Origin: an uncultured Candidatus Saccharibacteria bacterium
Lineage (GTDB): Bacteria > Patescibacteriota > Minisyncoccia > Phycocordibacterales > UBA5272
Length of the DNA stretch: 64,000 bases
Assembly (NCBI GenBank): GCA_964369115.1
Contig: CAYJED010000004.1
Span: forward strand, 16,428 to 80,427
Direction of reading: 5' to 3'
The number at the start of each line of letters is the position of its first letter. Positions within the stretch are counted from its first letter, which is position 1. Shown here one piece after another: positions 1 to 64,000 of this stretch. The notes beneath the pieces were generated by a model. That model was not told the origin of the DNA. It was given only the letters and a program-made list of their open reading frames with translations, and did not search any database. A program made the translations under genes and the position numbers.

Positions 1-863
1 TCGCTTGGTTTCAGCTTAATCAGGGTAATGCAAATGCTTACCGTGAAGCAGCTCAAAAAGCTGGTAATGCTATCTTAGGGTTTATGATAATCGTTGCTCT
101 TATGGGTGGTATTTTCTTTGCTATCCTTAGAATGGCAGGAGTAAAGACAGAGTATCTTGATATCTTTAAAAATATCTTGGTCACGAGTTTGGTGGAGCGC
201 GCATATGCAATTGATGTTATTGATGGAGGTGCCATGATGGCAAGTTGTAGTTTTGAAGATCAGCGTATTTTTGGTACTAATTGTACGTTACAAAGTGGTA
301 CCCAGGGTCAGCCTTGTGGATCAAATTACACGTGCAGGTCTGGTTTTGAGTGTAATGCTCAAATGTTTTGTGAGAAAACCCCAAGCACTAACCCAACGTT
401 TGAAGAAGCATCTCAGGGCGCACAGGCTCCAAGAGAAAATATGATAGGTGGAAGCTGTGGAAGAGACGGTATTTGTTCTGAAGGGGTTTGTGATGGTGCA
501 AGCAATACGTGTGTTAGAGGAGCGTCAGCACAAGGAACATCTCAACAACAAGCTGCAAATGTTACCGGTTCACTTAATCCAACTAATGTTACAACGCTTT
601 ACGACTTCATCCTTAATATTCTTAGACTTGTGATGCGTTTCTTTGTGTTTCCAGCTCTTATTGCTATTTGGGTATGGACTGGATTTTCTTTTGTCCTCGC
701 CCAGGGTGCACCAGAAGCGCTCGCAAAGGCAAAGAAGCTTCTTCTTTGGGCAACAATAAGTACCTTTATTATCTTTATGATTCAGGCATTTATGACAGCG
801 GTCAGGGGTACGGTGCAAAAAGTTCTTTCAGAAAAGACAGAAATTATAGAAAGACATCTATAA
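1..863 (+). CDS. T4SS-pilin-like (TrbC/VirB2-like) two-TM membrane protein with Cys-rich ectodomain; 5' partial (frame open to window start)
   Basis: The ORF is open from nt 3, so the start lies upstream of the window. The C-terminal half has two hydrophobic helices (FFVFPALIAIWVWTGF and LLLWATISTFIIFMIQAF) arranged as in paralogs 933..1619 and 3743..4144. A Cys-rich module ENMIGGSCGRDGICSEGVCD is shared with the downstream gene. Confidence 0.5.
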   Translation, partial: AWFQLNQGNANAYREAAQKAGNAILGFMIIVALMGGIFFAILRMAGVKTEYLDIFKNILVTSLVERAYAIDVIDGGAMMASCSFEDQRIFGTNCTLQSGTQGQPCGSNYTCRSGFECNAQMFCEKTPSTNPTFEEASQGAQAPRENMIGGSCGRDGICSEGVCDGASNTCVRGASAQGTSQQQAANVTGSLNPTNVTTLYDFILNILRLVMRFFVFPALIAIWVWTGFSFVLAQGAPEALAKAKKLLLWATISTFIIFMIQAFMTAVRGTVQKVLSEKTEIIERHL

Positions 864-932
864 AAACAGGGAACAACTTCCTTGCACCTTCTCTGTTTAC
901 ATTGCTACACTTATCCATATAACTTATTTTTT

Positions 933-1619
933 ATGAAAGTACTACTCCTTACCGCACTATTTACGCTCACTGTTACAACTGCTTCTGCTCAATCTGTTGC
1001 TACTTTAACAGGAGGAATAGGAACTCTTGCTGGACTGATTGATGGGTTCACAGGAAAGGTAGTGCGCGCAACAGGGGGACTCTTTATGGCGCTTGCCATG
1101 ATTACCTTCTTTTACGGTGTTGTGGAATATATCTGGGGAGCGCGTCAAGGTGATGGTGATAGAGTAAAAAGAGGGAATGAATTTCTCAAGTGGAGTCTCG
1201 TGGCGCTCTTTGTGATGTTCTCGGTATATGGCATCATTCGTTTTGGACAAAGAATAGTTTTCGGAGATGCTGACGTTAGTCGTATTGTTATCCCTCAGCT
1301 TATTATGGGTGGAAGCTCTGGTAGTCCTGGTACGGGAAGTAACCCCGGTGGTTCTGTGGGTAGTCCTGGTACAGGGTCAGGGTTACCTTCTGGTCCAGCA
1401 GAAAACATGATAGGAGGAAGTTGTGGGAGAGATGGTATTTGTTCGGAAGGAACGTGTGACGCTGTAACTAATCGTTGTGTCCCATCTTCATCCGGAAATC
1501 CAGCTGGTCCAGCAGAAAACATGATAGGAGGAAGTTGTGGGAGAGATGGTATTTGTTCGGAAGGAACGTGTGACGCTGTAACTAATCGTTGTGTCCCATC
1601 TTCATCCGGAAATCCATGA
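933..1619 (+). CDS. T4SS-pilin-like secreted two-TM protein with two exact 38-aa Cys-rich C-terminal repeats
   Basis: An ATG at 933 follows a promoter-like AT-rich spacer. A signal peptide (MKVLLLTALFTLTVTTASA) is followed by two TM helices around the loop ARQGDGDRVKRG, then a Gly/Ser/Pro linker, then 2 x GPAENMIGGSCGRDGICSEGTCDAVTNRCVPSSSGNPA. Stop is TGA at 1617. Confidence 0.55.
   Translation: MKVLLLTALFTLTVTTASAQSVATLTGGIGTLAGLIDGFTGKVVRATGGLFMALAMITFFYGVVEYIWGARQGDGDRVKRGNEFLKWSLVALFVMFSVYGIIRFGQRIVFGDADVSRIVIPQLIMGGSSGSPGTGSNPGGSVGSPGTGSGLPSGPAENMIGGSCGRDGICSEGTCDAVTNRCVPSSSGNPAGPAENMIGGSCGRDGICSEGTCDAVTNRCVPSSSGNP
1392..1616. repeat. Exact tandem direct repeat, 114-bp unit x 2 (second copy 111 bp), coding for the Cys-rich module
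   Basis: 1392..1505 is identical to 1506..1616 by direct reading. Confidence 0.9.
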
Positions 1620-1819
1620 TCAGGCTCAAGTTCTTGCACACCAGGAGAAAGGTGTGGAGAAAATGGCATGGGTACCTGTGATGATGATTTCACTTGCGGG
1701 CCATACGAACTCTAAAATGAGAAGTATTGACAATTTATAAAAACCTTATATAATAAGATAAGGTAGGCCTGATTGTACTTTTTGACAAAGAAAACAGGCT
1801 TTTTGTTCTTAGACTTTTA

Positions 1820-2404
1820 GTGAGGTATCATATGTCTACTGCTTTGTCTTCGGAAGGGGTCTCTTTCTGGAAGAAGCTTCCTTGGCTTGCACGAATTGCT
1901 CTCCTGCTGGCTGTGTACATTCTCTTCATGGAGCTTATGGGATATTTCCTTGATCGCCAAGATGAGGCTTATCACAAAAGCCAAGTGAGGCGTGCAGATC
2001 TTGCTGAGCGAGAGATTGCAGTAAAAGAGCGCGAAGCTCGCCTGCTTGCTTCTGTTCAACCAAAACCTGCACAAGAAGAGGTTCCTGATGAAGCTGTTCC
2101 AAGTGCCTGTGGAGACGAAACGTCGCTTGCGGAATTTCTAAATAATCCGCCACAGGTTCAGTATTTTGAGAAAGCTTTCTCTTTGAGTATTGGCTGTGCT
2201 TTGGTTCGGCCAAGTTTCAAAGTCAAGAACGTTCAAGGTGATGGGTATACCATTTCATATGGACGCGATCCAGAAAAATACAACTGGTATCAGGAGAACT
2301 GCAGGTCTCAACATGAATGTCTCCGCATGTTTGCTCGCTATCAGCGAGAAGGCGGATCTTTCCGTATCACCATTCATCCTGGTGGTTCTGTTACTGTTCG
2401 ATAA
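1820..2404 (+). CDS. hypothetical membrane-anchored protein
   Basis: 194-aa ORF with an N-terminal TM segment (LPWLARIALLLAVYILFMELMGYF). No recognisable family. Confidence 0.4.
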   Translation: MRYHMSTALSSEGVSFWKKLPWLARIALLLAVYILFMELMGYFLDRQDEAYHKSQVRRADLAEREIAVKEREARLLASVQPKPAQEEVPDEAVPSACGDETSLAEFLNNPPQVQYFEKAFSLSIGCALVRPSFKVKNVQGDGYTISYGRDPEKYNWYQENCRSQHECLRMFARYQREGGSFRITIHPGGSVTVR

Positions 2405-2419
2405 AGAAAGGGGTTTCTG

Positions 2420-2788
2420 ATGTCAGACAAAAAAGATGACCATGGTCACGGTGATGACAAAAAATCACCCGTAAAGAAGCTTCTCGGATTCGCTGGACTG
2501 CTTCTTGCTGTTCTCGTCTTCGTGTACTTCCTTGCTGCTGTTTTGCCGGAAATTGTTCGAGGTAGCGGGTCATTGGCTCGTGAAACTGGAACTGCTGGCT
2601 TTCAGGCTGGGCAAGGTGGACGACACTTTGCTGCTGGGATGAGGGAGTTTCTTCGGGGTATGGTAAACGAACCTCTCAAGGTTCTTGCAACCTATGCTCT
2701 GGGCGCTCTAATCCTCTTCCTGATCATCAAAGAGATGATTGTTCCTTTATTCAAGAAGGATGATCATCACGGCGGCGGTCACCCTTAA
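2420..2788 (+). CDS. small membrane protein with His/Asp/Lys-rich termini
   Basis: 122 aa with two TM segments; N-terminal KKDDHGHGDDKK and C-terminal KKDDHHGGGHP. It is 16 nt downstream of the previous gene and has a GAAAGGGG RBS. Confidence 0.4.
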   Translation: MSDKKDDHGHGDDKKSPVKKLLGFAGLLLAVLVFVYFLAAVLPEIVRGSGSLARETGTAGFQAGQGGRHFAAGMREFLRGMVNEPLKVLATYALGALILFLIIKEMIVPLFKKDDHHGGGHP

Positions 2789-2839
2789 GGCTTTATGCCT
2801 TTCGTGAGACAACACGGTTAACAAACACTGCGGGTATTA

Positions 2840-2915
2840 CTCGCAGAGAGAGGTTTTCCTCTCGCATATTGCCCAGTCGCAGTATGCGATGGGTAAACCT
2901 CTCTTTTTCATTTTA
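2840..2915 (+). terminator. nested stem-loop structure followed by a T-run (candidate intrinsic terminator or structured RNA)
   Basis: agagagaggttt pairs with aaacctctct around the inner hairpin gcatattgc..gcagtatgc, then ttttcatttt follows. Confidence 0.35.
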
Positions 2916-3019
2916 TAAAAGTAAAATATTGACATATTATAAAATACTATGTATTATACTAATTAAATGGGAATAATTCCCAAACAGTACATTATCAAAA
3001 AGAAAAGAGGTGACTCTAT

Positions 3020-3568
3020 ATGTTAGACGATAAAGATAAAGGTGGTGATGATTTGGATGGTCGGTCACCTATTGACGTCATGAATGCTCTCTTTGCGAAG
3101 CTTAACGTGACTCCAATAAGTGAGATTTCACAAAAAGAAGTCCATGCGCGCGCTAAAGCACAAGCTGAAGCTCAGCTTTTGCAATCTCCAAAACCATCAC
3201 CTGATGCTCTTGAAGCAAAACCTGAGCCTATAAAGGTTGAGCCTCAGGTGGTTACGGGGAAGCATCCACTTCCAATAAATCATCCTTATCGTGTCGAAAC
3301 ACGTAGAAGGGCAGCAGAAATAGCAAGAGGGGTTGAAAGAATGAAAGGTGGGGAAATAAAGCCCCATCATCAGCCTGAAACTTCAAAAGAAACTGAAGAG
3401 GAAGGTCAAGATACCTTCATCTTTGGACTCTCACTTTTCCAGGTGCTCATGCTTATTGCTGTTGCTATTTTTGCAACCGCTGCCATAGAAAAAGGGATGC
3501 TCGGTAGTATCGATCAAATTCCTGAGCTTTTGGAAAAGCTTGTAAAATGGCTGTATTCGCTTCTCTAG
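3020..3568 (+). CDS. hypothetical protein with C-terminal TM helix
   Basis: 182-aa ORF with an AAGAGGTG RBS. The N-terminal half is charged and Pro-rich; a hydrophobic segment LSLFQVLMLIAVAIFATAAI lies near the C-terminus. Confidence 0.4.
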   Translation: MLDDKDKGGDDLDGRSPIDVMNALFAKLNVTPISEISQKEVHARAKAQAEAQLLQSPKPSPDALEAKPEPIKVEPQVVTGKHPLPINHPYRVETRRRAAEIARGVERMKGGEIKPHHQPETSKETEEEGQDTFIFGLSLFQVLMLIAVAIFATAAIEKGMLGSIDQIPELLEKLVKWLYSLL

Positions 3569-3587
3569 GCTTGTTTCGGTTACTTTA

Positions 3588-3635
3588 CCCACTTTTGTAT
3601 GGTCTATCCATGCAAAAGTGGGTTTTTTGTTTTTT
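3588..3635 (+). terminator. rho-independent terminator
   Basis: cccacttttg..caaaagtggg hairpin followed by ttttttgttttttc. Confidence 0.5.
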
Positions 3636-3742
3636 CTGGCAACGATAAAGTATCTTTTATAATAAAAATACTTTATTTTTCCACATTTTTCCTTGCAAAG
3701 CAGCTATTCCTTTATATACTTAAAGAATAACTAACTAATAGT

Positions 3743-4144
3743 ATGAAAAAAATCTTTACAACACTATCAATTATTGCAGGACAGTTTGCAGTAGCTTCTG
3801 CTCAGGCAACTATCACTATTGGGCAAGGAGCTCAGCAGGGGCAGGTTAACGGAGGGGCGATCCTCGGACTCCTTGCGCTTGCTCAGACTATCATTACTCG
3901 TCTTGTTCCATTTGCGGTAGGAGTTGCGGTGCTTGCATTCTTCTGGTTCCTTATTCAGTTTATTGTAAAAGGTTCTCAGGATCCACAGAAGCAGTCAGAT
4001 GCAAAAGCTGGTATGGGATGGTCTATTCTCGCGCTTTTCCTTATGGTGTCTATCTGGGGAATCATTGGTCTTATTGGAAGTATCTTCGGAGTTAATCAGG
4101 GAGGAAGTGTTCCAATTCCTGGTGTTCCAGTTCCAGCAAACTAA
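3743..4144 (+). CDS. T4SS-pilin-like (TrbC/VirB2-like) secreted two-TM protein
   Basis: Signal peptide, then TM helix (VGVAVLAFFWFLIQFIV), KGSQDP loop, second helix (GMGWSILALFLMVSIWGIIGLIG). Same core as 4172..4786 and 4789..5043. Confidence 0.55.
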   Translation: MKKIFTTLSIIAGQFAVASAQATITIGQGAQQGQVNGGAILGLLALAQTIITRLVPFAVGVAVLAFFWFLIQFIVKGSQDPQKQSDAKAGMGWSILALFLMVSIWGIIGLIGSIFGVNQGGSVPIPGVPVPAN

Positions 4145-4171
4145 ATATCTTAACTTAGGTATATATACAAT

Positions 4172-4786
4172 ATGAAAAAAGCGCTGCTTGCATTATGTGT
4201 TGTTGCTCTCGGCGCTTTTTTTGCACATGCTCAAATCCAACTTGGAGATGTTCGTGTAAACGTTGGGCAGACCTGTTGGACTATTGATGGAAAGCGTGGA
4301 TGTCGTAATCCTTCTACTGGACAGTGGCAGCAAGAAACAGGTGGAGGAAACATGATTGGAGGAAATACAAACACTGGACAGATTGGAGGGTCAGGAAGTA
4401 TTAATGGGAATCGTTTTGGTTTTGGAATTGGAGGAGGTTCTGCTGGAGGAGGGGGTGGTCTCGCATACGGGAGTCAGGTGTGTGCTGTAGTTAATAGCTT
4501 TACCGGTCTTGTGCGTCTCTTTGCGCTTGCGCAGTGTGTTGTGACGCTTTCTGTGCCACTTCTTGTTGGTGTTGCACTCCTTGCTTTCTTTTGGTTCCTT
4601 GTTGAGTTTATCTGGAAAGGTCGTAACGATCCTACTCATTATGCAAAAGCAAAAGTCGGAATGTTTTGGTCTATTGTAGCTCTCTTTGTAATGGTGTCTA
4701 TTTGGGGAATTATTGGATTTATTGGAGGAGTGCTTGGTATAGGGCAAGGCGGAGGAATGCCAGGGTTTAGACTTCCAGGTGAATAG
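4172..4786 (+). CDS. T4SS-pilin-like secreted two-TM protein with Gly-rich ectodomain
   Basis: Signal peptide, Gly-rich stretch (GGNMIGGNTNTGQIGGSGSINGNRFGFGIGGGSAGGGGG), then the conserved core LAFFWFLVEFIWKGRNDP...GMFWSIVALFVMVSIWGIIGFIG. Confidence 0.55.
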   Translation: MKKALLALCVVALGAFFAHAQIQLGDVRVNVGQTCWTIDGKRGCRNPSTGQWQQETGGGNMIGGNTNTGQIGGSGSINGNRFGFGIGGGSAGGGGGLAYGSQVCAVVNSFTGLVRLFALAQCVVTLSVPLLVGVALLAFFWFLVEFIWKGRNDPTHYAKAKVGMFWSIVALFVMVSIWGIIGFIGGVLGIGQGGGMPGFRLPGE

Positions 4787-4788
4787 GT

Positions 4789-5043
4789 ATGACTGACGAT
4801 AGAATTCTTGAAAAGATTTTAGTTGAAGTATTTTGGCCACTCTACCAGCTTGCACTTGGTCTTGCCTTTTGTTATTTCCTTTATGGAGCTTTTATGTTTA
4901 TTGTTAACATGAATGATCCTGAAAAAAAACTAAAAGGTCAGCGTCATCTTCTTTGGGGACTTATTGGACTTTTTATTATCTTTTCGGCAGGAGCTATAGT
5001 TCGTCTCTTTAATGACATGCTTGGCGGAATGTTTGTCTTCTAG
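4789..5043 (+). CDS. T4SS-pilin-like core-only paralog (no signal peptide)
   Basis: 84 aa with TM helix, NDPEKK loop and second helix (LLWGLIGLFIIFSAG). It starts 2 nt after the previous stop. Confidence 0.45.
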   Translation: MTDDRILEKILVEVFWPLYQLALGLAFCYFLYGAFMFIVNMNDPEKKLKGQRHLLWGLIGLFIIFSAGAIVRLFNDMLGGMFVF

Positions 5044-5126
5044 AATTAAGTCACCTTTTCCTAATTTTAAAAGGCAAGGCCTATGTAAAATTGCCTAGAA
5101 TACTGAGTGTGCTAGAATAAAAAAAT

Positions 5127-6548
5127 ATGAACGAGACACACCAAGAGCGTATGGAAAAAATTGTCTCCCTCTGTAAACGTAGGGGATTTATTTTTCCTTC
5201 ATCAGAAATTTATGGGGGATTTTCAGGAGTATATGACTATGGTCATTACGGAACACTTCTTTTTAATAATGTAAAAGAAGCGTGGAAAAAAAGTGTTGCT
5301 CAGGAACGTCTCGATATTTTTCTTTTGGATAGTGCTATTTTTATGCACCCAACGACATGGAAAGCTTCTGGTCACGTGGATGGATTTAATGATCCACAAG
5401 TAGACTGCCGTAAATGTAAAAGTCGCTTTCGTGCAGATCATATGCTTGAAGCGTTTGGTGTACAAGCAGATAAGCAAACACTTGAGTTTATTAACGCTGA
5501 ACTTGATAAACTCCGTATGGAGAAAAAGCTTGTCTGTGGTAACTGTAAAAGTGCTGACTTGACCTCCGCAAAAGTATTTTCACTTATGGTGAAATCAAAT
5601 CTCGGTTCCCCGGTAGATGCACTCTCAGAAGAAAATGTGGTATACCTTCGTCCAGAAACTTGTGGAGGAATTTATCTTGAATACAAGAATACCGTAGACT
5701 CACTACACCCAAAACTTCCTTTTGGTATTGCACAAGTTGGTAAGGCATTTCGTAATGAAATTGTTGCAAAGCAATTTGTGTTCAGAACACGTGAGTTTGA
5801 ACAGATGGAAATGCAGTATTTCCATCACCCACAAGACACAAAAGCTATTTTTGATGAATGGCATGCATACCGCTGGAATTTTTATCTTGATTATGGTATC
5901 CCTCATGAAAAACTTAATTGGTATAAACATGAGAAGCTTGCGCATTATGCCTCAGATGCATATGACATTGAGTACAACTACGCGATGCTTGGAGGTTTTA
6001 AAGAGCTTGAAGGAATTCATGCGCGAGGGGATTGGGACCTCTCACAGCACTCAAAGTTTTCAGGGCAAGATTTAAGTTATTTTGATGAAGCCACAAAAGA
6101 GCGATTTACTCCACATATTGTAGAAACTTCTGCGGGTGTAGCTCGTATGGCACTTGCTTTCTTGGATAACGCATATACTGAAGAAGAAGTTGGAGAAGCG
6201 CGCGAAGATGGTACAAAAGATATTCGTGCTGTGCTTAAGCTAGATAAGCGCCTTGCTCCAGTTAAGGTTGCTATTTTACCTCTTTCTAAAAAAGAAGAGC
6301 TTACTACTCCTGCTAAAGAGCTTTGGAAAACGCTCTCTAAAAAATTCTTTGTTGAATACGATGATACACAATCTATTGGAAAGCGTTATCGTCGTCAGGA
6401 TGAAATTGGTACGCCATACTGTGTGACGGTAGATTTTGATACGCTTACTGATAATGCTGTTACTGTGCGTGATAGAGATACCATGACTCAGGAGAGGGTT
6501 CCTCTTACTAACCTCACTCAATATCTCGTAGAAAAGCTTGAGAAGTAG
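5127..6548 (+). CDS. glyQS: glycine--tRNA ligase, alpha2 (GlyQS) type
   Basis: 473 aa. The N-terminus RGFIFPSSEIYGGFSGVYDYGHYG, a class II core and a C-terminal anticodon-binding region are typical of dimeric GlyRS. Confidence 0.85.
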   Translation: MNETHQERMEKIVSLCKRRGFIFPSSEIYGGFSGVYDYGHYGTLLFNNVKEAWKKSVAQERLDIFLLDSAIFMHPTTWKASGHVDGFNDPQVDCRKCKSRFRADHMLEAFGVQADKQTLEFINAELDKLRMEKKLVCGNCKSADLTSAKVFSLMVKSNLGSPVDALSEENVVYLRPETCGGIYLEYKNTVDSLHPKLPFGIAQVGKAFRNEIVAKQFVFRTREFEQMEMQYFHHPQDTKAIFDEWHAYRWNFYLDYGIPHEKLNWYKHEKLAHYASDAYDIEYNYAMLGGFKELEGIHARGDWDLSQHSKFSGQDLSYFDEATKERFTPHIVETSAGVARMALAFLDNAYTEEEVGEAREDGTKDIRAVLKLDKRLAPVKVAILPLSKKEELTTPAKELWKTLSKKFFVEYDDTQSIGKRYRRQDEIGTPYCVTVDFDTLTDNAVTVRDRDTMTQERVPLTNLTQYLVEKLEK

Positions 6549-6557
6549 ATTGGGTAT

Positions 6558-7019
6558 TTGTATATACGTATGTCTGAAATTAATCTTGAAAATAAAATAG
6601 AAAGTGATGGGGCAAAAAGTCTTAACACTAGTCTTAATCAAATCCAAGAACATTTAGAAGGACTTAAAACAAAAGATGACGAACATGACAAGTTGTTCTT
6701 TATTGTGTGTGAAGCTCTTAAAGAAGAAGGCTTAGATCTTCCAAATGAAAAAATGGAAGATATTCGAGAAATGAATATTGGAGATGATCACTTCATTGTC
6801 CTTCGTTTTAAGGATGGTGTTTCTATGAGTTTTAATAAAAACCAAGAAGCTATTTTAGCTAAAATTAAAGGTGATCAATATGTTATGGAAGGGGAGGAGG
6901 TGAGATCTTATAGAGAAAAATACTACAATTACCTTGCAGCATTTCTTATTATGAAAAATAAGATTATTGATGGGAAGTCAAGATTAGCGAAAACACGACT
7001 GGAAAAACTAGGTATTTAA
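6558..7019 (+). CDS. hypothetical protein
   Basis: 153-aa ORF. An alternative start lies at 6570 (MSEIN...). No family recognised. Confidence 0.35.
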   Translation: MYIRMSEINLENKIESDGAKSLNTSLNQIQEHLEGLKTKDDEHDKLFFIVCEALKEEGLDLPNEKMEDIREMNIGDDHFIVLRFKDGVSMSFNKNQEAILAKIKGDQYVMEGEEVRSYREKYYNYLAAFLIMKNKIIDGKSRLAKTRLEKLGI

Positions 7020-7042
7020 GTAATTTTAAGAAAATAATACGC

Positions 7043-7071
7043 TTGCAACATAAGAGAAAATAGGGTATAAT
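7043..7071 (+). promoter_or_regulatory. sigma70-like promoter for rpmG
   Basis: TTGCAA, 17-bp spacer, TATAAT (7043-7048 and 7066-7071). Confidence 0.45.
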
Positions 7072-7080
7072 AGATAAATT

Positions 7081-7242
7081 ATGGCAAAGGCACAAGATAA
7101 TCTCATTCAGCTCAAGAACAAGGAAACGGGTGAAGTCTACTGGACTTCTAAGAACCGAAAGCTTGTTACTCGTAAGATTGAACTTAAGAAGTATTCAAAG
7201 AAGCTTCGTAAGCACATTACTTTTAAGGAAAGCAAGAAGTAA
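7081..7242 (+). CDS. rpmG: 50S ribosomal protein L33
   Basis: 53 aa (MAKAQDNLIQLKNKETGEVYWTSKNRKLVTRKIELKKYSKKLRKHITFKESKK), matching the L33 pattern TKNKR..P.KLEL.KY......H..FKE.K. It is below the 60-aa cutoff of the ORF track. Confidence 0.8.
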   Translation: MAKAQDNLIQLKNKETGEVYWTSKNRKLVTRKIELKKYSKKLRKHITFKESKK

Positions 7243-7265
7243 TTTTTTAAAGATAGTAAAAAAGT

Positions 7266-7294
7266 AAAAAGCAGCCGAAAGGCTGCTTTTTATT
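7266..7294 (+). terminator. rho-independent terminator of rpmG
   Basis: aaaaagcagccgaaaggctgctttttatt. Confidence 0.55.
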
Positions 7295-7410
7295 GAGAGA
7301 TCTTGTAATTTTTGTATTTTGTGGTATAATTATAAATAGTCGGACCTGTATTTCTGGTCTGGCTTTTTTCTCCAACACACATACCTCTAGATGAGGTGAA
7401 AGGGTTTCAG

Positions 7411-8208
7411 ATGAAAAAGCTCATTGGCATCTTTGCTGCAGTACTGATGCTCGCCACGGGTGTCGCGCAGGCGGGGGTGATTCAGACGATGGACTTCAGC
7501 GGGCCGGTTGCTACCGGTTCGTCGCAAGCTCCGAACGTCTGGTACACCGATCGCTATGCGCCGGCCGGCTTCCAGGTTTCTGGCAGCCAGCTTCACCTGA
7601 CCGTCGACGAGACCGGCGCTGCAGCGAATCGCGGCGGGGCCTATTCCTCAACGTTCTACGACACCCAGGGTCGCAAGTACGACTTGCAACCCGAGGTGAC
7701 CGCGGTTTCCGTCGACATGTACATCGCGCAAGAGTTCGCGTCGGCGAACCAGCGTATCGGCGGCTTGTGGGGGACGGCTTTCACCGCTTCCGACATGATC
7801 GCTGGTGTCTACCCGATCCTCGAGTTCGCGAGTGACGGCGGCGTTGCGCGTTTCCAAGGATGGGATGCTGCAACCGGCTGGAAGAACTACGGCTTGCCGT
7901 CTGGTTTTTCCTACGACACCATGTACACGCTCGGGTTCGCTCTGAACGACGGCATGGTGGACTACCTGCTGAACGGTGAATTGCTCGGCTCGGTGAATGC
8001 CTTCGGCGGTGAATACCTCGGTAACGCGATGCTGCAAGGCATCAACAAGTTCCAGGTGGGTGATGACTTCGATTCGCGCACGATCGTGTTCGACAATCTG
8101 GTCGCATCCAGCTCGGTGCCGGAGCCCGCAAGTCTTGCGCTTGCCTCCTTGGCCTGTGCCGGCGTGTTCTTCACCCGTCGGCGTAACGATAAGAAGTCGC
8201 CGGAGTAA
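7411..8208 (+). CDS. PEP-CTERM-anchored secreted protein (high-GC, likely foreign)
   Basis: An ATG at 7411 lies 11 nt after AGGTGA. The product has a signal peptide and ends in VPEPASLALASLACAGVFFTRRR, a PEP-CTERM sorting signal (VPEP motif, TM helix, Arg cluster). GC is about 60% against about 37% in the flanks. A TTGTAA-16-TATAAT promoter lies at 7303-7330. Confidence 0.6.
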   Translation: MKKLIGIFAAVLMLATGVAQAGVIQTMDFSGPVATGSSQAPNVWYTDRYAPAGFQVSGSQLHLTVDETGAAANRGGAYSSTFYDTQGRKYDLQPEVTAVSVDMYIAQEFASANQRIGGLWGTAFTASDMIAGVYPILEFASDGGVARFQGWDAATGWKNYGLPSGFSYDTMYTLGFALNDGMVDYLLNGELLGSVNAFGGEYLGNAMLQGINKFQVGDDFDSRTIVFDNLVASSSVPEPASLALASLACAGVFFTRRRNDKKSPE

Positions 8209-8247
8209 CGGTGCCAATGTGCGTGTTTTAGTGTAGACACGCACAAC

Positions 8248-8282
8248 AACCGACCTGAATTTAAGGTCGGTTTTCTTTTTTA
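8248..8282 (+). terminator. rho-independent terminator
   Basis: aaccgacct..aggtcggtt hairpin followed by ttcttttttat. Confidence 0.5.
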
Positions 8283-8318
8283 TAATTAGCAAATAATGTG
8301 TTAGAATAGCTCAAGCAT

Positions 8319-8389
8319 GGGCCTATAGTTTAGTGGCAGAACAACGGCCTCCAAATCCGTTGGTCGAGGTTCGATTCCTCGTGGGCCCG
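8319..8389 (+). tRNA. tRNA-Trp (anticodon CCA)
   Basis: Cloverleaf: acceptor stem GGGCCTA/TGGGCCC, anticodon loop CUCCAAA with U33 and A37 giving anticodon CCA, T-arm GAGGTTCGATTCCTC. No CCA is encoded. The rpmG then tRNA-Trp order is a common bacterial arrangement. Confidence 0.65.
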
Positions 8390-8445
8390 CAAAAAGTAAA
8401 ATCTCGTAAGATACAATCTTACGAGATTTTACTTTTTGCGGGCCC
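8383..8445. repeat. perfect 30-bp-stem palindrome overlapping the 3' end of tRNA-Trp
   Basis: gggcccgcaaaaagtaaaatctcgtaagat, loop aca, atcttacgagattttactttttgcgggccc. The left arm begins inside the tRNA acceptor 3' strand. Confidence 0.8.
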
Positions 8446-8658
8446 ACAGAAAGCCAACTGCTTGGCTTTCGTGAGGAATCGAATAGGGGTCGAAAATCTG
8501 CTTCGAGCAAAGCGAGGCAGATTTGTGACCGATTCCTTATCACCCATATACATAATAATTTATGTCACATGCGCAAAAAAAGGGGGGGTAAAACAGGGGT
8601 CACGAAGTCTTATATTTTTGTACTCAAAAATAGACTTTGTGACCGATTCCATCCAGTC

Positions 8659-9534
8659 TTACCTGATTCTCTTCACTATTCTAAATGTTCCGTCACTACC
8701 ATTTACTCGTATTGTAAATGTTTCAATAAAGTCTTGAGGAAGTCTAATAAAGTTTTCTTTTTCCATTTCTTCAATTGAAACTGGATAGCGTTTAAAACGT
8801 TCATTATAAGCAATGATTCCTTTTTCAAGCATCTGCGTTACTGCTTCTATTTTGTATCCTCCCTCTGCAATGGACTTAATAATTTCATCATCCGTATTGT
8901 TGTAAATAACTTTTATAAGCTCTCTTGAAAGCTTGTACTGTTTTTCTTTGTTATTGTTAAGATTACCTGTTGTTACAAGATTTCTTCCAACATACGTTGA
9001 ATATACTAAGTACACCCCATCTGGAGCGTTTGGACGTTCTGCTGCAATTGCTAAATAGTTTTCTGCAGGGTCGTAACTTCTAGTAAAAATTTGATATTGT
9101 GTTCCAAGATAAAAAGGAATTTGCCAACTTGTTGGAATTGCTTGTATGCCTCGCTCAGCAATCTTTGCTATTTCATCAAGTGGTTTTCTGTCTTTGTTTG
9201 TTGTTTCTCCCTGAGGGACTGTTAAGATACTAAAGAGGTAAGGGTATTCAAAGCGCGGATCTAGCTTTGTTATGTTTTTAAAATAGCCAATAAAGAAACC
9301 TTCTCTGCCGTCCCATGCAACAAAGTCTTGTATTGCTCGTACCCAGTACATGTCAGCAAGAAAATTATTAAACCCAAAGCTTACATATGGAAGAATTGTT
9401 TCTGGTAAGAGGGTGCGCTTTGCCATTTCAAGTTTAAGAGTAAAAGGTGGACTAAAAGCATCATGTTTACCTTGAAGTACTGCACTTATAATAAGAAGTG
9501 AGAGAGCTGCTCCAAACAAAAAAGAATTCTTCAT
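8659..9534 (-). CDS. secreted hypothetical protein (last gene of ABC exporter operon)
   Basis: 291 aa with an N-terminal signal/TM segment (MKNSFLFGAALSLLIISAVLQG). It starts 6 nt after the permease gene. Confidence 0.45.
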   Translation of the reverse strand: MKNSFLFGAALSLLIISAVLQGKHDAFSPPFTLKLEMAKRTLLPETILPYVSFGFNNFLADMYWVRAIQDFVAWDGREGFFIGYFKNITKLDPRFEYPYLFSILTVPQGETTNKDRKPLDEIAKIAERGIQAIPTSWQIPFYLGTQYQIFTRSYDPAENYLAIAAERPNAPDGVYLVYSTYVGRNLVTTGNLNNNKEKQYKLSRELIKVIYNNTDDEIIKSIAEGGYKIEAVTQMLEKGIIAYNERFKRYPVSIEEMEKENFIRLPQDFIETFTIRVNGSDGTFRIVKRIR

Positions 9535-9539
9535 AGAGA

Positions 9540-10310
9540 TTAAAAGTCTTTTTTCTTAAATACAATATGAGTAACTATAAGAAGAAGGGTGGCGTAGCTT
9601 ATAGCATAGAGTATTGCTATAAGAAAAAGAGAAGGTGAAGGAAGTGTTCCGTAGACAATGTCGTTACGAATATTAAATTTTTCTAGATTTGGAAGGAGGT
9701 AGTAGCTTCCTCGTGTTACAAGTTCAATAAACGTAGAACTTGTTGTCATAAAGACTGTTTTAAACAGTGCCCCAGCATGACCTAGGAAGAAAAAAGCAAT
9801 AGTTGTAACTGAAGCCATAAGTGGCGACATGATGCCAGAAAAGAAAAGGGAGATAAGTATAAGAAGAATAGCTTCAAAGGTGCTTAAAAATACTGAAATG
9901 AGTATAGGGGTAATGTATTCGGTACCGTTATTAAGGAAAAGTACAACACATAACGCAAGAGTAGAAAAGAGAGTAACAATACTTGTTGTTGCTGTAAGCC
10001 CTAGACATTTTCCTGCAACCACCTCAGTTCGAGAAATTGGTTTTGGTAAAAGTAAGAAAAAAGTGCGGCGTTCAATCTCTTTGTAAATAAGCATTGAACC
10101 AATAAAGATTGCCACAAACATCTGCAGTGCGTAAATTGCAGTAACTCCAAAGTTCACAATAACGCGAGTCCCTTGTTCAAGTGAGATTGAGGCAATAAAA
10201 AGTGAAAAGAGTATTATTGCGATAATAACAAAAAATGCTGAAAGAAGGATTTTGTCACGGACAGTCTCCTTAAAGGTGTTTTTTGCGATGGTGAAGATAT
10301 TTTTTAACAT
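9540..10310 (-). CDS. ABC-2 family transporter permease
   Basis: 256 aa with six predicted TM helices. It lies directly downstream of the ABC ATPase (5-nt gap). Confidence 0.6.
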   Translation of the reverse strand: MLKNIFTIAKNTFKETVRDKILLSAFFVIIAIILFSLFIASISLEQGTRVIVNFGVTAIYALQMFVAIFIGSMLIYKEIERRTFFLLLPKPISRTEVVAGKCLGLTATTSIVTLFSTLALCVVLFLNNGTEYITPILISVFLSTFEAILLILISLFFSGIMSPLMASVTTIAFFFLGHAGALFKTVFMTTSSTFIELVTRGSYYLLPNLEKFNIRNDIVYGTLPSPSLFLIAILYAISYATLLLIVTHIVFKKKDF

Positions 10311-10315
10311 AAACT

Positions 10316-11068
10316 TTAATGATCAGGATAGATGGTAACTCCTTCTTTTTTACGTTCCGCTTCAATTATTGAAACAAAAGCATCTTCTAGATCTCTATAC
10401 CCAGATGCAATCTCTTTTGGAGAACCTGTGCGAATAAGTGCACCTTGATCAATAATACCAACGGTGTCACAAATTTCTGCAACATCACCTAAAATGTGAG
10501 TATTAATGAATATCGTCTTACCCACTTCTTTACGGGCGGTAATTATTTTTTTAACTTCAGCACGCCCAAGAGGGTCAAGGCCATCAAGAGGTTCGTCTAA
10601 GAAGAGAATTTCCGGATCATTAATAAGTGCTTGAGCAAGTCCTAGTCGCTGAAGCATTCCTTTTGAATAAGTGCGTATTTTTTTATCTTTTGCGTGGTAG
10701 AGGTTAACTTCCTTTAATATCTTTATGATGATGTCTTTTTTATGAGGTATCTTAAAAAGATCTGCAATAAAATCAAGGAATTCATATCCACTTAAGTATT
10801 GGTAAAAAAGAGGAGATTCTGGCATAAAGCCAATAGACTGATGAGATGTGATGTCTTTAGGGTCTTTGCCAAGTATTTCAATTGTTCCAGAGCTTGGAGT
10901 AGAGAGTCCGACAAGCATTTTAATAGTAGAAGTTTTTCCTGCACCATTTGGTCCTATAAAACCAAATACAGAACCTTTTTTAACTGCAAAAGAAACATCT
11001 TTAACGACATTTATTTTTTTGGTTGTGCCGTAGCACTTGGAAAGATTCTTGATTGAAATAGCGTCCAT
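10316..11068 (-). CDS. ABC transporter ATP-binding protein
   Basis: Walker A GPNGAGKTST, ABC signature YSKGMLQRLGLAQAL, Walker B ILFLDEP. The internal Met (MDAISIKNLSK) is taken as the start. Confidence 0.8.
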   Translation of the reverse strand: MDAISIKNLSKCYGTTKKINVVKDVSFAVKKGSVFGFIGPNGAGKTSTIKMLVGLSTPSSGTIEILGKDPKDITSHQSIGFMPESPLFYQYLSGYEFLDFIADLFKIPHKKDIIIKILKEVNLYHAKDKKIRTYSKGMLQRLGLAQALINDPEILFLDEPLDGLDPLGRAEVKKIITARKEVGKTIFINTHILGDVAEICDTVGIIDQGALIRTGSPKEIASGYRDLEDAFVSIIEAERKKEGVTIYPDH

Positions 11069-11169
11069 ATTTGTACATGGTAACAGATATGCTTCTTTAC
11101 GTAAAATGCATAATTTACCCACAGAAAAACTATTTCTCTATGCTGTAACGATAGTATACTTCTTTACAT

Positions 11170-12243
11170 ATGGACAAAAAAATTCGTGTAGGTATTAATG
11201 GCTTTGGGCGTATCGGACGAGCCTTCTTCAAGGTTGCAAGCGCTCGCCCCGACATAGAGGTGGTAGCGGTAAATGATTTAGGGGATGTAAATAATTTGGC
11301 ATACCTTCTTCAGTACGACACTGTATACAGAGTTTCTCATTTTGATGTGCATGCCGAAATTCATGACGGAGAAACTCCAGATAAAAAAGAGCAGTATCTT
11401 GTAACAAGTGGAGAACATGAATCCCGTGTAAAAGTATTTCAGGAAAAAGACCCTGCAAGTATTCCTTGGTCATCTCTTCATGTGGATGTTGTTGTTGAAT
11501 CAACGGGGCTTTTTGTTGCTTATGACAAAGCTTCGGCGCACCTAAAAGGTGGAGCAAAAGCCGTAGTTATTTCTGCCCCTGCTAAAAAAGGTGAAGATGA
11601 GTCCGTAAAAGGTGAAACTATTTTGCTTGGAGTAAATGAAGATAAGTTTGGCACATGTAGCGTTACTTCAAACGCTTCTTGTACAACAAATGCTTCATCT
11701 CCTGTGATTGCAATTTTAGATGAAGCGATTGGTATTGAAAAAGCAATTTTAAATACCGTTCATTCATATACAGCTTCTCAGAGTATTGTAGATGGGCCAA
11801 ATAAAAAAGATTTTCGTGAAGGTCGTGCCGCAGCTCAAAACATTGTACCGTCTTCAACAGGAGCTGCTATTGCAGTAACAAAAGCTTTCCCTTCTCTTGA
11901 AGGTCTTTTTGATGGGGTTTCTATTCGTGTTCCTACTCCAGCAGGATCAATCGCAGATATTACGTTTATTGCAAAACGCGAAACAACAGCTGAAGAGGTA
12001 AATGAAATTTTGCGTAAAGCTGCAAGCACAGATAGGTGGTCTCATATTTTTCAAGCAACTGACGAGGAACTTGTTTCAAGTGATATTATCGGACTCCCGT
12101 ACGCATCAATTGCTGATCTTAAAATGACACGTGTAGTAGGGGGTACTCTTGTAAAAGTACTTGCGTGGTACGACAATGAAATGGGGTACACTAACACACT
12201 TGTTGAGCATGTGGCAAAAGTTGGACAAAAATTACAAGCATAA
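11170..12243 (+). CDS. gap: glyceraldehyde-3-phosphate dehydrogenase
   Basis: N-terminal Rossmann INGFGRIGR and the catalytic region SNASCTTN. Confidence 0.9.
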   Translation: MDKKIRVGINGFGRIGRAFFKVASARPDIEVVAVNDLGDVNNLAYLLQYDTVYRVSHFDVHAEIHDGETPDKKEQYLVTSGEHESRVKVFQEKDPASIPWSSLHVDVVVESTGLFVAYDKASAHLKGGAKAVVISAPAKKGEDESVKGETILLGVNEDKFGTCSVTSNASCTTNASSPVIAILDEAIGIEKAILNTVHSYTASQSIVDGPNKKDFREGRAAAQNIVPSSTGAAIAVTKAFPSLEGLFDGVSIRVPTPAGSIADITFIAKRETTAEEVNEILRKAASTDRWSHIFQATDEELVSSDIIGLPYASIADLKMTRVVGGTLVKVLAWYDNEMGYTNTLVEHVAKVGQKLQA

Positions 12244-12320
12244 TACTGTTCATAAATATTCACAAAAAGAGCACTTCGGTGCTCTTTTTGTTACATATTC
12301 TTGATATACTTAACGTATAT

Positions 12321-12779
12321 ATGAAAATACATCTCGCTACCGATCACGCTGGTTTCCTTTTAAAAGAACAAGTAAAAGGGTATCTTGAAACATCTGGTCA
12401 CATTGTGCATGATTTTGGTGCGCTTACTCACGTAGAAGGAGATGACTATCCTCCTTATATTGCAGAAGCTGCAAGGAAGGTGCAGCATGATGCGATGCAT
12501 GACCCGTCTATTGCAATTATTTTTGGTGGCTCAGGGCAAGGGGAGGCAATCGTTGCCAATAGATATCGTCATGTGCGTGCCATTGTATATGCTGGAGGAG
12601 ATCTCTCCCTTGTGCGTCTAGGGCGCCTTCATAATGATGCAAATGTTCTTTCGCTTGGGGCTCGTTTTGTTTCTTTTGAAGAAGCAAAAGCTGCAATCGA
12701 AGTATTTTTAACAACCACATTTTCTCATGAGGAGCGTCACTCAGATCGTGTTATTATGATTGATGAGATAACTAAATAA
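12321..12779 (+). CDS. rpiB: ribose-5-phosphate isomerase B
   Basis: The MKIHLATDHAGF start is typical of RpiB/LacAB. About 150 aa taken from the ATG at 12321. Confidence 0.75.
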   Translation: MKIHLATDHAGFLLKEQVKGYLETSGHIVHDFGALTHVEGDDYPPYIAEAARKVQHDAMHDPSIAIIFGGSGQGEAIVANRYRHVRAIVYAGGDLSLVRLGRLHNDANVLSLGARFVSFEEAKAAIEVFLTTTFSHEERHSDRVIMIDEITK

Positions 12780-12789
12780 TTTTTTATAT

Positions 12790-13008
12790 ATGGAACCAAG
12801 TCTTAAATTTTTCTTCGCACTTCTTGGAATTCTTGTTCTCGGATCGTTGTTTGTTCCGGTTGTTCATAATCCAAATCCTGTAGAATGTAATAATTATCCA
12901 GATGGTACTGGAGGGTATTATCTTAAGTGTAATGATGAGTACATTACATTGTTTAAAAAATGGACTCTTCCAAAAGATACTCCAGAAACAAGAACTAGAA
13001 CATTTTAA
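12790..13008 (+). CDS. small secreted Cys-containing protein
   Basis: 72 aa with a signal/TM segment (FFFALLGILVLGSLFVP) and then Cys residues (CNNYPDG..CND). Confidence 0.35.
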   Translation: MEPSLKFFFALLGILVLGSLFVPVVHNPNPVECNNYPDGTGGYYLKCNDEYITLFKKWTLPKDTPETRTRTF

Positions 13009-13014
13009 TTACGT

Positions 13015-13167
13015 ATGAATTTAAAGTTTCTTATAACACTTCTTGCTGTTGTGGTTGCAGCTCTCTTCGTTCCTATTATTCCAAGTGATGTTACAGGATG
13101 TGATCAAGACGGGGTATGTGAAGATACTTCAATGTATGTTTCTATGTACGATAAGTTTCTTAAGTAG
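13015..13167 (+). CDS. small secreted Cys-containing protein, paralog of 12790..13008
   Basis: 50 aa (MNLKFLITLLAVVVAALFVPIIPSDVTGCDQDGVCEDTSMYVSMYDKFLK). It shares the LLxxxVxxxLFVP signal core with its neighbour. Below the ORF-track cutoff. Confidence 0.3.
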   Translation: MNLKFLITLLAVVVAALFVPIIPSDVTGCDQDGVCEDTSMYVSMYDKFLK

Positions 13168-13208
13168 CTTGTGTATAGCTCTTTATAATTAGAGGTATAC
13201 TCTTTAGT

Positions 13209-13877
13209 ATGACTATTACTCCAGCGATATTAGAGCCAACATATGAACATGTTACCCACAAACTTTTTCTTTTAGAAGGGGTTACAGAATGGGTGCAAAT
13301 TGATCTTTGTGACGGTATTGCTGGTCTTGAAAAAACGTGGCTCCCTTATAAAGAAAAACATCTCCCTGATGGTTTTTCTTATGAATTTGATTTGATGGTT
13401 AAGGATTGGAGAAAGTATGTTCCTCGGGTGATTGCTCTTGGGGCTAAACGTATAGTGGTGCATGTAGATTCATTTTCTTATGATGATATAAGTGAACTTA
13501 TTGCTATGGTTGCGCCACACTTTATTTTTCTTGGTCTTTGTGGATCAAATGAAGGAGAGTTGAAGGCTTTTGCTGAGAAAGTGCATCACGCAGAACAGCT
13601 TTACCATAAACTTTTTATTCAGGTGATGGGAATTGCTAAAGTTGGCACTCAGTCTCAGCCATTTGATGAACGAGTACTTAAACGTATATCATATTTACGA
13701 GATCATTGTCGGAATATTGATATTCAGGTAGACGGGAGCATGAACCCGGAAACTATTTTTGTTGTAAAGGAGCATGGTGTGCGGTGTGTCATTGTGGGCT
13801 CATACATAACTCGTCACGGAAATAATCACAAAGAAATTAAAAAAACATTAGAAACACTACGTGCCCACTACGGATAA
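13209..13877 (+). CDS. ribulose-phosphate 3-epimerase family protein (divergent)
   Basis: TIM-barrel-like spacing with QIDLCDG (compare the HxDxMDG motif of RPE). It sits between rpiB and the transketolase subunits. Confidence 0.45.
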   Translation: MTITPAILEPTYEHVTHKLFLLEGVTEWVQIDLCDGIAGLEKTWLPYKEKHLPDGFSYEFDLMVKDWRKYVPRVIALGAKRIVVHVDSFSYDDISELIAMVAPHFIFLGLCGSNEGELKAFAEKVHHAEQLYHKLFIQVMGIAKVGTQSQPFDERVLKRISYLRDHCRNIDIQVDGSMNPETIFVVKEHGVRCVIVGSYITRHGNNHKEIKKTLETLRAHYG

Positions 13878-13937
13878 AATGTTTATAAAAGATATTAACT
13901 GGTAAGTAGTATGTGGTGACTATATACTACAAAGTAT

Positions 13938-14804
13938 ATGCATTCACTTACTGACGTAGAAGTAGAAGCGCTTACGCTTCGCGCTGAAGATATTCGAGAA
14001 AGTATTATTAAAATGCTTATGGAAGCAGGGAGCGGACATACTGCAGGGCCACTCGGTATGACAGATGTTTTTACACTCCTCTATTTTAGAGTACTTAAAC
14101 ACAATCCGCGACATCCTGAATGGATTGAGCGCGACAGAGTTATTCTTTCTAATGGTCATATTGCGCCGGTTCTGTACGCTACCATGGCTCACGCTGGGTA
14201 TTTTTCTATCTCTGAACTCAAAACACTTCGTCGTTTTGGTTCACGTCTTCAGGGGCACCCGCACCGTGAGATGCTTCCTGGCCTTGAAACTTCATCAGGA
14301 CCTCTTGGGTCAGGTCTTTCTCAGGCAATTGGTATGGCTCTTATGGATAAGCTTGAGGAGCATAAGCCAGACAGACACTTTTATTGCCTTATGGGTGATG
14401 GAGAAATTAATGAAGGGCAGATGTGGGAATCGTTTCTCCTTCTCAATAAGTACAAGCTAAATAAAGTTATTTCTATTATTGATCGTAATACAATTCAAAT
14501 TGATGGCTATACAGAAGACGTCCTTCCTCTTGAGTCTTTAACTGCAAAAATGGAAGCATTTAATTTTCAGGTAATTGATGTAGATGGTCATAATTTTAGA
14601 GATATTATGCAAGCAATTGGTCGTGCAAAAAGCACCCTTGATAAACCTACGGTTATCATCGCACACACAATCCCAGGTAAGGGAGTTACTGCTTTTGAAG
14701 GTGACTATAGATGGCACGGTAAAGCTCCCAACGAAGAAGAGGGTCGTGCTGCACTTAAAGAGCTTCGAAGTCTTAAAGGTAAAGTTCACTACGGAGAATT
14801 ATAA
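13938..14804 (+). CDS. transketolase, N-terminal (thiamine-diphosphate binding) subunit
   Basis: GHTAGPLGMTD, GDGEINEGQMWE and SNGH.. motifs. At 288 aa it covers only the N-terminal half of a fused transketolase. Confidence 0.85.
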   Translation: MHSLTDVEVEALTLRAEDIRESIIKMLMEAGSGHTAGPLGMTDVFTLLYFRVLKHNPRHPEWIERDRVILSNGHIAPVLYATMAHAGYFSISELKTLRRFGSRLQGHPHREMLPGLETSSGPLGSGLSQAIGMALMDKLEEHKPDRHFYCLMGDGEINEGQMWESFLLLNKYKLNKVISIIDRNTIQIDGYTEDVLPLESLTAKMEAFNFQVIDVDGHNFRDIMQAIGRAKSTLDKPTVIIAHTIPGKGVTAFEGDYRWHGKAPNEEEGRAALKELRSLKGKVHYGEL

Positions 14805-14814
14805 TTTTTTATAT

Positions 14815-15801
14815 ATGCTTAGAAAAACAGTATTTACTTCTGAAGAAGAACAAAAAGCAACAAGAGAAGGTTTTGGTGAGGGTCTTGTGAATGCCGGAAC
14901 AAAAGACAGTCGCATCGTAGCTTTATGTGCTGATCTTACTGAAAGTGTGAAGATGGATGGATTTCGTAGCAAGTTCCCTAAAAGATTTTTTGAGGTTGGG
15001 ATTACAGAACAAGCTATGTCAGGATTAGCTTCAGGTGCAGCCGCTATGGGATATGTACCTTTTATTGCAAGCTACGCAATGTTTTCTCCTGGAAGAAACT
15101 GGGAGCAAATAAGAACAACTATTGCTTACAATAATGTTCCTGTTAAGGTAGTCGGAGCTCATGCTGGAATTTCTGTTGGGCCAGATGGGGCAACTCATCA
15201 AGCGATTGAAGATATTGCAATTATGCGTATGATTCCAAATATGGAGGTGTACGTTCCTTGTGATGCGGTGGAAGCTCGTGCTATTACAGAGCATATTGCA
15301 GAGACGGATAAGCCTGCATACCTTCGTCTTACTCGAGAAAAAACACCCCTCCTTCTTTCTGATACCTATACATGGAATCATGGTAAGGCTTATGCTCTTT
15401 ATGTTTCTCAGCATAAGTACGGTGGAGATTTTACACAAAATGTTGCTATTATTTCTTGCGGACCTATTATTTATGAAGCTATTAAGGCGGCTATAGCTCT
15501 TGAGAAAGAAGGTATAGGGGTGACTGTAGTAAACGTTCCTCAGGTAAAACCTTTAGATACTGCATTTCTTCTTCGTCTTGTGAAAAATGTAAGAGCAATT
15601 GTTACAGTCGAAGAACATCAAGTGTCAGGTGGTTTAGGAAGTGCTATTGCAGAATATTTAAGCGAACATCACCCAATTCGTATTGGTCGTGTTGGAGTGA
15701 GTGATCGATTTGGTCAAAGTGGAAAAATGAACGAGTTGTATGAAGAGTACGGACTTACCGCAAAACATGTTGCTGCAAAAGTTCGTGAAGTGTTACATTA
15801 G
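14815..15801 (+). CDS. transketolase, C-terminal (pyrimidine-binding/C-terminal domain) subunit
   Basis: FEVGITEQAMSGLASGAA... and C-terminal domain motifs. An ATG at 14815 lies 11 nt after the N-subunit stop. Confidence 0.85.
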   Translation: MLRKTVFTSEEEQKATREGFGEGLVNAGTKDSRIVALCADLTESVKMDGFRSKFPKRFFEVGITEQAMSGLASGAAAMGYVPFIASYAMFSPGRNWEQIRTTIAYNNVPVKVVGAHAGISVGPDGATHQAIEDIAIMRMIPNMEVYVPCDAVEARAITEHIAETDKPAYLRLTREKTPLLLSDTYTWNHGKAYALYVSQHKYGGDFTQNVAIISCGPIIYEAIKAAIALEKEGIGVTVVNVPQVKPLDTAFLLRLVKNVRAIVTVEEHQVSGGLGSAIAEYLSEHHPIRIGRVGVSDRFGQSGKMNELYEEYGLTAKHVAAKVREVLH

Positions 15802-15813
15802 CTATAATATAAT

Positions 15814-16577
15814 ATGAATTTTATAAGAGAAAATGTAAGTAACGCAATAAGAAGAATTTCTGGTAAAGAGGTCCCAAGTCCTGCAATTATAAAATCAATC
15901 TCATAAGAGGCTGGTAAAAATGAGCTTGCTATAAGAGGTGATATTTTTTGGTATTTTGATGAATTGGAGTTGAGAGATGAGCGTCTACGTAATAGACAGT
16001 TCTTGATGTTGGGAGTGCTGATGCTGCTTTTGCTGAGTATTGTGAGAAAAAGTTTTCTTCACAAGTTGTGTGTATTGATATTAAAGAGGGTGAGTTAGGA
16101 AAGAATCATGCTAGAGCTGTTGCTGGAGATGCAAGAAAACTTCCTTTTAAAGATGAGAGTTTTGATCTTGTCGTTTCTGCGGCTTCGATGCCACACCTTT
16201 TTGCTCCGTACAGAGACGATATTACGGATGAGCTAATTCCAATTATTGGAGTAGTAAAAGAAAAAGCTTTAGAAGATATTCTTGCTGTATTTAGAGAATC
16301 GTATCGAGTTACCAAAAATAAAGGCCAAATTAGAATGGGTACCTTTTCAGATGTTGAGCTACTGAAGAATAGCCATAACTATCTCGGTAAAGATTTTAAA
16401 TATACTGATGCTCAAGGAATAGAAAAAGTGCACAACTCAGAAGATGAGTTTAATCAAATGTTAGACAGAGCTTTTCTTATAAAGGAAGCACTTACTATTT
16501 TTGAAAAAGAAACCGGTGCACGTTGCATATTTAAGGAAACAAAAACTGGCGGCCTTATTATTATAATGAAATCTTAA
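15814..16577 (+). pseudogene. class I SAM-dependent methyltransferase, N-terminally disrupted (frameshifted remnant)
   Basis: Motif I (VLDVGSADAAF) and motif II-like KLPFKDESFDLVVS are in frame at 15996..16577, but a TAG lies two codons upstream of motif I. Short ORFs in other frames (MNFIRENV..., MSVYVIDSS*) fill 15814..15995. Confidence 0.35.
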
Positions 16578-16587
16578 ACTTTAAAAC

Positions 16588-16619
16588 AAAAAACCGAAGC
16601 CTTTAGGCTTCGGTTTTTT
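16588..16619. terminator. bidirectional rho-independent terminator
   Basis: aaaaccgaagcc tttag ggcttcggtttttt between convergent genes. Confidence 0.6.
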
Positions 16620-16634
16620 ATAATTGTTATTTTC

Positions 16635-17624
16635 CTAAATAATTGAAAGCTCGTATTCTTTAGGTGCTTTCTTGAGAAGCTCCTCAAGAGCTGTCTCAGA
16701 AAGAAGTCCTTCTTGGGCTCCGACGTGTTGCACAACATTCATACTGTTGATCGGTGCTCGTCTCATTGCGTACGGTGCATCATATCCTTTTGCAAGGTAG
16801 GCAATGAAGGTAGAAAAGAATGCATCGCCAGCTCCGGTGCGTTCAAGCGGTGGAGCTAGGTCTGGGTAAAGTGGCATACTGAAATAGCTGTTATCGTACT
16901 TCATGTAGGCACCATGTGGACCATCTGTTACAAGTATCACCTTTGGGCCAAGAGCGTGTAATCCATCAAGAAGCTCTTTGATAGTTGCTCCTTCATGTGA
17001 AAGAAGTTGCTCTGCTTCTTCTTTGTTCATACAGACTACTTCCGTACATTTATAAAGATCTGCAAGTTGTGGACCAAAACCAAGCTGGAAAGTCCCTGGT
17101 TGGAAAGCGAGTTTTATTTCAGGGTTATTCTTTACGTATTCAATAAGATCGTAATGGAAAGGAAGAGTGTGTTTTCCAAGAGATGAAAGGTAAAGCCACT
17201 TTGGTTTTCCAATTTCTGGAATCAGAGGAGTGAATTCTTCGTGTTTGATAAGAATAGTTCTATCGTCTTCTTTCCAGAGTACGTAGTGATAGTTCGTCTT
17301 TTTACCTTCTTCTTGCCGAACGAAGTCTGTAGCAACACCTTCTTTGGTAAGTTGTGCTAGACATTCATCCCCATGGGCATCTTTTCCTAAAGAGGTAAGA
17401 AGGGCGGATTTGAGCCCCAACCGAGCTGCTGAGACCGATGCATTTGCACTGTTTCCTACAGCTGGAAGTATGTATACATCATCAAAAGGAACTTTCATTC
17501 CATAAGGGATACAGATCTCACGTCCGTGAGCTGTTTCTTGTAAATGTCCAATTGAAAGTCTAATAAAAGCATCAACGACAGTGTCCCCAATAGCAATAAA
17601 ATCAAATTCTTGTTTGGTTTCCAT
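16635..17624 (-). CDS. PfkB-family carbohydrate kinase
   Basis: 329 aa with the C-terminal GAGDAFFSTFIAYLAKG (PfkB signature 2) and an N-terminal GG-like motif. Confidence 0.75.
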   Translation of the reverse strand: METKQEFDFIAIGDTVVDAFIRLSIGHLQETAHGREICIPYGMKVPFDDVYILPAVGNSANASVSAARLGLKSALLTSLGKDAHGDECLAQLTKEGVATDFVRQEEGKKTNYHYVLWKEDDRTILIKHEEFTPLIPEIGKPKWLYLSSLGKHTLPFHYDLIEYVKNNPEIKLAFQPGTFQLGFGPQLADLYKCTEVVCMNKEEAEQLLSHEGATIKELLDGLHALGPKVILVTDGPHGAYMKYDNSYFSMPLYPDLAPPLERTGAGDAFFSTFIAYLAKGYDAPYAMRRAPINSMNVVQHVGAQEGLLSETALEELLKKAPKEYELSII

Positions 17625-17667
17625 ATCCCTTAAGTGTAGCAGGTTATATGGTGTATACTGTGTTGAT

Positions 17668-18558
17668 ATGAAGACATTGATACCGCAAAGCGAGTTTTAC
17701 CTCGAAACCATTAATGAGTATAAGCGTAACGGAAAAGCTATTGCTCACTTTAATATTTCTAATCTTGATCAAGCGCGTGCAATTGCAGAAGTTGCACAGG
17801 AACTTAATCAGCCTGTTATTATCGGTGCTTCAGAAGGGGAGCGAGAGTATATGGGTGTTGAAATGGTGCGTACTATCGTTACTGAGCTTAATGAAGAGTA
17901 CGATGTGCCAATTTTCTTAAATGCAGATCATACCTATTCACTTGAGAAAGTAATGGAAGTGGTAGAAGCAGGGTATGATAGTGTTATCGTAGACGGCGCT
18001 AAACTTTCTTATGAAGAAAATGTTGCTCTTGTAAAAAGTTGTGTAGATTGGGTAAGGGTGTATGAACAGAAAACAGGTAAGCGTGTACTTGTAGAAGCAG
18101 AACTTGGGTATATTGGTCAGTCATCATCACTTAACGCAGCTCTTCCAGAAGGGGTGAGTGAAGAAAATATTACAACTCCCGAGCAAGCAAAAGATTTTGT
18201 GCTTCGCACAGGTATTGATATGTTTGCTCCGGCAATTGGAAATGTGCATGGCATGCTTATAGATGCTCCGATGCCAAAGTTACACATCGATCGTCTTTCA
18301 GCTATCGCTACTTCAGTAGATACTCCACTTGTGCTTCATGGCGCATCTGGAAATACAGATGAAGATCTCTCTCTAGCAATTAAGCATGGTATCGCTCTTA
18401 TTCACATTAACACCGAGATTCGTAAAGCGTTCCGCGATGGTGAGATGAACTACCTCGAAGAACATCCAAATGAAGTTGCACCATATAAGTTTGGTCGCGA
18501 AGGTCAAGAAGAAATGAAGAAGGTGGTGCGTGCAAAGATGGAACTATACGTTAAGTAA
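17668..18558 (+). CDS. fba: class II fructose-bisphosphate aldolase
   Basis: FNISNLDQARAI, LNADHT, VLHGASG and GIALIHINTE motifs of class II FBA/tagatose-bisphosphate aldolases. Start taken at the ATG at 17668; it is divergent from pfkB across a 43-bp spacer. Confidence 0.8.
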   Translation: MKTLIPQSEFYLETINEYKRNGKAIAHFNISNLDQARAIAEVAQELNQPVIIGASEGEREYMGVEMVRTIVTELNEEYDVPIFLNADHTYSLEKVMEVVEAGYDSVIVDGAKLSYEENVALVKSCVDWVRVYEQKTGKRVLVEAELGYIGQSSSLNAALPEGVSEENITTPEQAKDFVLRTGIDMFAPAIGNVHGMLIDAPMPKLHIDRLSAIATSVDTPLVLHGASGNTDEDLSLAIKHGIALIHINTEIRKAFRDGEMNYLEEHPNEVAPYKFGREGQEEMKKVVRAKMELYVK

Positions 18559-18562
18559 TAAT

Positions 18563-18588
18563 AAAACCGACACATCTGTGTCGGTTTT
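18563..18588. terminator. bidirectional rho-independent terminator
   Basis: aaaaccgacacatctgtgtcggtttt. Confidence 0.6.
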
Positions 18589-18598
18589 ATTATATGTG

Positions 18599-19081
18599 CT
18601 ACACAATTTTTGAGATGTATTCCCCGACTGTGTACGCTATAAAAGCGCACGTGCTTCCAATTGCTACAGACTGTAATGCAAGTGTAAGGGGGTTCCTTTT
18701 TAGAATTTTTGCACGAAGGAAACCTATAAGAGCAAAAGTAATTATAGTAAATAGTGTTGAGAGAACAAACTTATTTGCTTGTATCGCGAAAATAATTGGT
18801 AGAAGTGGAATAAAACCAATAACAGTAAATGACGTAAATGTTGCAAGCGCATCTTTAAATGCTTTCTTTTCATTTTCTTTCACCTGAGAGTCCTCTGCCA
18901 GATAGTCAGCAGACGCCATAGAAAATCCATCAGAAAAAAGGTTTGCAAGACCAAGAATAATAATAACCCTTGTATCAAGCCCAGCACCTACTGCTCCTGC
19001 CATAACTGCAAAGGTAGTAACTGCGCCGTCAGATCCTCCATAGACGAGGCTAGGGAGGTATTTTTGAATAGTTTCTTTCAT
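18599..19081 (-). CDS. VIT1/CCC1-family membrane protein
   Basis: LVYGGSDGAVTTFAVMAGAVGAG near the N-terminus plus several TM helices. Confidence 0.55.
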   Translation of the reverse strand: MKETIQKYLPSLVYGGSDGAVTTFAVMAGAVGAGLDTRVIIILGLANLFSDGFSMASADYLAEDSQVKENEKKAFKDALATFTSFTVIGFIPLLPIIFAIQANKFVLSTLFTIITFALIGFLRAKILKRNPLTLALQSVAIGSTCAFIAYTVGEYISKIV

Positions 19082-19136
19082 AAAAAATAGTATATACTAA
19101 AAATACATTTATTTATATTTATCGATATTTACTATT

Positions 19137-20279
19137 ATGCAGCACGATTACAACAAAGAAGCGTTAGAGCTCCATCTTAAGCATCATGGAAAAATTGAAG
19201 TAGTGGCAAAAGTTCCACTTGAAAACAGGGATGATCTATCAAGAGCCTATTCTCCTGGTGTTGGGGAAATTTCAAAAGTAATTGCTGAAGATGTTTCTAA
19301 AAGTTATGATCTTACGCTTAAAGGAAATACTGTTGCAATTATTTCAGATGGATCAGCTATTTTAGGGCTTGGTAATCTCGGAAGTCATGCTGCTATTCCT
19401 GTTATGGAAGGGAAGGCTGCAATTCTTAAAACGTTTGCTGGAGTTGATGCATTTCCAATTTGTTTAGATACACAAGATACTGAAGAAATTATAAAAGCTG
19501 TGAAGCAGCTTGCTCCAGTGTTTGGTGCAATTAACTTAGAAGACATTGCAGCGCCTCGGTGCTTTGAAATAGAAGAACGTTTACGTCGTGAGCTCTCTAT
19601 TCCTGTAATGCACGATGATCAGTGGGGGACTGCAACGGTGGTGCTTGCTGGACTCATTAATGCTCTTAAGGTAACTGATCGTACAAGAAAAGATGTTCGC
19701 ATTGTGGTAAATGGAGTAGGGGCGGCAGGGGTTGCTATTTCAAGGTTACTTCTCTCGTATGGATTTTCACACATACTCTTTTGTGATAGTAAAGGAATTG
19801 TACATAGTGATCGCACTGATCTCACAAAGGAAAAAATCGAACTTCTTTCTAAGAGTGAAGAAAAAGGATTTGAAGGATCTCTTTCTCAGGCGGTACAAGG
19901 GGCGGATGTTTTTATTGGAGTATCAAAAGCAGGGGCTCTCACCGAAGAGACGGCCCGTAGTATGAACAAAGATGCAATTGTATTTGCTCTTGCAAACCCT
20001 GTTCCTGAAATTATGCCAGATGTTGCTCGTGAGGCAGGGGTGGCTGTTATTGCAACAGGGCGCAGTGATTTTCCTAATCAACTTAATAACTCCCTTGTAT
20101 TTCCTGGAATATTTAAGGGAATGCTTGCAAAAAGAACTGCACAGTTTACCGATGAAGTATTTATGAAAGCGGCACTTGCGCTTGCTGCTCATGTAAAAAA
20201 TCCTACAAGAGACATGGTGCTTCCGACGATGTTTGATAAAGAGCTTGTTTCAGTAATTGCTCGTTCTGTACAAGAATAA
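19137..20279 (+). CDS. NAD(P)-dependent malic enzyme (short form)
   Basis: YSPGVG, the AAxxIPVMEGKA region, GAGAAG and a HDDQ(W)GTA-like stretch. 380 aa. Confidence 0.8.
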   Translation: MQHDYNKEALELHLKHHGKIEVVAKVPLENRDDLSRAYSPGVGEISKVIAEDVSKSYDLTLKGNTVAIISDGSAILGLGNLGSHAAIPVMEGKAAILKTFAGVDAFPICLDTQDTEEIIKAVKQLAPVFGAINLEDIAAPRCFEIEERLRRELSIPVMHDDQWGTATVVLAGLINALKVTDRTRKDVRIVVNGVGAAGVAISRLLLSYGFSHILFCDSKGIVHSDRTDLTKEKIELLSKSEEKGFEGSLSQAVQGADVFIGVSKAGALTEETARSMNKDAIVFALANPVPEIMPDVAREAGVAVIATGRSDFPNQLNNSLVFPGIFKGMLAKRTAQFTDEVFMKAALALAAHVKNPTRDMVLPTMFDKELVSVIARSVQE

Positions 20280-20382
20280 AAACACCTTACGTATTCATGG
20301 GATAGGTAAGGTGTTAAAGGTTTAATTTTTGTTGACGGGTGATATCTCGCAGCTCTTGATAAAGCGTTTTAATATAGGATGT

Positions 20383-21045
20383 TCAACTGGGAGACATAGA
20401 TTCTTGTGTTATGTTTCTAAAGACAATAGCTGTTACAGCTTGCTCATACTTTGGAAACCATAGCTCAGTTTCTTTTATTTTTTGTTGAGCTTTTTCATTT
20501 CCCATAGCCTTAATCGTCCACATGTTGTCAATTCTGTCCTCAGCTTTCACAATAAACGGACGCCACGACTTTGTTTCCAGGAGGCGTGCATGGTACATCT
20601 CATTGGTTTCGCTAATATGTTTTTGTTTTGTAACACACCAAGTGTCCTCTGCTACTTTAGTGCCAAGAAGCAATTGAACATGTGACATTTCAAGAACAGA
20701 ATGGACGTGTCCTCGGTTTTTGGCAACCTCCTCGAAACAGTCGTGAACAATTATCTCAACGATACATAAGACGTCAAAAACTCTAAACTTTTTCTGTCTT
20801 TCAATCATTCGAATCGCTGAGCGCACAATATGAAAAATGTACGCTTCGCCACTTGATCTCGGAGGAGTATCTACATGGCCGTCAAAAGCAATATCAAATG
20901 CGGTATCGATAAGTGTGAGACATTCTTCGCTAAAAGGTGTTCCTGTAAGACTCTTATGAATAAGAGCTCTCAGGTTTTCTCGTACTGGTTCACGCTGATT
21001 GATGCCATACATGAGACGAATAAACGATTGCTCGCTCATGGTCAT
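20383..21045 (-). CDS. HD-domain protein, RelA/SpoT-type (p)ppGpp hydrolase-like
   Basis: IVHD...E and KAEDRIDNMWT (compare KLADRLHNMRT of SpoT HD domains). Confidence 0.5.
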   Translation of the reverse strand: MTMSEQSFIRLMYGINQREPVRENLRALIHKSLTGTPFSEECLTLIDTAFDIAFDGHVDTPPRSSGEAYIFHIVRSAIRMIERQKKFRVFDVLCIVEIIVHDCFEEVAKNRGHVHSVLEMSHVQLLLGTKVAEDTWCVTKQKHISETNEMYHARLLETKSWRPFIVKAEDRIDNMWTIKAMGNEKAQQKIKETELWFPKYEQAVTAIVFRNITQESMSPS

Positions 21046-21137
21046 AACCCCTTAAGTAAAAGAACAAAGTACTCAAACACTACAATATTTTTTATGGTAA
21101 GTCAAAATACGTTTTTTGTGGTAAAGTAGAAACTACT

Positions 21138-22358
21138 ATGTCATTTTCTTTTGAAATCACTAAACGCTCTGAGGAAGTTAAGCTTGCTCGGGCGGGGGTC
21201 ATTCATACACCCCATGGAGATGTTCTTACACCTGCTTTTATTACTGTTGGCACAAAAGCTACTGTAAAGTCGCTTACTGTAGAAGATGTAAAAGATCTTG
21301 TCGGATCTCAGTGTGTTCTAGCAAATACCTATCATCTTTACCTTCAGCCAGGGGATGAACTTGTAGCGCGTCATGGAGGTTTTGCAAAAATGATGGGTTG
21401 GGAAGGTCCAACATTTACTGACTCAGGTGGATTTCAAGTGTTTTCACTCGGGCAGGCTATTGGTCACGGAGTGAGTAAGATTGCGACATCAGATGAGATT
21501 AGTAAACGGGAAACCTCTGAGCAGGAAAAAGAAAAAACTCATGAACGTCTCGCGAAAATTGATGACGACGGAGTAACGTTTAAGTCTGTTCACGATGGGT
21601 CGGAACACAGATTTACTCCAGAGCGTAGTATGCAAATACAGCACAATCTGGGCGCTGATATGTTTTTTGCATTTGATGAATGCACTTCCCCGCTTGCTCC
21701 AGTTGAATATCAGAAGAAAGCAATAGCACGAACCCATGCTTGGGCAAAAAGAAGTTTAGACGAACATAAGCGTCTTGGTGTTTCTTCGGCAACAGGGAAG
21801 CAGCAAGCGCTTTTTGGTGTGGTGCAAGGTGGGTCCTATGAAGAACTTCGTAAGGAGTCTGCGCGAGTACTTGGAGCAATGGACTTTGATGGATATGGAA
21901 TAGGGGGCAGTTTTACTAAAGAAGACATGGGTACAGCAGTGCACTGGGTAAATGAAATTCTTCCAGAGGGTAAGCCACGACATTTGCTTGGTATTGGAGA
22001 ACCTCTTGATATATTGCTTGGTATTGAAAATGGTGTTGATACCTTTGATTGTGTTGCGCCTACGCGTATTGCTCGTAATGGTGCAATTTATACTCGTGAT
22101 GGACGCATCAATCTTAATAATGCGCAGTTTAAAGAAGATATGTCTCCACTTTCAGATGACCCATCATGGTATACCCATCGTTATACAAAATCTTATGTGG
22201 CGCATCTTTTTAGATCAGATGAAATGCTTGCAGCAACACTTGCTTCTGTTCATAATCTTCGCTTTCTAACTGCGCTCTGTGAAGAAGCAAGAGAACATAT
22301 TCTTAAGGGAACATTTTTGGAATTTAAAGAAAATTTTATTAAGCGGTACTACAAATAA
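21138..22358 (+). CDS. tgt: queuine tRNA-ribosyltransferase
   Basis: TPAFITVGTKATVK, GGFQVFSLG and LGIGEP motifs. 406 aa with an insert relative to minimal Tgt. Confidence 0.8.
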   Translation: MSFSFEITKRSEEVKLARAGVIHTPHGDVLTPAFITVGTKATVKSLTVEDVKDLVGSQCVLANTYHLYLQPGDELVARHGGFAKMMGWEGPTFTDSGGFQVFSLGQAIGHGVSKIATSDEISKRETSEQEKEKTHERLAKIDDDGVTFKSVHDGSEHRFTPERSMQIQHNLGADMFFAFDECTSPLAPVEYQKKAIARTHAWAKRSLDEHKRLGVSSATGKQQALFGVVQGGSYEELRKESARVLGAMDFDGYGIGGSFTKEDMGTAVHWVNEILPEGKPRHLLGIGEPLDILLGIENGVDTFDCVAPTRIARNGAIYTRDGRINLNNAQFKEDMSPLSDDPSWYTHRYTKSYVAHLFRSDEMLAATLASVHNLRFLTALCEEAREHILKGTFLEFKENFIKRYYK

Positions 22359-22410
22359 TAAAAGTAAGTAAAACAAAAGCGCCTAAGGAGGGCGCTTTTC
22401 ATTTCTTGAG

Positions 22411-22752
22411 CTATTCTTCGTTCATGATGTGGTGGTAGACATCTTTTGTGTAAATGACTCCGTAGACAAAAGCTCCGATTAGTAATGTGATGAACCACTT
22501 ACCTACCGCTCCGCTACCATACACAAGACCGCTACTTGCTATAGCAGAAAGAAGAAACGACAGCAAGTAGGTTTTTTTTATTACGTTAGATATATTCTTC
22601 GTTACACACAAGACACTTAGAGATTTAGCAGGAATGGTGTTTTTATTTTTTTCACCGTAGAGTACTTGGTCTCCGTTCCAACCAAGTACTGCTGAGAGAA
22701 TTCCACAGCTAAGTATTACAAATGTCACAAGCCACGTAATGAGCTGTTCCAT
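22411..22752 (-). CDS. small membrane protein
   Basis: 113 aa with three hydrophobic segments. Confidence 0.35.
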   Translation of the reverse strand: MEQLITWLVTFVILSCGILSAVLGWNGDQVLYGEKNKNTIPAKSLSVLCVTKNISNVIKKTYLLSFLLSAIASSGLVYGSGAVGKWFITLLIGAFVYGVIYTKDVYHHIMNEE

Positions 22753-22816
22753 GACTATTCTCCAAAGAAAGGGTTTAGTATCAGGTCCTTTTTGATGCTA
22801 TAATTGATTATCATCT

Positions 22817-24865
22817 ATGTCAAGCAATCAGAAAAAAACTGAAGGTTCTTTTGTTCTTAAGGGGTTTGTTCCTGCTGGAGATCAGCCAAAAGCAATTAAA
22901 GGTCTTGTTGAGGGTCTCAAGAAGGGTCTTAAAAAACAGACCCTCTTAGGTGCCACTGGAACAGGAAAGACATTTACTATTGCAAATGTTATACAAGAAG
23001 CACAAAAGCCCACACTTGTTATTGCTCACAATAAGACACTTGCTGCTCAGCTTGCACAAGAGTTTAGAAGTTTTTTTCCGGACGCTGCGGTTCACTACTT
23101 TGTTTCGTATTATGACTACTATCAGCCTGAAGCATATATGCCAGTTACTGATACCTATATCGAAAAGGATGCACAAATTAACGAAGAGATTGATCGTCTT
23201 CGCCATGCTTCCACCCAAGCTCTCCTTACACGCAAAGATACAATTATCGTGGCGTCAGTATCATGTATTTATGGTCTAGGTTCACCTGAAGATTATGAGC
23301 GAGAGAACATGCTTATTAAGCTAGGTGATGCAACCACTAAAATTGAGCTTATGCAACGCTTCGTTGCTATCTACTATGAGCGCACAAATGCCGATCTTTC
23401 ACCGGGAACATTTAGAGCTATTGGTAACCGTATCGACATTATGCCAATTTCTGAAACGGTTATGCTTCAGATTGAAATTGCCGGAGGAAAGATCTCGTAC
23501 CTTCAAATTGTTGATCCAATTTCTATGAAGGTAATCAAGGAAGTAAATGAATATTTTATTTTCCCGGCAAAGCACTTTATTTCTGATATCCCAACTCGTG
23601 AAAGAGCTGTTGCAACCATCGAAGAAGAGCTCAAGCTTCGACTAGAGGAGCTTGATCAGCAAGGAAAGATACTTGAAGCAGAGCGTCTCAAGCGTCGTAC
23701 TCGTTATGATGTAGCAATGATTCGTGAGGTTGGTTTTTGTCAGGGTATAGAAAATTACTCACGACATCTTTCTGGTAAGGATCCTGGTGTTGCCCCAGAT
23801 ACTCTTCTTGAATATTTCCCTCACGATAAGGATGGAAAGCCAGAATTTCTTACTATTATCGACGAGTCGCACGTGACTCTTCCACAGCTTCATGGAATGT
23901 ATGCAGGGGATCAGTCTCGTAAAGGAACGCTTGTTGAGTATGGATTTCGACTCCCTTCAGCAAAAGATAACCGTCCACTTCGCTATGAAGAATTTGAAGA
24001 GCGCATCAAAGAAGTGATTTATGTAAGTGCGACACCTGGAAATTACGAGAGAACAGAATCTGAACAAGTCGTGGAACAGATTATTCGCCCAACAGGGCTA
24101 CTGGACCCTGTACTTGAAGTTCGTAAAGTAAAAGAAGTTACTTCATACAAAGGGCAGGTACATGACTTTATTGATGAAGCAGTGAAGGATGTTAAAAAAG
24201 GTGGGCGAGTGCTTGTAACAACACTTACCAAAAAGATGGCTGAAAACTTAGCTGAATATCTTCGTGAGCAAGGAGTAAAAGCAGAGTATGTGCACTCAGA
24301 TGTAAAGACTATTGACCGCATCCAGATACTTACTCGTTTTAGAAAAGGGGAATTTGATTGTCTTGTAGGAGTTAACCTTCTTCGCGAAGGACTTGATCTT
24401 CCTGAGGTGACACTTATTGGTATCTTAGATGCTGACAAAGAAGGATTCCTTCGTTCAGAGACGTCACTTATTCAGACTATCGGTCGTGCTGCGCGTAACT
24501 CGGACGGTCGTGTGATTCTCTATGCTGATGTGATGACAGGGTCACTTGAACGAGCTATTGCAGAAACAAATCGTCGTCGCGGTATTCAGGAAGTGTACAA
24601 CAAAGAGCATGGTATTACCCCAACAACAATTAAGAAACATATTCACGACATCACTGAAGAGCTTCAAAGTAAGCATGCTAAGGCTGTAAATGAAGAATTA
24701 AGCGTTGATCAAAAACTCTTTAAGAAAAATCCAGATAAGTTAATTAAGCTTAAAGAAAAGCAGATGAAGGAAGCGGTGAAGATTCTTGATTTTGAAACTG
24801 CAGCGATACTTCGTGATGAACTTGAGGTGCTTAAAGAGAGGCTTTCAAATAAAGCTGATAAATAG
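22817..24865 (+). CDS. uvrB: excinuclease ABC subunit B
   Basis: GATGTGKT Walker A, the beta-hairpin YYDYYQPEAY, the DESH box, a helicase C domain and a C-terminal UVR domain. Confidence 0.95.
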   Translation: MSSNQKKTEGSFVLKGFVPAGDQPKAIKGLVEGLKKGLKKQTLLGATGTGKTFTIANVIQEAQKPTLVIAHNKTLAAQLAQEFRSFFPDAAVHYFVSYYDYYQPEAYMPVTDTYIEKDAQINEEIDRLRHASTQALLTRKDTIIVASVSCIYGLGSPEDYERENMLIKLGDATTKIELMQRFVAIYYERTNADLSPGTFRAIGNRIDIMPISETVMLQIEIAGGKISYLQIVDPISMKVIKEVNEYFIFPAKHFISDIPTRERAVATIEEELKLRLEELDQQGKILEAERLKRRTRYDVAMIREVGFCQGIENYSRHLSGKDPGVAPDTLLEYFPHDKDGKPEFLTIIDESHVTLPQLHGMYAGDQSRKGTLVEYGFRLPSAKDNRPLRYEEFEERIKEVIYVSATPGNYERTESEQVVEQIIRPTGLLDPVLEVRKVKEVTSYKGQVHDFIDEAVKDVKKGGRVLVTTLTKKMAENLAEYLREQGVKAEYVHSDVKTIDRIQILTRFRKGEFDCLVGVNLLREGLDLPEVTLIGILDADKEGFLRSETSLIQTIGRAARNSDGRVILYADVMTGSLERAIAETNRRRGIQEVYNKEHGITPTTIKKHIHDITEELQSKHAKAVNEELSVDQKLFKKNPDKLIKLKEKQMKEAVKILDFETAAILRDELEVLKERLSNKADK

Positions 24866-25236
24866 TTTTCTTTTTAAGATTCATTTTTAAGAATATTTTT
24901 TGCTTTCAACGTAGTGCATTTGTTTTTATTTGTAAGTGGTTTTTGTTTTTAGCTTTCCATCGAAAAAGACGGAATAATTTCTTGCTATAAATTTTCCTCT
25001 GCCTCGGCTCGTCAGCCTGCGGCAAGCTTTTTCTCACGGAAAGCTCGGAGTTATTTGGATACAGGGGTCATGTCTAGGCCTTGCCTAGACACATAGGCAA
25101 GGCCTATGTAATTTAGTGTTTTTTATTTAAAAAGCTTTACACATTAAGCATTTTTGTGCTATTGACTTTTATATAAAAATATGCTATTATATAGATAGTA
25201 TCTGATCTTTGTTTTTATACCTCTGAAAGGTAAATC

Positions 25237-25632
25237 ATGAAAGCTGTTAAGATTTTCGTTGCCGCTTCCTTCCTTGTAATGATTTCGTTTTTTGGTTTCC
25301 GTTACTTTAGCGAAACTGAGAACCAAAAAGTCAACTCCTTCATCCCAAAAGATGTTCCTCCTTTACATCTCGTGAAGGCAAATCAAAATATTTACCCTCA
25401 ACCGGTAAACATGGTTTCTCTCGTTATTTATTTTGAAAATGAGGTCACCGATGTACAGGAGTTTGCCAACAGGGTTTACTTGTCGGAGGGCATTGTTGAG
25501 TTTCGTGCGGGCAAAGGAGGGAAAATCTTTCAGATTCTGTTTGACCCTGGTTACACGAGTCATGCAGATCTTATTACTGCAGTGTATTCAAGAATTGATG
25601 ACCCTTCGCTCTTTGTTAAAAAAGAGCTTTAA
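25237..25632 (+). CDS. hypothetical secreted/membrane-anchored protein
   Basis: 131 aa with an N-terminal TM segment. Confidence 0.35.
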   Translation: MKAVKIFVAASFLVMISFFGFRYFSETENQKVNSFIPKDVPPLHLVKANQNIYPQPVNMVSLVIYFENEVTDVQEFANRVYLSEGIVEFRAGKGGKIFQILFDPGYTSHADLITAVYSRIDDPSLFVKKEL

Positions 25633-25782
25633 ACACCCGACACCCGCCAAGCATCTGCTTTGGCGGGTGCTTTTGTTTCCATTAGAGCTTTGCCAACAAG
25701 ATATTTTTATAATTTTATTATCTTTTTCAAAGAAATCCCATATTTTGCAAGTTTTTATAAGGAAGCGTATACTAATTATTGT

Positions 25783-26313
25783 ATGAAAAGATATGTACCG
25801 ATACTTATAGGAATTGTTGCTCTTTGTGCCGTATTATACGTAGGAAGTACCCAGACAGGGGAAGATAAGGTTGTAGTAGAAGCTGAAGAGACTACAGAGC
25901 TCACTTCATTTAAAGGAACAGTAACTCGTGCTATTACAGATGGTGAAGCAGTGCTTCAGTATTCATTTGATATGCCGCTTACTGCAACAGCTACAGTTGA
26001 GCGCGACGGCGCACTTGTAAAAGTGACTGACGCTGACGCTCTCTTGGCTGCGGTATATATGAGCTACGAAGGTGCTCGTAATTATTCACCAGCACAGTAT
26101 ATTGCAAATGTTCTTGTGCCAAATGTAAGCTCAGTAACTGACGCAGGTACTGTTTCTACAGGTCTTTACGAATGGACTGTTGTTGAATCAGAGTGGACCA
26201 CATGGCATGTTGCTCGTGCTGACACTGAGGGTAAGTGGCTTTTCGTTGTTGAATCAAAGAAAGCTGACGTTGAAAAAGTACTCCCACTTCTTGAAAGTAT
26301 TTCAGGAAACTAG
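25783..26313 (+). CDS. hypothetical secreted protein
   Basis: An ATG at 25783 follows AAGGAAG. A signal/TM segment is followed by a Thr/Val-rich domain. Confidence 0.4.
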   Translation: MKRYVPILIGIVALCAVLYVGSTQTGEDKVVVEAEETTELTSFKGTVTRAITDGEAVLQYSFDMPLTATATVERDGALVKVTDADALLAAVYMSYEGARNYSPAQYIANVLVPNVSSVTDAGTVSTGLYEWTVVESEWTTWHVARADTEGKWLFVVESKKADVEKVLPLLESISGN

Positions 26314-26405
26314 TCTTTAGTCTTTATTTATTAAAAAAGAAAACACGGCATGTGCCGTGTTTTCTTTTTTTGAATGACTAGCATAAACATGCTAGAGTGG
26401 ATGGT

Positions 26406-27437
26406 ATGAGTAAAAAAGTCTTTGTGGGAATGTCTGGGGGAGTTGACTCCTCTGTATCGGCTGCACTTCTTAAAGAAGCTGGATATGATGTGACTGGTGT
26501 TTTTATAAAAGTATGGCAACCAGACTTTATAGAGTGTACTTGGAAAGAAGATAGATTAGATGCGATGAGTGTTGCGGCGACATTAGATATCCCATTTCTT
26601 ACGCTTGATCTTGAGAAAGAGTATAAAGAGGGGGTAATTGATTATATGATCAAGGAGTACAGAGAAGGAAGAACTCCTAACCCAGATGTTATGTGTAACC
26701 GTGAAGTAAAGTTCGGTGCTTTTTATGCATGGGCAAAAAAAGAGGGTGCTGACTATGTAGCAACAGGGCATTATGCTCATCATAACGGTGTATCGCTTGT
26801 AAAAAGTGAAGATGAATTAAAAGATCAAACATACTTTTTGTGGACATTAAAAAAAGAAATTATTCCCCATGTTCTTTTTCCTGTTGGACAAATGGAAAAG
26901 TCTAAAGTACGAGAAGAAGCAAAGCGCTTTAATTTACCAGTTGCAGACAAGAAAGATAGTCAGGGATTATGTTTTGTCGGAACAATTGATATTAAGACTC
27001 TCCTTAAGGAATATATTGAAGAAAAGAGAGGAGATGTAATAAATGAAAGCGGGGAAGTGATCGGGTATCACGACGGAGTAACATTCTTTACGCTTGGCGA
27101 GCGTCACGGTTTTACTATTACAAAGAAAAGCACAGATGATACTCCGTATTTTGTTATTGCAAAAGACTTTGAAAAAAATACACTCACTGTAGCTCATACA
27201 CCAAAAGAAGAACAGAAGGGGGAGATTATAACAGTTCACTCAGAAAATTTTACACTACCAATTGTACAAGGTGCTCTCTATGAGGCGCGTGCTCGTTATC
27301 GCGCTCCTCTTGCCCGCGTAGAAGCGGTGAGCTCTACTTCATTTAAAGTACTTGAGGGTTCACTTGTAGCAATTAGTGGTCAATCGCTTGTGCTCTACGA
27401 TAAAGAGGTTTGTATAGGAGGAGGGGTGATAGTGTAA
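26406..27437 (+). CDS. mnmA: tRNA-specific 2-thiouridylase MnmA
   Basis: PP-loop SGGVDSSV and the later Cys motifs. About 343 aa. Confidence 0.85.
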   Translation: MSKKVFVGMSGGVDSSVSAALLKEAGYDVTGVFIKVWQPDFIECTWKEDRLDAMSVAATLDIPFLTLDLEKEYKEGVIDYMIKEYREGRTPNPDVMCNREVKFGAFYAWAKKEGADYVATGHYAHHNGVSLVKSEDELKDQTYFLWTLKKEIIPHVLFPVGQMEKSKVREEAKRFNLPVADKKDSQGLCFVGTIDIKTLLKEYIEEKRGDVINESGEVIGYHDGVTFFTLGERHGFTITKKSTDDTPYFVIAKDFEKNTLTVAHTPKEEQKGEIITVHSENFTLPIVQGALYEARARYRAPLARVEAVSSTSFKVLEGSLVAISGQSLVLYDKEVCIGGGVIV

Positions 27438-27483
27438 TATTTTTAGATAGAAGAAAATCGGTAAGGCAAAGCCTTACCGATTG

Positions 27484-27828
27484 TTAGCTAAAGAGACCAC
27501 CCTTTAGTTGTTTGTAATCTTCTATTTTTGAAAGGCACATGACGGAAGCAAGTTGCAGTGTACGGGTTTCAATCTCCAGAGTTACTTCTTTTCCAAGGGT
27601 AAATGGAAGCGGCGCCCCAAGTCCTTCGTGCCAGTGATTGCAAATGTGTGGAGCACCACCGTGAGGACTTTCTAGACGATGGTCTTCAAAAAGGATGTAC
27701 TTCTTTTCTTTATTGGGAAAGACACACTCAACAACAATTACTTTTTCATTTGTTTTCACAGAAAAAGTAATTTTATTTTTTCTGCATATCTCAAGCGCTT
27801 GACGCGTAAGATGTTTCATCGATCTCAC
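27484..27828 (-). CDS. hypothetical protein
   Basis: 114-aa ORF with a His/Cys cluster (HICNHWHEG). Confidence 0.3.
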   Translation of the reverse strand: MRSMKHLTRQALEICRKNKITFSVKTNEKVIVVECVFPNKEKKYILFEDHRLESPHGGAPHICNHWHEGLGAPLPFTLGKEVTLEIETRTLQLASVMCLSKIEDYKQLKGGLFS

Positions 27829-27878
27829 AGCTTCTCCTTGTGGGTAAAGGTAAAGGGGCGACCGAAGGTCGCCCCTTT

Positions 27879-28445
27879 TCAGGCGGTAATGTTTTCTGCA
27901 AGGAAAAGACTTTCAGCCACGGAGCGGCTATGCGTTTCCGCGAGTAGCCCTACAAACATTTCCGAGGTAACCGTAATTACATCTTTGTCTTGAAGCTTTC
28001 GTAGATGTTCTGCACGGTAGAGGTTTCCGTAGTGGCTTCGCATCATTGCTTCGTCTGCATAAGCAAGTTCATGCATCTGAATGTCGCAGCAATGGCCGAG
28101 TTCAAAACGAATACCGTAAGGAAGAAGAGCCTTATTGATGTGATGTCGCGTAGAGCCTGCCATGGCAAGATGCATCACAGCCTCCTCGATTCGCATCGTT
28201 TCCCTGCTGATATAACGCTTGTGCCTGTGGTAGAGAGCAAACGGAACAGCAAGAAAGATGAAGTCTTTCGTCCCGGCAGCGTGATCTGCAAAGAGAAGTA
28301 CTGCCTTGGCTGCATCTTCAGGAATGTGAGTTTCCTCACACACAAGAAGAATCGCGTCCACGGTCTCCTTACTCAGGTGCTTGAAAGCGCTTTGCGGAAC
28401 AGGAAAGCGGGTTTTCCGAGTCGGATTACGAACAATGCCACACAC
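27879..28445 (-). CDS. hypothetical protein (moderately GC-rich)
   Basis: 188-aa ORF with no recognised family, followed by a terminator hairpin at about 27845..27872. Confidence 0.3.
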   Translation of the reverse strand: MCGIVRNPTRKTRFPVPQSAFKHLSKETVDAILLVCEETHIPEDAAKAVLLFADHAAGTKDFIFLAVPFALYHRHKRYISRETMRIEEAVMHLAMAGSTRHHINKALLPYGIRFELGHCCDIQMHELAYADEAMMRSHYGNLYRAEHLRKLQDKDVITVTSEMFVGLLAETHSRSVAESLFLAENITA

Positions 28446-28501
28446 GATGTATCTCCTTTAAGGTTGAGAAAGAACGAGGTCTACCAGCATATGCAAAAGC
28501 T

Positions 28502-29335
28502 CTATATATTTCCTTTTATTTCTTGAAAATTTTTGATAGAAGAAAGATTTCCTCGCTTTTTAAGGCTCTCTATTTTTTTAATAATTGCACGAGTGTTTTC
28601 TTTAGTTGTTTCCGTTACCTGTGCGAAGTCATACGACAAAATGCCTGTATCAAGTGGAATTTCTCCTAAGATGCTATCTTTGTATTTTTCTTGTACATGA
28701 GCATAAAACTCATTATTTGTTGGCTTATTAATGACAGCGTAACATGGTATCATTGTTTTTTTACAAATATCATAAATTTGTTCAAATACTTTTACGCTAT
28801 TTCGATGGGGCTCTATTACTCCTATCACTGCATCAATACCCGCGTAGAGTCCGTAATTAAGCATGTCTGCTCCTGCAACACTGTCGATCACCACATGTCC
28901 TTTTCCTTCATCAAGAAGTCCTAAGTAAAATTTAAGAGGACCAGAGAGAGCGTGAGCACATTTGGTTTGAAAAAGAAGATCAGGGCTTCCGAGGCCGATG
29001 TTAATGAGAGAAAGGCGAGGGGAAATTTTGGTAACAATTTTTTCTGTGTATGCATCAAGCGGTTCTAGTGTAAACAGTGAAGCGGTATTTTCTTGTAGAG
29101 CAAGATTAAGGAGTCTATCATTTTCTGTAAGTCCAACAGCCTCCAAAAAGTCTTTATCAGTCTTATGCATGAGTGGAGTTTTTTCTGGATCAACACCAAG
29201 ATTTGAAGTAAGGTCCATGTTATGGTCCGCATCAATTGCCAAAACAGAAATACCCATATCTTCTATGGTCTTTGTCATAAGCCATGAGGTTGAGCTTTTT
29301 CCTGAGCCACCTTTTCCAACAAAAGCAATTTTCAT
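28502..29335 (-). CDS. ParA/MinD/CooC-family P-loop ATPase
   Basis: Deviant Walker A (KIAFVGKGGSGKSS) and an Asp-rich switch region. Confidence 0.6.
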   Translation of the reverse strand: MKIAFVGKGGSGKSSTSWLMTKTIEDMGISVLAIDADHNMDLTSNLGVDPEKTPLMHKTDKDFLEAVGLTENDRLLNLALQENTASLFTLEPLDAYTEKIVTKISPRLSLINIGLGSPDLLFQTKCAHALSGPLKFYLGLLDEGKGHVVIDSVAGADMLNYGLYAGIDAVIGVIEPHRNSVKVFEQIYDICKKTMIPCYAVINKPTNNEFYAHVQEKYKDSILGEIPLDTGILSYDFAQVTETTKENTRAIIKKIESLKKRGNLSSIKNFQEIKGNI

Positions 29336-29382
29336 ACTTTTATCCTAACAAAAAATACTATTATATGCAAACTATTTGCATA

Positions 29383-30054
29383 TTAGTGATCATGAGCGTG
29401 CGTATGTTTTTTATGATAACGAATTTCAAGATAGATAATCCAAAGTACAATAACTGAAAGAGAAGTGATGCTTGCAAACTCTAAAAGATGAAATTGTTCG
29501 TGATTAATATCTTTTCCTAACAGGTACACAAGAAGTGCTGCGATAGGAGATCCTCCTTGTGCGATAGCACCATAAGTAATCGTTTTTCTTACACTAAGTC
29601 CAAGCCCTCTAAAAAGAGTAAGTGTTCCTATGATTTTTGGGAATTCATGAATAATGATACCAACGGTTGCAGCGTATCCTAAAAATGGATTAAGGAGATA
29701 TGTTGCCCCGATAACAGTCCCATCAATTAGTGAATGAAATGCTTCACTTATAACAATACCTTTTACACCACCTTCTTTCGGGTCGTGGTGATGATGAGAA
29801 GAAAATCGAGCGAGAATAAAAAGGGTAATAAGTCCAACAATGCCACTTATTATTATTGTTCGTAATGTAATGTCTTCACCGTGTTCATGAAATGTAGAGT
29901 ACAGCGCCACTGATAAAAGTGTGACACCTATAATAAGTGTTATGCGCTTAAACGTAGTGCTTTCTTTTTTGGTTCGCAAAAAAAGTGCAATGAAAGCAAG
30001 AAGAGGGAGCGCGCTTGCGCTTATGAGCATAAGAAGAAAAGAAGGAAATACCAT
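29383..30054 (-). CDS. ZIP-family metal (zinc) transporter, ZupT-like
   Basis: Multi-TM protein with a His-rich loop (HHHHDPKEGG), IIIHEFPK (compare HNxPEG) and a C-terminal His cluster. Divergent from a Fur-family regulator. Confidence 0.5.
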   Translation of the reverse strand: MVFPSFLLMLISASALPLLAFIALFLRTKKESTTFKRITLIIGVTLLSVALYSTFHEHGEDITLRTIIISGIVGLITLFILARFSSHHHHDPKEGGVKGIVISEAFHSLIDGTVIGATYLLNPFLGYAATVGIIIHEFPKIIGTLTLFRGLGLSVRKTITYGAIAQGGSPIAALLVYLLGKDINHEQFHLLEFASITSLSVIVLWIIYLEIRYHKKHTHAHDH

Positions 30055-30123
30055 ATAAAAATAAGTTTATACTTTTTGCAATTTATTTGCAAGAAAGACT
30101 ATTATGTGGTATAGTATATAGAT

Positions 30124-30552
30124 ATGGCAGTCTACTCAAAAGACGAACTCACGCTCATGCTTCAGGAGGCGGGGCTTCGCATTACAGATCATCGACTTAC
30201 TGTTTTGTCTACGGTAGCAAAGTGTCGCAATCCGGTCACTGTTCATGAACTTGTAGAAATACTTCGTAAGAAAGAAAATATTGACCAGGCAACTGTTTAT
30301 AGAAATTTAGCTTCACTCCACGAAGCTCATCTTCTTAGACGTCTTGATTTTAATCATGGACACGCTCACTACGAACTTGAAACAGGGCGCGCTTCACATC
30401 AGGTCGTGTGTCATAAGTGTGAGACTATTGAAAAGATAGAAGGTATTTCTGTGGAAGATGCAATTAAGAAAATGCTTAAGAAGAGTAAAAAGTTTAAAAC
30501 CACAACAACGCACTCTCTTGAAATTTACGGAGTATGCAGAAAATGCGATTAA
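30124..30552 (+). CDS. zur: Fur-family transcriptional regulator (likely Zur)
   Basis: DNA-binding helix ATVYRNL and C-terminal CHKC..CRKC metal sites. Adjacent to the ZIP transporter. Confidence 0.7.
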   Translation: MAVYSKDELTLMLQEAGLRITDHRLTVLSTVAKCRNPVTVHELVEILRKKENIDQATVYRNLASLHEAHLLRRLDFNHGHAHYELETGRASHQVVCHKCETIEKIEGISVEDAIKKMLKKSKKFKTTTTHSLEIYGVCRKCD

Positions 30553-31667
30553 CAGTACTTTTTATTTCGCTTCTCTTTGTCTTTGGAAATCTCTTTGCAC
30601 AGGAGTCTCAACTGTTAGAAGATAAAGAGCTAATGCTTCTTGGCCAAGTTGAAAAAGTGCTGACTACAAAAATAGATGATGTTCCTAATACTGAAGTAAC
30701 GGCAGTATATACAACACTCAAAGTAAAGCTTTTAGATGGTGAACAAAAAGATACTTCTATCGTAATAGAAGACTCCTCATTTAATGTTGCTGAAGGAGAT
30801 AAGGTGTATGTTCGTTATGTTATTACGAAAGATGGAGATGAATATTATTCAATTGCAGAAATATACAGACTAGACGGACTTCTTCTTCTTGTGGGTATTT
30901 TTATTGGAGCTGTACTTCTTTTTGGAAGAAAACAAGGATTTTTATCACTCGTCGCACTCTTTATTTCTTTTGGGGTTATTTTTAAGCTTCTTTTCCCTCA
31001 AATGTTAAGCGGAGGAAATATTGTGCTTATTGCAACACTTGGAGCACTTCTTTCTCTTTTTGTGGTGATGTATGTAACACATGGGTTTACTCGGCTTACT
31101 ACCTCAGCATTTCTTGGGTGTACGTTTTCTGTTATAACAACACTTCTTTTTGCACGATTTGCTGCAGATCTTACAAAGGTGACAGGCTTTTCAAGTGAAG
31201 AAAGCGTTTTCCTTAACATGGCAACAAACGGTAATCTTGATTTTGTCGGACTTCTTATTGGTGGAATTATTATTGGAGTAATTGGAGTTATTGATGATGT
31301 TGCGATTACACAAGCTTCAATTGTGCATGAGTTACGACATACTGACAGCTCTCTTTCACCAAAAGTGTTGTATGGAAAAGCAATTAAAATAGGAAGAGAT
31401 CATATGGGTGCAGTAATTAATACCCTTATCTTGGCATACACCGGAGCATCACTCCCCCTTATCCTTCTTTTGTATGGCAGTAATGCTTCGTTTGTGGAAC
31501 TTATTAATAGAGAAGCGCTTACAACTGAAATTATACGAAGTATCGCAGGGTCACTCGGGCTTTTACTTGCAGTACCGCTTACTACGCTTATTGCTATTTT
31601 CTTAATGAAAAATAAAGAGTACGTAGAGTCTTCTAAAGGTTCTCATGTTCACCGTCATCGCCACTAA
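30534..31667 (+). CDS. YibE/F-like integral membrane protein
   Basis: Signal peptide, a periplasmic domain of about 100 aa, then 6-7 TM helices and a His-rich C-terminus. Overlaps the zur stop by 19 nt. Confidence 0.4.
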   Translation: MQKMRLTVLFISLLFVFGNLFAQESQLLEDKELMLLGQVEKVLTTKIDDVPNTEVTAVYTTLKVKLLDGEQKDTSIVIEDSSFNVAEGDKVYVRYVITKDGDEYYSIAEIYRLDGLLLLVGIFIGAVLLFGRKQGFLSLVALFISFGVIFKLLFPQMLSGGNIVLIATLGALLSLFVVMYVTHGFTRLTTSAFLGCTFSVITTLLFARFAADLTKVTGFSSEESVFLNMATNGNLDFVGLLIGGIIIGVIGVIDDVAITQASIVHELRHTDSSLSPKVLYGKAIKIGRDHMGAVINTLILAYTGASLPLILLLYGSNASFVELINREALTTEIIRSIAGSLGLLLAVPLTTLIAIFLMKNKEYVESSKGSHVHRHRH

Positions 31668-31794
31668 TATTTTGATATACTTTTATATATGATTAAGGCA
31701 CAAGACTAGTTAACTTCACTAATCCCGTAAGACGCATTAAATCAAGTATGTCTAAGTAAGATAAAAGGTATCCTAAACAGGATACCTTTTACTT

Positions 31795-31945
31795 TGCTAA
31801 TCGATACTTCGGAAGAAACCCCGAGACGGAACCGTAGTTGTCGTTGGCATTGTCGACATCGTTGGTGTCGAACTTGACCTTGTCGTCATTGAACTTGAAG
31901 TACGGAGACTTCGAGAAATCGGAATCGGCATTCGGAGCTTTTACT
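31795..31945 (-). pseudogene. degenerate fragment homologous to the C-terminus of 32306..33202
   Basis: The minus strand encodes APNADSDFSKSPYFKFNDDKVKFDTNDVDNANDNYG, compared with APGADSGFSESPYFELIGVEVRFDTHVVGYAFDVYG in the intact gene. Nucleotide identity is about 80%. A stop lies immediately upstream and there is no start. Confidence 0.45.
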
Positions 31946-32305
31946 ATTTCCCGTCCACATCACAAACCACGAGGTATGATATGCACATAAATCACGGTTC
32001 TGTATTTAATCCAACAGCACAATATTACTTGTCTGTCTTAGAAAATAGTAAGCAGTATCTCTAGAGCAACAACACTGTCATAAAAACCTTAATCTTTATG
32101 ATCCTGATTGTGATTTCTCATAGGAGAAAGAGTTCGGTGATAGCAATCCGTGAACTGCTATACACTAACCTAGACTCAGATATTATTATATCAAAAAATA
32201 TAAAAAATTGCCTACGGCAATAAAAAAGAGGGTTTGCTTTCGCAAACCCTCTCAAGGATTCAAGGATCAAGAAATCAAAAGACTCAAGATCCCAAAGTGC
32301 AAGTA

Positions 32306-33202
32306 TCAACCTTGCGGAAGACACACCGAAGCCGAGCCATAGACGTCGAAGGCATAGCCGACAACGTGGGTGTCGAACCTGACCTCGACGCCAATGAGCT
32401 CGAAGTACGGAGACTCCGAGAAACCGGAATCGGCACCCGGAGCAAACTCGTCACCCGCACAGTCAATCCAGAGATCGTCATAGTGCTGGAGACGCTCAGG
32501 GTGAGTCAGGAGCATAATGCCGATGGCAAATGCACCCAAACCGCATTCATTTGCGTTCATTACTTCACGGGCACGGCGAACCGAGCGACCGCGATGACGG
32601 ATACCAAATTGTGCAGGTACCACCAGGATGTCCTGATCCTTTTGCTCGTCACCGAGCTTCTGGAAAATGGACACGGACTTGGCGGATTGACGGAGCTGAT
32701 TTGAACCAAGCTGACCTTCACGGTAGTTGTAGAACGCACCGTTTCTGGTTTGCTTGATCAAGTCGAACACTTTTTGCACGGCTTCACCATAAGTGGAGCC
32801 CACCTTTTCCCATCGTGGAATGGCGAACCATCCTTCGGCGTTTTCAGGTAGCGTAGCTTCGGCAAGCTTTTCATTGGCATAGCCGATACCAGGGAACAGT
32901 TCACGGAGTCGGTTGGTCTGCTCGGTGATACCCTTGGGCTTTTTGTAGCTCGACAGGTAACCGAACGTCGACTTCACTTCCTCGCCCTTGTACTTGTCGG
33001 AGACCGACAAGTCTTTGAGCGTCGCCAGGGCGACCTCGCCGATGTTGCCGACGAGTTCGTCGCCGTGTTCGATGACACGCTGTGCACCGTCCTTGTCGAG
33101 ACCGAGTTCGGTCACGATCTTTTCGACAGCATCAGCGATGAGGCGGTTGATCTGCTTGATTTGACCTGCGGTTGCAGGAATGACTTGAGTAATCCCGTTC
33201 AT
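32306..33202 (-). CDS. hypothetical protein (GC-rich, likely acquired)
   Basis: 298-aa ORF at about 55% GC; the antisense frames are open, as expected for GC-rich DNA. Confidence 0.45.
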   Translation of the reverse strand: MNGITQVIPATAGQIKQINRLIADAVEKIVTELGLDKDGAQRVIEHGDELVGNIGEVALATLKDLSVSDKYKGEEVKSTFGYLSSYKKPKGITEQTNRLRELFPGIGYANEKLAEATLPENAEGWFAIPRWEKVGSTYGEAVQKVFDLIKQTRNGAFYNYREGQLGSNQLRQSAKSVSIFQKLGDEQKDQDILVVPAQFGIRHRGRSVRRAREVMNANECGLGAFAIGIMLLTHPERLQHYDDLWIDCAGDEFAPGADSGFSESPYFELIGVEVRFDTHVVGYAFDVYGSASVCLPQG

Positions 33203-33728
33203 GGGTTATCTCTCCTTGTAAATGTTCAAACTCGGTTTACATTGCCGAAACAATTTGCCACAGATTGTGACTCCTACAATAATAGCATGAAAGTAGTAAA
33301 AAGTCAAGGTAAAAAACATAGTAAAAACAGCGTTTTTTAGACGCTGTTTTTACTTTCTAGCACCCTTCTCGTGCTAGCTGTTGAAGGTGAGCCAGTACTA
33401 TCTAGGGTGGAACACCATTGAAAACGAGATAATAAAATGGAAAACAGTTTTCAATAAGTACCCGAACCGACTTTTAGCACTAACTAATTATGAATAATAT
33501 CTATATTTTACAATCTTTTCATAGAAAAACCATCAAAAAGATTTTCTAATTTATATACCGTATCTGGTATAGAACTATGCATTAGTGAGTAAAATCAAGC
33601 AAAAACCTAACCTTGACATTATTGTTTACCAATGCTATAATATAACAACTGAACTAACCCTAAATGAAAGAGGGAAAGTTAGTCGGTGTATGTTACGAAA
33701 ACATACATGCTCATTACAGGAGAAAGAC

Positions 33729-34058
33729 ATGAGCCATTTCGATGAGAAGGACAACTTGTTCGGGCCTGCTCGCGCCTCCATGCGTGCACGTCTCGGCGAG
33801 TTCATGGATGTCTACATGGATGCCAAAATCAAGATCGCCCAGAAGCTGGCCGACAAGATCGCCGGCGAAAATGATGTCGAACAACTGATGGCACTCCGCG
33901 CCAAGTTGAACGATGTCATGTTCGCTGAAGATGACATCACCCAGCTGGATACGAAGATCAAGGCGCTGTTGGCGATGTTGCAGACGAACGCAACTGCCTT
34001 CATCACTCTTCGACAGCAGTGGAAGTCGTCCATCGAGGACACTCACGGCCGTCATTGA
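33729..34058 (+). CDS. hypothetical protein, high-GC gene within the AT-rich element
   Basis: An ATG at 33729 follows AGGAGAAAG. 109 aa, acidic and helical, about 55% GC. Confidence 0.45.
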   Translation: MSHFDEKDNLFGPARASMRARLGEFMDVYMDAKIKIAQKLADKIAGENDVEQLMALRAKLNDVMFAEDDITQLDTKIKALLAMLQTNATAFITLRQQWKSSIEDTHGRH

Positions 34059-34476
34059 GCCCTGTCCAGCTTCAAAAAAAGCCCTACTTCGGTAGGGCTT
34101 TTTTCTATACTAAATTTATCTGTTATAACAGAGAAATAACAGATAATTAGCGTAACTATTCCGACTATCTTTTTTGTTGTTATAACAACCAAAAAACAAC
34201 TATTTTTAGTAAAACTTTTTATCTCATTCTGATTGTTATAACAATCAAATAACAATTACGGAGCTGTTTACCAATTGTGATATAATACACACATAAACCT
34301 AACCCTTTCTATCACTAAAAAGGTATGGTTTTCAAAATCACGCTAAATGATAAAGATCTCCCAATGAGCTCTCACATTTAGCGTGTCGTATCTGGAAACG
34401 GATACGGGCCGGGTAACTGGCCAGAGGTTCGTTGGGAGTTTTTTGCTTTTATAAATAAAAATCACGCTAAATAATT

Positions 34477-34992
34477 ATGAGTACAAATACAAAAAAGATT
34501 TGCAAATACTGTAAATCTGAAATCATTTTGTCTGCTAAAAAATGTCCACAATGTCAGTCGGACCTTCGTAACTGGTTTGTAAGACACTGGATTATTTCAA
34601 TACTTATCGGACTTGTTGTTCTTGGAATAATAGGATCAGGATCAAACAAAAATACAACGACTGATAGTTCAAAAATACCGCAAGGATCAACTGAAAAACA
34701 ATCAGGTAAACAATATGTAGAGGTGGTGAGGTTTAGTGGAAAGGGTCAGAAAAGTTCAGAACCTTTCAAGATCAGTGGAAGTAGGTTCAAAGTTACTTAC
34801 GATTGTAAGGGTGACACCGCGACTACATATTGTGGAGCTTTTGCGTATAAAGTCGGTAGCAATATACCTCAAGGTGTTATGAATGCCACACAAGCAGTAA
34901 AGGATGAAACTGTTATATATGGATCTGGTGAATATTACATAACAGCTAACACAATGGGTGATTTTTCTATGGTTATTTACGACTATAAGTAA
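34477..34992 (+). CDS. zinc-ribbon membrane protein
   Basis: N-terminal CKYC..CPQC zinc ribbon, a TM helix, then an extracellular beta-rich domain. Confidence 0.45.
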   Translation: MSTNTKKICKYCKSEIILSAKKCPQCQSDLRNWFVRHWIISILIGLVVLGIIGSGSNKNTTTDSSKIPQGSTEKQSGKQYVEVVRFSGKGQKSSEPFKISGSRFKVTYDCKGDTATTYCGAFAYKVGSNIPQGVMNATQAVKDETVIYGSGEYYITANTMGDFSMVIYDYK

Positions 34993-35044
34993 CAAAAACA
35001 ATAACTCATTATCGTGGTAAAATACATATAAGTTATAGAACTTT

Positions 35045-35734
35045 ATGGACGGTAATGAGGACTTCAACAAGAGCACATATTGGGTACTTTCTGAACTCAA
35101 AGAAGAGAGTTTTGTGCTTTCGGATAACGATCAAGAAATAGAATTTTGTTTTGATGGTAGAAAAAGCTCACCAGATAAAAAAGTTCAAGATAGGGTGCTT
35201 CGTTTTCTCGAGAAAGAAAAAGCTGTTTCCCTTACAGCGTTTTATATAAAACCAAAGCCACTAAAAAACCTAACTAGAAATTTTGATACCTATGGGTATG
35301 GACCAATTGGATATGATGTAAAACTACTACAGCCGAGATTTGATGAACTGTACAATGAATATTCTGCTTTCAAGTCAAACAAAAATAATAAAGAGCAGTA
35401 TCAGTTCAATCTCACTATCTATCACGACAGAGGAACATTTTTTGTTGATGAGAAGAGAAAAATAGAATTCAGAAATCTTATAAGACCACTTATTATTGAG
35501 ATACTGTATAAAGCAAAAGGTAAAGATGTTGCTTCGGATAAAATAAAAACAGGGCTACAGAAAAAACTACTGAAAGATGGGCACGTTGATAATATCACAA
35601 GTATCATTGACGATATGCGCAAGAGTATAAAAAAGCACCTAAAGATAGATCCTAAAATAGTTCTACCTGATGGTGTTTCTGGTCCTGGTTACAGAATTGG
35701 AGATATCGAAATCAATATTGTAAGAGAAAAATAG
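35045..35734 (+). CDS. hypothetical protein
   Basis: 229-aa ORF; no family recognised. Confidence 0.4.
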   Translation: MDGNEDFNKSTYWVLSELKEESFVLSDNDQEIEFCFDGRKSSPDKKVQDRVLRFLEKEKAVSLTAFYIKPKPLKNLTRNFDTYGYGPIGYDVKLLQPRFDELYNEYSAFKSNKNNKEQYQFNLTIYHDRGTFFVDEKRKIEFRNLIRPLIIEILYKAKGKDVASDKIKTGLQKKLLKDGHVDNITSIIDDMRKSIKKHLKIDPKIVLPDGVSGPGYRIGDIEINIVREK

Positions 35735-35858
35735 ATAAGACCTTGTAGGTATGGTGTGAATTATCATACTGAACAGCTTACTTTGTAACGGTTTCTGAAT
35801 TCCTATAAGGTCGTAATGGGTATGTAATAGGCCCATACATATTTCCTACAATGTTTTT

Positions 35859-36011
35859 ATGACGCTCGAAGAGTTCATAAAAACAATAGGCAAAGAAGCG
35901 GATGGACTATCTCAAGAAGAGATTGAGTTTTACTATACCGTAACAGTAAAAACCTTCGATATATTTTTTGATAGATACAAGAAAGAAAAAATGTTGGTAG
36001 CACACGGATAA
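35859..36011 (+). CDS. small hypothetical protein upstream of recombinase (possible directionality or regulatory factor)
   Basis: 50-aa ORF MTLEEFIKTIGKEADGLSQEEIEFYYTVTVKTFDIFFDRYKKEKMLVAHG. It ends 31 nt before the recombinase. Confidence 0.25.
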   Translation: MTLEEFIKTIGKEADGLSQEEIEFYYTVTVKTFDIFFDRYKKEKMLVAHG

Positions 36012-36042
36012 TTCATCATAAAAATGATAAAATATAACTATA

Positions 36043-37830
36043 ATGGACCAACCAATTTATGTCATAGGGTATGCTAGAGTGAGTACCCCAAAACAAGCTC
36101 AAACTGGTGAGAGTTTGGAGGCACAAGAAAAAGCAATAAGAAAATATTGTGAAAAGAAAGGATATGCCCTCTTTCCTGATAACAAAGTTTTCAAAGAGCC
36201 ATATTCTGGGAGTAATCTTTTCAGGCCAGCATACAGAGAAATACTAGGAATTATAAAGAACAATATACATTCAAAAACAAAGGTAAAATATTTAGTATTT
36301 TGGGACTTTGATCGTCTCACGAGAGGAGGTTCGGCTGATTATGATCAGATATGGAAAGATGTTTCTGAATATGGCGTTGAATTGAGAGATACAACAGAAA
36401 TAATTCAAGAGGAAGTAAATATTATAAAGGAAGAGTTTGGTCTTGATATTGAATATGGTTGGAGCACAGCCAGACCAAGTGAAGAAGCTGAAAAAACAAA
36501 AGCAGAAGACGCAAGGAAACATAAGCGAAAAATATTGCAGACAATGATAACGGCGGAGATCCGTCTAACGATAGATGGCTATCACATAGGAAGACCTGAT
36601 TATGGTTTTCAAAACAAAAAGATTTTTGTGGGCACAAAGAAAAAATGTATCCAGGAAAGATTTGAACCCGAAGCGGTATTTGTTGAAAGAATATACAAAC
36701 TTCGTGCTGAAGGGGTGCTTTCTGATCAAGAAATTTGTAACGATGTGAATACTTTAGGATATAAAAGTAGAACTTTCAATAAATGGAACAAAGACAAGAC
36801 AAAAGTGTTGAGTGTTTCCGGGGGCAATAAACTGACCATAAAGCAGTTACAAGATATGATCAAGCGTTTTACTTACTGTGGTGTTATCTGTGAACGGTGG
36901 ACCAAATATCAGCCGATAAAAGCAAAGTATGAAGGTCTTGTGACTGTTGATCAGTGGAATACAGCAAACAGAGGTAAGGTTCAATTGGAAATAGGAGACG
37001 ACGATTATTTCACTTTGCTAAAAGATGTAAATATTCATAGTAAGAAGCGTAAAAAATATAACCCTAACTTTCCTTTCAAAGGTGTTTTGATGTGTGAAGT
37101 ATGTGGTAAGGTGATGAAGGCAAGCGCTTCAACTGGTAAAAGTGGGAAACCTTTTCCGGCTTATCATTGTGGTAGAGGTCACAAAAATAACGGTATCCCT
37201 AAAAAAGAACTTGAAGATGCTTTCAATAATTACTTGGAAAAGATAAAATTCACTGATAAGTTCTTGAATATTTTTGAAAAGACAGTTTATCTACAATTCA
37301 GAAAGAGAGAAGGAGAGCTTGCTGATTATACAAGCAAGGCAAATATCAATGTTGGAGAATTAGAAGCGCAGAAATCTGCACTTATAAAGTCATTCCCAGC
37401 AGCAACTCACCCAGAGGTTAGAAAAGGAATAGAAGATGAGATAACTAAACTGCAAGACGAGATTGCTAAAGCAAGATCACAAAGAGATAAAATGGAGATC
37501 GAAGAAGCTGACGTTGAGAATTTTATTGCTTGGTGTAAGGAAACAATGGAACACCCAACAAAAATCCTTACAGATATTAGGTCCGAGCAAGAATTAGCGA
37601 ACACTTTTTTACTTTTCTTTGAGAAGTTTCCTACCTATACAGAATTAGTTAGTGGAACACCTAAACTATCTTTAGTTTTCAAGCTTTCAGAAGAATTCAA
37701 GGTCAATCAAGACCTGTTGGTGAGCCAGTACTATCTAGGGTGGAACACCATTGAAAACGAGATAATAAAATGGAAAACAGTTTTCAATAAGTACCCGAAC
37801 CGACTTTTAGCACTAACTAATTATGAATAA
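36043..37830 (+). CDS. large serine recombinase (attP-form C-terminus)
   Basis: N-terminal resolvase domain (IGYARVSTPKQAQTGESLEAQ), a recombinase domain, a zinc ribbon (CEVCGKV...HCGRGH) and a coiled coil. The last 37 codons are encoded by the left end of copy 2. Confidence 0.85.
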   Translation: MDQPIYVIGYARVSTPKQAQTGESLEAQEKAIRKYCEKKGYALFPDNKVFKEPYSGSNLFRPAYREILGIIKNNIHSKTKVKYLVFWDFDRLTRGGSADYDQIWKDVSEYGVELRDTTEIIQEEVNIIKEEFGLDIEYGWSTARPSEEAEKTKAEDARKHKRKILQTMITAEIRLTIDGYHIGRPDYGFQNKKIFVGTKKKCIQERFEPEAVFVERIYKLRAEGVLSDQEICNDVNTLGYKSRTFNKWNKDKTKVLSVSGGNKLTIKQLQDMIKRFTYCGVICERWTKYQPIKAKYEGLVTVDQWNTANRGKVQLEIGDDDYFTLLKDVNIHSKKRKKYNPNFPFKGVLMCEVCGKVMKASASTGKSGKPFPAYHCGRGHKNNGIPKKELEDAFNNYLEKIKFTDKFLNIFEKTVYLQFRKREGELADYTSKANINVGELEAQKSALIKSFPAATHPEVRKGIEDEITKLQDEIAKARSQRDKMEIEEADVENFIAWCKETMEHPTKILTDIRSEQELANTFLLFFEKFPTYTELVSGTPKLSLVFKLSEEFKVNQDLLVSQYYLGWNTIENEIIKWKTVFNKYPNRLLALTNYE

Positions 37831-38061
37831 TATCTATATTTTACAATCTTTTCATAGAAAAACCATCAAAAAGATTTTCTAATTTATATACCGTATCTGG
37901 TATAGAACTATGCATTAGTGAGTAAAATCAAGCAAAAACCTAACCTTGACATTATTGTTTACCAATGCTATAATATAACAACTGAACTAACCCTAAATGA
38001 AAGAGGGAAAGTTAGTCGGTGTATGTTACGAAAACATACATGCTCATTACAGGAGAAAGAC

Positions 38062-38391
38062 ATGAGCCATTTCGATGAGAAGGACAACTTGTTCGGGCCT
38101 GCTCGCGCCTCCATGCGTGCACGTCTCGGCGAGTTCATGGATGTCTACATGGATGCCAAAATCAAGATCGCCCAGAAGCTGGCCGACAAGATCGCCGGCG
38201 AAAATGATGTCGAACAACTGATGGCACTCCGCGCCAAGTTGAACGATGTCATGTTCGCTGAAGATGACATCACCCAGCTGGATACGAAGATCAAGGCGCT
38301 GTTGGCGATGTTGCAGACGAACGCAACTGCCTTCATCACTCTTCGACAGCAGTGGAAGTCGTCCATCGAGGACACTCACGGCCGTCATTGA
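38062..38391 (+). CDS. hypothetical protein (identical copy of 33729..34058)
   Basis: Exact duplicate. Confidence 0.45.
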   Translation: MSHFDEKDNLFGPARASMRARLGEFMDVYMDAKIKIAQKLADKIAGENDVEQLMALRAKLNDVMFAEDDITQLDTKIKALLAMLQTNATAFITLRQQWKSSIEDTHGRH

Positions 38392-38809
38392 GCCCTGTCC
38401 AGCTTCAAAAAAAGCCCTACTTCGGTAGGGCTTTTTTCTATACTAAATTTATCTGTTATAACAGAGAAATAACAGATAATTAGCGTAACTATTCCGACTA
38501 TCTTTTTTGTTGTTATAACAACCAAAAAACAACTATTTTTAGTAAAACTTTTTATCTCATTCTGATTGTTATAACAATCAAATAACAATTACGGAGCTGT
38601 TTACCAATTGTGATATAATACACACATAAACCTAACCCTTTCTATCACTAAAAAGGTATGGTTTTCAAAATCACGCTAAATGATAAAGATCTCCCAATGA
38701 GCTCTCACATTTAGCGTGTCGTATCTGGAAACGGATACGGGCCGGGTAACTGGCCAGAGGTTCGTTGGGAGTTTTTTGCTTTTATAAATAAAAATCACGC
38801 TAAATAATT

Positions 38810-39325
38810 ATGAGTACAAATACAAAAAAGATTTGCAAATACTGTAAATCTGAAATCATTTTGTCTGCTAAAAAATGTCCACAATGTCAGTCGGACCTTC
38901 GTAACTGGTTTGTAAGACACTGGATTATTTCAATACTTATCGGACTTGTTGTTCTTGGAATAATAGGATCAGGATCAAACAAAAATACAACGACTGATAG
39001 TTCAAAAATACCGCAAGGATCAACTGAAAAACAATCAGGTAAACAATATGTAGAGGTGGTGAGGTTTAGTGGAAAGGGTCAGAAAAGTTCAGAACCTTTC
39101 AAGATCAGTGGAAGTAGGTTCAAAGTTACTTACGATTGTAAGGGTGACACCGCGACTACATATTGTGGAGCTTTTGCGTATAAAGTCGGTAGCAATATAC
39201 CTCAAGGTGTTATGAATGCCACACAAGCAGTAAAGGATGAAACTGTTATATATGGATCTGGTGAATATTACATAACAGCTAACACAATGGGTGATTTTTC
39301 TATGGTTATTTACGACTATAAGTAA
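38810..39325 (+). CDS. zinc-ribbon membrane protein (identical copy)
   Basis: Exact duplicate of 34477..34992. Confidence 0.45.
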   Translation: MSTNTKKICKYCKSEIILSAKKCPQCQSDLRNWFVRHWIISILIGLVVLGIIGSGSNKNTTTDSSKIPQGSTEKQSGKQYVEVVRFSGKGQKSSEPFKISGSRFKVTYDCKGDTATTYCGAFAYKVGSNIPQGVMNATQAVKDETVIYGSGEYYITANTMGDFSMVIYDYK

Positions 39326-39377
39326 CAAAAACAATAACTCATTATCGTGGTAAAATACATATAAGTTATAGAACTTT

Positions 39378-40067
39378 ATGGACGGTAATGAGGACTTCAA
39401 CAAGAGCACATATTGGGTACTTTCTGAACTCAAAGAAGAGAGTTTTGTGCTTTCGGATAACGATCAAGAAATAGAATTTTGTTTTGATGGTAGAAAAAGC
39501 TCACCAGATAAAAAAGTTCAAGATAGGGTGCTTCGTTTTCTCGAGAAAGAAAAAGCTGTTTCCCTTACAGCGTTTTATATAAAACCAAAGCCACTAAAAA
39601 ACCTAACTAGAAATTTTGATACCTATGGGTATGGACCAATTGGATATGATGTAAAACTACTACAGCCGAGATTTGATGAACTGTACAATGAATATTCTGC
39701 TTTCAAGTCAAACAAAAATAATAAAGAGCAGTATCAGTTCAATCTCACTATCTATCACGACAGAGGAACATTTTTTGTTGATGAGAAGAGAAAAATAGAA
39801 TTCAGAAATCTTATAAGACCACTTATTATTGAGATACTGTATAAAGCAAAAGGTAAAGATGTTGCTTCGGATAAAATAAAAACAGGGCTACAGAAAAAAC
39901 TACTGAAAGATGGGCACGTTGATAATATCACAAGTATCATTGACGATATGCGCAAGAGTATAAAAAAGCACCTAAAGATAGATCCTAAAATAGTTCTACC
40001 TGATGGTGTTTCTGGTCCTGGTTACAGAATTGGAGATATCGAAATCAATATTGTAAGAGAAAAATAG
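39378..40067 (+). CDS. hypothetical protein (identical copy)
   Basis: Exact duplicate of 35045..35734. Confidence 0.4.
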   Translation: MDGNEDFNKSTYWVLSELKEESFVLSDNDQEIEFCFDGRKSSPDKKVQDRVLRFLEKEKAVSLTAFYIKPKPLKNLTRNFDTYGYGPIGYDVKLLQPRFDELYNEYSAFKSNKNNKEQYQFNLTIYHDRGTFFVDEKRKIEFRNLIRPLIIEILYKAKGKDVASDKIKTGLQKKLLKDGHVDNITSIIDDMRKSIKKHLKIDPKIVLPDGVSGPGYRIGDIEINIVREK

Positions 40068-40375
40068 ATAAGACCTTGTAGGTATGGTGTGAATTATCAT
40101 ACTGAACAGCTTACTTTGTAACGGTTTCTGAATTCCTATAAGGTCGTAATGGGTATGTAATAGGCCCATACATATTTCCTACAATGTTTTTATGACGCTC
40201 GAAGAGTTCATAAAAACAATAGGCAAAGAAGCGGATGGACTATCTCAAGAAGAGATTGAGTTTTACTATACCGTAACAGTAAAAACCTTCGATATATTTT
40301 TTGATAGATACAAGAAAGAAAAAATGTTGGTAGCACACGGATAATTCATCATAAAAATGATAAAATATAACTATA

Positions 40376-42091
40376 ATGGACCAACCAATTTATGTCATAG
40401 GGTATGCTAGAGTGAGTACCCCAAAACAAGCTCAAACTGGTGAGAGTTTGGAGGCACAAGAAAAAGCAATAAGAAAATATTGTGAAAAGAAAGGATATGC
40501 CCTCTTTCCTGATAACAAAGTTTTCAAAGAGCCATATTCTGGGAGTAATCTTTTCAGGCCAGCATACAGAGAAATACTAGGAATTATAAAGAACAATATA
40601 CATTCAAAAACAAAGGTAAAATATTTAGTATTTTGGGACTTTGATCGTCTCACGAGAGGAGGTTCGGCTGATTATGATCAGATATGGAAAGATGTTTCTG
40701 AATATGGCGTTGAATTGAGAGATACAACAGAAATAATTCAAGAGGAAGTAAATATTATAAAGGAAGAGTTTGGTCTTGATATTGAATATGGTTGGAGCAC
40801 AGCCAGACCAAGTGAAGAAGCTGAAAAAACAAAAGCAGAAGACGCAAGGAAACATAAGCGAAAAATATTGCAGACAATGATAACGGCGGAGATCCGTCTA
40901 ACGATAGATGGCTATCACATAGGAAGACCTGATTATGGTTTTCAAAACAAAAAGATTTTTGTGGGCACAAAGAAAAAATGTATCCAGGAAAGATTTGAAC
41001 CCGAAGCGGTATTTGTTGAAAGAATATACAAACTTCGTGCTGAAGGGGTGCTTTCTGATCAAGAAATTTGTAACGATGTGAATACTTTAGGATATAAAAG
41101 TAGAACTTTCAATAAATGGAACAAAGACAAGACAAAAGTGTTGAGTGTTTCCGGGGGCAATAAACTGACCATAAAGCAGTTACAAGATATGATCAAGCGT
41201 TTTACTTACTGTGGTGTTATCTGTGAACGGTGGACCAAATATCAGCCGATAAAAGCAAAGTATGAAGGTCTTGTGACTGTTGATCAGTGGAATACAGCAA
41301 ACAGAGGTAAGGTTCAATTGGAAATAGGAGACGACGATTATTTCACTTTGCTAAAAGATGTAAATATTCATAGTAAGAAGCGTAAAAAATATAACCCTAA
41401 CTTTCCTTTCAAAGGTGTTTTGATGTGTGAAGTATGTGGTAAGGTGATGAAGGCAAGCGCTTCAACTGGTAAAAGTGGGAAACCTTTTCCGGCTTATCAT
41501 TGTGGTAGAGGTCACAAAAATAACGGTATCCCTAAAAAAGAACTTGAAGATGCTTTCAATAATTACTTGGAAAAGATAAAATTCACTGATAAGTTCTTGA
41601 ATATTTTTGAAAAGACAGTTTATCTACAATTCAGAAAGAGAGAAGGAGAGCTTGCTGATTATACAAGCAAGGCAAATATCAATGTTGGAGAATTAGAAGC
41701 GCAGAAATCTGCACTTATAAAGTCATTCCCAGCAGCAACTCACCCAGAGGTTAGAAAAGGAATAGAAGATGAGATAACTAAACTGCAAGACGAGATTGCT
41801 AAAGCAAGATCACAAAGAGATAAAATGGAGATCGAAGAAGCTGACGTTGAGAATTTTATTGCTTGGTGTAAGGAAACAATGGAACACCCAACAAAAATCC
41901 TTACAGATATTAGGTCCGAGCAAGAATTAGCGAACACTTTTTTACTTTTCTTTGAGAAGTTTCCTACCTATACAGAATTAGTTAGTGGAACACCTAAACT
42001 ATCTTTAGTTTTCAAGCTTTCAGAAGAATTCAAGGTCAATCAAGACCTGTTGGTGACCCTACGGAGAGTCGAACTCCGCTTCCAGGCATGA
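40376..42091 (+). CDS. large serine recombinase (integrated-form C-terminus, reads into tRNA-Glu antisense)
   Basis: Identical to 36043..37830 for 560 aa, then diverges at the GGTGA core into ...TLRRVELRFQA encoded by the complement of the tRNA-Glu 3' half. Confidence 0.8.
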   Translation: MDQPIYVIGYARVSTPKQAQTGESLEAQEKAIRKYCEKKGYALFPDNKVFKEPYSGSNLFRPAYREILGIIKNNIHSKTKVKYLVFWDFDRLTRGGSADYDQIWKDVSEYGVELRDTTEIIQEEVNIIKEEFGLDIEYGWSTARPSEEAEKTKAEDARKHKRKILQTMITAEIRLTIDGYHIGRPDYGFQNKKIFVGTKKKCIQERFEPEAVFVERIYKLRAEGVLSDQEICNDVNTLGYKSRTFNKWNKDKTKVLSVSGGNKLTIKQLQDMIKRFTYCGVICERWTKYQPIKAKYEGLVTVDQWNTANRGKVQLEIGDDDYFTLLKDVNIHSKKRKKYNPNFPFKGVLMCEVCGKVMKASASTGKSGKPFPAYHCGRGHKNNGIPKKELEDAFNNYLEKIKFTDKFLNIFEKTVYLQFRKREGELADYTSKANINVGELEAQKSALIKSFPAATHPEVRKGIEDEITKLQDEIAKARSQRDKMEIEEADVENFIAWCKETMEHPTKILTDIRSEQELANTFLLFFEKFPTYTELVSGTPKLSLVFKLSEEFKVNQDLLVTLRRVELRFQA

Positions 42092-42125
42092 GAAGCCTGT
42101 GTCCTAGCCGATAGACGATAGGGCC
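42051..42125 (-). tRNA. tRNA-Glu (anticodon CUC), CCA encoded
   Basis: The reverse complement folds as a cloverleaf: acceptor GGCCCTA/TAGGGTC, anticodon stem CAGGC/GCCTG with loop UUCUCAU, T-arm CGGAG-TTCGACT-CTCCG, 3' ACCA. Confidence 0.7.
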
Positions 42126-42341
42126 ACATAACATTTGTAACCAAATGTTCGGGCGGTCATTTGCCATAAAACCTAACAAATGATGTAGCCGATATTAGTT
42201 TTAGGTTTAAGTTAGTAGTTTTTAGTAAATACTAAGAAACTTGCAACTTTTACTGCAAAAACTAAGTAATCTGGATAATACCATGTTTTTGTCCTTAATG
42301 CAAATAGTCTATATTTTATAAGGTTTTTTAGAAATAGACTA

Positions 42342-42371
42342 TTGACAATATTGTTTAAATTGTTGTATAAT
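42342..42371 (+). promoter_or_regulatory. sigma70-like promoter
   Basis: TTGACA, 18-bp spacer, TATAAT. Confidence 0.4.
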
Positions 42372-42496
42372 GCTTGACTTTTTGTTACAGATTTGCTATA
42401 ATTACATTACACAATAGTTAAAGTGTTAAGTCAATAATACCTGTAAAGGTGTTTTATTTTTCACTGAAAATTATTTCAAAATCCTGACACGATCCG

Positions 42497-43060
42497 TTGA
42501 TGAAGCGTAATCATCTTCTTATGATAAACAAAATCTACAAGGTTACTCAGATGCTCGCGTTTGTGCCTTTCATGGCTATTCCGAGTATTTCAGTTTCCTC
42601 ACATATAGGTTCACTTGAGACGCGCCCCGTAACAAAGGAAGTCCGCAGAGTGGAAAGTATTCGTCAAGAACGTGCAGAGGCTATTAATGCTTTCTTTGAA
42701 GAACGTAATATGCCACTTCACGGAACAGGTATGACATTCGTTCTTGTTGCTGAAAAATACGGTCTTGATTGGCGTCTTCTTCCAGCGATTGGAATTCGTG
42801 AATCATCCGGTGGAAAAGCGGCTTGTGGATACAATGCCTTTGGTTGGGGCTCATGCAAGCTCGGACATAATTATTCAAGTTATGAAGAGGCCATTGAAGT
42901 TATTGGTAAAAATCTAGGAGGAGCAAATAAAAATACTGCTCGTTATTATGCCGGTAAAACAACCGAAGAAAAGCTTTATCACTATAACGGATCGGTAGAA
43001 CCTCCATACATTGGCGAAGTACTCGCAATCATGGATATGATCTCCGAAGATATTGACTAA
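42497..43060 (+). CDS. peptidoglycan hydrolase-like (glucosaminidase/muramidase family) secreted protein
   Basis: Signal peptide, then LLPAIGIRESSGG...YNAFGWG, resembling the ESGWG..NNLFG motifs of glucosaminidase domains. Confidence 0.4.
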   Translation: MMKRNHLLMINKIYKVTQMLAFVPFMAIPSISVSSHIGSLETRPVTKEVRRVESIRQERAEAINAFFEERNMPLHGTGMTFVLVAEKYGLDWRLLPAIGIRESSGGKAACGYNAFGWGSCKLGHNYSSYEEAIEVIGKNLGGANKNTARYYAGKTTEEKLYHYNGSVEPPYIGEVLAIMDMISEDID

Positions 43061-43184
43061 TTACGGTATCAAACAAAGCATCACCCTCGTAAGAGGGTGG
43101 TGCTTTGTTATTTTGTATTGTAAAAAGTGCATGGTAGGATAGTTTTTAGACTGTTCACTTTTTACAACACGGAGGACATCTGAA

Positions 43185-43478
43185 ATGAGAGTTTTGATTG
43201 TTGCTTCTCGTGGTCTTTTGGCATTACTTGCTGGAAGCAGTCTCCTGTATCAAGCAACTCCTGCGCAACTCATTCCGGTCGGCGGGTTTCCTGTCCCGAA
43301 GGATGATTCCTACAGGATGATGCTGGCTGACAGGCTGTTTACGCACAGCGCCTTCCGCACCCATCTTCCTCGCTTCGGTAAGCGTGCTCCTCATGGAGGT
43401 AGTGCTATGTTGCGCCAGCATGCAAGGATGAATGATCGCCGGCGTGGCGGGCGTCTCGGTTCTCGTAAGGGGCGCTGA
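43185..43478 (+). CDS. small secreted Arg-rich hypothetical protein (high GC)
   Basis: 97 aa with a signal peptide, about 58% GC. A terminator hairpin aaagccgcacccgttgggtgcggcttttt follows. Confidence 0.3.
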   Translation: MRVLIVASRGLLALLAGSSLLYQATPAQLIPVGGFPVPKDDSYRMMLADRLFTHSAFRTHLPRFGKRAPHGGSAMLRQHARMNDRRRGGRLGSRKGR

Positions 43479-43556
43479 GATTGAGGCTGTCCAGAAATAT
43501 GAAAGCCGCACCCGTTGGGTGCGGCTTTTTACATTCTTGTAGCACTTTCTAGTGCG

Positions 43557-43862
43557 TTAGTCCTTCTTATCAATCTTATTGATTGGACTTTTTACAAATA
43601 CGAAGTAGACAACGGCAAGTACTGCAACAAAATCAATCAAGCTTGAGATAAACGCCCCGTACTTAAATGTCACTTCTGTCATCGGTACTGTGTATGAAAG
43701 AGAGTTGAGGTTACCTGCTGCACCGGTAATTGCTCCGATAAGAGGGTTGATGAGATTTTCTACAATTGAGTTAACAATCTTTGTCACTGCTCCACCCATG
43801 ATAATACCTACCGCGAGCCCAAGCACTCCTTTTTCTCGAATAAAACTAATGAATTCTTTCAT
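43557..43862 (-). CDS. mscL: large-conductance mechanosensitive channel
   Basis: MKEFISFIREKGVLGLAVGIIMGGAVTKIV... matches the MscL N-terminus and TM1. 101 aa from the internal Met. Confidence 0.8.
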   Translation of the reverse strand: MKEFISFIREKGVLGLAVGIIMGGAVTKIVNSIVENLINPLIGAITGAAGNLNSLSYTVPMTEVTFKYGAFISSLIDFVAVLAVVYFVFVKSPINKIDKKD

Positions 43863-43934
43863 GGTTTGTGTAATTGAATTAGTATAAAGATAAGTATAGT
43901 CTTTTCGGGTCTCGCTGTATATACTTTCACTACT

Positions 43935-45065
43935 ATGGAGCAAAAAGAAAAATTCTCCCTTAAAGATCATCTTTTTAATGAAGCAAAAGTACAAAAGATC
44001 ACTAAAGAAATAGCTCAAGTACATTCTTCATTTAAAAAGTCTGCTTTTGTAAAAGAAACAGTACAAGCTTTTCCAAATCTCGGATTAAAAGAGCGTATAT
44101 TTCATATACGAGAAATGCTTAAGAAGTATTTACCGGAAGATTATAAAGATGCGATAAAAGTTCTTCTTTCGTCACTACCAGAGGAACTCGATCCAACAAA
44201 AGAAGATGATGATTTTGGGGATTTTATTTATGCACCATATGGGGACTTTGTGGCAACATATGGGAAAGATGCAAAAAATCTTAAAATCTCATTACAAGCG
44301 CTTCACGAGATTACACGACGTTTTTCTTGTGAAGATGCAATTCGTTCTTTTATAAATAATCATCAAGAAGAAACATTAAAGACATTAGAGAAGTGGACGA
44401 AAGACAAGAACTACCATGTGCGAAGACTTGTAAGCGAAGGAACACGTCCTAAGCTTCCTTGGTCGCGTAAGATAGGTATGTCTATAGAAAAAGCAATACC
44501 GCTTCTTGATGAGCTTTTTTATGACACAACTCGCTATGTAACACGCAGTGTTGCAAATCATATGAATGATATTGCAAAGCTTGATCCAAAGCTTGTACTT
44601 ACCACCCTTAAGCGATGGAAAGCTTCTAAGAAACAAAGTGACAGTGAAATGAACTTTATCATTAAGCATTCACTTCGCACCCTTGTAAAAGAGGGGAATG
44701 TCGAAGCGTTTTCTCTCCTTGGGTTTACACAGAGTGCTACTATTACACTTAAGAATTGTACAGCTTTAGAAAAAGCGAAGGTGGGAGATGTTCTTACATT
44801 TTCTTTTATGCTAGAGAGTGACAGAGATACAGAAGCAATGATCGACTATGTGATGCTATTTCAAAATAAAAGTGGAAAACAAGATAGTAAAAAAGTGTTT
44901 AAACTAAAAAAGCTCACTCTTACAAAAGGGGAGAAGGTGGAAGTGGCGAAACGCCATCCGTTACGAGCGGAGATGACAACTCGAACACTTTATAAAGGTA
45001 AACACACTGTCATTATTCAAGTGAATAGTAAAAAGCTTCACGAATTTAGTTTTGATTTAGTATAG
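43935..45065 (+). CDS. DNA alkylation repair (AlkD-like HEAT-repeat) family protein
   Basis: 376 aa, all-helical, with a YHVRRLVSEGTRPKLPW-type motif. A weak call. Confidence 0.35.
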   Translation: MEQKEKFSLKDHLFNEAKVQKITKEIAQVHSSFKKSAFVKETVQAFPNLGLKERIFHIREMLKKYLPEDYKDAIKVLLSSLPEELDPTKEDDDFGDFIYAPYGDFVATYGKDAKNLKISLQALHEITRRFSCEDAIRSFINNHQEETLKTLEKWTKDKNYHVRRLVSEGTRPKLPWSRKIGMSIEKAIPLLDELFYDTTRYVTRSVANHMNDIAKLDPKLVLTTLKRWKASKKQSDSEMNFIIKHSLRTLVKEGNVEAFSLLGFTQSATITLKNCTALEKAKVGDVLTFSFMLESDRDTEAMIDYVMLFQNKSGKQDSKKVFKLKKLTLTKGEKVEVAKRHPLRAEMTTRTLYKGKHTVIIQVNSKKLHEFSFDLV

Positions 45066-45252
45066 TAAAGGTTTAGTTGTAGATCTTTTACTCCCCGCAT
45101 ATACAAAAATTCCGAGAAAGAATCTCGGAATTTTTGTATATGCGGTGTATGTGAGTTAAGTACCCACAGGTCTAGACCCTGTAAAGGTATTTTAGCATCC
45201 TTTTCTTACTCTAAAATATGTATGTGGGTCACTATTGTTTTTAGATAAAATA

Positions 45253-45924
45253 CTACATTCCAACAATCTGTATGACTAACATCGCTATCTTTTTCTTATC
45301 TTCATCTGACAAAGAAACCCTAGAACCTTCTAACCTAAAATTAAAATAATCATCACTAATAAGATAGGCACCGATAAACTCAGTCATATCTTCCAAGGTA
45401 TTCATACTAAGTAAACCAGTATCTCTATTTTGCCTGTGGTAAACATCCATACCCGCGAGACCGTTGCAAATACCTTTAATGTTAAGAAATGCATACAGCT
45501 CTATATATGGATGAAACTTTTCATCAATATCATTTGATCCATTTAAGAAATTAATGAGGGCTTGCTCGTATCCAGCTTGATTTTGAAAAACATGAGCAGA
45601 TTCATGAGCTAATTTAACAAGAAGTTGCTCTTTAGCGCTATCAACACCCCAACCGAAACTGTCTACATTCTCTCTACGAAATGGCATGGCACCGAGAGCG
45701 ATCTGAGACATTCCATTTTCAAGTCTTTTTGTACTTGATTCAGCACTTGCTTCATTAATACTAAGTTCTCCGTTTACCACAGAAAGAATTTTACCAACTC
45801 TTAATGAATTTCTACTTTCTACATTGAGTAATACTTGATCCATAATCGGGGAAAGTCCAGAGAATAATCTTCTTGGTGCAGATTCTTGTATTGGATTATT
45901 GCTTTTTGATTCCGGTGTTTTCAT
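45253..45924 (-). CDS. HExxH-motif hypothetical protein (putative metallopeptidase-like)
   Basis: LAHESAHVF motif. Flanked by about 70-bp imperfect direct repeats. Confidence 0.4.
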   Translation of the reverse strand: MKTPESKSNNPIQESAPRRLFSGLSPIMDQVLLNVESRNSLRVGKILSVVNGELSINEASAESSTKRLENGMSQIALGAMPFRRENVDSFGWGVDSAKEQLLVKLAHESAHVFQNQAGYEQALINFLNGSNDIDEKFHPYIELYAFLNIKGICNGLAGMDVYHRQNRDTGLLSMNTLEDMTEFIGAYLISDDYFNFRLEGSRVSLSDEDKKKIAMLVIQIVGM

Positions 45925-46074
45925 AAATTATGTATCTGGGTCACTCCGATACTTTTTTATTTTTGCGGTGTATGTGAGTTAAGTACCCACGGTCTTAAGT
46001 GTTATAAGGCTATTTTAGCACTTTTTCTCTATGGATGCTAAGGCAAGTGAGTCGGGTATTCCAAATGCCAACAA

Positions 46075-46830
46075 ATGCCAATTTTTGGTATAATACAAGG
46101 TATGACAGTCGGCGAATTAGTAGCACAAATAGCATCTCAGAACTCCTCTCCCACATCAAAGGATATGGCTTCATCTATTGAGAAAGTCAGAGAAATCTAT
46201 GAGAAGAATTTCGGACCCGAAGCTCCTTTTAGGAAAGCTTTAGAAAAGAATATGGAAATGGTAAATTCTGCCGTTGAATCTGTAAGACCTCAACTTGAGA
46301 CAATGGAAAGACTTCGGTCTTCAATTCCGCACATAACACTTCCAAGGATGATAGAAGAAGATGATTATTTGCTTCCCGAAATGATAAACCCAATTCGTGA
46401 AGTGAGAGTAACTAATATTCACGAACTAACTGGTTACAAATCTAACAGGCAAAGCGATGTTGTAGTCGCTGAATATCTACTCCCTAAAAATGCCACATGG
46501 GGAAGTTTGGATATTAAATTTTTAGATGGACATATTGTTCAAGTTTCTTACCCAAGAATGAAATCAATGAAATTTGATTACAAAGATATGGGATTTTTGA
46601 ATATAAAAAGAAATATACCAAATTTAAAATGGGAACTGTTTAGAGCAATCGCAGAAAATGGAGGTGCACTGACAAAAGATAATTTTGATAGAAGGTTTGG
46701 TAGAAATGTTAAATATGAACTCAATAAAGCTCTCAAAAAGTTTTTTGGTATGAATACTGATCCAATAACCCATTACACTAAATGGCATGGATACCGTACC
46801 AAATTCTCTCTCAGAGGTGAACGATATTAG
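46075..46830 (+). CDS. hypothetical protein
   Basis: 251-aa ORF; no family recognised. Confidence 0.35.
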   Translation: MPIFGIIQGMTVGELVAQIASQNSSPTSKDMASSIEKVREIYEKNFGPEAPFRKALEKNMEMVNSAVESVRPQLETMERLRSSIPHITLPRMIEEDDYLLPEMINPIREVRVTNIHELTGYKSNRQSDVVVAEYLLPKNATWGSLDIKFLDGHIVQVSYPRMKSMKFDYKDMGFLNIKRNIPNLKWELFRAIAENGGALTKDNFDRRFGRNVKYELNKALKKFFGMNTDPITHYTKWHGYRTKFSLRGERY

Positions 46831-46964
46831 AATTGTCATTTTATTTGGAATGACGCTTAAAAGACTTTTTACTATATAGGTAAAAAGTCTTTTATTTTAT
46901 AGATAATCTCATCAGTCAGTCATAGAAAGTAAAAAGAAATTGTCATTTTGTCATTCAATGACGA

Positions 46965-48305
46965 ATGTTAGTAGAAGAGTTTAATAAGATCCTCTTCTCT
47001 AAAAACCCTATGGCAAAAGAAAAGATCATATGGTCTGCAGTTGCTCGCAAACTGCAAGACCTGATCAAAAACGGATACAATCCGCGCAAGTTAAGCGAGA
47101 ACGAACGAAGAGACTTGGAAAGGTCAATAAAGGAATTCGGAACAGTTGTTCCAGTGATCCTCAATACTGGCTCCCGAACCAATATTATTATTGGTGGCGA
47201 ACAACGAGTCAAAGTATATGCCGATCTCGGCATAGCAGAGATTGAGTGCATGATACCCTCCCGAGAGCTAACGCTTGAGGAAGAGCGAGAACTCAATCTT
47301 CGTCTCAACAAGAACACGGGTTCGTGGAATGAAGAACTTCTCAAAGAGTTTGATATGAGCCTGCTTCTTGATATCGGTTTTGGAGATGAAGAATTACAAA
47401 ACCTATTTGATGATGTTGACCTTGTCGAGGATGACTTTAACCTTGAAAAAGCACTCAAGGAAACAATTAAGCCGAAAGTAAAATCAGGAGAAATTTGGGA
47501 GCTTGGGAAACATCGCCTACTTGTCGGCGATTCTACGGATCAGGAACTCGTGCAGAAGCTCATGAACGGAGACTTGGCGGACATTGTGTACTGCGACCCG
47601 CCATACAACATCGGCTTGGACTATTCCAAAGGAGTTGGAAACAAGGAAAAATACCAGGGTTCGTATTCAGGCAAGGACGACTCCAAGAAAGACAGCGACT
47701 ACATGGATTTCTTGGACAAGAGCATGGAAGTGGCAAAAAGTATCAGCAAGAAAAATGCCCACTTCTTCTATTGGTGCGATTCCTCATATCTTTGGATGGT
47801 TCAAACCTTGTATGCAAAACACAAGGTAGATTCCAAGCGTGTCTGCATGTGGATCAAGAACAACCAGAACCCTACTCACAAGATTGCCTTTAATAAAGTG
47901 TACGAGCCGTGTGTATACGGAACGCTCGGCAAGCCATATCTCAATACAGGAATGAATAACACCAACGAGATCCTTAACCAAGAAGTAACCACTGGCAATC
48001 AAGTACACGATGAAATCCTAGACATGATAGATATCTGGATTGAGAAAAGGGACAACGCTCAGTCGTACCAGCACCCTACGCAAAAACCCGTCACCTTAAA
48101 CGAGAAACCATTTAAGCGTTGCAGTTCTCCACTGCATATCATCTACAGCGGATTTGCAGGAAGCGGTAGTGACCTAATTGCCGCCGAAGAACTACATCGC
48201 GTATGGCGTGGCGTTGAGAAAGATCTCATCTTCGCAACCATTGTCATTGACCGATGGGAGAAATTTACCAACCTTAAGGCAAAGAAAATCTATGAAAATA
48301 AATAA
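46965..48305 (+). CDS. ParB-like nuclease domain fused to DNA methyltransferase (DPPY, N6-adenine/N4-cytosine class)
   Basis: N-terminal ParB-like region (...GYNPRKLSENERRDLERSIKEFG..), then the DPPY motif IV (IVYCDPPYN) and, C-terminal to it, an FAGSGS AdoMet-binding motif with HPTQKP. Confidence 0.75.
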   Translation: MLVEEFNKILFSKNPMAKEKIIWSAVARKLQDLIKNGYNPRKLSENERRDLERSIKEFGTVVPVILNTGSRTNIIIGGEQRVKVYADLGIAEIECMIPSRELTLEEERELNLRLNKNTGSWNEELLKEFDMSLLLDIGFGDEELQNLFDDVDLVEDDFNLEKALKETIKPKVKSGEIWELGKHRLLVGDSTDQELVQKLMNGDLADIVYCDPPYNIGLDYSKGVGNKEKYQGSYSGKDDSKKDSDYMDFLDKSMEVAKSISKKNAHFFYWCDSSYLWMVQTLYAKHKVDSKRVCMWIKNNQNPTHKIAFNKVYEPCVYGTLGKPYLNTGMNNTNEILNQEVTTGNQVHDEILDMIDIWIEKRDNAQSYQHPTQKPVTLNEKPFKRCSSPLHIIYSGFAGSGSDLIAAEELHRVWRGVEKDLIFATIVIDRWEKFTNLKAKKIYENK

Positions 48306-49041
48306 AAGAGACACATTCAAAGTTGGCGATCACATCATTGCTTGCGGTGATTCGCTGGACAAGGCATTTGTCGGCAAGGTCATAGGAAGCAATAAGATAC
48401 GAGCGGTCGTCACTGATCCTCCATACGGCGTTGCGTATGTTGAGAATAAGAAAGGCTTTCTGAAACTTAGCTCTGATGAAGATAAAGCTATAACCAACGA
48501 TCATATCCAAACCGAAGAAGAGTATGGGGAGTTTACCCGCAAATACTTGGGAGCGGTTATTCCATATCTTGAAGAATACAATGCGGTCTACATTTTCAAT
48601 GCCGATCCGATGTTCCCGAGCCTACGCTCTGGCATGAAGTCCGCTGGTTTCTACTACAGCCAAATGATAATTTGGCTCAAGAACCAGCCCGTCATGAGCC
48701 GAAAGGATTACTTGTCGATGTATGAACTCATTGCATACGGTTGGTTCGGTAAGCATCGAATGGAACGGTCTAAAGCGAGAAATGTTATCTACCACCCCCG
48801 ACCGACCAAATCCAGACTTCACCCGACACAAAAACCGATCGGACTGCTCAGAAAAATCATCCCTAACTCAACAAAGGTCGGTGACATTGTTTACGATCCA
48901 TTCCTTGGAAGTGGCTCAACCGCTATTGCCTGTGAACACTTAGGTCGAAAGTGTGTCGGTATCGAGCTTGATGAAGCATATGTAGAAACTACGCTCAAAA
49001 GACTCGAAAAGCTCACTGGCGAAACAGCGATAAAGCTCTAA
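48292..49041 (+). CDS. DNA methyltransferase (DPPY class), second subunit or paralog
   Basis: VVTDPPYG, HPTQKP and DPFLGSGST motifs. Overlaps the upstream methyltransferase by 14 nt. Confidence 0.75.
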   Translation: MKINKRDTFKVGDHIIACGDSLDKAFVGKVIGSNKIRAVVTDPPYGVAYVENKKGFLKLSSDEDKAITNDHIQTEEEYGEFTRKYLGAVIPYLEEYNAVYIFNADPMFPSLRSGMKSAGFYYSQMIIWLKNQPVMSRKDYLSMYELIAYGWFGKHRMERSKARNVIYHPRPTKSRLHPTQKPIGLLRKIIPNSTKVGDIVYDPFLGSGSTAIACEHLGRKCVGIELDEAYVETTLKRLEKLTGETAIKL

Positions 49042-49045
49042 TGAA

Positions 49046-49420
49046 ATGATGGAAGAAGACTTTTCAAAAGATCCATACAAGAAGCAAGTCTACGAGACTT
49101 ACGCTCTTTGGAAGTCTTTTCCTTCGTTTCTCAAGGGACAGCCAAGAGTAGCGCTTGAGAAATTTGGTATTGAGGAGGAATCAGCGTTTGAACTGCTTGC
49201 CATAAAGACTCAGGCTGAATTCTCGAAAACATACAAGGTCGATACCGGCACGCTCACGGATTGGAATAAGAGACTTGAGAAAGATGGACTAGTCAAAGAC
49301 ATCAACTCTTGGGCAAGAAAGCTGACTCCGAATGTTATCTTTGCGCTCTATAAGAACATCATCAAAAGCGGCAAAGCTCATGAAGTGAGAGCTTGGTTTG
49401 AGATTATAGAAAACAACTAG
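49046..49420 (+). CDS. hypothetical protein
   Basis: 124 aa, starting 4 nt after the methyltransferase stop. Possibly HTH-like. Confidence 0.35.
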   Translation: MMEEDFSKDPYKKQVYETYALWKSFPSFLKGQPRVALEKFGIEEESAFELLAIKTQAEFSKTYKVDTGTLTDWNKRLEKDGLVKDINSWARKLTPNVIFALYKNIIKSGKAHEVRAWFEIIENN

Positions 49421-49421
49421 T

Positions 49422-49622
49422 ATGAAAAAGATTAACTTAGAAGAAATAAATAGTATTCTCTCGGACACCATTCACAAGGTGTTGAATAAGGAAATACCAC
49501 TCAAGCAGGCATCGGTGATTGCTCGTCTTACAGCAACGCTTTCAAAGAACATTGCGAACACTGATCTTAAAGATCGGGTTGAATTCTTGGAAAGCATACT
49601 AAGAAAAAATAAAGACTCATGA
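49422..49622 (+). CDS. hypothetical small protein
   Basis: 66 aa, translationally coupled (ATGA overlap with the next gene). Confidence 0.3.
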   Translation: MKKINLEEINSILSDTIHKVLNKEIPLKQASVIARLTATLSKNIANTDLKDRVEFLESILRKNKDS

Positions 49623-51109
49623 AAAATCTCAGTAACATTTTAAGAAGATCATCAATAACGCCTTTTGAACGAGTGAAGACGCTTGTTCATAATGATATTC
49701 ACAAAGAAAAGACTGGCGAAAGCATGTTGTCTGACTCCGAAGTGTATGTATTGATAGATAGCTGGAACCCAAGAGTAATCGAGGCAAAAGAATATAACAG
49801 ATATGTGGGTATTGTTCGCTTAGAAAATACCATGAAGATGGATGCTCAAATGTTTTTAAACAGAGCGGAAATAGCACTGTTGCGAAATCAAAGAGTGCTT
49901 GATAGTTTCGTTTTCAATGCAACCTTGCTTAAGGCGTTAGCGGAGCAAGAATTTCTCAAGGATATCCCGAGAGAAGAAAGCATGCAGTTTCTTACTGAGC
50001 ATACTTATTTTGAGTATCAAAAACTGCTTCATATTTTCACCTTCAACAATCTACCGAAGGAAATTCAAAATGATTTATTCCTGCTCGATGAATATGCTAA
50101 CTGCGACAAACGATATTTAGAGGACGAGGTATTTCTTTATGAGAGATTTAAGGACGGTACTGAGTTAAGCAAACAAGACAAAGATCTCATCATTGGTCGT
50201 ATCTACTCTGGTATGTACTACGAGGGAGCAAAGAAGATAAAGAAAAGTACATCAGAGAAAGATGGATTTTTGATCCACCACTTCTTTGGTGAATTACCCG
50301 TAGAAGATATCTTCAAAAAGATGGCATACGATGCACATATTCAATACGACGATAGTGATTTTGAAAGCAAAGTCTTATCAGGACTAGAGGAATATGTAAA
50401 AAACAAAAATATAAGCATGGAGTCTTTGGTTAAGGATGCAATATCTCGTTGGCTAGACGAAGGGTTGTTCGTGAATGACTACTCACCGATTTTTATGAGC
50501 GAGCGTTTCAATACCTGGAATGGAAACACTAAAAAGAATCATAAGGAGCTATTCACAGCTTGGTACACGGAACTGAAAAAGTCCGAGCAGGTTTTTCAAA
50601 GTTTGTTTGATGCAAAGAAGCTAGAAAAAGGATCTGTCGAGATAGAGATACTGGGAATGAAGAAAACGCTGGAGATTGTAACCGGCACTAGTTTGCTCGC
50701 TTGCAAAGAGAATCTGCTCTTTATTTCTGAATATAAGCGACAGGTTGAAATGCTTTTACCAGCTGCAAATATGCATCTCTTTGTGAAGAAGCATGCGTAT
50801 CCAGTTAAAAGCTACAAAACACTTTGCGAGTTTAAGAACCTAGCTGAAAGATTTTCCATTCAGTTTGATATTGATATAACCGATCAATACGATCATTTCA
50901 TTAATTCATACAAAGAAGAAGTTGCTCTTTTAAACCACAGTATGAGTAGGCTACTAGATACGGCAACCGAATATCTCTACACGGAAAAATCTTCGCATTA
51001 CATTCCCGATATTAATGAGGGTGGTTTCTTGTTTGATACCGAGAAGGATGACGGTGTAGCTGAAATTGCTAATTTATATTCTGAGGAGTTTAAAAAGCTA
51101 GGAATGTAA
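49619..51109 (+). CDS. hypothetical protein (496 aa), last gene of methylase operon
   Basis: Long ORF with no recognised motif, coupled to the upstream genes. Confidence 0.4.
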   Translation: MKNLSNILRRSSITPFERVKTLVHNDIHKEKTGESMLSDSEVYVLIDSWNPRVIEAKEYNRYVGIVRLENTMKMDAQMFLNRAEIALLRNQRVLDSFVFNATLLKALAEQEFLKDIPREESMQFLTEHTYFEYQKLLHIFTFNNLPKEIQNDLFLLDEYANCDKRYLEDEVFLYERFKDGTELSKQDKDLIIGRIYSGMYYEGAKKIKKSTSEKDGFLIHHFFGELPVEDIFKKMAYDAHIQYDDSDFESKVLSGLEEYVKNKNISMESLVKDAISRWLDEGLFVNDYSPIFMSERFNTWNGNTKKNHKELFTAWYTELKKSEQVFQSLFDAKKLEKGSVEIEILGMKKTLEIVTGTSLLACKENLLFISEYKRQVEMLLPAANMHLFVKKHAYPVKSYKTLCEFKNLAERFSIQFDIDITDQYDHFINSYKEEVALLNHSMSRLLDTATEYLYTEKSSHYIPDINEGGFLFDTEKDDGVAEIANLYSEEFKKLGM

Positions 51110-51219
51110 ATTTTTTATTTTCCTTTACCACCTTTCTGAACAGGCTGACCTTGGCTTGGTGTTGGTCGTGGCGCTGGCTGGGGTTTTGGCGCTGGTTTAG
51201 AGTTATTATTTGCCATATA

Positions 51220-51669
51220 TTAGATAAAAATCATTAGCAATATACCGACTAGGAATAATGTAAGTGCTTGTTTGTAATCCTTGTTCTTGCCTTCCAAAGC
51301 TTTTGAATTATCATCAAACGCTTTTTGATAATCTGAGAGTAATTGATCTAAAAGGGTTTCAGTTTTCATTGAACGATAATCTTTTGGATCATTATAAAAA
51401 TCCACTACGCCCGTATTATATGTTTTAACTTTCAATGTTTGCCAAAGGAAATATCCAGAAAAGAGCAGAATCATTATCGGTATTACTTGAAGAGCATGGA
51501 TATGATGAAAACTTTGTATGTAGAAAATGAGAATAGCTCCCTCTAGTGGAATCATTACTCCTGCTTTTGCATCAAGTCCGTTATCGGCATTGAGTAAATA
51601 ATCAACCTTGCTTCTTGTTGCATTTACAAGTATTTCTAGTGATTTGGTTTTGTCTTCATGCTCGGTCAT
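51220..51669 (-). CDS. small membrane protein co-transcribed downstream of Type III res
   Basis: 149 aa with two central TM helices and one C-terminal TM helix. Its start overlaps the res stop by 4 nt. Confidence 0.4.
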   Translation of the reverse strand: MTEHEDKTKSLEILVNATRSKVDYLLNADNGLDAKAGVMIPLEGAILIFYIQSFHHIHALQVIPIMILLFSGYFLWQTLKVKTYNTGVVDFYNDPKDYRSMKTETLLDQLLSDYQKAFDDNSKALEGKNKDYKQALTLFLVGILLMIFI

Positions 51670-53960
51670 ATAACATCCTTTAAATTATCCCAACCGTTCA
51701 AGCTCGGAGAGTAAGTATATTTCTTTCCTGAATTGAGTTTCCAACCATTCGGGCCGTCTTGAACAGCAATACCACCAGCTATATTCTTTTTACCTTTGAG
51801 CCATTCTTGCAGCGCCTCGGCTTTGTATTTAGTATCGGCAATTTCAGCAGTAGATCCTTTCTTGGTGTCTACGATCCAAACCTTGTCTTTTGTCTTAAAA
51901 ATCCAATCAGGATAAAAGAGTTTTTCTTTATTCTCGTCAGGGTTGTAGTAAGCAAGCGAGAAATATTCGCTTCCTGAATCACCGTTTTTGTACCACCATT
52001 CAATAGCTTTGTGCTCTTCTAGGAATTTAATGAATTCCTTTTCGTTATCTTCGCCTTTGTAATCTCTCTCGATATAAAACGGAGCCATAGCCGATTTCTT
52101 CACACTCATTTCTTCGTACTGGTCGGTATAGAAAAGACTCTCACGAGGAATCTCAATTTGCTCCGTTCGTTTTGCGCGCTCAGATTTGCGATTTACTTCT
52201 TGTTCACGGATTGGACGATAGACTGCAAGAGCATCACCGATCACAGGAGCGAGAACGCTTGCTTGGTTCAACAGGTCGTTAACGATAATGTTGTAAATAA
52301 CATGGCGTGTTTCTCCTGTATTGTTCAATAACCAAACATTAAGAGCGGTCTTGAGCTTTCCCCATGAACGCTCTGGTGCAAATTTCTTGTTTTCGTCAGT
52401 CTGCTTTGCAATAAGGTTAAAGCAGAATAAGTTGTATAGGCGTTCAAGATCATACTGGGACATTTCTTGATCGTGGCTTCCACCTTCTGCCAGTAGCTCT
52501 TTTGTGAAATTATCATAATCGTCAATTTCCACATTAACGATTAGTCCATTCGTAACTGTTACAGATATATCTAAACCTTTGTCTTTCAGTCGCTTGAGTA
52601 CCTTAGTTTCTTTTTCATTGATTCCAAAATACTTATCTGCTACTTTTTGAAATACGTCTTGGAAAGAATCACCAAGGTCGTTATAGTCGGTACGACTCAT
52701 GAATACGGAATCAACCATAATAGGCTTAACAGATTGCTTGCGGTAACTTCCGTAAATGGCAGGTCGGTTTTGTTCTGTAGATTTAGAGTAACCCGTGATG
52801 ACTTCGTTTCTTTTGTAGTTGGTATAAAGATAACCTAGATTTAATTCTGGCTTTGGAAAATGAAAACCTAGAGGCATACGAAGAATACGGCCAACAGTCT
52901 GAATAGCAAAAGTTGGGTTTTTAATCTCACGGAACATCACAAGCACACTTGCGCGAGGACAATCCCAGCCTGTCGCGGCGGCTTGTTTAAAAAGAAGAAA
53001 TGATACTGGCGAATTGTTTCTCTCGATGTCTTCAAGGTTGATCTTATCTTCGGAAAGCCACACCGCAATCTCATGCTCAAAAACACCTTTTGATTTAAGA
53101 AAGTCAGTTATCAAAGCTTGTTTTGTTACTCCACCTGACTCCTTACTTGCTTTGTCGTCATTTGGAAGCTGTACCAATACGAGAGGGTTCACTTCAACAC
53201 CAATTTCTTTGTAATACGCCACAAGCTCGGCTCGTTTGTTATATGCGAGAGTCAAAAGAATATCGTCCTGATCCATTCCCGCAAATTCTTTTTTAGCCAA
53301 ATCTTCTTCTGTCTGAAAAATAATCTTTTCTTTGATAAGCCCCTCACGCACAACATCGGCACGATTAACGTCTACAGTCACGCCTACTGTTTGCGGGGTA
53401 GCAGAAACACCGATAATAATTCGGGGCTTAATAACATTCTGGATAAGGTCGCTTGCAAGCACCGTGGACGAGGCGATATGTTCCTCGTCGATGATAAGTA
53501 CCACTTCGCGACCTTGCGAGTGTGTAGCTTCAAGATATTCGTCAAAAGTAGTATTCAATTCTCCCTCAGTGCGGAGCTTACGGTTTGTTTGCGCGCGAGA
53601 CACCAACTTCTGCCAGTTTATGAAAAAGACACCGCTTCGAGGGATGCAACCGTCACGGAGATCATTCAAATCAAGGAGCGTATTTTCGCTTGCACCGCCG
53701 TAATATGAAAAAAGTTTGTCTTTGGATTGCATCGCAAGCGAGTCTGAGTTTGTGATCCACAGAAATCCAACGTCAGCATTCTGGAAGCGTGGATCAGAAA
53801 CAATATCGCGGAGAAACTGCGCCATCATAATTGTCTTACCCGATCCAGTTGGAGATTTAAAAGTCAGGTTTAAATTACGATCGCCAAGTTTCCAAAGCGT
53901 CAGGAATTTCTCCTTGAGTTGTGAGATTGCAGTTTCTTGGAATGGTTTAAGTGCGAACAT
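51666..53960 (-). CDS. res: Type III restriction enzyme, Res subunit (SF2 helicase-nuclease)
   Basis: KPFQETAI, Walker A SPTGSGKT, the DEEH box, SAT motif, and helicase motif VI-like QTVGRILR. Confidence 0.8.
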   Translation of the reverse strand: MFALKPFQETAISQLKEKFLTLWKLGDRNLNLTFKSPTGSGKTIMMAQFLRDIVSDPRFQNADVGFLWITNSDSLAMQSKDKLFSYYGGASENTLLDLNDLRDGCIPRSGVFFINWQKLVSRAQTNRKLRTEGELNTTFDEYLEATHSQGREVVLIIDEEHIASSTVLASDLIQNVIKPRIIIGVSATPQTVGVTVDVNRADVVREGLIKEKIIFQTEEDLAKKEFAGMDQDDILLTLAYNKRAELVAYYKEIGVEVNPLVLVQLPNDDKASKESGGVTKQALITDFLKSKGVFEHEIAVWLSEDKINLEDIERNNSPVSFLLFKQAAATGWDCPRASVLVMFREIKNPTFAIQTVGRILRMPLGFHFPKPELNLGYLYTNYKRNEVITGYSKSTEQNRPAIYGSYRKQSVKPIMVDSVFMSRTDYNDLGDSFQDVFQKVADKYFGINEKETKVLKRLKDKGLDISVTVTNGLIVNVEIDDYDNFTKELLAEGGSHDQEMSQYDLERLYNLFCFNLIAKQTDENKKFAPERSWGKLKTALNVWLLNNTGETRHVIYNIIVNDLLNQASVLAPVIGDALAVYRPIREQEVNRKSERAKRTEQIEIPRESLFYTDQYEEMSVKKSAMAPFYIERDYKGEDNEKEFIKFLEEHKAIEWWYKNGDSGSEYFSLAYYNPDENKEKLFYPDWIFKTKDKVWIVDTKKGSTAEIADTKYKAEALQEWLKGKKNIAGGIAVQDGPNGWKLNSGKKYTYSPSLNGWDNLKDVI

Positions 53961-53963
53961 AGA

Positions 53964-55700
53964 TTAAATGCGGTTAATTTCTTTATAAACTTCAAGGATC
54001 GGTTCGGGAATATCTTCGACACGGATAGTCCTCGTAGAATAATCATTCTTATACTCATTCTTACCCCAACCAAAAACATACAGCGTTGTTGGCTGATTTT
54101 TCTTCTCAAGAATCTTTATAATTTCTTTAAGTTTTGTTTTATCTTCCGTGAAATAGATAGCGGTTAACTTTCCGTTACCTTCAAAAATTTGCCACCACTC
54201 ATTTTTATCGACTTCATTTGAGGTGTTTTCTCGGAGTGCGATCATCTCTCCAGCCTGATAAGTAATTTTAATTTTTGCCTCATCAGAAATACGATGTAAC
54301 TTATCTACGTTTACCATATCGGTTTTAAAGTAAGATAAATTCCCACTAAGACCCTCGACTTTCACTCCTTTTCTGTTTTTATATCCTTTAATAACGCGTT
54401 TCAATCGCTCATATGTAACTTCTTCACAGATCTTATTTTCATTATTCGTACAAAGAATAAACTTACGATTACCACCATCTTGTTTATTGAGTTCAAGAAC
54501 GGCATGACCTGTAGTACCAGAGCCAGCGAAAAAATCGAGAATAACAGCATCTCTTTTGTCACTCATAACTCTTAAACTATCCATTACTGCGTAGAGAGAT
54601 TTTGGATAAGAAAATATTTGAAGTTCTGCGAAAATATCTTTTAATAGATTTGTTCCGTAAGCAGTCGAAGAATATTCTTTCTTATCCCACCAAGTCATAG
54701 GCAAAATTCCATCTTCGTTCATTCGTCCCTTTACATAAATCTGAAGTTTGCTTTTTTGTATACGAGATTGAAATTCATCCTGTTCATTCATGAATCTTTC
54801 AATACCCCAACGCCAACGTCTTTGCTTGCCGTCATCATCAATTGGATAGATTATTTCCTCTCCCTTTTTAGGCTTTTCTAATAATTGGTAATCTTCTAAA
54901 TTGTCGTCCCATGTTAATTTAGGCAACCTAATTGAATCTTTGGTTGCAAAGATCGGGTAGTACATTTTTGGAGACTCTTCTCGCATACTTCCGGGCTTGC
55001 GGAAGTTAACCCATTCAAAAGCACCATTCGCGTCTTTTTCATCATATCGGTCAATTTGAGACTGGTTTCTATCAAGTCTGGACACAAAAGCGGATTCTGT
55101 TTTTCCAAAAAAGACGGCATATTCGTGGGTAATAGATATTCCTTTTGTTGTAGATCTGCCCGCTGGATTGTTTCTGATAGGCACAGTTCCTAAATGATTG
55201 AATTCTCCAAAAATTTCTTCCATCAAGAGAATCAGTCTTGAAATTTCATAATCATCAATCGTGACGCAAATTATGCCATTTTCTTTGAGCAAGTTTTTAG
55301 CCAAACGCAACCTCTTTTCCATAAAAGAGATCCACTTGCTATGGCGAAAATTGTCGTTCTTATCTACATAGTCATTGTTGTATCGCCAGTCTGTTGCGCC
55401 GGTATTGTATGGCGGATCCGCGTAAATAACATCGACTGCGCCGCGATGCGTATAGTTCAAAACAGAAAGCGAGTGGTAATTATCTCCCTCGATTAGAATG
55501 TTCGTCGGGAGTGAATTATCAGAAACTAACTTTCTACTTTTAACTTCTTTAAGAAGAGGAATATTCGTCTCGCATTGCAAAACGACATCCTCTGGTTTAT
55601 CTTCCCAGACGAGTCCGTATTTTTTGCGATTCTTTAATTTTTTTATTTCAGATTGTAAATCTGAAATTTGAGCGCGTAGCTCTTTTTCTGTTTGAGACAT
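53964..55700 (-). CDS. mod: Type III restriction-modification system Mod methyltransferase
   Basis: IYADPPYNTG (motif IV) and FFAGSGTTGHA (motif I). 578 aa, immediately upstream of res. Confidence 0.85.
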   Translation of the reverse strand: MSQTEKELRAQISDLQSEIKKLKNRKKYGLVWEDKPEDVVLQCETNIPLLKEVKSRKLVSDNSLPTNILIEGDNYHSLSVLNYTHRGAVDVIYADPPYNTGATDWRYNNDYVDKNDNFRHSKWISFMEKRLRLAKNLLKENGIICVTIDDYEISRLILLMEEIFGEFNHLGTVPIRNNPAGRSTTKGISITHEYAVFFGKTESAFVSRLDRNQSQIDRYDEKDANGAFEWVNFRKPGSMREESPKMYYPIFATKDSIRLPKLTWDDNLEDYQLLEKPKKGEEIIYPIDDDGKQRRWRWGIERFMNEQDEFQSRIQKSKLQIYVKGRMNEDGILPMTWWDKKEYSSTAYGTNLLKDIFAELQIFSYPKSLYAVMDSLRVMSDKRDAVILDFFAGSGTTGHAVLELNKQDGGNRKFILCTNNENKICEEVTYERLKRVIKGYKNRKGVKVEGLSGNLSYFKTDMVNVDKLHRISDEAKIKITYQAGEMIALRENTSNEVDKNEWWQIFEGNGKLTAIYFTEDKTKLKEIIKILEKKNQPTTLYVFGWGKNEYKNDYSTRTIRVEDIPEPILEVYKEINRI

Positions 55701-56004
55701 AGGGGTACAGTTCTATGTCTCGGCTATCCATATTTGGTTTGTATAGAAACGGCAAAGAGGGACAGCCGAGCCTGTACCCCATAATGGTGCTACCCCGAAA
55801 GGTTCCTGTTATGGAACTCGGACTGCCCCTCTTTGCCTATAACAGGTAAGAGAAAACAGTCCTTTCGGGGACGAAGCACTAAATATATAAACACTATGGG
55901 GTACAAATGAACTCTAACATAAAAACACCTCTAAATAAAGGCTTATTTAGAGGTGTTTACCAACAGTCTGGACTTTGCGAGTGCTTCGCGTCATTTAATA
56001 GTAT

Positions 56005-56328
56005 GTGGACGATATTGAGGCCGTTATCAAGGCCAGCCAGCATTTCAAATATGAGGAATCCGAGGTAAGTTATGCTTTCAACAAAGCCTCTGACTTACCG
56101 GAATCTAAGTCGAATCTGAAGCGAGCCATAAAGGAGCGCATTCAGCTTTTGTGCGCTTCATATATTTCACTGGCTTCTTTCTTGCCTGATGAGGATGCGG
56201 AATATTTGCTCGGCCTTCATGGAGAGCAGAAGAAAAAGCGATCAATTAAAATCATGATGCGAATGATGAAAGAAATGGATAAGCTCGAAAAAGAGATCCG
56301 TAATTTTGATCCGTTTTCACCTCTATAA
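56005..56328 (+). CDS. hypothetical protein (GTG start; duplicate at 59374..59697)
   Basis: 107-aa ORF downstream of a 15-bp-stem hairpin. No clear RBS. Confidence 0.25.
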   Translation: MDDIEAVIKASQHFKYEESEVSYAFNKASDLPESKSNLKRAIKERIQLLCASYISLASFLPDEDAEYLLGLHGEQKKKRSIKIMMRMMKEMDKLEKEIRNFDPFSPL

Positions 56329-56419
56329 AAAATTGAGCGGACTCGCTTCGCGAGTAAATGCCAAAGGGTCAAAGAACCCAAGAGTCAAAGAATCAGAAAA
56401 ATACAAAGAGACAACAGGT

Positions 56420-58261
56420 CTAAGATTCAGACTTGCGGAGACGGAACACGAACTCAACGTCCGGAATCCACGCGCTGTCGGGCGACGCCCAACTGCGGCG
56501 CAGCCACAAACCGCCAACGTCGCGTTCGAGGCGGAAGACGTACGGGCTGCCGCCGGAGTCAGCGATTTGCTTCATACCAATACGTACCCATTCATTGAGA
56601 GGTTGATCTTTGTATTTAAGACGATAGTTAGGACCAGTATCAGGAGGACACAACTCCAAGCCAAGCGTTTGTGCGCGTTCGTAAATTTGGTCAGTGGTAG
56701 CGCTTGTCTTGAATCCGAGGTCAGCGACAGTAAGACGGATGAGTGTTGCTTCTTCGCGAGTCTTTCCGGGAATGAAGTCGCGATTTTTCATCATAGACTT
56801 TGCGTAATCAGAAATATTTATGTGAGCCGCTTCCATTTCAGCAATTAACTGTTCAGTAGTCTTGCCTCCGATCTCTACGCTTTCTCTGCGGATTTTCTTT
56901 TCAGGGAATGAAGTGTAGACATGTTCAAGACCTTCCGGCAATTTTTGGAATATGCCTGGTTCAAGCTGTCCGACATAGGCTTTGGTGTCTTTTGTGATCT
57001 GACTTGGCACGTGAGCAATATCTTCTTTTGTACACTCAAAAATAACAAGCATGTCTTCCTCGGTGTTTCGCCCTTTGCGTAGTTCAGCGATACGAGGGTC
57101 TGTCTGATAACCGAACCCTTCAATTGATGAATTGATTTCGTAGAGGAATACTAAATCGTCTTTGGTAAAGGGTTCATCCTGTTCACGCTTCTGGTCGAGA
57201 GCGGTCAGTATTTTCATATCTCCGCTTTTCTTGCGGTACGCATCAGCCTCACCACCAAAGTCTTGGAGTTTTGCATCAAGTGCTTCCTGCATAATTGGCT
57301 CTACGCCCTGATGCGGAAGAATACCTCTCACTTCGCCGATTCTATTGTCGCCCTCCATGCGGATCGCAAGACGAGGTTGGGTTGGTTCGCCGTTTGAATC
57401 ATTCGTGTAATAAACATAAAAGTCGCCATTCTCTATTTGTGTTTCTGCTGTCGATTTACCGGCAGTACACCAACCAGTTCCTTTTCCTTCAAGTGACTCA
57501 AATAATTGTTCGGCATCGCCGCTCTGTCCTTGTTGATATTTTTTCCATTCACCTTTAACTTCCTCGCGGTTCTCCATTGAAGCGGCGAGAGATTTTGAAA
57601 TGAGTTCGGCGTATAAGCTCGGAAACTTTTGAGAAAAGGCTTCGCGGATTTCAGGCTCTTTGAGATTCTTATTGTCTTCTTTTACCTTGAGATAAATATC
57701 AGCAATCTGTGCCAACGGCTCGCGGTAGATATCGGGGTATGGTGCAACAGTACTATCGGTACGCTTTTTGAACTCGCCACGCTCCTTGTCGAACTGTGAA
57801 AGTTTAGTGATATTTTTCCAAACGAAGTACTTGAACCACGCTGGGTACATAGCATCGTCTGAAGTAAGGTACTCCATCCACGCATCAAGCGATGCCCGCT
57901 GATCTTCAATAGCAACATCCATCATTTGTTCACGGACATTGTCAGGAATTTCCTCTACTGCTTGTCCGCGCTCGCGGGCGATGCGTTTCTGTAATTCAAA
58001 ATATGATTCAGGAAAATTCTCCTTCTTTATGATGAACGCATCATATATTTTATCGCGAAACATTTCGAGATTGCGTTCGCGTTTCTTTTCGTCAGGGTTA
58101 AGAAAAACATTCTCCAAGCGATCCATGTATGCCTCGATACGCTCGGCAGGATCGTTCGGCATTTTTTCGCCAGTGTGTCGCTCCTCTCGCACAACTGCCC
58201 GATTTACCTCGGGAGAGGTTTGGAGTTCTGGGCTTTTAAGATGGAGCGGATGTTTTTCCAT
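56420..58261 (-). CDS. DGR target protein with C-terminal CLec-like variable region (copy 1)
   Basis: 613 aa. The C-terminus SGGSPYVFRLERDVGGLWLRRSWASPDSAWIPDVEFVFRLRK corresponds codon-for-codon to the Asn-rich TR. There is no signal peptide. Confidence 0.8.
   Translation of the reverse strand: MEKHPLHLKSPELQTSPEVNRAVVREERHTGEKMPNDPAERIEAYMDRLENVFLNPDEKKRERNLEMFRDKIYDAFIIKKENFPESYFELQKRIARERGQAVEEIPDNVREQMMDVAIEDQRASLDAWMEYLTSDDAMYPAWFKYFVWKNITKLSQFDKERGEFKKRTDSTVAPYPDIYREPLAQIADIYLKVKEDNKNLKEPEIREAFSQKFPSLYAELISKSLAASMENREEVKGEWKKYQQGQSGDAEQLFESLEGKGTGWCTAGKSTAETQIENGDFYVYYTNDSNGEPTQPRLAIRMEGDNRIGEVRGILPHQGVEPIMQEALDAKLQDFGGEADAYRKKSGDMKILTALDQKREQDEPFTKDDLVFLYEINSSIEGFGYQTDPRIAELRKGRNTEEDMLVIFECTKEDIAHVPSQITKDTKAYVGQLEPGIFQKLPEGLEHVYTSFPEKKIRRESVEIGGKTTEQLIAEMEAAHINISDYAKSMMKNRDFIPGKTREEATLIRLTVADLGFKTSATTDQIYERAQTLGLELCPPDTGPNYRLKYKDQPLNEWVRIGMKQIADSGGSPYVFRLERDVGGLWLRRSWASPDSAWIPDVEFVFRLRKSES
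56432..56564 (-). repeat. DGR variable repeat VR (copy 1)
   Basis: The reverse complement matches TR 58554..58686 at 110/133 positions; all 23 mismatches are opposite TR adenines. Confidence 0.85.
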
Positions 58262-58553
58262 ATATGGTTCGCATTATAGCATAAATTACTGCGAAATAAA
58301 GAGGTTTTTGGTATACTATTTTCAGATTGGTTTCATTGAACGGCTACGGTTTTTCAAGACCAATTTACTTCATGTAGATTGAGAGCGCGAACGGTTACGG
58401 CTTTTCGCGGAGGATGTGCATTGAGGTCTTTAAAAAGAAAAAACTTGGTGCGACGCGCTGGTTGATTTTCGATCACGCATAACGATACAGCACGGCTTCT
58501 GGCATATCATGTGCGCTTAAGTCGGCGGTGAGATGGATGGCGTGCCGCACAAA

Positions 58554-58686
58554 CGCTGACTCCGACGGCAACCCGAACGTCTTCAACCTCGAACGCAACG
58601 ATGACGGTTTGTGGCTGAACAACAATTGGGCGAAACCCGACAACACGTGGAATCCGGACAATAAGTTCGTGTTCCGTCTCCGAAAC
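58554..58686 (+). repeat. DGR template repeat TR (copy 1)
   Basis: Non-coding AAC-rich repeat (translating as ...SDGNPNVFNLERNDDGLWLNNNWAKPDNTWNPDNKFVFRLRN), followed by a hairpin ccgcgac..gtcgcgg. Confidence 0.85.
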
Positions 58687-58710
58687 TATTTTCTTTTCCG
58701 CGACCTCATG

Positions 58711-59121
58711 TTACATGTCGCGGTTTTTCTTTTCAGGGTTGGCAAGATTTTTCTTCCAACCGCCAAACATCTTGCCAACTTCTTCGAGTTTCAATGCAAC
58801 GCTCTCACAGTGAGCGTTTGAAATAAGCTTGCCCTCCCATGCAACAGAAACAAGAAACTTTAGTGTGTCTAACACCAAAATACACTCATTAATTTTCTCC
58901 TCTTTCTTATCTTTTTCTATAAAATAGGCAATGTATGACAATTCAAGCAGATCGAGAAACTTGTTCTCAATTCGTGAGCCAATTGTATAGCGTGCCCCTT
59001 TAGCAATATGCGGAACAATATTAACCCAAATCAAATAGCCCTCTTTAATCCTGTTGAGAATCGAGGCGTTGTTGGTGTGCGAAAGTCGGGGGGGGGGGGG
59101 GAGATTAGTAGCTCGGTTCAT
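58711..59121 (-). CDS. avd: Avd-like four-helix-bundle accessory protein (copy 1)
   Basis: About 130 aa with HIAKGARYTIGSRIENKFLDLLELSYIA...LEEVGKMFGGWKK, resembling the Avd/23S-rRNA-IVS four-helix-bundle family. A poly-C run (14 nt) encodes PPPP near the N-terminus. Confidence 0.6.
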   Translation of the reverse strand: MNRATNLPPPPRLSHTNNASILNRIKEGYLIWVNIVPHIAKGARYTIGSRIENKFLDLLELSYIAYFIEKDKKEEKINECILVLDTLKFLVSVAWEGKLISNAHCESVALKLEEVGKMFGGWKKNLANPEKKNRDM

Positions 59122-59211
59122 ATCTACAATAATATCATTTCTGTCGAAAACTTACTCGTCGCATGGCGAGAATTCCTCCATGGAAAACGGACTGCCCCTC
59201 TTTGCCTATAA
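59008..59211 (+). pseudogene. truncated 5' fragment of the DGR reverse transcriptase (copy 1 of duplication)
   Basis: Identical to the first 60 codons of the 62377.. ORF (...ENLLVAWREFLHGKR), then interrupted by the duplication junction. Confidence 0.6.
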
Positions 59212-59373
59212 CAGGTAAGAGAAAACAGTCCTTTCGGGGACGAAGCACTAAATATATAAACACTATGGGGTACAAATGAACTCTAACATAAAAACACCTC
59301 TAAATAAAGGCTTATTTAGAGGTGTTTACCAACAGTCTGGACTTTGCGAGTGCTTCGCGTCATTTAATAGTAT

Positions 59374-59697
59374 GTGGACGATATTGAGGCCGTTATCAAG
59401 GCCAGCCAGCATTTCAAATATGAGGAATCCGAGGTAAGTTATGCTTTCAACAAAGCCTCTGACTTACCGGAATCTAAGTCGAATCTGAAGCGAGCCATAA
59501 AGGAGCGCATTCAGCTTTTGTGCGCTTCATATATTTCACTGGCTTCTTTCTTGCCTGATGAGGATGCGGAATATTTGCTCGGCCTTCATGGAGAGCAGAA
59601 GAAAAAGCGATCAATTAAAATCATGATGCGAATGATGAAAGAAATGGATAAGCTCGAAAAAGAGATCCGTAATTTTGATCCGTTTTCACCTCTATAA
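59374..59697 (+). CDS. hypothetical protein (duplicate of 56005..56328)
   Basis: Exact duplicate. Confidence 0.25.
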   Translation: MDDIEAVIKASQHFKYEESEVSYAFNKASDLPESKSNLKRAIKERIQLLCASYISLASFLPDEDAEYLLGLHGEQKKKRSIKIMMRMMKEMDKLEKEIRNFDPFSPL

Positions 59698-59788
59698 AAA
59701 ATTGAGCGGACTCGCTTCGCGAGTAAATGCCAAAGGGTCAAAGAACCCAAGAGTCAAAGAATCAGAAAAATACAAAGAGACAACAGGT

Positions 59789-61630
59789 CTAAGATTCAGA
59801 CTTGCGGAGACGGAACACGAACTCAACGTCCGGAATCCACGCGCTGTCGGGCGACGCCCAACTGCGGCGCAGCCACAAACCGCCAACGTCGCGTTCGAGG
59901 CGGAAGACGTACGGGCTGCCGCCGGAGTCAGCGATTTGCTTCATACCAATACGTACCCATTCATTGAGAGGTTGATCTTTGTATTTAAGACGATAGTTAG
60001 GACCAGTATCAGGAGGACACAACTCCAAGCCAAGCGTTTGTGCGCGTTCGTAAATTTGGTCAGTGGTAGCGCTTGTCTTGAATCCGAGGTCAGCGACAGT
60101 AAGACGGATGAGTGTTGCTTCTTCGCGAGTCTTTCCGGGAATGAAGTCGCGATTTTTCATCATAGACTTTGCGTAATCAGAAATATTTATGTGAGCCGCT
60201 TCCATTTCAGCAATTAACTGTTCAGTAGTCTTGCCTCCGATCTCTACGCTTTCTCTGCGGATTTTCTTTTCAGGGAATGAAGTGTAGACATGTTCAAGAC
60301 CTTCCGGCAATTTTTGGAATATGCCTGGTTCAAGCTGTCCGACATAGGCTTTGGTGTCTTTTGTGATCTGACTTGGCACGTGAGCAATATCTTCTTTTGT
60401 ACACTCAAAAATAACAAGCATGTCTTCCTCGGTGTTTCGCCCTTTGCGTAGTTCAGCGATACGAGGGTCTGTCTGATAACCGAACCCTTCAATTGATGAA
60501 TTGATTTCGTAGAGGAATACTAAATCGTCTTTGGTAAAGGGTTCATCCTGTTCACGCTTCTGGTCGAGAGCGGTCAGTATTTTCATATCTCCGCTTTTCT
60601 TGCGGTACGCATCAGCCTCACCACCAAAGTCTTGGAGTTTTGCATCAAGTGCTTCCTGCATAATTGGCTCTACGCCCTGATGCGGAAGAATACCTCTCAC
60701 TTCGCCGATTCTATTGTCGCCCTCCATGCGGATCGCAAGACGAGGTTGGGTTGGTTCGCCGTTTGAATCATTCGTGTAATAAACATAAAAGTCGCCATTC
60801 TCTATTTGTGTTTCTGCTGTCGATTTACCGGCAGTACACCAACCAGTTCCTTTTCCTTCAAGTGACTCAAATAATTGTTCGGCATCGCCGCTCTGTCCTT
60901 GTTGATATTTTTTCCATTCACCTTTAACTTCCTCGCGGTTCTCCATTGAAGCGGCGAGAGATTTTGAAATGAGTTCGGCGTATAAGCTCGGAAACTTTTG
61001 AGAAAAGGCTTCGCGGATTTCAGGCTCTTTGAGATTCTTATTGTCTTCTTTTACCTTGAGATAAATATCAGCAATCTGTGCCAACGGCTCGCGGTAGATA
61101 TCGGGGTATGGTGCAACAGTACTATCGGTACGCTTTTTGAACTCGCCACGCTCCTTGTCGAACTGTGAAAGTTTAGTGATATTTTTCCAAACGAAGTACT
61201 TGAACCACGCTGGGTACATAGCATCGTCTGAAGTAAGGTACTCCATCCACGCATCAAGCGATGCCCGCTGATCTTCAATAGCAACATCCATCATTTGTTC
61301 ACGGACATTGTCAGGAATTTCCTCTACTGCTTGTCCGCGCTCGCGGGCGATGCGTTTCTGTAATTCAAAATATGATTCAGGAAAATTCTCCTTCTTTATG
61401 ATGAACGCATCATATATTTTATCGCGAAACATTTCGAGATTGCGTTCGCGTTTCTTTTCGTCAGGGTTAAGAAAAACATTCTCCAAGCGATCCATGTATG
61501 CCTCGATACGCTCGGCAGGATCGTTCGGCATTTTTTCGCCAGTGTGTCGCTCCTCTCGCACAACTGCCCGATTTACCTCGGGAGAGGTTTGGAGTTCTGG
61601 GCTTTTAAGATGGAGCGGATGTTTTTCCAT
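59789..61630 (-). CDS. DGR target protein (copy 2, identical)
   Basis: Identical 613-aa product, VR included. Confidence 0.8.
   Translation of the reverse strand: MEKHPLHLKSPELQTSPEVNRAVVREERHTGEKMPNDPAERIEAYMDRLENVFLNPDEKKRERNLEMFRDKIYDAFIIKKENFPESYFELQKRIARERGQAVEEIPDNVREQMMDVAIEDQRASLDAWMEYLTSDDAMYPAWFKYFVWKNITKLSQFDKERGEFKKRTDSTVAPYPDIYREPLAQIADIYLKVKEDNKNLKEPEIREAFSQKFPSLYAELISKSLAASMENREEVKGEWKKYQQGQSGDAEQLFESLEGKGTGWCTAGKSTAETQIENGDFYVYYTNDSNGEPTQPRLAIRMEGDNRIGEVRGILPHQGVEPIMQEALDAKLQDFGGEADAYRKKSGDMKILTALDQKREQDEPFTKDDLVFLYEINSSIEGFGYQTDPRIAELRKGRNTEEDMLVIFECTKEDIAHVPSQITKDTKAYVGQLEPGIFQKLPEGLEHVYTSFPEKKIRRESVEIGGKTTEQLIAEMEAAHINISDYAKSMMKNRDFIPGKTREEATLIRLTVADLGFKTSATTDQIYERAQTLGLELCPPDTGPNYRLKYKDQPLNEWVRIGMKQIADSGGSPYVFRLERDVGGLWLRRSWASPDSAWIPDVEFVFRLRKSES
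59801..59933 (-). repeat. DGR variable repeat VR (copy 2, identical to copy 1)
   Basis: Offset of 3369 from VR copy 1. Confidence 0.85.
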
Positions 61631-61922
61631 ATATGGTTCGCATTATAGCATAAATTACTGCGAAATAAAGAGGTTTTTGGTATACTATTTTCAGATTGGT
61701 TTCATTGAACGGCTACGGTTTTTCAAGACCAATTTACTTCATGTAGATTGAGAGCGCGAACGGTTACGGCTTTTCGCGGAGGATGTGCATTGAGGTCTTT
61801 AAAAAGAAAAAACTTGGTGCGACGCGCTGGTTGATTTTCGATCACGCATAACGATACAGCACGGCTTCTGGCATATCATGTGCGCTTAAGTCGGCGGTGA
61901 GATGGATGGCGTGCCGCACAAA

Positions 61923-62055
61923 CGCTGACTCCGACGGCAACCCGAACGTCTTCAACCTCGAACGCAACGATGACGGTTTGTGGCTGAACAACAATTGGGC
62001 GAAACCCGACAACACGTGGAATCCGGACAATAAGTTCGTGTTCCGTCTCCGAAAC
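61923..62055 (+). repeat. DGR template repeat TR (copy 2)
   Basis: Offset of 3369 from TR copy 1. Confidence 0.85.
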
Positions 62056-62079
62056 TATTTTCTTTTCCGCGACCTCATG

Positions 62080-62490
62080 TTACATGTCGCGGTTTTTCTT
62101 TTCAGGGTTGGCAAGATTTTTCTTCCAACCGCCAAACATCTTGCCAACTTCTTCGAGTTTCAATGCAACGCTCTCACAGTGAGCGTTTGAAATAAGCTTG
62201 CCCTCCCATGCAACAGAAACAAGAAACTTTAGTGTGTCTAACACCAAAATACACTCATTAATTTTCTCCTCTTTCTTATCTTTTTCTATAAAATAGGCAA
62301 TGTATGACAATTCAAGCAGATCGAGAAACTTGTTCTCAATTCGTGAGCCAATTGTATAGCGTGCCCCTTTAGCAATATGCGGAACAATATTAACCCAAAT
62401 CAAATAGCCCTCTTTAATCCTGTTGAGAATCGAGGCGTTGTTGGTGTGCGAAAGTCGGGGGGGGGGGGGGAGATTAGTAGCTCGGTTCAT
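62080..62490 (-). CDS. avd: Avd-like accessory protein (copy 2)
   Basis: Identical to copy 1. The G14 tract lies at 62457..62470. Confidence 0.6.
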   Translation of the reverse strand: MNRATNLPPPPRLSHTNNASILNRIKEGYLIWVNIVPHIAKGARYTIGSRIENKFLDLLELSYIAYFIEKDKKEEKINECILVLDTLKFLVSVAWEGKLISNAHCESVALKLEEVGKMFGGWKKNLANPEKKNRDM

Positions 62491-63480
62491 ATCTACAATA
62501 ATATCATTTCTGTCGAAAACTTACTCGTCGCATGGCGAGAATTCCTCCATGGAAAACGGAGCCGTAAAGATGTAGCCCAATTTTCAGTGCATCTGACCGA
62601 TAATATACTTGCCCTTCATCGTGAACTCGTTGATAAGACCTACCATCACGGTCCATACAAAGCTTTTCGTATCAACGATCCTAAGCCGCGCGATATTCAT
62701 AAGGCGAGTGTTCGTGATCGGTTACTTCACCATGCTATTTATAGAATTTTGTATCCATATTTTGATCCTAAATTTATTTTTGATTCATACTCATGTCGTC
62801 GTGGCAAAGGCACGCACCGTGCGCTTGATAGATTCCGAGACTATGCGCGCAAAGTTTCTAAAAATCATATCCAAACGGTGTGGGTGTTAAAGTGCGATAT
62901 CAGAAAGTTTTTTGCAAACATTGATCACAGAATTTTGGAAGATATTTTGAAACTCAGGATGGGAGATGAAGATGTGATACGGCTTTTCAGAGAAATAGTC
63001 GGCAGTTTTAATACCAAAGACAAACACGGTGTCGGTCTCCCTCTTGGCAATTTGACGAGCCAGCTACTAGTAAACATTTATATGAATGAGTTTGATCACT
63101 TTCTCAAGCGAGATTTGAAAATTAAATACTGCGTCAGATATGCGGATGATTTTGTTATCCTGCATAAAGACAAAAAATATTTAGAAAGTGTCTTGCCAAA
63201 AATCTCTGCATTTTTAGAGACAAGGCTCAAGCTTTCTCTGCATCCCGATAAGGTATTTATAAAAACATTCGCTTCGTGCGTGGACTTTCTTGGTTGGGTG
63301 CATTTTCCGCATCATCGCGTACCGAGGACATCAACAAAAAAGAGAATGTTCAGAAATTTAAATCAAAACCCAAAAAAGGAATCACTAAGTTCCTATGCTG
63401 GACTTCTGAGTCACGGCGATACACATGAATTACGAGAGACGATATTTGAGCGGTATTCAGACAATAAGGAGAAAAACTGA
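62377..63480 (+). CDS. DGR-type reverse transcriptase (5' boundary uncertain; ORF overlaps avd on the opposite strand)
   Basis: RT motifs: RINDPKPRDIHKASVRDRLLHHAI (1-2), LKCDIRKFFANIDH (3), GLPLGNLTSQLLVNIYM (4, the DGR-type SQ variant), YADD (5), LHPDK (6), FLGW (7). Confidence 0.8.
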   Translation: MRNNINPNQIALFNPVENRGVVGVRKSGGGGEISSSVHIYNNIISVENLLVAWREFLHGKRSRKDVAQFSVHLTDNILALHRELVDKTYHHGPYKAFRINDPKPRDIHKASVRDRLLHHAIYRILYPYFDPKFIFDSYSCRRGKGTHRALDRFRDYARKVSKNHIQTVWVLKCDIRKFFANIDHRILEDILKLRMGDEDVIRLFREIVGSFNTKDKHGVGLPLGNLTSQLLVNIYMNEFDHFLKRDLKIKYCVRYADDFVILHKDKKYLESVLPKISAFLETRLKLSLHPDKVFIKTFASCVDFLGWVHFPHHRVPRTSTKKRMFRNLNQNPKKESLSSYAGLLSHGDTHELRETIFERYSDNKEKN

Positions 63481-63554
63481 TTTTTGAGTTACCAACACCT
63501 ACCACTCGGGACGCTCTGGACTCCTAGGGCGAGTTGCGTCATCAATGTAGCTGT

Positions 63555-64000
63555 ATGAAAACAACAGCACCAATTGGCTACGAAATGACCCAAGTAGTCC
63601 AAACGCCAATAAAAGCACGATATTGCCTCTATGCCCGTAAATCGACGGAATCAGAAGAAAGACAAGTCCTTTCAATAGATTCACAGATCAAGGAAATGTT
63701 ACAGCTCGCAGAAAGAGAAGGCCTTGAGATTGTGGCAATGAAAAGAGAGTCCCACTCTGCCAAAGAGACAGGGCAACGACCCGTGTTCAATGAAATAATC
63801 GAAGAGCTCAGACAAGAGAAATTCAATGCGATATTAACTTGGGCACCTGATCGAATTAGCAGAAATGCCGGTGACTTGGGAAAGATAGTGGATCTCATGG
63901 ATGCAGGTAAGCTACTTCAAATACGGACATTTGGGCAAACATTTTCTAATAATCCCAATGAGAAGTTCCTCTTAATGATCCTCGGATCGCAGGCAAAGCT
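63555..64000 (+). CDS. serine recombinase (resolvase-domain N-terminus), 3' partial at window end
   Basis: MKTTAPIGY...YCLYARKSTESEERQVLSIDSQ...LTWAPDRISRN shows the catalytic Ser motif and the start of the resolvase fold. The ORF runs off the window. Confidence 0.7.
   Translation, partial: MKTTAPIGYEMTQVVQTPIKARYCLYARKSTESEERQVLSIDSQIKEMLQLAEREGLEIVAMKRESHSAKETGQRPVFNEIIEELRQEKFNAILTWAPDRISRNAGDLGKIVDLMDAGKLLQIRTFGQTFSNNPNEKFLLMILGSQAK

Follow-up and report, generated by a model that had tools for sequence, protein, structure and literature searches.

A putative array of VirB2-like pilin genes with modular ectodomains, conserved between gyrA and glyS in related Patescibacteria

Results

At the 5' end of the window (the whole 64-kb stretch of DNA analysed), five plus-strand genes have a two-helix hairpin core in common: A (1-863), B (933-1619), F (3743-4144), G (4172-4786) and H (4789-5043). 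The initial annotation had described them as a five-gene cluster, and all five open reading frames are present as it placed them; the cluster is nonetheless larger than it had stated, with A truncated by the window start and three more genes, C (1820-2404), D (2420-2788) and E (3020-3568), interspersed on the same strand. Nucleotides 3-134 of A are already the loop and second helix of an extra upstream core, and the five genes therefore carry six pilin cores, two of them in A. A promoter-like site lies upstream of C (1727-1754, plus strand, 12/12 consensus positions), and E has its own (2929-2957) together with a strong terminator-like hairpin (3587-3623). This hairpin and the promoter-like site behind it (3636-3663, plus strand) set E apart from the F-G-H unit; all these signals are consensus matches only.

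Among Pfam families, PF18895 (T4SS_pilin) is the top match of 5/5 genes, in agreement with the proposed T4SS-pilin-like identity. The scores are 20.0 bits for the window fragment of A, 21.3 for B, 28.3 for F, 28.4 for G and 33.1 for H; relative to the curated cut-off of 26.6 bits, F, G, H and full-length A lie above and B below. All secondary matches are weak and are to further conjugative-pilin families (TrbC/VirB2, DUF4134 and Mbov_0395) only. Global identity among the paralogues is low (18-29%). The cores align significantly with one another by BLASTP, with E values of 2.6e-23 (F-G), 3e-8 (B-G), 8e-7 (B-F), 1e-5 (A-H), 4e-5 (B-H) and 3e-5 (F-H).

Each core consists of two hydrophobic helices separated by a loop of 14-19 residues, and the loops are net basic and devoid of Cys. 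Sec-type signal peptides are found in four of the five genes, 24/24 ectodomain Cys fall in segments predicted to be outside, and the AF2 models are long helical hairpins (pLDDT ~80-91). The predicted topology is pilin-like, as suggested at the outset. The loop motifs quoted for the family, KG..DP, NDPEKK and QGDGDR, occur in F (KGSQDP) and G (KGRNDP), in H and in B, respectively. The second-helix motif S[IV]WGIIG had been given as common to all five, but only F and G carry it exactly; B reads SVYGIIR, and A and H differ.

Gene A encodes a double-core pilin of 364 aa, of which the window contains the 3'-terminal 286 codons, in an open frame from nt 3 whose start lies upstream. The full-length gene is found in the related locus L001 (6141-7235), where the DNA is 98.4% identical, and its product (P0001) matches PF18895 in two stretches with 29.7 bits. 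In our fragment, core 1 is represented by its loop and second helix (QLNQGNANAYREAAQKAGN and AILGFMIIVALMGGIFFAILRM, 12-134). These are followed by an inter-core ectodomain insert of 157 aa with 10 Cys (135-605) and by core 2, a helix, the AQGAPEALAKAKKL loop and a helix (606-803), which contains the PF18895 stretch at residues 197-266 of the fragment. The two cores align in the same register by hhalign (E 8.7e-5), and the core-1 segments of eight family members all match PF18895 (E 4.7e-6 to 0.31), which is the best family for 4/8 and reaches at most 27.0 bits, in one member. AF2 predicts four long helices (pLDDT 78-91). This architecture defines a conserved family, with 121 clusters at 50% identity in a representative library (E<=1e-30) and both cores present in 120/120 homologues. 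Its linkers are minimally 35-40 aa long, while inserts extend up to 263 aa and tails up to 389 aa.

Gene B encodes a signal peptide, a single core (nt 1068-1247), a G/P/S-rich linker and a C-terminal tail of two Cys modules; the exact protein is present in a public collection (P0121). Its two modules correspond to a 114-nt (38-codon) unit present as two perfect tandem copies at 1390-1616 (1390-1502 and 1504-1616), each encoding a four-Cys module (ENMIGGSCGRDGICSEG). The AF2 model shows a helical hairpin (pLDDT 79-91) and gives each module a beta-hairpin. A copy of the module, 67% identical to the repeat unit, lies in the insert of A (424-536), and the ectodomains of A and B are related through it (43% identity over 91 aa, E 3e-15). 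The short-read contigs L002-L004 break inside module copy 2.

Gene F comprises a signal peptide and a single core (nt 3902-4090), with no ectodomain; its orthologues occur in 1-3 copies in every complete related locus. G, which is 59% identical to F over the core, has a signal peptide and a Gly-rich N-terminal ectodomain of 105 aa with four Cys (nt 4235-4549) in front of its core (nt 4550-4738). Paralogues with a long N-terminus are also found in L014, L015, L019, L020, L026 and L028. H is a minimal core of 84 aa, with neither signal peptide nor ectodomain, and is the last gene of the array in every case. Its orthologues are strongly conserved (70% mean column identity), and 18/18 match PF18895 as their best family (best E 1e-11).

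C and D are conserved non-pilin members of the locus. C is a bitopic membrane protein whose C-terminal domain has four conserved Cys; jackhmmer finds it in 12/18 related loci, always between B and F. It has no relative in Pfam or the PDB. D, located directly 3' of C in 11/18 related loci and matching no family, is a 2-TM protein with a topology predicted to be opposite to that of the pilins, because its N-terminus is charged and its C-terminus His-rich. E, a protein of 182 aa with a C-terminal TM helix, is specific to this strain group, with no homologue in any related locus and no Pfam match.

The names of homologues point to a CPR/Patescibacteria genome as the source. The array has a fixed position in related loci. 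The order SBP-A-B-C-D-F(n)-H, adjoining gyrA and glyS, is maintained in ~22 related species, with A as the double core, B with its C-terminal tail, C, D, one to three copies of F/G and H as the bare core. Each paralogue has its own orthologue in these species and bears its ectodomain, if any, at a position typical of that paralogue; copy number differs for the F type alone. Because the gene order is fixed, the paralogues are old, distinct subunits. The surrounding genes, gyrA, a methyltransferase, the SBP gene, glyS and rpmG, are of housekeeping type. VirB4, VirB6 and VirD4, homologues of which the initial annotation had proposed to look for elsewhere in the genome, are absent, as are other T4SS genes, both from the 64-kb window and from the 10 kb around the array in the related loci, of which over 25 were covered.

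The SBP gene (SBP_bac_1) is almost translationally coupled to A; the two genes remain neighbours, 1-7 nt apart, in related loci including that of the distant member L033, and no ABC permease or ATPase gene adjoins the SBP gene. One could imagine a solute-uptake accessory, in which the four-helix A and the small membrane proteins form a conduit that works with this orphan SBP to import host nutrients, their pilin likeness being remote ancestry. However, the adjacency may reflect only shared ancestry, since the methyltransferase gene and gyrA are equally syntenic, no transporter family was matched, and hypervariable Cys-rich ectodomains would be unexpected on a permease. We consider this explanation very improbable.

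The ectodomains occupy three positions only, N-terminal in G, between the cores in A and C-terminal in B, and by prediction all three share one side of the membrane, the extracytoplasmic one. Their sequence is Cys-rich or Gly-rich, modular and sometimes tandemly repeated. Cys counts are even in 120/120 inter-core inserts of the A family and in 64/64 B tails, and odd in only 3/120 C-terminal tails of the A family. The Cys-rich module, the Gly-rich region and the lack of any ectodomain in F and H are as first described, but the ectodomains are not all unrelated, given the module shared by A and B. Their hypervariability holds across relatives, and the modules have no Pfam counterpart, consistent with the statement that they lack a described one.

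Comparison of sister strains indicates how this variability arises. Between the A proteins P0001 and P0003, the flanks are identical at 145/147 (98.6%, N-terminal) and 92/100 (92%, C-terminal) positions, yet the inserts are unrelated; unrelated inserts on near-identical cores show that inserts are replaced as cassettes. In B, one-module and two-module alleles (P0317 and P0316) share an allelic background, and 12/66 B tails contain internal repeats. Mosaic recombination tracts are found in G and B, and G is the recombination hot spot relative to L001. Strain-level dN/dS is 0.13-0.22, compared with 0.10 for GlyRS. Strain differences are recombination tracts rather than positive selection, and the variability stems from ectodomain cassette replacement, indels and module copy number, not from faster substitution in recent duplicates.

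The initial annotation had instead invoked diversifying selection on the paralogues. A corresponding explanation is an antigenic or phase-variation repertoire. One pilin gene would recently have given rise to five interchangeable copies, which would diversify under positive selection and so evade host defences or phages, a scenario already suggested for the Bartonella Trw and Anaplasma VirB2 paralogues. The low identity of the paralogues, the hypervariable ectodomains, the perfect in-frame repeat of B with its one- and two-copy alleles and the mosaic tracts would all fit. However, the one-to-one orthologues in fixed order, the conservation of H, the paralogue-specific ectodomain positions and a dN/dS similar to that of GlyRS argue against it, as does the lack of silent cassettes or further pilin copies in the 64-kb window. 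Such a repertoire is improbable, and selection of that kind found no support in the data.

Discussion

Our analysis makes it probable, taking the explanation as a whole, that the region covers the 3' portion of a conserved chromosomal VirB2-like pilin array (PF18895) of Paceibacteria/Parcubacteria-type Patescibacteria (CPR). We infer that the array proteins form a pilus and that they are linked to a secretion machine. The proteins would enter the membrane via Sec/YidC, and a T4SS encoded elsewhere in the genome, of the VirB4/VirB6 type present in ~80% of Patescibacteria assemblies, would extract or organise the subunits into a surface structure that resembles a pilus or lines a channel. H and F, bare and conserved, would build its body, while A, B and G would expose disulfide-stabilised modules contacting the host cell surface. 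In A, the covalent double core would hold two unlike hairpins side by side, and the insert would loop out from between them. Binding specificity would then come to differ between strains through cassette replacement, recombination tracts and changes in module copy number, and the swappable Cys-rich surface modules could decide to which host cell the bacterium attaches.

Several observations count against a T4SS pilus. The neighbourhood is a housekeeping one, T4SS genes are missing from the window, and H has no signal peptide. H also falls short of the TrbC/VirB2 model (17.3 bits, cut-off 27.9), sequence searches matched no solved pilin, and fold searches returned only unspecific helical-hairpin matches. 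A VirB2-type helical filament would have difficulty accommodating an ectodomain of 100-390 aa on each of its subunits. To our knowledge, no PF18895 protein has been experimentally shown to polymerise.

Another possibility, which we hold to be rather unlikely, is a display system independent of any T4SS, in which the hairpins are stable two-helix (in A, four-helix) membrane anchors for variable disulfide-rich adhesin or enzyme domains on a wall-poor ultrasmall cell, and SBP-A-B-C-D-F-H form a membrane complex of their own with no pilus. The distance from any T4SS gene in a fixed housekeeping context, the near-coupling of the SBP gene to A and the presence of two unrelated conserved membrane proteins, C and D, inside the array would agree with this. 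So would the large and diverse appended domains, such as the HExxH-containing tail of P0192 and, in another Patescibacteria locus (L035), a PKD domain fused to a PF18895 core, as well as the existence of fusions with two, three and eight cores, the eight-core polypilin also in L035. However, the best conserved members are the bare cores H and F, which is hard to explain for a mere anchor; profile similarity extends only to conjugative pilin families; and in other Patescibacteria, members of this family are encoded within T4SS loci and are indispensable.

The pilin array that we favour is itself of a known kind, since arrays of 2-11 divergent VirB2-like pilins have been published, in 383 Patescibacteria assemblies (PF18895/PF04956; Quinonero-Coronel et al. 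2025, PMC12102498) and in Ca. Southlakia epibionticum (PMC10633639). The array described here resembles them in its Pfam family, in its several divergent pilin genes, in tandem or interrupted by non-pilin genes, in the ~25% identity between paralogues and in the monoderm CPR host. In contrast, it lies outside a T4SS locus, fixed between gyrA and glyS, and contains one covalent double core and three members with modular Cys- or Gly-rich ectodomains; the publications on Patescibacteria pilin arrays considered here mention neither fused cores nor appended domains. The new details are the double-core A, the three ectodomain positions, the cassette inserts, the fixed gene order and the recombination tracts without positive selection. 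A pilin gene lies near virB4 in only 1135/1948 assemblies (PMC12102498). Ca. S. epibionticum cannot grow as an epibiont without the six-gene pilin array within its T4SS locus (Wang et al. 2023, PMC10633639; PMC12857230); the lineage studied here is Paceibacteria-like, not Saccharimonadia.

The TrbC/VirB2/TraA pilins (PF04956; Agrobacterium VirB2, RP4 TrbC, F TraA) share the small two-helix hairpin with a short basic loop, the signal peptide, the predicted outside location of both termini and a weak profile similarity, TrbC being matched by 3/18 H orthologues at E values of at least 0.006. Classical conjugative pilins are ~70-120 aa long and lack extra domains, and some are cyclised. The array differs from them in its sub-threshold scores, the lack of a solved-pilin match and of adjacent virB genes, the 100-390 aa inserts and tails and the multi-core fusions. 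The Mbov_0395 family of Mycoplasma ICEs (NCBIfam NF045849) is likewise two-helix and pilin-like and belongs to a wall-less or monoderm T4SS, and H, F and G score 26.0, 22.3 and 15.9 bits against it, below its cut-off of 40 bits; its members, however, are ICE-borne, single-copy and without ectodomains.

Tandem amplification and sequence variation of T4SS pilins are also known from Bartonella Trw (TrwL) and the Anaplasma phagocytophilum VirB2 copies, for which wider host-surface interactions or immune evasion have been proposed, as cited in PMC12102498. Those copies belong to diderm pathogens of eukaryotes, lie within T4SS loci and are recent and of similar size, whereas the paralogues here are old, differ in architecture and have their own orthologues. 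A functional analogy only, with no relationship in sequence or fold, connects the array to the VirB5 tip adhesin and the type IV minor pilins, where a few specialised subunits on a filament of small ones bind the target surface. Since VirB5 is absent from patescibacterial T4SS (PMC12857230), A, B and G could, by this analogy, take its role as target-binding subunits.

A common two-helix core in five array genes

The first 5 kb of the window (nt 1-5043) contains eight genes, all on the + strand. Five of them, A (3-863, whose reading frame runs out at the window edge), B (933-1619), F (3743-4144), G (4172-4786) and H (4789-5043), encode proteins with two strongly hydrophobic helices and an intervening loop of 14-19 residues, as judged from hydropathy and charge tables. 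Gene A has two such hairpin cores, and K+R exceeds D+E in the loops of all six cores. F, G and H are contiguous, while C (1820-2404), D (2420-2788) and E (3020-3568), more than one spacer, stand between A-B and F-G-H.

The initial annotation described these five genes as T4SS-pilin-like paralogs with a common core, and both parts of this description held. The mutual BLASTP matches of the cores are significant, ranging from F-G (E 2.6e-23) through A-H (1e-5) and F-H (3e-5) to B-H (4e-5), with a global identity among the paralogues of 18-29% and an F-G identity of 59% across the core. PF18895 (T4SS_pilin) is the top Pfam family of all five proteins. F (28.3 bits), G (28.4) and H (33.1) exceed its gathering cut-off of 26.6 bits, as does full-length A (29.7 bits, in two stretches); the window fragment of A (20.0) and B (21.3) lie below it. 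B, though below the cut-off, is tied by BLASTP to G (3e-8) and F (8e-7). The cores have the architecture of PF18895, two hydrophobic helices with a short basic loop in about 70 aa, and the AF2 models contain helix pairs with a pLDDT of 78-91. The other recurrent weak matches were to conjugative-pilin families only: TrbC/VirB2, DUF4134 and Mbov_0395 (Mycoplasma ICE pilin-like). The BLASTP and HMM matches therefore place the five-gene observation well above chance, and these statistics, together with the occurrence of the same locus in independent assemblies, rule out a chance or artefactual origin.

The proposed likeness to TrbC/VirB2 was upheld only in part. The predicted topology is of the VirB2 type and H matches PF04956 weakly, but this top score (17.3 bits, E 0.0058) is below the gathering cut-off of 27.9 bits, and of the 18 H orthologues only three give a match with E<=0.1. 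A profile of the H orthologues retrieved nothing from all PDB sequences at E<=10, and Foldseek gave no match at E<=0.001. With five pilin genes inside 5 kb, the locus agrees with the published definition of patescibacterial VirB2 arrays (PMC12102498). The array is thus a member of PF18895 and of this published class, and as such it is of an already known kind. The data do not establish it as a member of the TrbC/VirB2 family as defined by experiment: the HMM scores are below cut-off, and no virB gene appeared among the ORFs scanned.

Gene A encodes a fused double pilin

An exact-protein look-up with F led to contig JACCDT011373239.1 (L001), which is 98.4-98.9% identical to the window and reaches 6.3 kb further upstream. 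In this contig, A has 364 aa: a signal peptide and a short stretch containing two Cys lead into core 1, an insert of 157 aa and 10 Cys joins this to core 2, and a short tail follows. In the window, nt 12-134 correspond to the loop of core 1 together with its second helix. Eight core-1 segments of the A family all match PF18895 (E 4.7e-6 to 0.31), which is the top family in four of them, a single segment attaining 27.0 bits. Profile-profile alignment (hhalign) places core 1 and core 2 in the same register (E 8.7e-5), and the two core profiles match the single-core genes with E-values of 5e-4 and 2.3e-6, respectively. By the PF18895 matches and these alignments, core 1 is a predicted pilin core in its own right. 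The AF2 model of A has four long helices (pLDDT 78-91) and a poorly defined insert.

Both cores are present in 120 of 120 database homologues of A, and the A-family profile, run against 1.84 billion representatives, matched 413 clusters at E<=1e-10, of which 121 reached E<=1e-30. Relatives with more cores also occur, with three in P0004 and eight in P0312. Another Patescibacteria locus (L035:9925-16481, a JGI 3300029288 contig) encodes a protein of 820 aa in which eight PF18895 cores stand in tandem, followed by a single pilin, a pilin-PKD fusion and a PKD-repeat protein of 718 aa. In the double-core pilin P0192, the tail contains an HExxH motif.

Ectodomains occupy the predicted outward positions

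The charge distribution and signal peptides support a topology in which the basic loop is cytoplasmic and the N-terminus, the inter-core linker and the C-terminus would point outward, as in VirB2. The pilin-like topology assumed at the outset is also what the sequences predict. Extra sequence is confined to these three predicted outward positions, a module placement that is demonstrably consistent with the topology: G carries a 105-aa Gly-rich segment at its N-terminus, A an insert between its two cores and B a C-terminal tail of 123 aa, and F and H are nearly devoid of an ectodomain. Cysteine is absent from the loops of the cores. In the A family, linkers are 35-40 aa at their shortest, the longest insert has 263 aa and the longest tail 389 aa, and the Cys counts are nearly always even; in the B family, the tails span 0-251 aa and the count is even in 64 of 64. 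The even Cys counts fit disulfide-bonded extracellular modules.

A 38-aa module, ENMIGGSCGRDGICSEGxC...C, is present in B as a perfect 114-nt tandem duplicate and in A as a 67%-identical copy. The view that the ectodomains are mutually unrelated therefore holds for the Gly-rich part of G against the rest, apart from one short string, and fails for A and B, which have this Cys module in common. Among the 189 proteins retrieved, the ENMIGG module occurs only in the closest B relatives and in A of this strain. The Pfam scan gave no counterpart to it, in agreement with the original impression that these modules have no obvious described equivalent. AF2 models the Cys module as a small beta-hairpin (pLDDT about 70-83), and its top Foldseek matches, knottin toxins and hevein domains, are not significant (E 1.8-3). 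A 20-nt string coding for (E/G)NMIGG occurs four times in the 64 kb (434-453, 1400-1419, 1514-1533 and 4345-4364) against zero expected. All four copies start ectodomain modules of A, B and G, and G has nothing beyond this string in common with the Cys module. The string may be a common module leader or a recombination microhomology.

A fixed set of subunits in a conserved locus

The same gene order recurs in 22 loci of GTDB species genomes and several metagenome contigs: gyrA, a methyltransferase gene and SBP_bac_1 precede A and B, and beyond a gap of some 2 kb stand one to three F-type genes, H, glyS and rpmG. The MAGs with homologues or syntenic loci are named Parcubacteria, Paceibacterota, Pacebacteria or Nomurabacteria, and some TPA records are labelled Saccharibacteria. 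The MAG names thus indicate a CPR lineage of Paceibacteria/Parcubacteria type. Every paralogue has its own orthologue in the syntenic loci, with a paralogue-specific ectodomain position, demonstrating that a fixed, heterogeneous set of subunits is conserved. H is the best-conserved paralogue, with a mean column identity of 70%. The pilins diverge much faster than gyrA (identity 35-67% versus 84-91%).

The 2-kb gap holds C in 12 and D in 11 of 18 related loci compared, and E is restricted to this strain group. C is bitopic and has four Cys that are conserved; D has two TM helices, a His-rich C-terminus and a predicted topology opposite to that of the pilins. No match of C or D to VirB8, VirB3 or PrgI emerged: Pfam searches with the single proteins and all alignment members gave no relative and nothing recurrent, and PDB profile searches gave only low-complexity or helical noise (for example haemagglutinin HA2 and designed helical proteins). 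The homologue search with the C profile returned two proteins only, from a candidate list saturated by low-complexity words. Consensus scans suggest that SBP-A-B, C-D, E and F-G-H form separate transcription units.

Directly upstream of window nt 1 lies an orphan gene for a TM-anchored solute-binding protein (SBP_bac_1; L001:4840-6135), with an equivalent in all related loci and no ABC permease or ATPase gene nearby. The gap between it and the double-core pilin gene is 1-7 nt in L001, L007 and the distant L033, and larger in other related loci. A functional link between SBP and A is possible; lineage synteny would give the same adjacency. Downstream of the array, the glyS products fall into two GlyRS classes, about 82-87% and 46-50% identical to the window protein (compared in L020, L021, L024-L026 and L028-L032, with gyrA at 84-91% throughout). 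This pattern suggests that part of the lineage has exchanged its glyS for a divergent copy.

Secretion machinery and other features of the window

Neither VirB4, VirB6, VirD4 nor any other T4SS family was found among the window ORFs scanned with Pfam, which comprised every ORF of 400 aa or longer and 20 others, mostly of 200-380 aa, and only a minority of those below 200 aa. The scan yielded housekeeping, restriction-modification, recombinase and reverse transcriptase genes, and several ORFs gave no family match. T4SS machinery families were likewise absent within 10 kb of the array in the related loci L001, L007, L009, L033 and L035, among called genes with precomputed Pfam annotation. The pilin-core HMMs detected no further pilin genes in nt 5101-64000.

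Elsewhere in the window, a gene at 7396-8208 (+) encodes a 270-aa secreted protein with a PEP-CTERM sorting motif at its end (PF07589, 21.5 bits; cut-off 20.7). It lies between rpmG and tRNA-Trp (8319-8390), has a G+C content of 60% against 40% for the genome, and is found in the independent assemblies L001, L002 and L005. Since PEP-CTERM/exosortase is a Gram-negative system, the gene, which adjoins a tRNA gene, looks like a recent foreign insertion into the genome of a monoderm CPR bacterium. A near-perfect 4.36-kb tandem segmental duplication (33373-42067; period 4333, 19 mismatches) carries a large serine recombinase gene in each copy (36043-37830 and 40376-42091), and its second copy terminates at tRNA-Glu (42051-42125). 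It represents either a small mobile element that integrated twice or an artefact of assembly. A restriction-modification or defence-like block (46965-55700) contains a ParB_N-methylase fusion, two more N6_N4 DNA methylases and a 764-aa ResIII/DEAD helicase. It is followed by a near-perfect 3.4-kb tandem duplication (55799-62569; period 3369, 19 mismatches), each copy of which holds a 613-aa ORF on the - strand without a Pfam match, and by a reverse transcriptase (RVT_1) gene at 62377-63480.

Origin of the ectodomain variability

The hypervariability ascribed to the ectodomains is borne out by the sister A alleles P0001 and P0003, whose flanks are identical at 145 of 147 and 92 of 100 positions and whose inserts (117 and 147 aa) are unrelated; the relative P0002 has no ENMIGG module. 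Among B relatives, the core is kept and the type and number of modules change, with internal tandem repeats in 12 of 66. B alleles with one or two modules on an otherwise identical background (P0317, P0316) also occur, to which short-read collapse of the perfect repeat may contribute, and three short-read contigs end within module copy 2 of B. The positions at which the window and L001 differ cluster in G nt 267-600 (dS 0.17) and B nt 8-144, and C, D and F are identical. The dN/dS values for this pair are 0.13-0.22 (Nei-Gojobori), against 0.10 for GlyRS, and positive selection was rejected on these values. Silent-cassette donors of the pilE/pilS type were rejected as well, as nothing elsewhere in the window resembles the array in DNA or protein. 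The swapped inserts, clustered differences and low dN/dS demonstrate turnover of cassettes and indels, with recombination, rather than positive selection on substitutions. The initial annotation is thus confirmed with corrections in its observations and largely right in its interpretation, except for the diversifying selection of recent paralogues, which is contradicted by the dN/dS values and by the separate orthologue of each paralogue in 22 loci.

Possible mechanism and comparison with known arrays

In the mechanism we favor, the pilin-like proteins would enter the membrane via Sec/YidC, and a T4SS encoded elsewhere would organise them into a structure that resembles a pilus or lines a channel. 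Its body would consist of H and F, A, B and G would present disulfide-stabilised modules for binding to the host surface, and A would hold two different hairpins as neighbours. The main alternative would be that the hairpins are mere membrane anchors of a complex for surface display that is independent of any T4SS. The position of the array among housekeeping genes, the tightly linked orphan SBP gene and the large, diverse domains appended elsewhere (the HExxH tail of P0192, the PKD domain in L035) speak for such anchors, but the strongest conservation, that of the bare cores, is left unexplained, and we consider this alternative unlikely. Were the proteins to remain in the membrane throughout, PF18895 would need re-annotation as a general anchor fold instead of a pilin.

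Returning to an assembled structure, a further and rather speculative proposal, to which we give limited credence, is that SBP-A-B-C-D-F(n)-H constitutes a self-contained surface organelle of Paceibacteria-type CPR, working with or without a distant T4SS. It would be built of fixed, distinct pilin-fold subunits, including an obligatory covalent double hairpin, and its exchangeable disulfide-knotted cassettes at three topologically equivalent sites would be determinants of epibiont host range. If this is true, the cassette-bearing subunits would stand in for the missing VirB5-type adhesin in a monoderm pilus.

To our knowledge, the T4SS/pilin arrays of Patescibacteria are essential in the one species tested, and we know of no substrate, filament or receptor. 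The present locus provides testable candidates for the host-contact surface and a set of orthologous subunits that differ in architecture: bare, conserved subunits (H, F) as against strain-variable, disulfide-rich modules (A, B, G) where a VirB2-type topology would expose them. The double-, three- and eight-core fusions tell which hairpins adjoin and thereby constrain models of assembly. If the cassettes set host range, their comparison across metagenomes could tie uncultured CPR strains to their hosts.

Arrays of this class were described by Quinonero-Coronel et al. (2025), who screened 3,035 Patescibacteria genomes for PF04956 and PF18895 and reported, from 383 assemblies, 441 'VirB2 arrays' that comprise 2-11 genes and have a mean identity of 25%; VirB4 was present in 2417 of the 3035 assemblies, and only 1135 of 1948 had the pilin gene close to virB4 (PMC12102498). 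Wang et al. (2023) found the pilin series of the Southlakia epibionticum T4SS locus to be essential (PMC10633639), and a 2025 review stated that a pilus in a monoderm would lack precedent and that the function is unknown (PMC12857230). Within the incomplete portion of the array literature that we covered, there is no mention of fused cores, appended ectodomains or cassette turnover. We therefore treat these three features as new.

Follow-up and report, generated by a model that had tools for sequence, protein, structure and literature searches.

An In-Frame TGA between Cysteine-Rich Modules of a Pilin-like Gene in an Uncultured CPR Bacterium

An uncultured Paceibacteria-type (CPR) bacterium carries, on the 64,000-nucleotide stretch of DNA analyzed here (the window), a gene for a pilin-like surface protein whose present-day product ends with two identical cysteine modules before a TGA codon. 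The frame of its start codon, ATG 933, continues past the TGA for 31 codons that look like coding sequence, SGSSSCTPGERCGENGMGTCDDDFTCGPYEL, and then reaches a TAA at 1713–1715, which raises the question of whether the TGA is decoded, is leaky, is an error of the assembly, or is a mutation that has cut a formerly longer protein. The reading that we favor, and regard as very probable, is a module duplication followed by the loss of the last module through a GGA-to-TGA change, i.e., ordinary micro-evolution and not recoding. The nearest named relative of the organism is a Candidatus Paceibacterota MAG, and a scan of the GTDB representative genomes returned only distant relatives, namely one Paceibacterota MAG and one Saccharibacteria MAG.

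The repeat, the TGA codon, and the genetic code of the window

The features of the locus are collected in Table 1. The product of the gene at 933–1619 is identical to a protein, P0001, encoded on a 93-kb NCBI contig. Tandem Repeats Finder reports a period of 114 with 2.0 copies, 100% matches, and no indels over 1390–1616, and a base-by-base check gives an exact period-114 run of 113 pairs (1390–1502 versus 1504–1616), that is, two full units minus one base, which is bounded by the mismatched pairs T1389/G1503 and G1503/T1617. The original prediction had placed the repeat in another phase, in which 1392–1502 equals 1506–1616 and GCT at 1503–1505 lies opposite TGA at 1617–1619; its 114-bp tandem repeat, followed by an in-frame TGA and a tail up to the TAA, is confirmed and free of mismatches. 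T1617 is both the last base of repeat unit 2 and the first base of the stop codon.

Table 1. Features of the pilin-like gene and its surroundings, in window coordinates
Feature	Position	Strand	Basis or remark
Present-day ORF, 228 aa	933..1619	+	ATG 933 to TGA; ORF list and translation
Sec-type signal peptide	N-terminus, MKVLLLTALFTLTVTTASA/Q	+	Judged by eye from the sequence
Pilin domain, residues 36–103, two-hydrophobic-helix hairpin	1038..1241	+	PF18895 T4SS_pilin
Gly/Ser/Pro-rich flexible linker, GGSSGSPGTGSNPGGSVGSPGTGSGLPS	1308..1389	+	Translation; orthologue model disordered there
Repeat unit 1 (module A), GPAENMIGGSCGRDGICSEGTCDAVTNRCVPSSSGNP	1390..1503	+	Last base, G1503, is the junction base
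Repeat unit 2	1504..1617	+	Differs from unit 1 at the final base alone; T1617 opposite G1503
TGA stop codon, from GGA (Gly)	1617..1619	+	Both outgroup orthologues have GGA here
Relic of the ancestral C-terminal module B, SGSSSCTPGERCGENGMGTCDDDFTCGPYEL	1620..1712	+	Now 3' of the stop
Ancestral stop TAA after the conserved C-terminal ...YEL	1713..1715	+	L011 likewise has ...CYEL, then TAA
Perfect sigma-70-type promoter, TTGACA-16-TATAAT	1727..1754	+	Serves the next gene, 1832–2404
Module A copy in the pilin paralogue 84–863, ENMIGGSCGRDGICSEGVCD	424..536	+	Repeat family D3; 67% identity over 113 nt

The promoter of the next gene begins 12 nt past the ancestral stop; thus, the tail occupies exactly the space of the old C-terminus. 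A similar TTGACA...TATAAT arrangement is found shortly after the real stop at the orthologous locus. Two other coding possibilities were considered and rejected: an antisense ORF at 1295–1693 (132 aa) mirrors the repeat, and nothing supports it as a gene, and a separate small ORF in the tail would have a single in-frame ATG that yields 15 residues.

A reading of UGA as Gly (code 25) is known from the Gracilibacteria and Absconditabacteria, which are CPR lineages, and the locus resembles UGA recoding systems in its in-frame UGA with coding-looking sequence after it, in the orthologous Gly, and in its CPR host. Decoding of the TGA at 1617–1619, be it by reassignment (Gly under code 25, Trp under code 4) or as selenocysteine, would agree with the orthologous residue, since Gly is what code 25 would insert, and a 6-bp hairpin, CACACC-N8-GGUGUG, lies 18 nt after the TGA. 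However, the usage of stop codons in the window argues against it: of 66 ORFs in a greedy non-overlapping set, 11 (17%) stop at TGA, among them recognizable full-length enzymes such as a reverse transcriptase, a Res helicase, and a serine recombinase, and so do 9 of the 49 that reach 150 aa. The same tabulation does not bear out an earlier description of TGA as a rare stop in this DNA. Under table 11, 83% of the window is taken up by ORFs of 80 aa or more, and the housekeeping genes for ProRS, UvrB, GAPDH, transketolase, aldolase, TGT, and MnmA are unbroken. Furthermore, the tRNA-Trp has the anticodon CCA, not UCA, and neither tRNA-Sec nor tRNA-Gly(UCA) occurs within the 64-kb window.

The hairpin itself is no better than that of shuffled sequence. 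The fold of 1600–1720 has a z-score of −0.47, 61 of 200 shuffled sequences fold equally well or better, and an Rfam scan of 1300–1900 at E ≤ 10 found no SECIS; the weak sRNA hits in that scan are chance matches (ncr952 at 21.7 bits against a cut-off of 100, Hrs1 at 15.1 against 56.4). A search for a SECIS-like hairpin downstream, which had been proposed as a check, thus found none. Sites of selenocysteine normally have Cys at the homologous position in relatives, whereas the homologues of this protein have a linker Gly there. Contrary to UGA recoding systems, the UGA acts as a working stop here, and SECIS, a suitable tRNA in the window, and a homologous Cys are all missing. Genome-wide recoding of TGA, which the original prediction had already considered unlikely, is effectively refuted by the 11 TGA-ended ORFs, the intact housekeeping genes, and the tRNA-Trp, and the probability that this particular TGA is decoded is close to negligible.

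Sister-species orthologues and the origin of the tail

The syntenic orthologues P0004 and P0003 in a sister species each carry a single module A, with module B contiguous to it and no stop between them. The tail matches P0004 with a BLASTP E of 4e-9 (18 of 24 residues identical) and P0003 with 9e-8, whereas the comparison with the repeat unit gives an E of 1.1. The cysteines of the unit are spaced C-x5-C-x4-C-x6-C and those of the tail C-x5-C-x7-C-x5-C; hence, the tail neither reproduces the spacing of the repeated module nor represents a third, degenerate copy of it, as was first thought, but is a different and older module type that formed the original C-terminus. The peptides encoded in the tail include CTPGER and CGENGMGTCDDDFTCGPYEL. 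A Pfam search with the tail alone and with the modules found no match.

At the position of the stop, the codons of the window are GGA AAT CCA TGA TCA, those of L011 are GGA AAT ACA GGA GGA, and those of L002 are ACT GGA GGA GGC, with GGA opposite the TGA in both outgroups; the homologous residue is a Gly in the Gly-rich linker of the orthologues. The gene order of L002 matches that of the window (a methyltransferase, a large pilin paralogue, the orthologue of 933–1619, small membrane proteins, three pilin paralogues, and ProRS), and the flanks share 92–95% nucleotide identity with it. That a nonsense mutation has truncated a longer multi-module protein, one of the two readings offered originally, is thus borne out by orthologues that read through with GGA and end in a module like the tail.

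The tail has a dN/dS of 0.15 relative to L002 (Nei-Gojobori), which reflects the period when this frame was ordinary coding sequence. It keeps all four cysteines without a frameshift, a state that continued translation would predict just as well. More distant homologues translate the Cys-rich tail module; module B is missing in 60 of 68 homologues and is therefore dispensable in the family.

Strain variation, the order of events, and readthrough

Seven contigs of the species, from at least six NCBI and JGI assemblies of different samples, were compared; an exact-sequence search with the protein of the window retrieved no contig, and the protein cluster list supplied four further alleles with their contigs. 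The TGA at 1617–1619 is present in all seven, and the C-terminal end of all six protein variants falls on the same residue. Homologues that end at this position and lack a Cys-rich tail downstream had been named as a finding that would speak against the truncation; close homologues do end there, yet the tail is found in the DNA of all six contigs that are long enough, the contig L018 stopping 7 nt past the TGA. The pilin part of the gene displays deep allelic divergence.

The number of units among these contigs is one, two exact, or two diverged. In L016, which was assembled independently, the two exact units of the window recur, and this contig differs from the single-unit contig L014 at 0 of 2547 flanking bases, which agrees, at the level of assemblies, with the expansion and contraction of the repeat that had been described as ongoing, although single-unit contigs could also result from the collapse of an exact repeat by the assembler and not from true contraction. 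L001 and L019 contain two units that differ from each other, and the two-unit structure therefore cannot be an assembler loop. Their differences in L001 are A->G, G->A, and G->A plus a complex indel. A reverse transcriptase at 62377–63480, 60 kb from the gene, prompted the consideration of a DGR template/variable repeat pair, which was rejected as the units of the window are identical and the differences in L001 are not adenine-specific.

Doubts about the assembly could be raised on two grounds: apart from this repeat, the window has two exact tandem duplications, 4333 and 3369 bp in size, and assemblers err at exact repeats; additionally, the related contig L018 breaks shortly after the TGA. 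However, a base-call error is hard to reconcile with the same TGA in seven contigs of NCBI and JGI assemblies from different samples. The two units are joined by the same novel junction, CCAG/CTGG (in the window, AATCCAGCTGGTCC), in four contigs, namely the window, L016, L001, and L019, and the units are distinguishable in two of these; a de Bruijn assembler cannot invent a junction that is missing from a single-copy genome. An artefactual TGA or repeat is thus extremely improbable.

The junction also bears on the order of events. T1389 is ancestral, a TCN Ser codon being found there in both outgroups, so either G1503 or T1617 was altered after the duplication. Since T1617 is known to be derived from G, a duplication that preceded the nonsense mutation needs no extra mutation, and G1503 is the base that the G of GGA would have left at the junction. 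This one base suggests that a three-module protein, A-A-B, existed briefly, and the duplication probably came first and the nonsense mutation second. In the opposite order, a truncated single-unit gene would have duplicated 1389–1502, with a T-to-G change at the junction, and no three-module protein would ever have existed. Single-unit TGA alleles on two 5' backgrounds (L014 and L017/L018) and the still-identical units of the window, as for a very young duplication, would fit such a course. However, it demands an additional substitution exactly at the junction and common to both two-unit haplotypes, while single-unit contigs easily arise by contraction or collapse of an exact repeat, and the same junction occurs in haplotypes whose flanks are 1.2% apart and in which unit 1 has diverged (L001 and L019). 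We therefore consider this order unlikely. The same observations qualify the claim of a very recent duplication: the identity of the units in the window speaks for it, but a junction common to haplotypes 1.2% apart means that the duplication is not very young. Given that it predates the divergence of the strains, identical units in the window require either chance, with a likelihood of about 10% by our Poisson estimate, or gene conversion.

Under functional readthrough, the UGA at 1617 would be leaky, with most subunits ending after the second module A and a minority, as minor or tip subunits, carrying module B. The tail is intact, with its four Cys, no indel, and the ancestral stop retained, all seven contigs retain the TGA, and, of the 11 ORFs of the window that stop at TGA, this one has the longest in-frame extension, with 31 codons. 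An intact tail is, however, predicted anyway by a recent mutation, given that the flanks of the strains differ by just 0.1–1.2%. A Pro codon before the stop slows termination in E. coli, and such a codon precedes this TGA; in haplotype II (L001 and L019), however, it has turned into Ser, and the sole substitution in the tail among the strains, TAC->TAA in the same haplotype, creates a second stop there and deletes the conserved YEL end. U as the fourth base after UGA is an efficient termination context in E. coli, and the context here is UGA-U. The absence of a structured element in the fold described above likewise stands against readthrough, and a stop followed by an in-frame Cys module occurs in 0 of 14 other pilin-like genes of the fetched loci.

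A test for selection on readthrough faces strains that are too similar, with the stop in 7 of 7 contigs and the one TAC->TAA change in the tail. Within the species, the tail has 0–1 changes in 93 nt against 0.1–1.1 expected at the flank divergence; hence, relaxed constraint on the tail cannot be shown statistically. Nothing favors the readthrough that had been offered as the second simple reading, in view of the termination context, the lack of significant structure and of Rfam support, and a tail change that is itself a stop; we regard it as highly unlikely, and the tail is presumably not translated beyond background readthrough. More specifically, the idea that a leaky UGA is maintained deliberately, so that a CPR VirB2-like pilin is made in two lengths with the rare form serving, for example, as a pilus tip or adhesin subunit, has a very slight probability; if true, pilins, and likewise the CPR, would have their first described case of programmed readthrough.

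Returning to truncation by a nonsense mutation, the following course can be outlined. The ancestral layout, kept in the sister species, was pilin, linker, module A, linker, and module B. In what was probably the first step, a clean tandem duplication of 114 bp (38 codons, in-frame), comprising module A and the first base of GGA, led to A-A-B. In the second, a single G-to-T change converted GGA to TGA, leaving module B cut off as a presumably untranslated relic of 31 codons, fixed in the species. Subsequently, the copy number of the exact repeat has probably shifted, and one haplotype has gained the second stop in the dead tail.

The pilin-like family and its displayed modules

The protein matches PF18895 with an E of 2.8e-4 and 21.3 bits, below the cut-off of 26.6 bits; its paralogues at 3743–4144 and 4154–4786 pass this cut-off with 28.3 and 28.4 bits, respectively, and 30 of 66 homologues match at E ≤ 0.01. 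The AlphaFold2 model of P0004 contains helices at 29–72 and 75–110 with pLDDT values of 80–91, which fits a pilin hairpin after the signal peptide, and residues 131–161 are disordered with pLDDT below 50. With Foldseek, no PDB structure reached E ≤ 0.001, the best hits (0.6) being unrelated helical proteins, although a bare helical hairpin is little informative in such a search; a profile search of PDB sequences also found no match.

Four PF18895-like genes (84–863, 933–1619, 3743–4144, and 4154–4786) lie within 4.8 kb of the window, and L001 and L002 have five to six. The large ORFs of the 64-kb window include neither a recognizable VirB4-type ATPase nor any other T4SS gene, and the 10 kb upstream in L001 likewise yielded none. 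A pilin gene in the vicinity of virB4 is reported for only 1135 of 1948 assemblies, which means that proximity is not strictly required, and arrays of 2–11 variable pilin genes with about 25% mutual identity are described in Patescibacteria (PMC12102498). Analogous to these VirB2-like arrays, which are common in Patescibacteria, the locus encodes small secreted proteins with a two-helix hydrophobic hairpin in divergent adjoining paralogues; contrary to them, the protein of 933–1619 falls under the Pfam cut-off and has no recognized T4SS genes near it, and pilus formation is putative. Four-cysteine modules with a Gly/Ser/Pro linker do not feature in that paper, in which a term search located "cysteine" only in the context of VirB1 (PMC12102498).

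Module A is also present in the paralogue 84–863, where it precedes the pilin domain (Pfam residues 170–239); the core of that copy, 428–484, is 86–88% identical to the repeat units. Tandem duplication of modules occurs in 11 of 72 proteins of the family. Variation in the copy number of in-frame tandem repeats is known from the alpha C protein of group B streptococci and the staphylococcal Sdr proteins. As in these, the units here are exact, in-frame, whole modules whose number varies between otherwise identical strains (L016 versus L014), and the same mode of evolution recurs across the pilin family; however, only one to two units are involved instead of long arrays, and the single-unit state could be partly an assembly effect. 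Internalin A of Listeria monocytogenes is a surface protein truncated by premature stops that have become fixed in a lineage. There, as here, a one-base nonsense mutation removes the C-terminal part, the frame persists as a relic, and the allele is common, but it is a small terminal display module that has been lost here and not a cell-wall anchor.

After Sec-dependent export, the two-helix hairpin would reside in the membrane or be polymerized, and the C-terminal extension, consisting of the linker and the four-cysteine modules, presumably disulfide-bonded, would be displayed outside the cell. Directly demonstrated are the repeat, a TGA shared by every strain, a tail homologous to the terminal module of the orthologues, the outgroup GGA, and the standard code. 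The recoding question is settled: a TGA with a coding-looking tail represents a young nonsense mutation, with no altered code, selenocysteine, or new signal. The case is one of ordinary gene evolution, and its value is modest, as a clean and datable example of evolution at the displayed end of CPR pilin-like proteins, in which module duplication, the loss of a terminal module by a stop, a change of repeat number, and the exchange of modules between neighboring paralogues are visible as steps. In organisms whose life is spent attached to other cells, the cysteine-module extensions are the likeliest surface of contact, and these extensions on the pilins may merit a separate description.

The interrupted pilin gene and its tail

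The pilin gene carries close to its end a single tandem array (1390-1616), for which Tandem Repeats Finder reported a period of 114 and 2.0 copies that match to 100% without indels; both copies, together with a third that is 67% identical, were recovered by the repeat finder. Compared base by base at an offset of 114, 1390-1502 and 1504-1616 gave 113 consecutive identical pairs, bordered by the mismatches T1389/G1503 and G1503/T1617. Beyond the in-frame TGA (1617-1619), the frame continues as SGSSSCTPGERCGENGMGTCDDDFTCGPYEL and ends at a TAA (1713-1715). The original prediction of an exact 114-bp tandem repeat followed by an in-frame TGA and a tail was thus correct; the tail was also said to reproduce the cysteine spacing of the repeated four-Cys unit (module A), which does not hold, since the unit reads C-x5-C-x4-C-x6-C and the tail C-x5-C-x7-C-x5-C, and BLASTP between them gave E = 1.1.

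Two more distant homologues, with approximately 60% identity by BLASTP, have an uninterrupted C-terminus, namely P0004, which has 222 aa and was found on nine Logan contigs, and P0003, which has 243 aa and was found on one JGI contig. As the P0004 locus shares the gene order of the window and its flanks are 92-95% identical, P0004 is the orthologue from a sister species. P0004 and P0003 each contain one module A and then, with no stop, continue as ...CVSSPATGGGSGSSYKCTPGYECGENGAGICDDDGVTCRMSI in P0004 and as ...CVASSGNTGGSGGSSYRCTPGSDCGTNGAGVCDDDGRTC...CYEL in P0003. The tail matches the terminal module of these proteins (E 4e-9, 18/24 identical, and E 9e-8) and, like P0003, ends in YEL before a TAA stop; hence it is the ancestral C-terminal module, named module B, and not the degenerate third copy of the repeated unit that had been proposed. 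A module of this type (C.PG..C...G.G.C....C) lies close to the C-terminus in 8 of the 68 homologues retrieved by database search. The codon opposite the TGA is GGA in both outgroups (GGA AAT ACA GGA GGA in L011, ACT GGA GGA GGC in L002, the P0004 locus, and GGA AAT CCA TGA TCA in the window), and one G-to-T substitution accounts for the stop. The perfect promoter of the next gene begins 12 nt past the TAA, so the tail exactly fills the place of the former C-terminus.

Consensus or near-consensus sigma-70 promoters lie upstream of individual small genes of the pilin cluster, as they do at the orthologous loci, and no intrinsic terminators were found between the cluster's genes. Between the two species, window 1480-2752 and L002 3565-4680 are too diverged for blastn, unlike their flanks; this stretch, in which the pilin gene ends and two small membrane-protein genes follow, forms a local hot spot for divergence or replacement.

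Features of the window with their coordinates
Feature	Position	Strand	Remark
PF18895-like neighbour	84-863		Pfam
Third repeat copy	424-536		
Pilin gene	933-1619	+	ATG 933 to TGA 1617-1619
Module A units	1390-1503, 1504-1617		
Module B (tail)	1620-1712		
Promoter	1727-1754		TTGACA-16-TATAAT
Small membrane-protein genes	1832-2404, 2420-2788		
Promoter	2929-2957		TTGACA-17-TATTAT
PF18895-like neighbour	3743-4144		exceeds Pfam cut-off
PF18895-like neighbour	4154-4786		exceeds Pfam cut-off
Transketolase ORFs	13920-14804, 14584-15801		
Direct repeat, 129 nt	31810-31938, 32315-32443		80% identity, 505 bp apart
Tandem duplication, 4333-bp unit	33386-42059		33386-37718 = 37719-42051
LOOT RNA	34296-34422, 38629-38755		RF03000, 84.5 bits
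tRNA-Glu(CTC)	42051-42125	-	
67-nt motif (TTTTTGTATATGCGGTGTATGTGAGTTAAGTACCCAC...)	45131-45197, 45954-46020		78% identity, 823 bp apart
ORF between motif copies	45253-45927	-	
Type III Res	51666-53960	-	
Type III Mod	53964-55712	-	
Tandem duplication, 3369-bp unit	55819-62556		55819-59187 = 59188-62556
Reverse transcriptase (RVT_1)	62377-63480		

The TGA as a stop codon

TGA was described as a rare stop, but it ends 11 of 66 (17%) greedy non-overlapping ORFs of the window. With table 11, 83% of the window lies in ORFs of 80 aa or more, and the genes for ProRS, UvrB, GAPDH, RpiB, class II aldolase, both transketolase halves, malic enzyme, TGT and MnmA are unbroken, while recognisable genes (Res helicase, serine recombinase and reverse transcriptase) terminate with TGA. 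The tRNA-Trp anticodon is CCA, and the window has neither tRNA-Gly(UCA) nor tRNA-Sec. These intact genes, TGA-ended genes and the tRNAs exclude genome-wide TGA recoding, which had rightly been considered unlikely. Transketolase is encoded by two ORFs whose stop-to-stop spans overlap, one with the N-terminal TPP domain and the other with the C-terminal and pyrimidine-binding domains; as far as Pfam coverage shows, this is a split arrangement and no frameshift artefact.

As for selenocysteine, the search for a SECIS-like hairpin, suggested in the original prediction, gave no SECIS family match in 1300-1900, and the local fold was no better than shuffled sequence (z = -0.47). In relatives, the residue homologous to the TGA is a Gly in the linker, not Cys. 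Functional programmed readthrough is very improbable, given the stop context UGA-U with no downstream structure, the presence of a stop plus in-frame Cys module in 0 of 14 other pilin-like genes of the fetched loci, and a tail whose sole observed change created a stop codon. Tail and sister-species module B give a dN/dS of 0.15, which only shows that the frame was coding during nearly all of the divergence time, which is consistent with a recent mutation; a formal constraint test on the tail is underpowered, since the strains are too similar (0.1-1.1 changes expected in 93 nt).

Variation within the species and the order of events

Six contigs of the same species beyond the window, obtained from cluster members and a metagenome scan, have flanks with 98.8-99.95% identity to it, and the TGA is present in 7/7 contigs (NCBI and JGI assemblies, different samples). 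Two identical units are found in the window and L016 and one in L014, L017 and L018, while L001 and L019 have two, with a complex indel and three substitutions in the first. No mismatch separates L016 from L014 over 2547 flanking bases, yet they differ in unit number, which reflects either genuine polymorphism or an exact repeat collapsed by the assembler. Two units do exist and are not an assembly product, because the junction sequence is impossible from a single-copy genome and the units of L001 and L019 are distinguishable. Two tail haplotypes are separated by one change only, TAC to TAA, by which the conserved YEL is lost; the pre-stop codon of this haplotype is likewise altered, from CCA to TCA. 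Contig L018 (JAHZTN010118955.1) ends within the tail, 7 nt past the TGA, which fits an assembly-graph break from repeat-number or strain variation there.

A clean 114-bp duplication would give 114 identical pairs, so the 113 seen imply that position 1389, 1503 or 1617 has changed since. T1389 is ancestral, as both outgroups have a TCN serine codon at that site, and T1617 is derived from the G of GGA. If the segment 1390-1503 was duplicated while the following codon was still GGA, G1503 would be a copy of that G and no further mutation is needed; the duplication would first have produced a three-module A-A-B protein, which the nonsense mutation then truncated. The base pattern favours this order quite clearly. 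The reverse order, with the nonsense mutation preceding the duplication, is unlikely, as it requires an additional T-to-G exactly at the junction, common to both two-unit haplotypes. With duplication first, the single-unit alleles would be contractions or assembly collapses. The identical units of the window require gene conversion or chance, the probability of no difference being roughly 10% when estimated at ~1% divergence per lineage. G1503, as a fossil base at the junction, is a neat detail.

The 5' 447 bp of the gene (933-1379; signal peptide, hairpin and linker) diverge by 3.8-15% from L016, L017, L001 and L019, whereas the next 2.1 kb downstream differ by 0.05-1.2% only in the same strains. 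Synonymous divergence of 0.11-0.45 and dN/dS of 0.13-0.32 in this region point to old alleles, either retained or brought in by recombination, and not to recent positive selection. These alleles are mosaic; P0069, for example, combines an L001-type linker with a single module.

Elsewhere, the window contains two larger exact tandem duplications. Each 4333-bp unit, with no internal mismatches between copies, carries a large serine recombinase (Resolvase, Recombinase and Zn_ribbon_recom), three ORFs without Pfam match and a LOOT RNA, and the right end adjoins tRNA-Glu(CTC); the arrangement resembles two tandem insertions of a small integrative element at a tRNA gene, or an assembler-joined circular form. 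The 3369-bp duplication contains a 617-aa minus-strand ORF without Pfam match, has its right boundary inside the 5' end of the reverse-transcriptase gene, and lies to the right of a Type III restriction-modification pair. The 67-nt intergenic motif, whose copies flank one ORF, could be a small RNA or regulatory element and had no Rfam match at the gathering threshold. The region that holds the 129-nt direct repeat has raised G+C (0.46) and ORFs overlapping on both strands, without Pfam match.

The pilin family and its proposed display modules

The 228-aa product consists of a typical Sec signal peptide, a PF18895 (T4SS_pilin) stretch matching under the curated cut-off (E 2.8e-4), a Gly/Ser/Pro linker and two Cys modules; PF18895 is matched by 30 of the 66 homologues scanned. 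In the AlphaFold2 model of P0004, helices 29-72 and 75-110 form a hairpin predicted with confidence (pLDDT 80-91), the linker is disordered, module A is of low-to-moderate confidence, and the last module is a small beta-structure predicted fairly confidently (pLDDT 82-85). Neither Foldseek against the PDB nor a profile search over its sequences returned a significant match, and the putative family assignment therefore rests on the sub-cut-off HMM and the predicted topology. Named relatives in the genome collection were confined to one Candidatus Paceibacterota MAG and one Saccharibacteria MAG. In Patescibacteria, VirB2-like pilin genes have been described in arrays of 2-11 highly divergent members (PMC12102498); the family and its arrays are already known, and the Cys-module extensions may be undescribed so far. 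No T4SS gene, virB4 included, was recognised in the window, nor in the upstream part of a related contig.

Mature VirB2/TraA-type pilins have both termini directed outward. By analogy, both termini of the mature product would be so directed here, and the linker would hold the Cys modules, in an oxidising environment, at a distance from the filament or membrane. Among homologues, the Cys count after the pilin core ranges from 0 to 18, with module number and type varying widely; tandem module repeats occur in 11 of 72 proteins, among them the homologue P0006 with a further exact duplication of 38 residues, and the neighbouring paralogue (84-863) has a module A copy on the other side of its pilin domain. 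This variability, the recurrent repeats and the paralogue's copy support the view that the modules may act as movable display units. Module B is missing from 60 of the 68 homologues, so the truncated protein probably retains its function. Overall, this is an ordinary, well-explained case and not a discovery: a young nonsense mutation that struck a rapidly evolving gene for a surface protein, beside an unstable in-frame repeat, in which the loss of module B through a stop codon would be one further change of display module.

Follow-up and report, generated by a model that had tools for sequence, protein, structure and literature searches.

The perfect palindrome fused to the 3' end of a tRNA-Trp gene would be the joint between that gene and a conserved, structured element matched to the tRNA. 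Judging from sequence comparison, there is about an even chance that this element is a tRNA-matched, tRNA-like non-coding RNA module, placed after a bidirectional terminator of the style typical of this genome. The element has a defined anatomy, is conserved among relatives, covaries, is asymmetric between strands and matches the tRNA beside which it lies. Its features in the window (the whole analysed stretch of 64,000 nucleotides) are the following.

8279 to 8307, plus strand: sigma-70-like promoter, TTTATA-17-TAGAAT with TG, just 5' of the tRNA gene, a match to consensus only (consensus scan)
8319 to 8390, plus strand: tRNA-Trp, CCA anticodon (ARAGORN; Rfam RF00005, 64 bits)
8370 to 8390, plus strand: M1, the last 21 nt of tRNA-Trp, the segment mirrored downstream (sequence, inverted-repeat search)
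8381 to 8447, no strand: perfect palindrome, loop ACA at 8413-8415 (inverted-repeat search)
8391 to 8437, no strand: T, inner hairpin of A-tract, 12-bp stem and U-tract, resembling a bidirectional intrinsic terminator (sequence, 18 similar hairpins, covariation)
8438 to 8447, plus strand: M2a, GCGGGCCCAC, reverse complement of the tRNA acceptor 3' strand (repeat search, relatives)
8438 to 8547, plus strand: complete element, unit 1, by covariance model (105.8 bits, E = 3e-23, this sequence being in the training set)
8449 to 8470, plus strand: H1, hairpin of 9 bp with a CTGC loop, inserted where acceptor and T stem meet in the mirrored copy (covariation)
8473 to 8483, plus strand: M2b, GAGGAATCGAA, reverse complement of the tRNA T-stem 3' strand and T loop, 5' strand of helix P2 (inverted-repeat search)
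8488 to 8530, plus strand: Hb, conserved hairpin with G.U pairs on the plus strand and apical motif CGAGC..GCGAG (inverted-repeat search, covariation, folding)
8522 to 8536, plus strand: first copy of a 15-nt direct repeat, comprising the Hb 3' foot and the P2 3' strand (repeat search)
8531 to 8538, plus strand: P2 3' strand, GATTCCTT, eroded remnant of M3, the direct copy of the tRNA 3' end (comparison with relatives)
8575 to 8588, no strand: A7G7 homopolymer tract between two units, of varying length among samples (A7-8, G7-8)
8585 to 8650, plus strand: remnant of a second unit, hairpin B (8598-8644) and CGATTCC (partial covariance-model match, E = 0.08)
8636 to 8650, plus strand: second copy of the 15-nt direct repeat (repeat search)

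The tRNA-Trp gene does not encode the CCA 3' end, and the palindrome begins within it: the arms (8381-8412 and 8416-8447) are 32 nt long, 100% complementary in the repeat search and separated by a 3-nt loop, and the left arm overlaps the last 10 nt of the tRNA. A preliminary description had placed a perfect hairpin at 8383-8445, fused to the tRNA 3' end; the hairpin is real and its arms are slightly longer. The region 8319-8660 folds with z = -14.6 on the plus strand and -13.0 on the minus strand, in comparison with dinucleotide shuffles. Hairpin T, also perfect, starts 1 nt past the discriminator, directly after the 3' end of the gene, and its tracts, CAAAAAGTAAAA ... TTTTACTTTTTG, set an A-tract before and a T-tract after the stem, which amounts to a U-rich tract on both strands; the T hairpins of the relatives share this arrangement. 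T is missing from the list of a consensus terminator scan, which is uninformative because its T-tract sits within the extended stem, a case outside the rule of the scan. The window holds 19 perfect terminator-style hairpins (T and 18 others) against 0.1 expected by chance, and one examined example of the same style, at 45095-45145, lies between convergent genes. By its sequence, the inner 22 bp of the palindrome matches the genome's usual perfect bidirectional terminator, termination itself being predicted, and only the outer 10 bp is special in comparison with the other terminators. The earlier objection that the hairpin is too long for a terminator is thus valid for the outer 10 bp but not for the inner 22 bp. 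The outer 10 bp exist because the next element starts with the exact reverse complement of the last 20 nt of the tRNA.

This mirroring extends beyond the complementarity first described, since the last 20-21 nt of tRNA-Trp recur exactly, in inverted form, with H1 inserted. M1 comprises the 3' part of the T loop, the T-stem 3' strand, the acceptor 3' strand and the discriminator G; the inverted-repeat search finds the reverse complement of TTCGATTCCTC (8370-8380, T loop and stem) at 8473-8483, and the 25 nt at 8448-8472 hold H1. In the relatives, M2a is the 5' strand of an acceptor-like helix, P1. Both hairpins noticed at the outset were recovered, gaaagccaa/ttggctttc as H1 (8449-8470) and aaatctgc/gcagattt as Hb (8488-8530), the 18-nt arms of the latter being 83% complementary. 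M3 has lost its acceptor part in the window species, and 7-9 nt of the direct copy are left, eroded to CGATTCC; the direct repeats of the tRNA 3' end in the window are limited to CGATTCC(TT). The repeat pair reported as 19 bp does exist, although it is exact over 15 nt only (TTTGTGACCGATTCC, at 8522-8536 and 8636-8650), its longer version matching at 16/18 and needing a 1-nt shift. The second 15-nt copy is the 3' strand of hairpin B, which is homologous to a hairpin in unit 2 of L033 (L numbers designate related loci).

The architecture is kept in about 15 species of Parcubacteria/Paceibacterota, in the order tRNA-Trp, palindrome T, reverse complement of the last 20 nt of the tRNA split by H1, and then hairpins with many G.U pairs on the tRNA strand; about half of the species add, in last place, the tRNA 3' end copied in direct orientation, which closes a tRNA-like three-way junction. 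In every relative with a visible tRNA-Trp 3' flank, a terminator-like palindrome separates the end of the tRNA from the reverse complement of that end; the palindrome is species-specific in sequence and, except in L020 and L028, perfect or near-perfect. Relatives L021-L029 were recovered by a motif scan and L018, L020, L033 and L035 by synteny alone, free of motif bias; the search pattern used to find relatives itself imposes a large part of the conservation seen in the 5' segment. A covariance model built from 6 species detected units at every other Trp locus, always on the tRNA strand (E 2e-13 to 5e-3 in non-training species), and had no match elsewhere in 197 kb. About 270 nt of non-coding sequence are kept at the same place in species whose flanking proteins are 50-63% identical, and the junction and loop sequences AATAGGGGTCG, CTGC and CGAGC..GCGAG are conserved. 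The preliminary description had proposed either a recombination scar, to be given up if the palindrome proved conserved after tRNA-Trp in relatives, or a structured element. The palindrome is so conserved, and the locus is therefore a conserved structured element and not a scar; the preliminary interpretation is partly supported.

In L020, L023, L026, L027, L028 and L031 the direct copy, with at least 15/17 matches, pairs with the 5' segment and closes the three-way junction (at least 14/17 in L018, L020, L023, L026, L027 and L028, and exact in L031). CCA follows it in L023, L026, L027 and L031, and in L027 it has the same CCTTG variant as the tRNA. Since about half of the species, the window species among them, have an eroded version of the P1-closing copy, P1 cannot be essential everywhere. 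Tandem units are found in L018 and L033, and L020 and L027 have additional partial ones; a further module precedes the unit in L020 and L016 but follows it in L028, and an ordinary plus-strand terminator comes after the units in L023, L026, L031 and L033. An accessory hairpin on the tRNA strand keeps GNRA loops (GGGA, GTGA, GAGA) while its stem covaries. The same layout accompanies tRNA-Tyr in L025 and tRNA-Ser in L036, with both copies matched to their own tRNA and with marginal interior homology among the Trp, Tyr and Ser versions; tRNA-Glu, tRNA-Leu, one tRNA-Ser and other terminators in the same data have no such extension.

Covariation is strong in the helices. In T, 16/24 pairs are changed on both sides across species, 94.7% are paired with almost no G.U, and the observed covariation is reached by 0/500 shuffles; despite differing sequences, 10 species have perfect arms of 26-32 nt. 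H1 covaries at 7/9 pairs in 11 species, with 96% paired and 0 G.U, and Hb is 97% paired across species, with one invariant G.U pair. In 13/13 species the tRNA strand gives the more stable interior hairpins (summed -579 vs -436 kcal/mol), with 40 G.U pairs on that strand vs 13 on the other, an excess that could partly be strand-biased C-to-T mutation, because the GC skew of the window is positive, and that would also fit folding of the plus strand as single-stranded DNA. The near absence of G.U pairs from T and H1 fits a constraint at the DNA level, or on both strands, better than one on an RNA made from one strand.

The RNA module that we favour would be built as follows. In the relatives, the 5' segment would pair with the direct copy, of which the discriminator is part, to form the acceptor-stem-like P1 and an extended T-stem-like P2, giving a tRNA-like three-way junction. 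H1 would there occupy the position of the D and anticodon arms, and the T loop would be replaced by one or two conserved hairpins. The acceptor-like helix with its discriminator is coaxial with the T-stem-like helix in L020, L023, L026, L027, L028 and L031, the P1 3' strand being eroded in the window. The module would be a non-coding RNA made from the tRNA strand, through terminator read-through or processing of a co-transcript; no convincing promoter was found between T and the element (consensus scan, inspection of T loops of relatives), and its expression would therefore need read-through. Its tRNA-like ends may render it a substrate or decoy for RNase P, RNase Z and the CCA-adding enzyme. 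Alternatively, in transcripts that read through T, the antisense 5' segment could bind the 3' end of the tRNA. It counts against the module that in the minimum-energy fold of the full co-transcript this segment pairs with the real tRNA, unfolding it. We infer transcription, processing and function of the element. The window element would be partly eroded, with P1 lacking its 3' strand and the second unit reduced to hairpin B, which is why isolated hairpins and a short direct repeat were what was seen initially.

The tRNA-like part of the downstream element consists of acceptor and T-stem helices only: ARAGORN and the Rfam tRNA model had no match on 8438-8650 or its homologues, and no cloverleaf of D, anticodon and T arms was found there. 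Rfam 15, searched at permissive thresholds with the window and 13 related loci, returned only sub-threshold matches to miRNA-hairpin models, and no description of a tRNA-mirroring element was found in the literature. A bolder reading, possible but well short of an even chance, would see here an undescribed Parcubacteria class of "tRNA mirrors" after Trp, Tyr and Ser tRNAs, with an exact antisense and an exact copy of the 3'-terminal ~20 nt and a tRNA-like three-way junction. Such elements would act either as a cis-acting RNA switch or decoy, the antisense picking the real or the decoy end and so controlling tRNA maturation, or as a miniature mobile cassette that targets tRNA 3' ends via folded single strands.

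The locus can also be read as a DNA-level recombination site, which we regard as unlikely. It would be a small module of cassette or att type at a hot spot for integration into a tRNA, with the direct tRNA copies as att-type repeats, the inverted copy and hairpins as single-stranded DNA recognition structures, as in integron attC, for a recombinase acting in trans, and units gained, lost and reshuffled between the tRNA-derived copies. In L012, L030 and L031/L038, the left edge of the palindrome (...|CCGC) adjoins a genomic island exactly, at the place that tRNA-Trp would otherwise have; the islands of L030 and L038 carry a DNA methylase and a large serine recombinase, and L012 shows the island end only. 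This end, "Y", abuts the palindrome in three genomes, and the window and most relatives have tRNA-Trp there, so that both occupied and empty forms of the site are seen. Y has covarying direct repeats and a tandem AAAAGTGAC, repeats that look more like DNA binding sites from their sequence; ARAGORN and Rfam did not identify Y as a tRNA or a known RNA.

Such a large-serine-recombinase island exactly at the tRNA/palindrome junction supports a recombination site, as do the tandem and partial extra units, the other module found on either side of the unit, the CCTTG variant common to the L027 tRNA and its downstream copy, and the matched versions at three different tRNAs. The direct copy, full length in 6 relatives, begins inside the T loop and ends at the discriminator, the extent known from the T-loop class of tRNA att sites. 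Pairing in T and H1 is strictly Watson-Crick, and several species have the apex GCGAAGC, which we take to be the sequence of a well-known, very stable DNA mini-hairpin. On the other side, genomes without the island have no recombinase gene in or beside the units, and no presence/absence polymorphism was seen within a species, L001-L015 being identical except for the L012 island junction. Serine recombinases are not known to create long direct repeats. Recent spread would not give species-specific T and H1 with compensatory changes, and the element pattern is absent from 2.9 million viral contigs, in which a scan for the island end was also without match. No integrase and cargo lie between the repeats, only 100-300 nt of non-coding hairpins. 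The att site proposed in the preliminary description is only partly upheld: it gains from the serine-recombinase island at the junction in three relatives and from the direct tRNA 3' copies downstream in several, but the hairpins are not island remnants.

The gene neighbourhood bears on a related suggestion. The L33 gene lies upstream of tRNA-Trp and a minus-strand ABC exporter operon downstream, the latter, already named as a neighbour, being confirmed by Pfam; neither secE nor nusG is among the tRNA-adjacent ORFs scanned against Pfam. The high-GC ORF nearby, to which the palindrome had been tentatively linked as an insertion, is a PEP-CTERM protein gene by Pfam. The distant relative L035 likewise has a PEP-CTERM-type gene (faint Pfam match) upstream of its tRNA-Trp, and the L020 flank has a similar C-terminal tail at its end (read by eye); on this evidence the link was rejected as unsupported.

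Equally to be weighed is a mutational origin, whose probability we judge to be low. A genuine terminator would have acquired by-products: a fold-back (template switch) at the terminator hairpin would have copied the tRNA 3' end in inverted form, a second fold-back at the next hairpin would have copied it directly, and hairpin-templated correction would keep the arms perfect, the copies having no function of their own. This accounts, without selection, for the match to whichever tRNA adjoins (Trp, Tyr or Ser), and also for perfect arms, double-sided changes and the lack of G.U intermediates; the genome-wide abundance of perfect palindromes, the frequent erosion of the outer copies and the marginal homology between interiors at different tRNA types agree with it. 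It is opposed by the persistence of ~270 nt of non-coding sequence where flanking proteins share 50-63% identity, in presumably gene-dense genomes, by the conserved junction and loop sequences, by the invariant G.U pair and the strand asymmetry in 13/13 species, and by the Glu, Leu and one Ser tRNAs and other terminators that have no such extension.

The chance that the palindrome is a fold-back chimera of assembly or amplification is practically nil: palindromes do break de Bruijn graphs, and many Logan contigs end within these hairpins, but JGI and NCBI contigs from different samples (L006, L010, L011, L014) run through the palindrome with identical sequence, and more than 10 other species have homologous palindromes of different sequence. 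Over 10 independent assemblies (JGI, NCBI and Logan, from many samples, L001-L015) contain the identical sequence, and for this reason the palindrome is not an artefact, a reading that the independent assemblies have already refuted. Logan contigs are reportedly built with k = 31, and their breaks inside the hairpins are expected because the palindrome arms are at least 31 nt long. An exact-arm scan of JGI metagenome contigs had no match; other JGI samples do contain the sequence, and the scanned collection therefore evidently lacks those samples.

Further identities were considered and set aside. A promoter inside the palindrome would have to use -10-like hexamers of the loop or U-tract, which occur inconsistently in some species, and no promoter came out of the scan. 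A gene on the minus strand that converges on a shared terminator would explain a perfect palindrome, but the interior folds worse on the minus strand in 13/13 species. A T-arm tRNA intron or group I intron was rejected: there are no catalytic-core matches, the unit is not large enough, and the same tRNA would result if everything between the two copies were taken out; published Patescibacteria tRNA introns lie in the anticodon loop (PMC13011429).

The block of ~270 nt beside tRNA-Trp combines strong covariation with a layout not found described, in which an antisense and a copy of the tRNA 3' end frame conserved hairpins. Were it an RNA, it would represent a new class of tRNA-derived RNAs connected with the processing or quality control of tRNAs; were it to act as DNA, it would be a recombination module of a new, tRNA-targeted type. 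Patescibacteria genomes are small and gene-dense, and to our knowledge almost nothing is known of the non-coding RNAs and cis elements of these candidate phyla. The tRNA-Trp 3' end is, moreover, the insertion point of a serine-recombinase island in this group. Terminators in this genome normally take the form of long perfect palindromes, which matters for annotation and also for assembly, because k-mer assemblers break there.

Several known systems invite comparison. With bidirectional intrinsic (Rho-independent) terminators, 8391-8437 shares the A-tract, stem, loop, stem and U-tract directly 3' of a gene; here, however, the helix is lengthened by 10 (effectively 21) bp from the tRNA 3' end and its mirror, and structured units come next on the same strand. 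Quasi-palindrome template-switch mutations would yield perfect arms and inverted copies of the flanks, but are a mutational process rather than a functional class and leave the conserved unpaired motifs unexplained. The primer-binding site of retroviruses and LTR retroelements is likewise an exact complement of ~18-20 nt to a specific tRNA 3' end, whereas the complement in the element is split by a hairpin, has no consistent CCA and lies beside the tRNA gene itself; with no reverse transcriptase adjacent and the nearest such gene 54 kb away, this identity was rejected. The attL/attR sites of tRNA genes resemble the locus in the direct tRNA 3' copy that starts in the T loop, 100-300 nt downstream in several relatives, and in the serine-recombinase island hosted at the same spot in three genomes. 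They differ in that the repeats here enclose neither integrase nor cargo, the element always includes an inverted copy, its interior shows conservation with compensatory changes, and only 7-9 nt of the direct copy are left in the window.

Integron attC sites offer an analogy in their imperfect palindromes with conserved inverse ends, variable centre, asymmetric extra-helical feature and one-strand folding bias, and in their tandem arrays beside a fixed primary site. The analogy goes no further, as the ends of the element are tRNA-derived and 20 nt long and its units stand back to back without cassette ORFs; no integron integrase occurs among the 16 window ORFs scanned against Pfam (7 beside the element, 9 in the 45-64 kb island) or among the called genes of the related loci. 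Plant mitochondrial t-elements are tRNA-like processing elements cut by RNase P and RNase Z (PMC1920247), and mascRNA/MALAT1 (Rfam RF01684) belongs to the same comparison; cleavage by the two enzymes is theirs, and for the element it would hold by analogy only. Unlike them, the element, which no Rfam model matches, has no T loop or D arm, long hairpins replacing the T loop, and its helix is an exact copy of that of the neighbouring tRNA. What the element, where its direct copy is intact, would share with t-elements and mascRNA/MALAT1 is an acceptor-stem-like helix stacked on a T-stem-like helix, beside or within a longer transcript.

To judge by the names of related records, the window comes from a Parcubacteria/Paceibacterota bacterium of the candidate phyla radiation. 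Its tRNA-Trp gene is followed by a perfect inverted repeat, whose left arm starts inside the gene, 10 nt from the tRNA 3' end, and by a series of smaller hairpins.

Features at the tRNA-Trp locus of the window
7081-7242: L33 gene, upstream of tRNA-Trp
7396-8208: ORF for a PEP-CTERM protein (Pfam), upstream of tRNA-Trp; GC about 0.49 vs 0.38
8319-8390, plus strand: tRNA-Trp (ARAGORN; Rfam tRNA, 64 bits)
8381-8412 and 8416-8447: arms of the perfect inverted repeat, 32 nt each, 3-nt loop (repeat search)
8449-8470: hairpin H1, formed by the intervening 25 nt (8448-8472)
8488-8530: second hairpin, then CGATTCC
8598-8644: third hairpin (hairpin B), then CGATTCC again
8522-8536 and 8636-8650: 15-nt exact direct repeat
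Downstream, minus strand: genes for a 291-aa protein, an ABC-2 permease and an ABC ATPase (Pfam)

Through an inverted-repeat search, the reverse complement of TTCGATTCCTC (8370-8380; T loop and T-stem 3' strand) was found at 8473-8483. Taken together with the palindrome arm, and with H1 lying between, this means that the last 21 nt of tRNA-Trp are mirrored exactly, a hairpin interrupting the mirror at the acceptor-stem/T-stem junction. The palindrome fused to the tRNA and the small hairpin after it, both reported in the preliminary description, are thus present; the palindrome is slightly longer than described, and the complementarity reaches beyond the extent given there. The direct repeat reported with them also exists, but its exact length is only 15 nt. 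When the region was folded, as had been proposed, it proved far more stable than shuffled sequence on each of the two strands (z = -14.6 and -13.0). The same sequence recurs in many independent assemblies (loci L001-L015) and is therefore no artefact; the exception is a homopolymer tract, A7-8/G7-8, which separates the two hairpin units at 8575-8588; it reads A7G7, A8G7 or A8G8 among samples and reflects either real length differences or sequencing error. Logan contigs, reportedly assembled with k = 31, end within the hairpins, as expected.

Loci of related species (handles from L016 onwards) were gathered by synteny, via homologues of the 291-aa protein and their contigs, and by a motif scan for the tRNA end in mirrored form, allowing a variable insert; the scan yielded 8 GTDB species and 2 metagenome contigs. 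Wherever the tRNA-Trp 3' flank could be read among these relatives, one layout was shared.

Shared layout, in 5' to 3' order
1: tRNA 3' end, GTGGGCCCG(C)
2: T, the terminator-like palindrome, an A-rich / stem / loop / stem / T-rich hairpin
3: split mirror, CGGGCCCAC-AG-[hairpin H1]-CGT-GAGGAATCGAA
4: one or two hairpins, their foot conserved as GGGGTCG...GTGACC or GGCCTGCGAG...CTTGTAGG, with CGAGC..GCGAG recurring as a motif at the apex
5: direct copy of the tRNA 3' end, GATTCCTCGTGGGCCCG, in about half of the species

The direct copy is followed by CCA in L023, L026, L027 and L031. The element was present in all the loci chosen without the motif, that is, the synteny-derived L018, L020, L033 and L035, plus L031, in which an island stands in place of the tRNA. 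The sequence of T is species-specific, yet its palindrome, running from the tRNA end to the mirror, is perfect except in L020 and L028. Its perfect arm measures 32 nt in the window, 31 nt in L021, 30 nt in L027, L033 and L035, 29 nt in L029, at least 27 nt in L022 and L024 (left flank incomplete) and 26 nt in L018 and L025; in L023 the arm is 30 nt with one mismatch (longest perfect run 16). A palindrome conserved across the compared tRNA-Trp loci, in differing sequence, speaks against its earlier reading as a recombination scar. L020 and L016 have a further conserved module of non-coding sequence (CAAAAATAAGGAG...GCCGCAGTAGTCTGCGGCCGAGCAAAA and a terminator) between tRNA-Trp and the unit, and L028 has it 3' of the unit; this difference in position suggests shuffling of modules at this locus. 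L023 and L026 carry an additional conserved motif, GTCGTTTAGGTTCTGGTGCTCGATGAGC(T/G)TAGAAA, between the downstream tRNA-end copy and the final terminator.

Where the downstream copy is intact, the element is predicted to fold as a three-way junction.

Parts of the predicted junction
P1: GGGCCCAC pairs with GUGGGCCC, then discriminator G; equals the tRNA-Trp acceptor stem
H1: placed where tRNA nucleotides 8-48 would emerge
P2: GAGGAAUCG pairs with CGAUUCCUC; equals the T stem, lengthened through the would-be T loop

The tip of P2 carries the inserted conserved hairpins. The element's 5' strand thus complements the upstream tRNA 3' end for one and the same reason as it complements the 3' strand of the element, and this accounts for the palindrome's outer 10 bp. 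As to the inner 22 bp, they form a terminator of the kind ordinary in this genome: there are in the window 19 perfect hairpins with arms of at least 11 nt, against 0.1 expected in shuffles, nearly all of them A-tract / stem / T-tract palindromes, and perfect bidirectional terminators are here the rule. The remark that the palindrome is too long for a terminator therefore applies to the outer 10 bp, an extra contributed by the mirrored tRNA end, and not to the genome-typical interior. The P1 3' strand is decayed in the window species (CGATTCC-TTATCACCC), where hairpin B, homologous to the hairpin of unit 2 in L033, is all that is left of the second unit; the direct repeat is accordingly composed of the 3' feet of two homologous hairpins and a remnant of the tRNA-derived strand.

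The pairing shows covariation. Across 11 species, with the odd L020 and L028 included, 94.7% of cells in the outer 24 nt of the T arms are paired and 16 of the 24 pairs show two-sided changes, values that shuffles and slid registers come nowhere near; in H1, 96% are paired, with two-sided changes in 7/9 pairs. G.U is nearly absent from both (4/262 cells in T, 0/99 in H1). The interior, comprising P2 and the hairpins, folds better on the tRNA strand in 13/13 species (summed -579 vs -436 kcal/mol), with 40 G.U pairs on that strand vs 13 on the opposite one. One G.U pair is invariant among the six simple-type sequences, and L018, L020, L022 (with the near-identical L030) and L033 have an accessory hairpin with a covarying stem and loops that stay GNRA on the tRNA strand. 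A covariance model trained on six species matched units in all remaining Trp loci on the tRNA strand (E 2e-13 to 5e-3) and a partial second unit at window 8585-8650 (E = 0.08), with no comparable full-length match elsewhere in the 197 kb searched.

Four features argue for an RNA produced on the tRNA strand: the asymmetry between the strands, GNRA loops, an invariant G.U pair, and ordinary plus-strand terminators after the last unit in L023, L026, L031 and L033. This reading is given only an even chance, because T and H1 are paired strictly by Watson-Crick rules, which suits DNA-level or two-strand constraints, because hairpin-templated correction is able to yield covariation without selection, because the G.U bias has alternative explanations, and because the downstream tRNA 3'-end copy is frequently eroded. 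A DNA-level recombination module is considered unlikely; that the hairpins are neutral fold-back by-products of a genuine terminator is likewise improbable. The G.U bias could be of mutational origin, given the positive GC skew of the window, or could come from folding as single-stranded DNA. As for the RNA, a consensus scan placed a sigma-70-like promoter match immediately 5' of tRNA-Trp and none was found between T and the element in the window and the relatives examined, so expression would proceed by read-through of T or within a co-transcript. The tRNA-like ends may then be processed or recognized by tRNA-end enzymes. In the full co-transcript, the antisense segment is predicted to pair preferentially with the 3' end of the real tRNA, and in relatives with an intact copy the tRNA 5' strand additionally pairs with that copy in the predicted fold; given these alternative pairings, a switch or competition between real and decoy 3' ends is conceivable.

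The element is matched to its neighbouring tRNA and is not confined to Trp.

Versions at other tRNAs
L025, 7160-7500, minus strand: element at tRNA-Tyr, mirror-and-copy layout matched to its own 3' end
L036, 4940-5381, minus strand: element at tRNA-Ser(GGA), same layout without H1, matched to its own 3' end

In L025, tRNA-Tyr is followed by a T-like hairpin, its own 3' end in reverse complement and interrupted by a hairpin with Trp-type linkers (G-hairpin-CGT), more hairpins and a direct copy of that end. The layout was absent at the tRNA-Glu of the window, tRNA-Leu of L025 and another tRNA-Ser of L023. Common descent of the Trp, Tyr and Ser interiors is suggestive only, since their alignment scores lie barely above the best of 300 shuffles and the similarity is marginal.

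The boundary between tRNA and palindrome is a genuine site of insertion. In L012 (the window species, with a neighbouring protein 99% identical), L030 (conspecific with L022) and L031/L038, an island end takes the place of tRNA-Trp on the left side of the palindrome, joined directly before CCGC or GCCCGC, the final tRNA gene bases plus one. The L030 and L038 islands encode an N6/N4 DNA methylase and a large serine recombinase, L030 additionally terminase-like genes; L012 shows only a ~125-nt island end. The island ends of L012 and L030 are about 93% identical by eye and their palindromes entirely different, so the palindrome belongs to the host. No tRNA-Trp was found in the roughly 10-13 kb of readable flank beyond the palindrome in L030 and L038. 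The att-site idea is thus right in part: it fits the junction as a place of island insertion, but not the hairpins, which island-free genomes also carry and which are not a scar of the island.

Island end 'Y' (~125 nt) and the related island of the window
Window 45095-45145: the other long perfect palindrome, 23-nt arms, between convergent genes, 'Y' right after
Window 45142-~45266: 'Y'
L012 7140-7273: 'Y'
L030 12925-13062, minus strand: 'Y'
L038 11186-11330: 'Y'
L017 8612-8750: 'Y'
Window ~45.1-64 kb: defence/mobile-gene island, 3' of that palindrome and 'Y', with a ParB-methylase, a second N6/N4 methylase and type III restriction Res+Mod
Window 62377-63480: reverse transcriptase
Window 63555-63998: large serine recombinase fragment, cut by the window end

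In L030 and L038, related islands lie directly against the palindrome of tRNA-Trp. 'Y' begins at GCGG of a perfect palindrome and has the core TTAGAAC...AAGACCTGTAAGG; its direct-repeat pair covaries between versions (CTCGTG / CTCGAG / ATGTG.G), a tandem AAAAGTGAC x2 occurs in the four relatives and is absent from the window copy, and 'Y' is without an Rfam or tRNA match. Adjoining the reverse transcriptase, a 3369-bp tandem direct duplication (~55.9-62.6 kb) holds in each copy a 613-aa ORF, a 136-aa ORF and a perfect hairpin (at 55923 and 59292); this is possibly a diversity-generating retroelement that has two targets. A 4333-bp direct duplication (34075-42000) carries in each copy a perfect terminator hairpin and a LOOT RNA (Rfam RF03000, 84.5 bits; 34296-34422 and 38629-38755).

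With regard to the neighbouring genes, the minus-strand ABC exporter operon noted downstream in the preliminary description is confirmed by the Pfam matches. Its link of the hairpins to the high-GC insertion is not upheld: L035, a distant relative, likewise has a PEP-CTERM-type gene 5' of tRNA-Trp (faint Pfam match), and the L020 flank ends in a C-terminal tail resembling that of the PEP-CTERM protein (read by eye), so the ORF is not a recent hairpin-linked insertion. Its sorting signal is unusual for this phylum. Upstream of glycyl-tRNA synthetase, at window 3743-5043, are three tandem genes for small T4SS-pilin-like membrane proteins, an assignment that comes from PF18895 in matching JGI loci.

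No Rfam family matches the element in the window and related loci, and no description of it was found in literature searches. It was tried as a tRNA, as an att site with cargo and as an integron attC, and rejected as each on the defining test. The element is rated a tRNA-derived structured element; that it is a genuinely new class is a tentative proposal, rather doubtful at present. Among the closest known things are tRNA att sites and tRNA-like processing elements, such as the t-elements of plant mitochondria (PMC1920247); integron attC sites are close by analogy, and bidirectional terminators are close to the inner hairpin of the palindrome.
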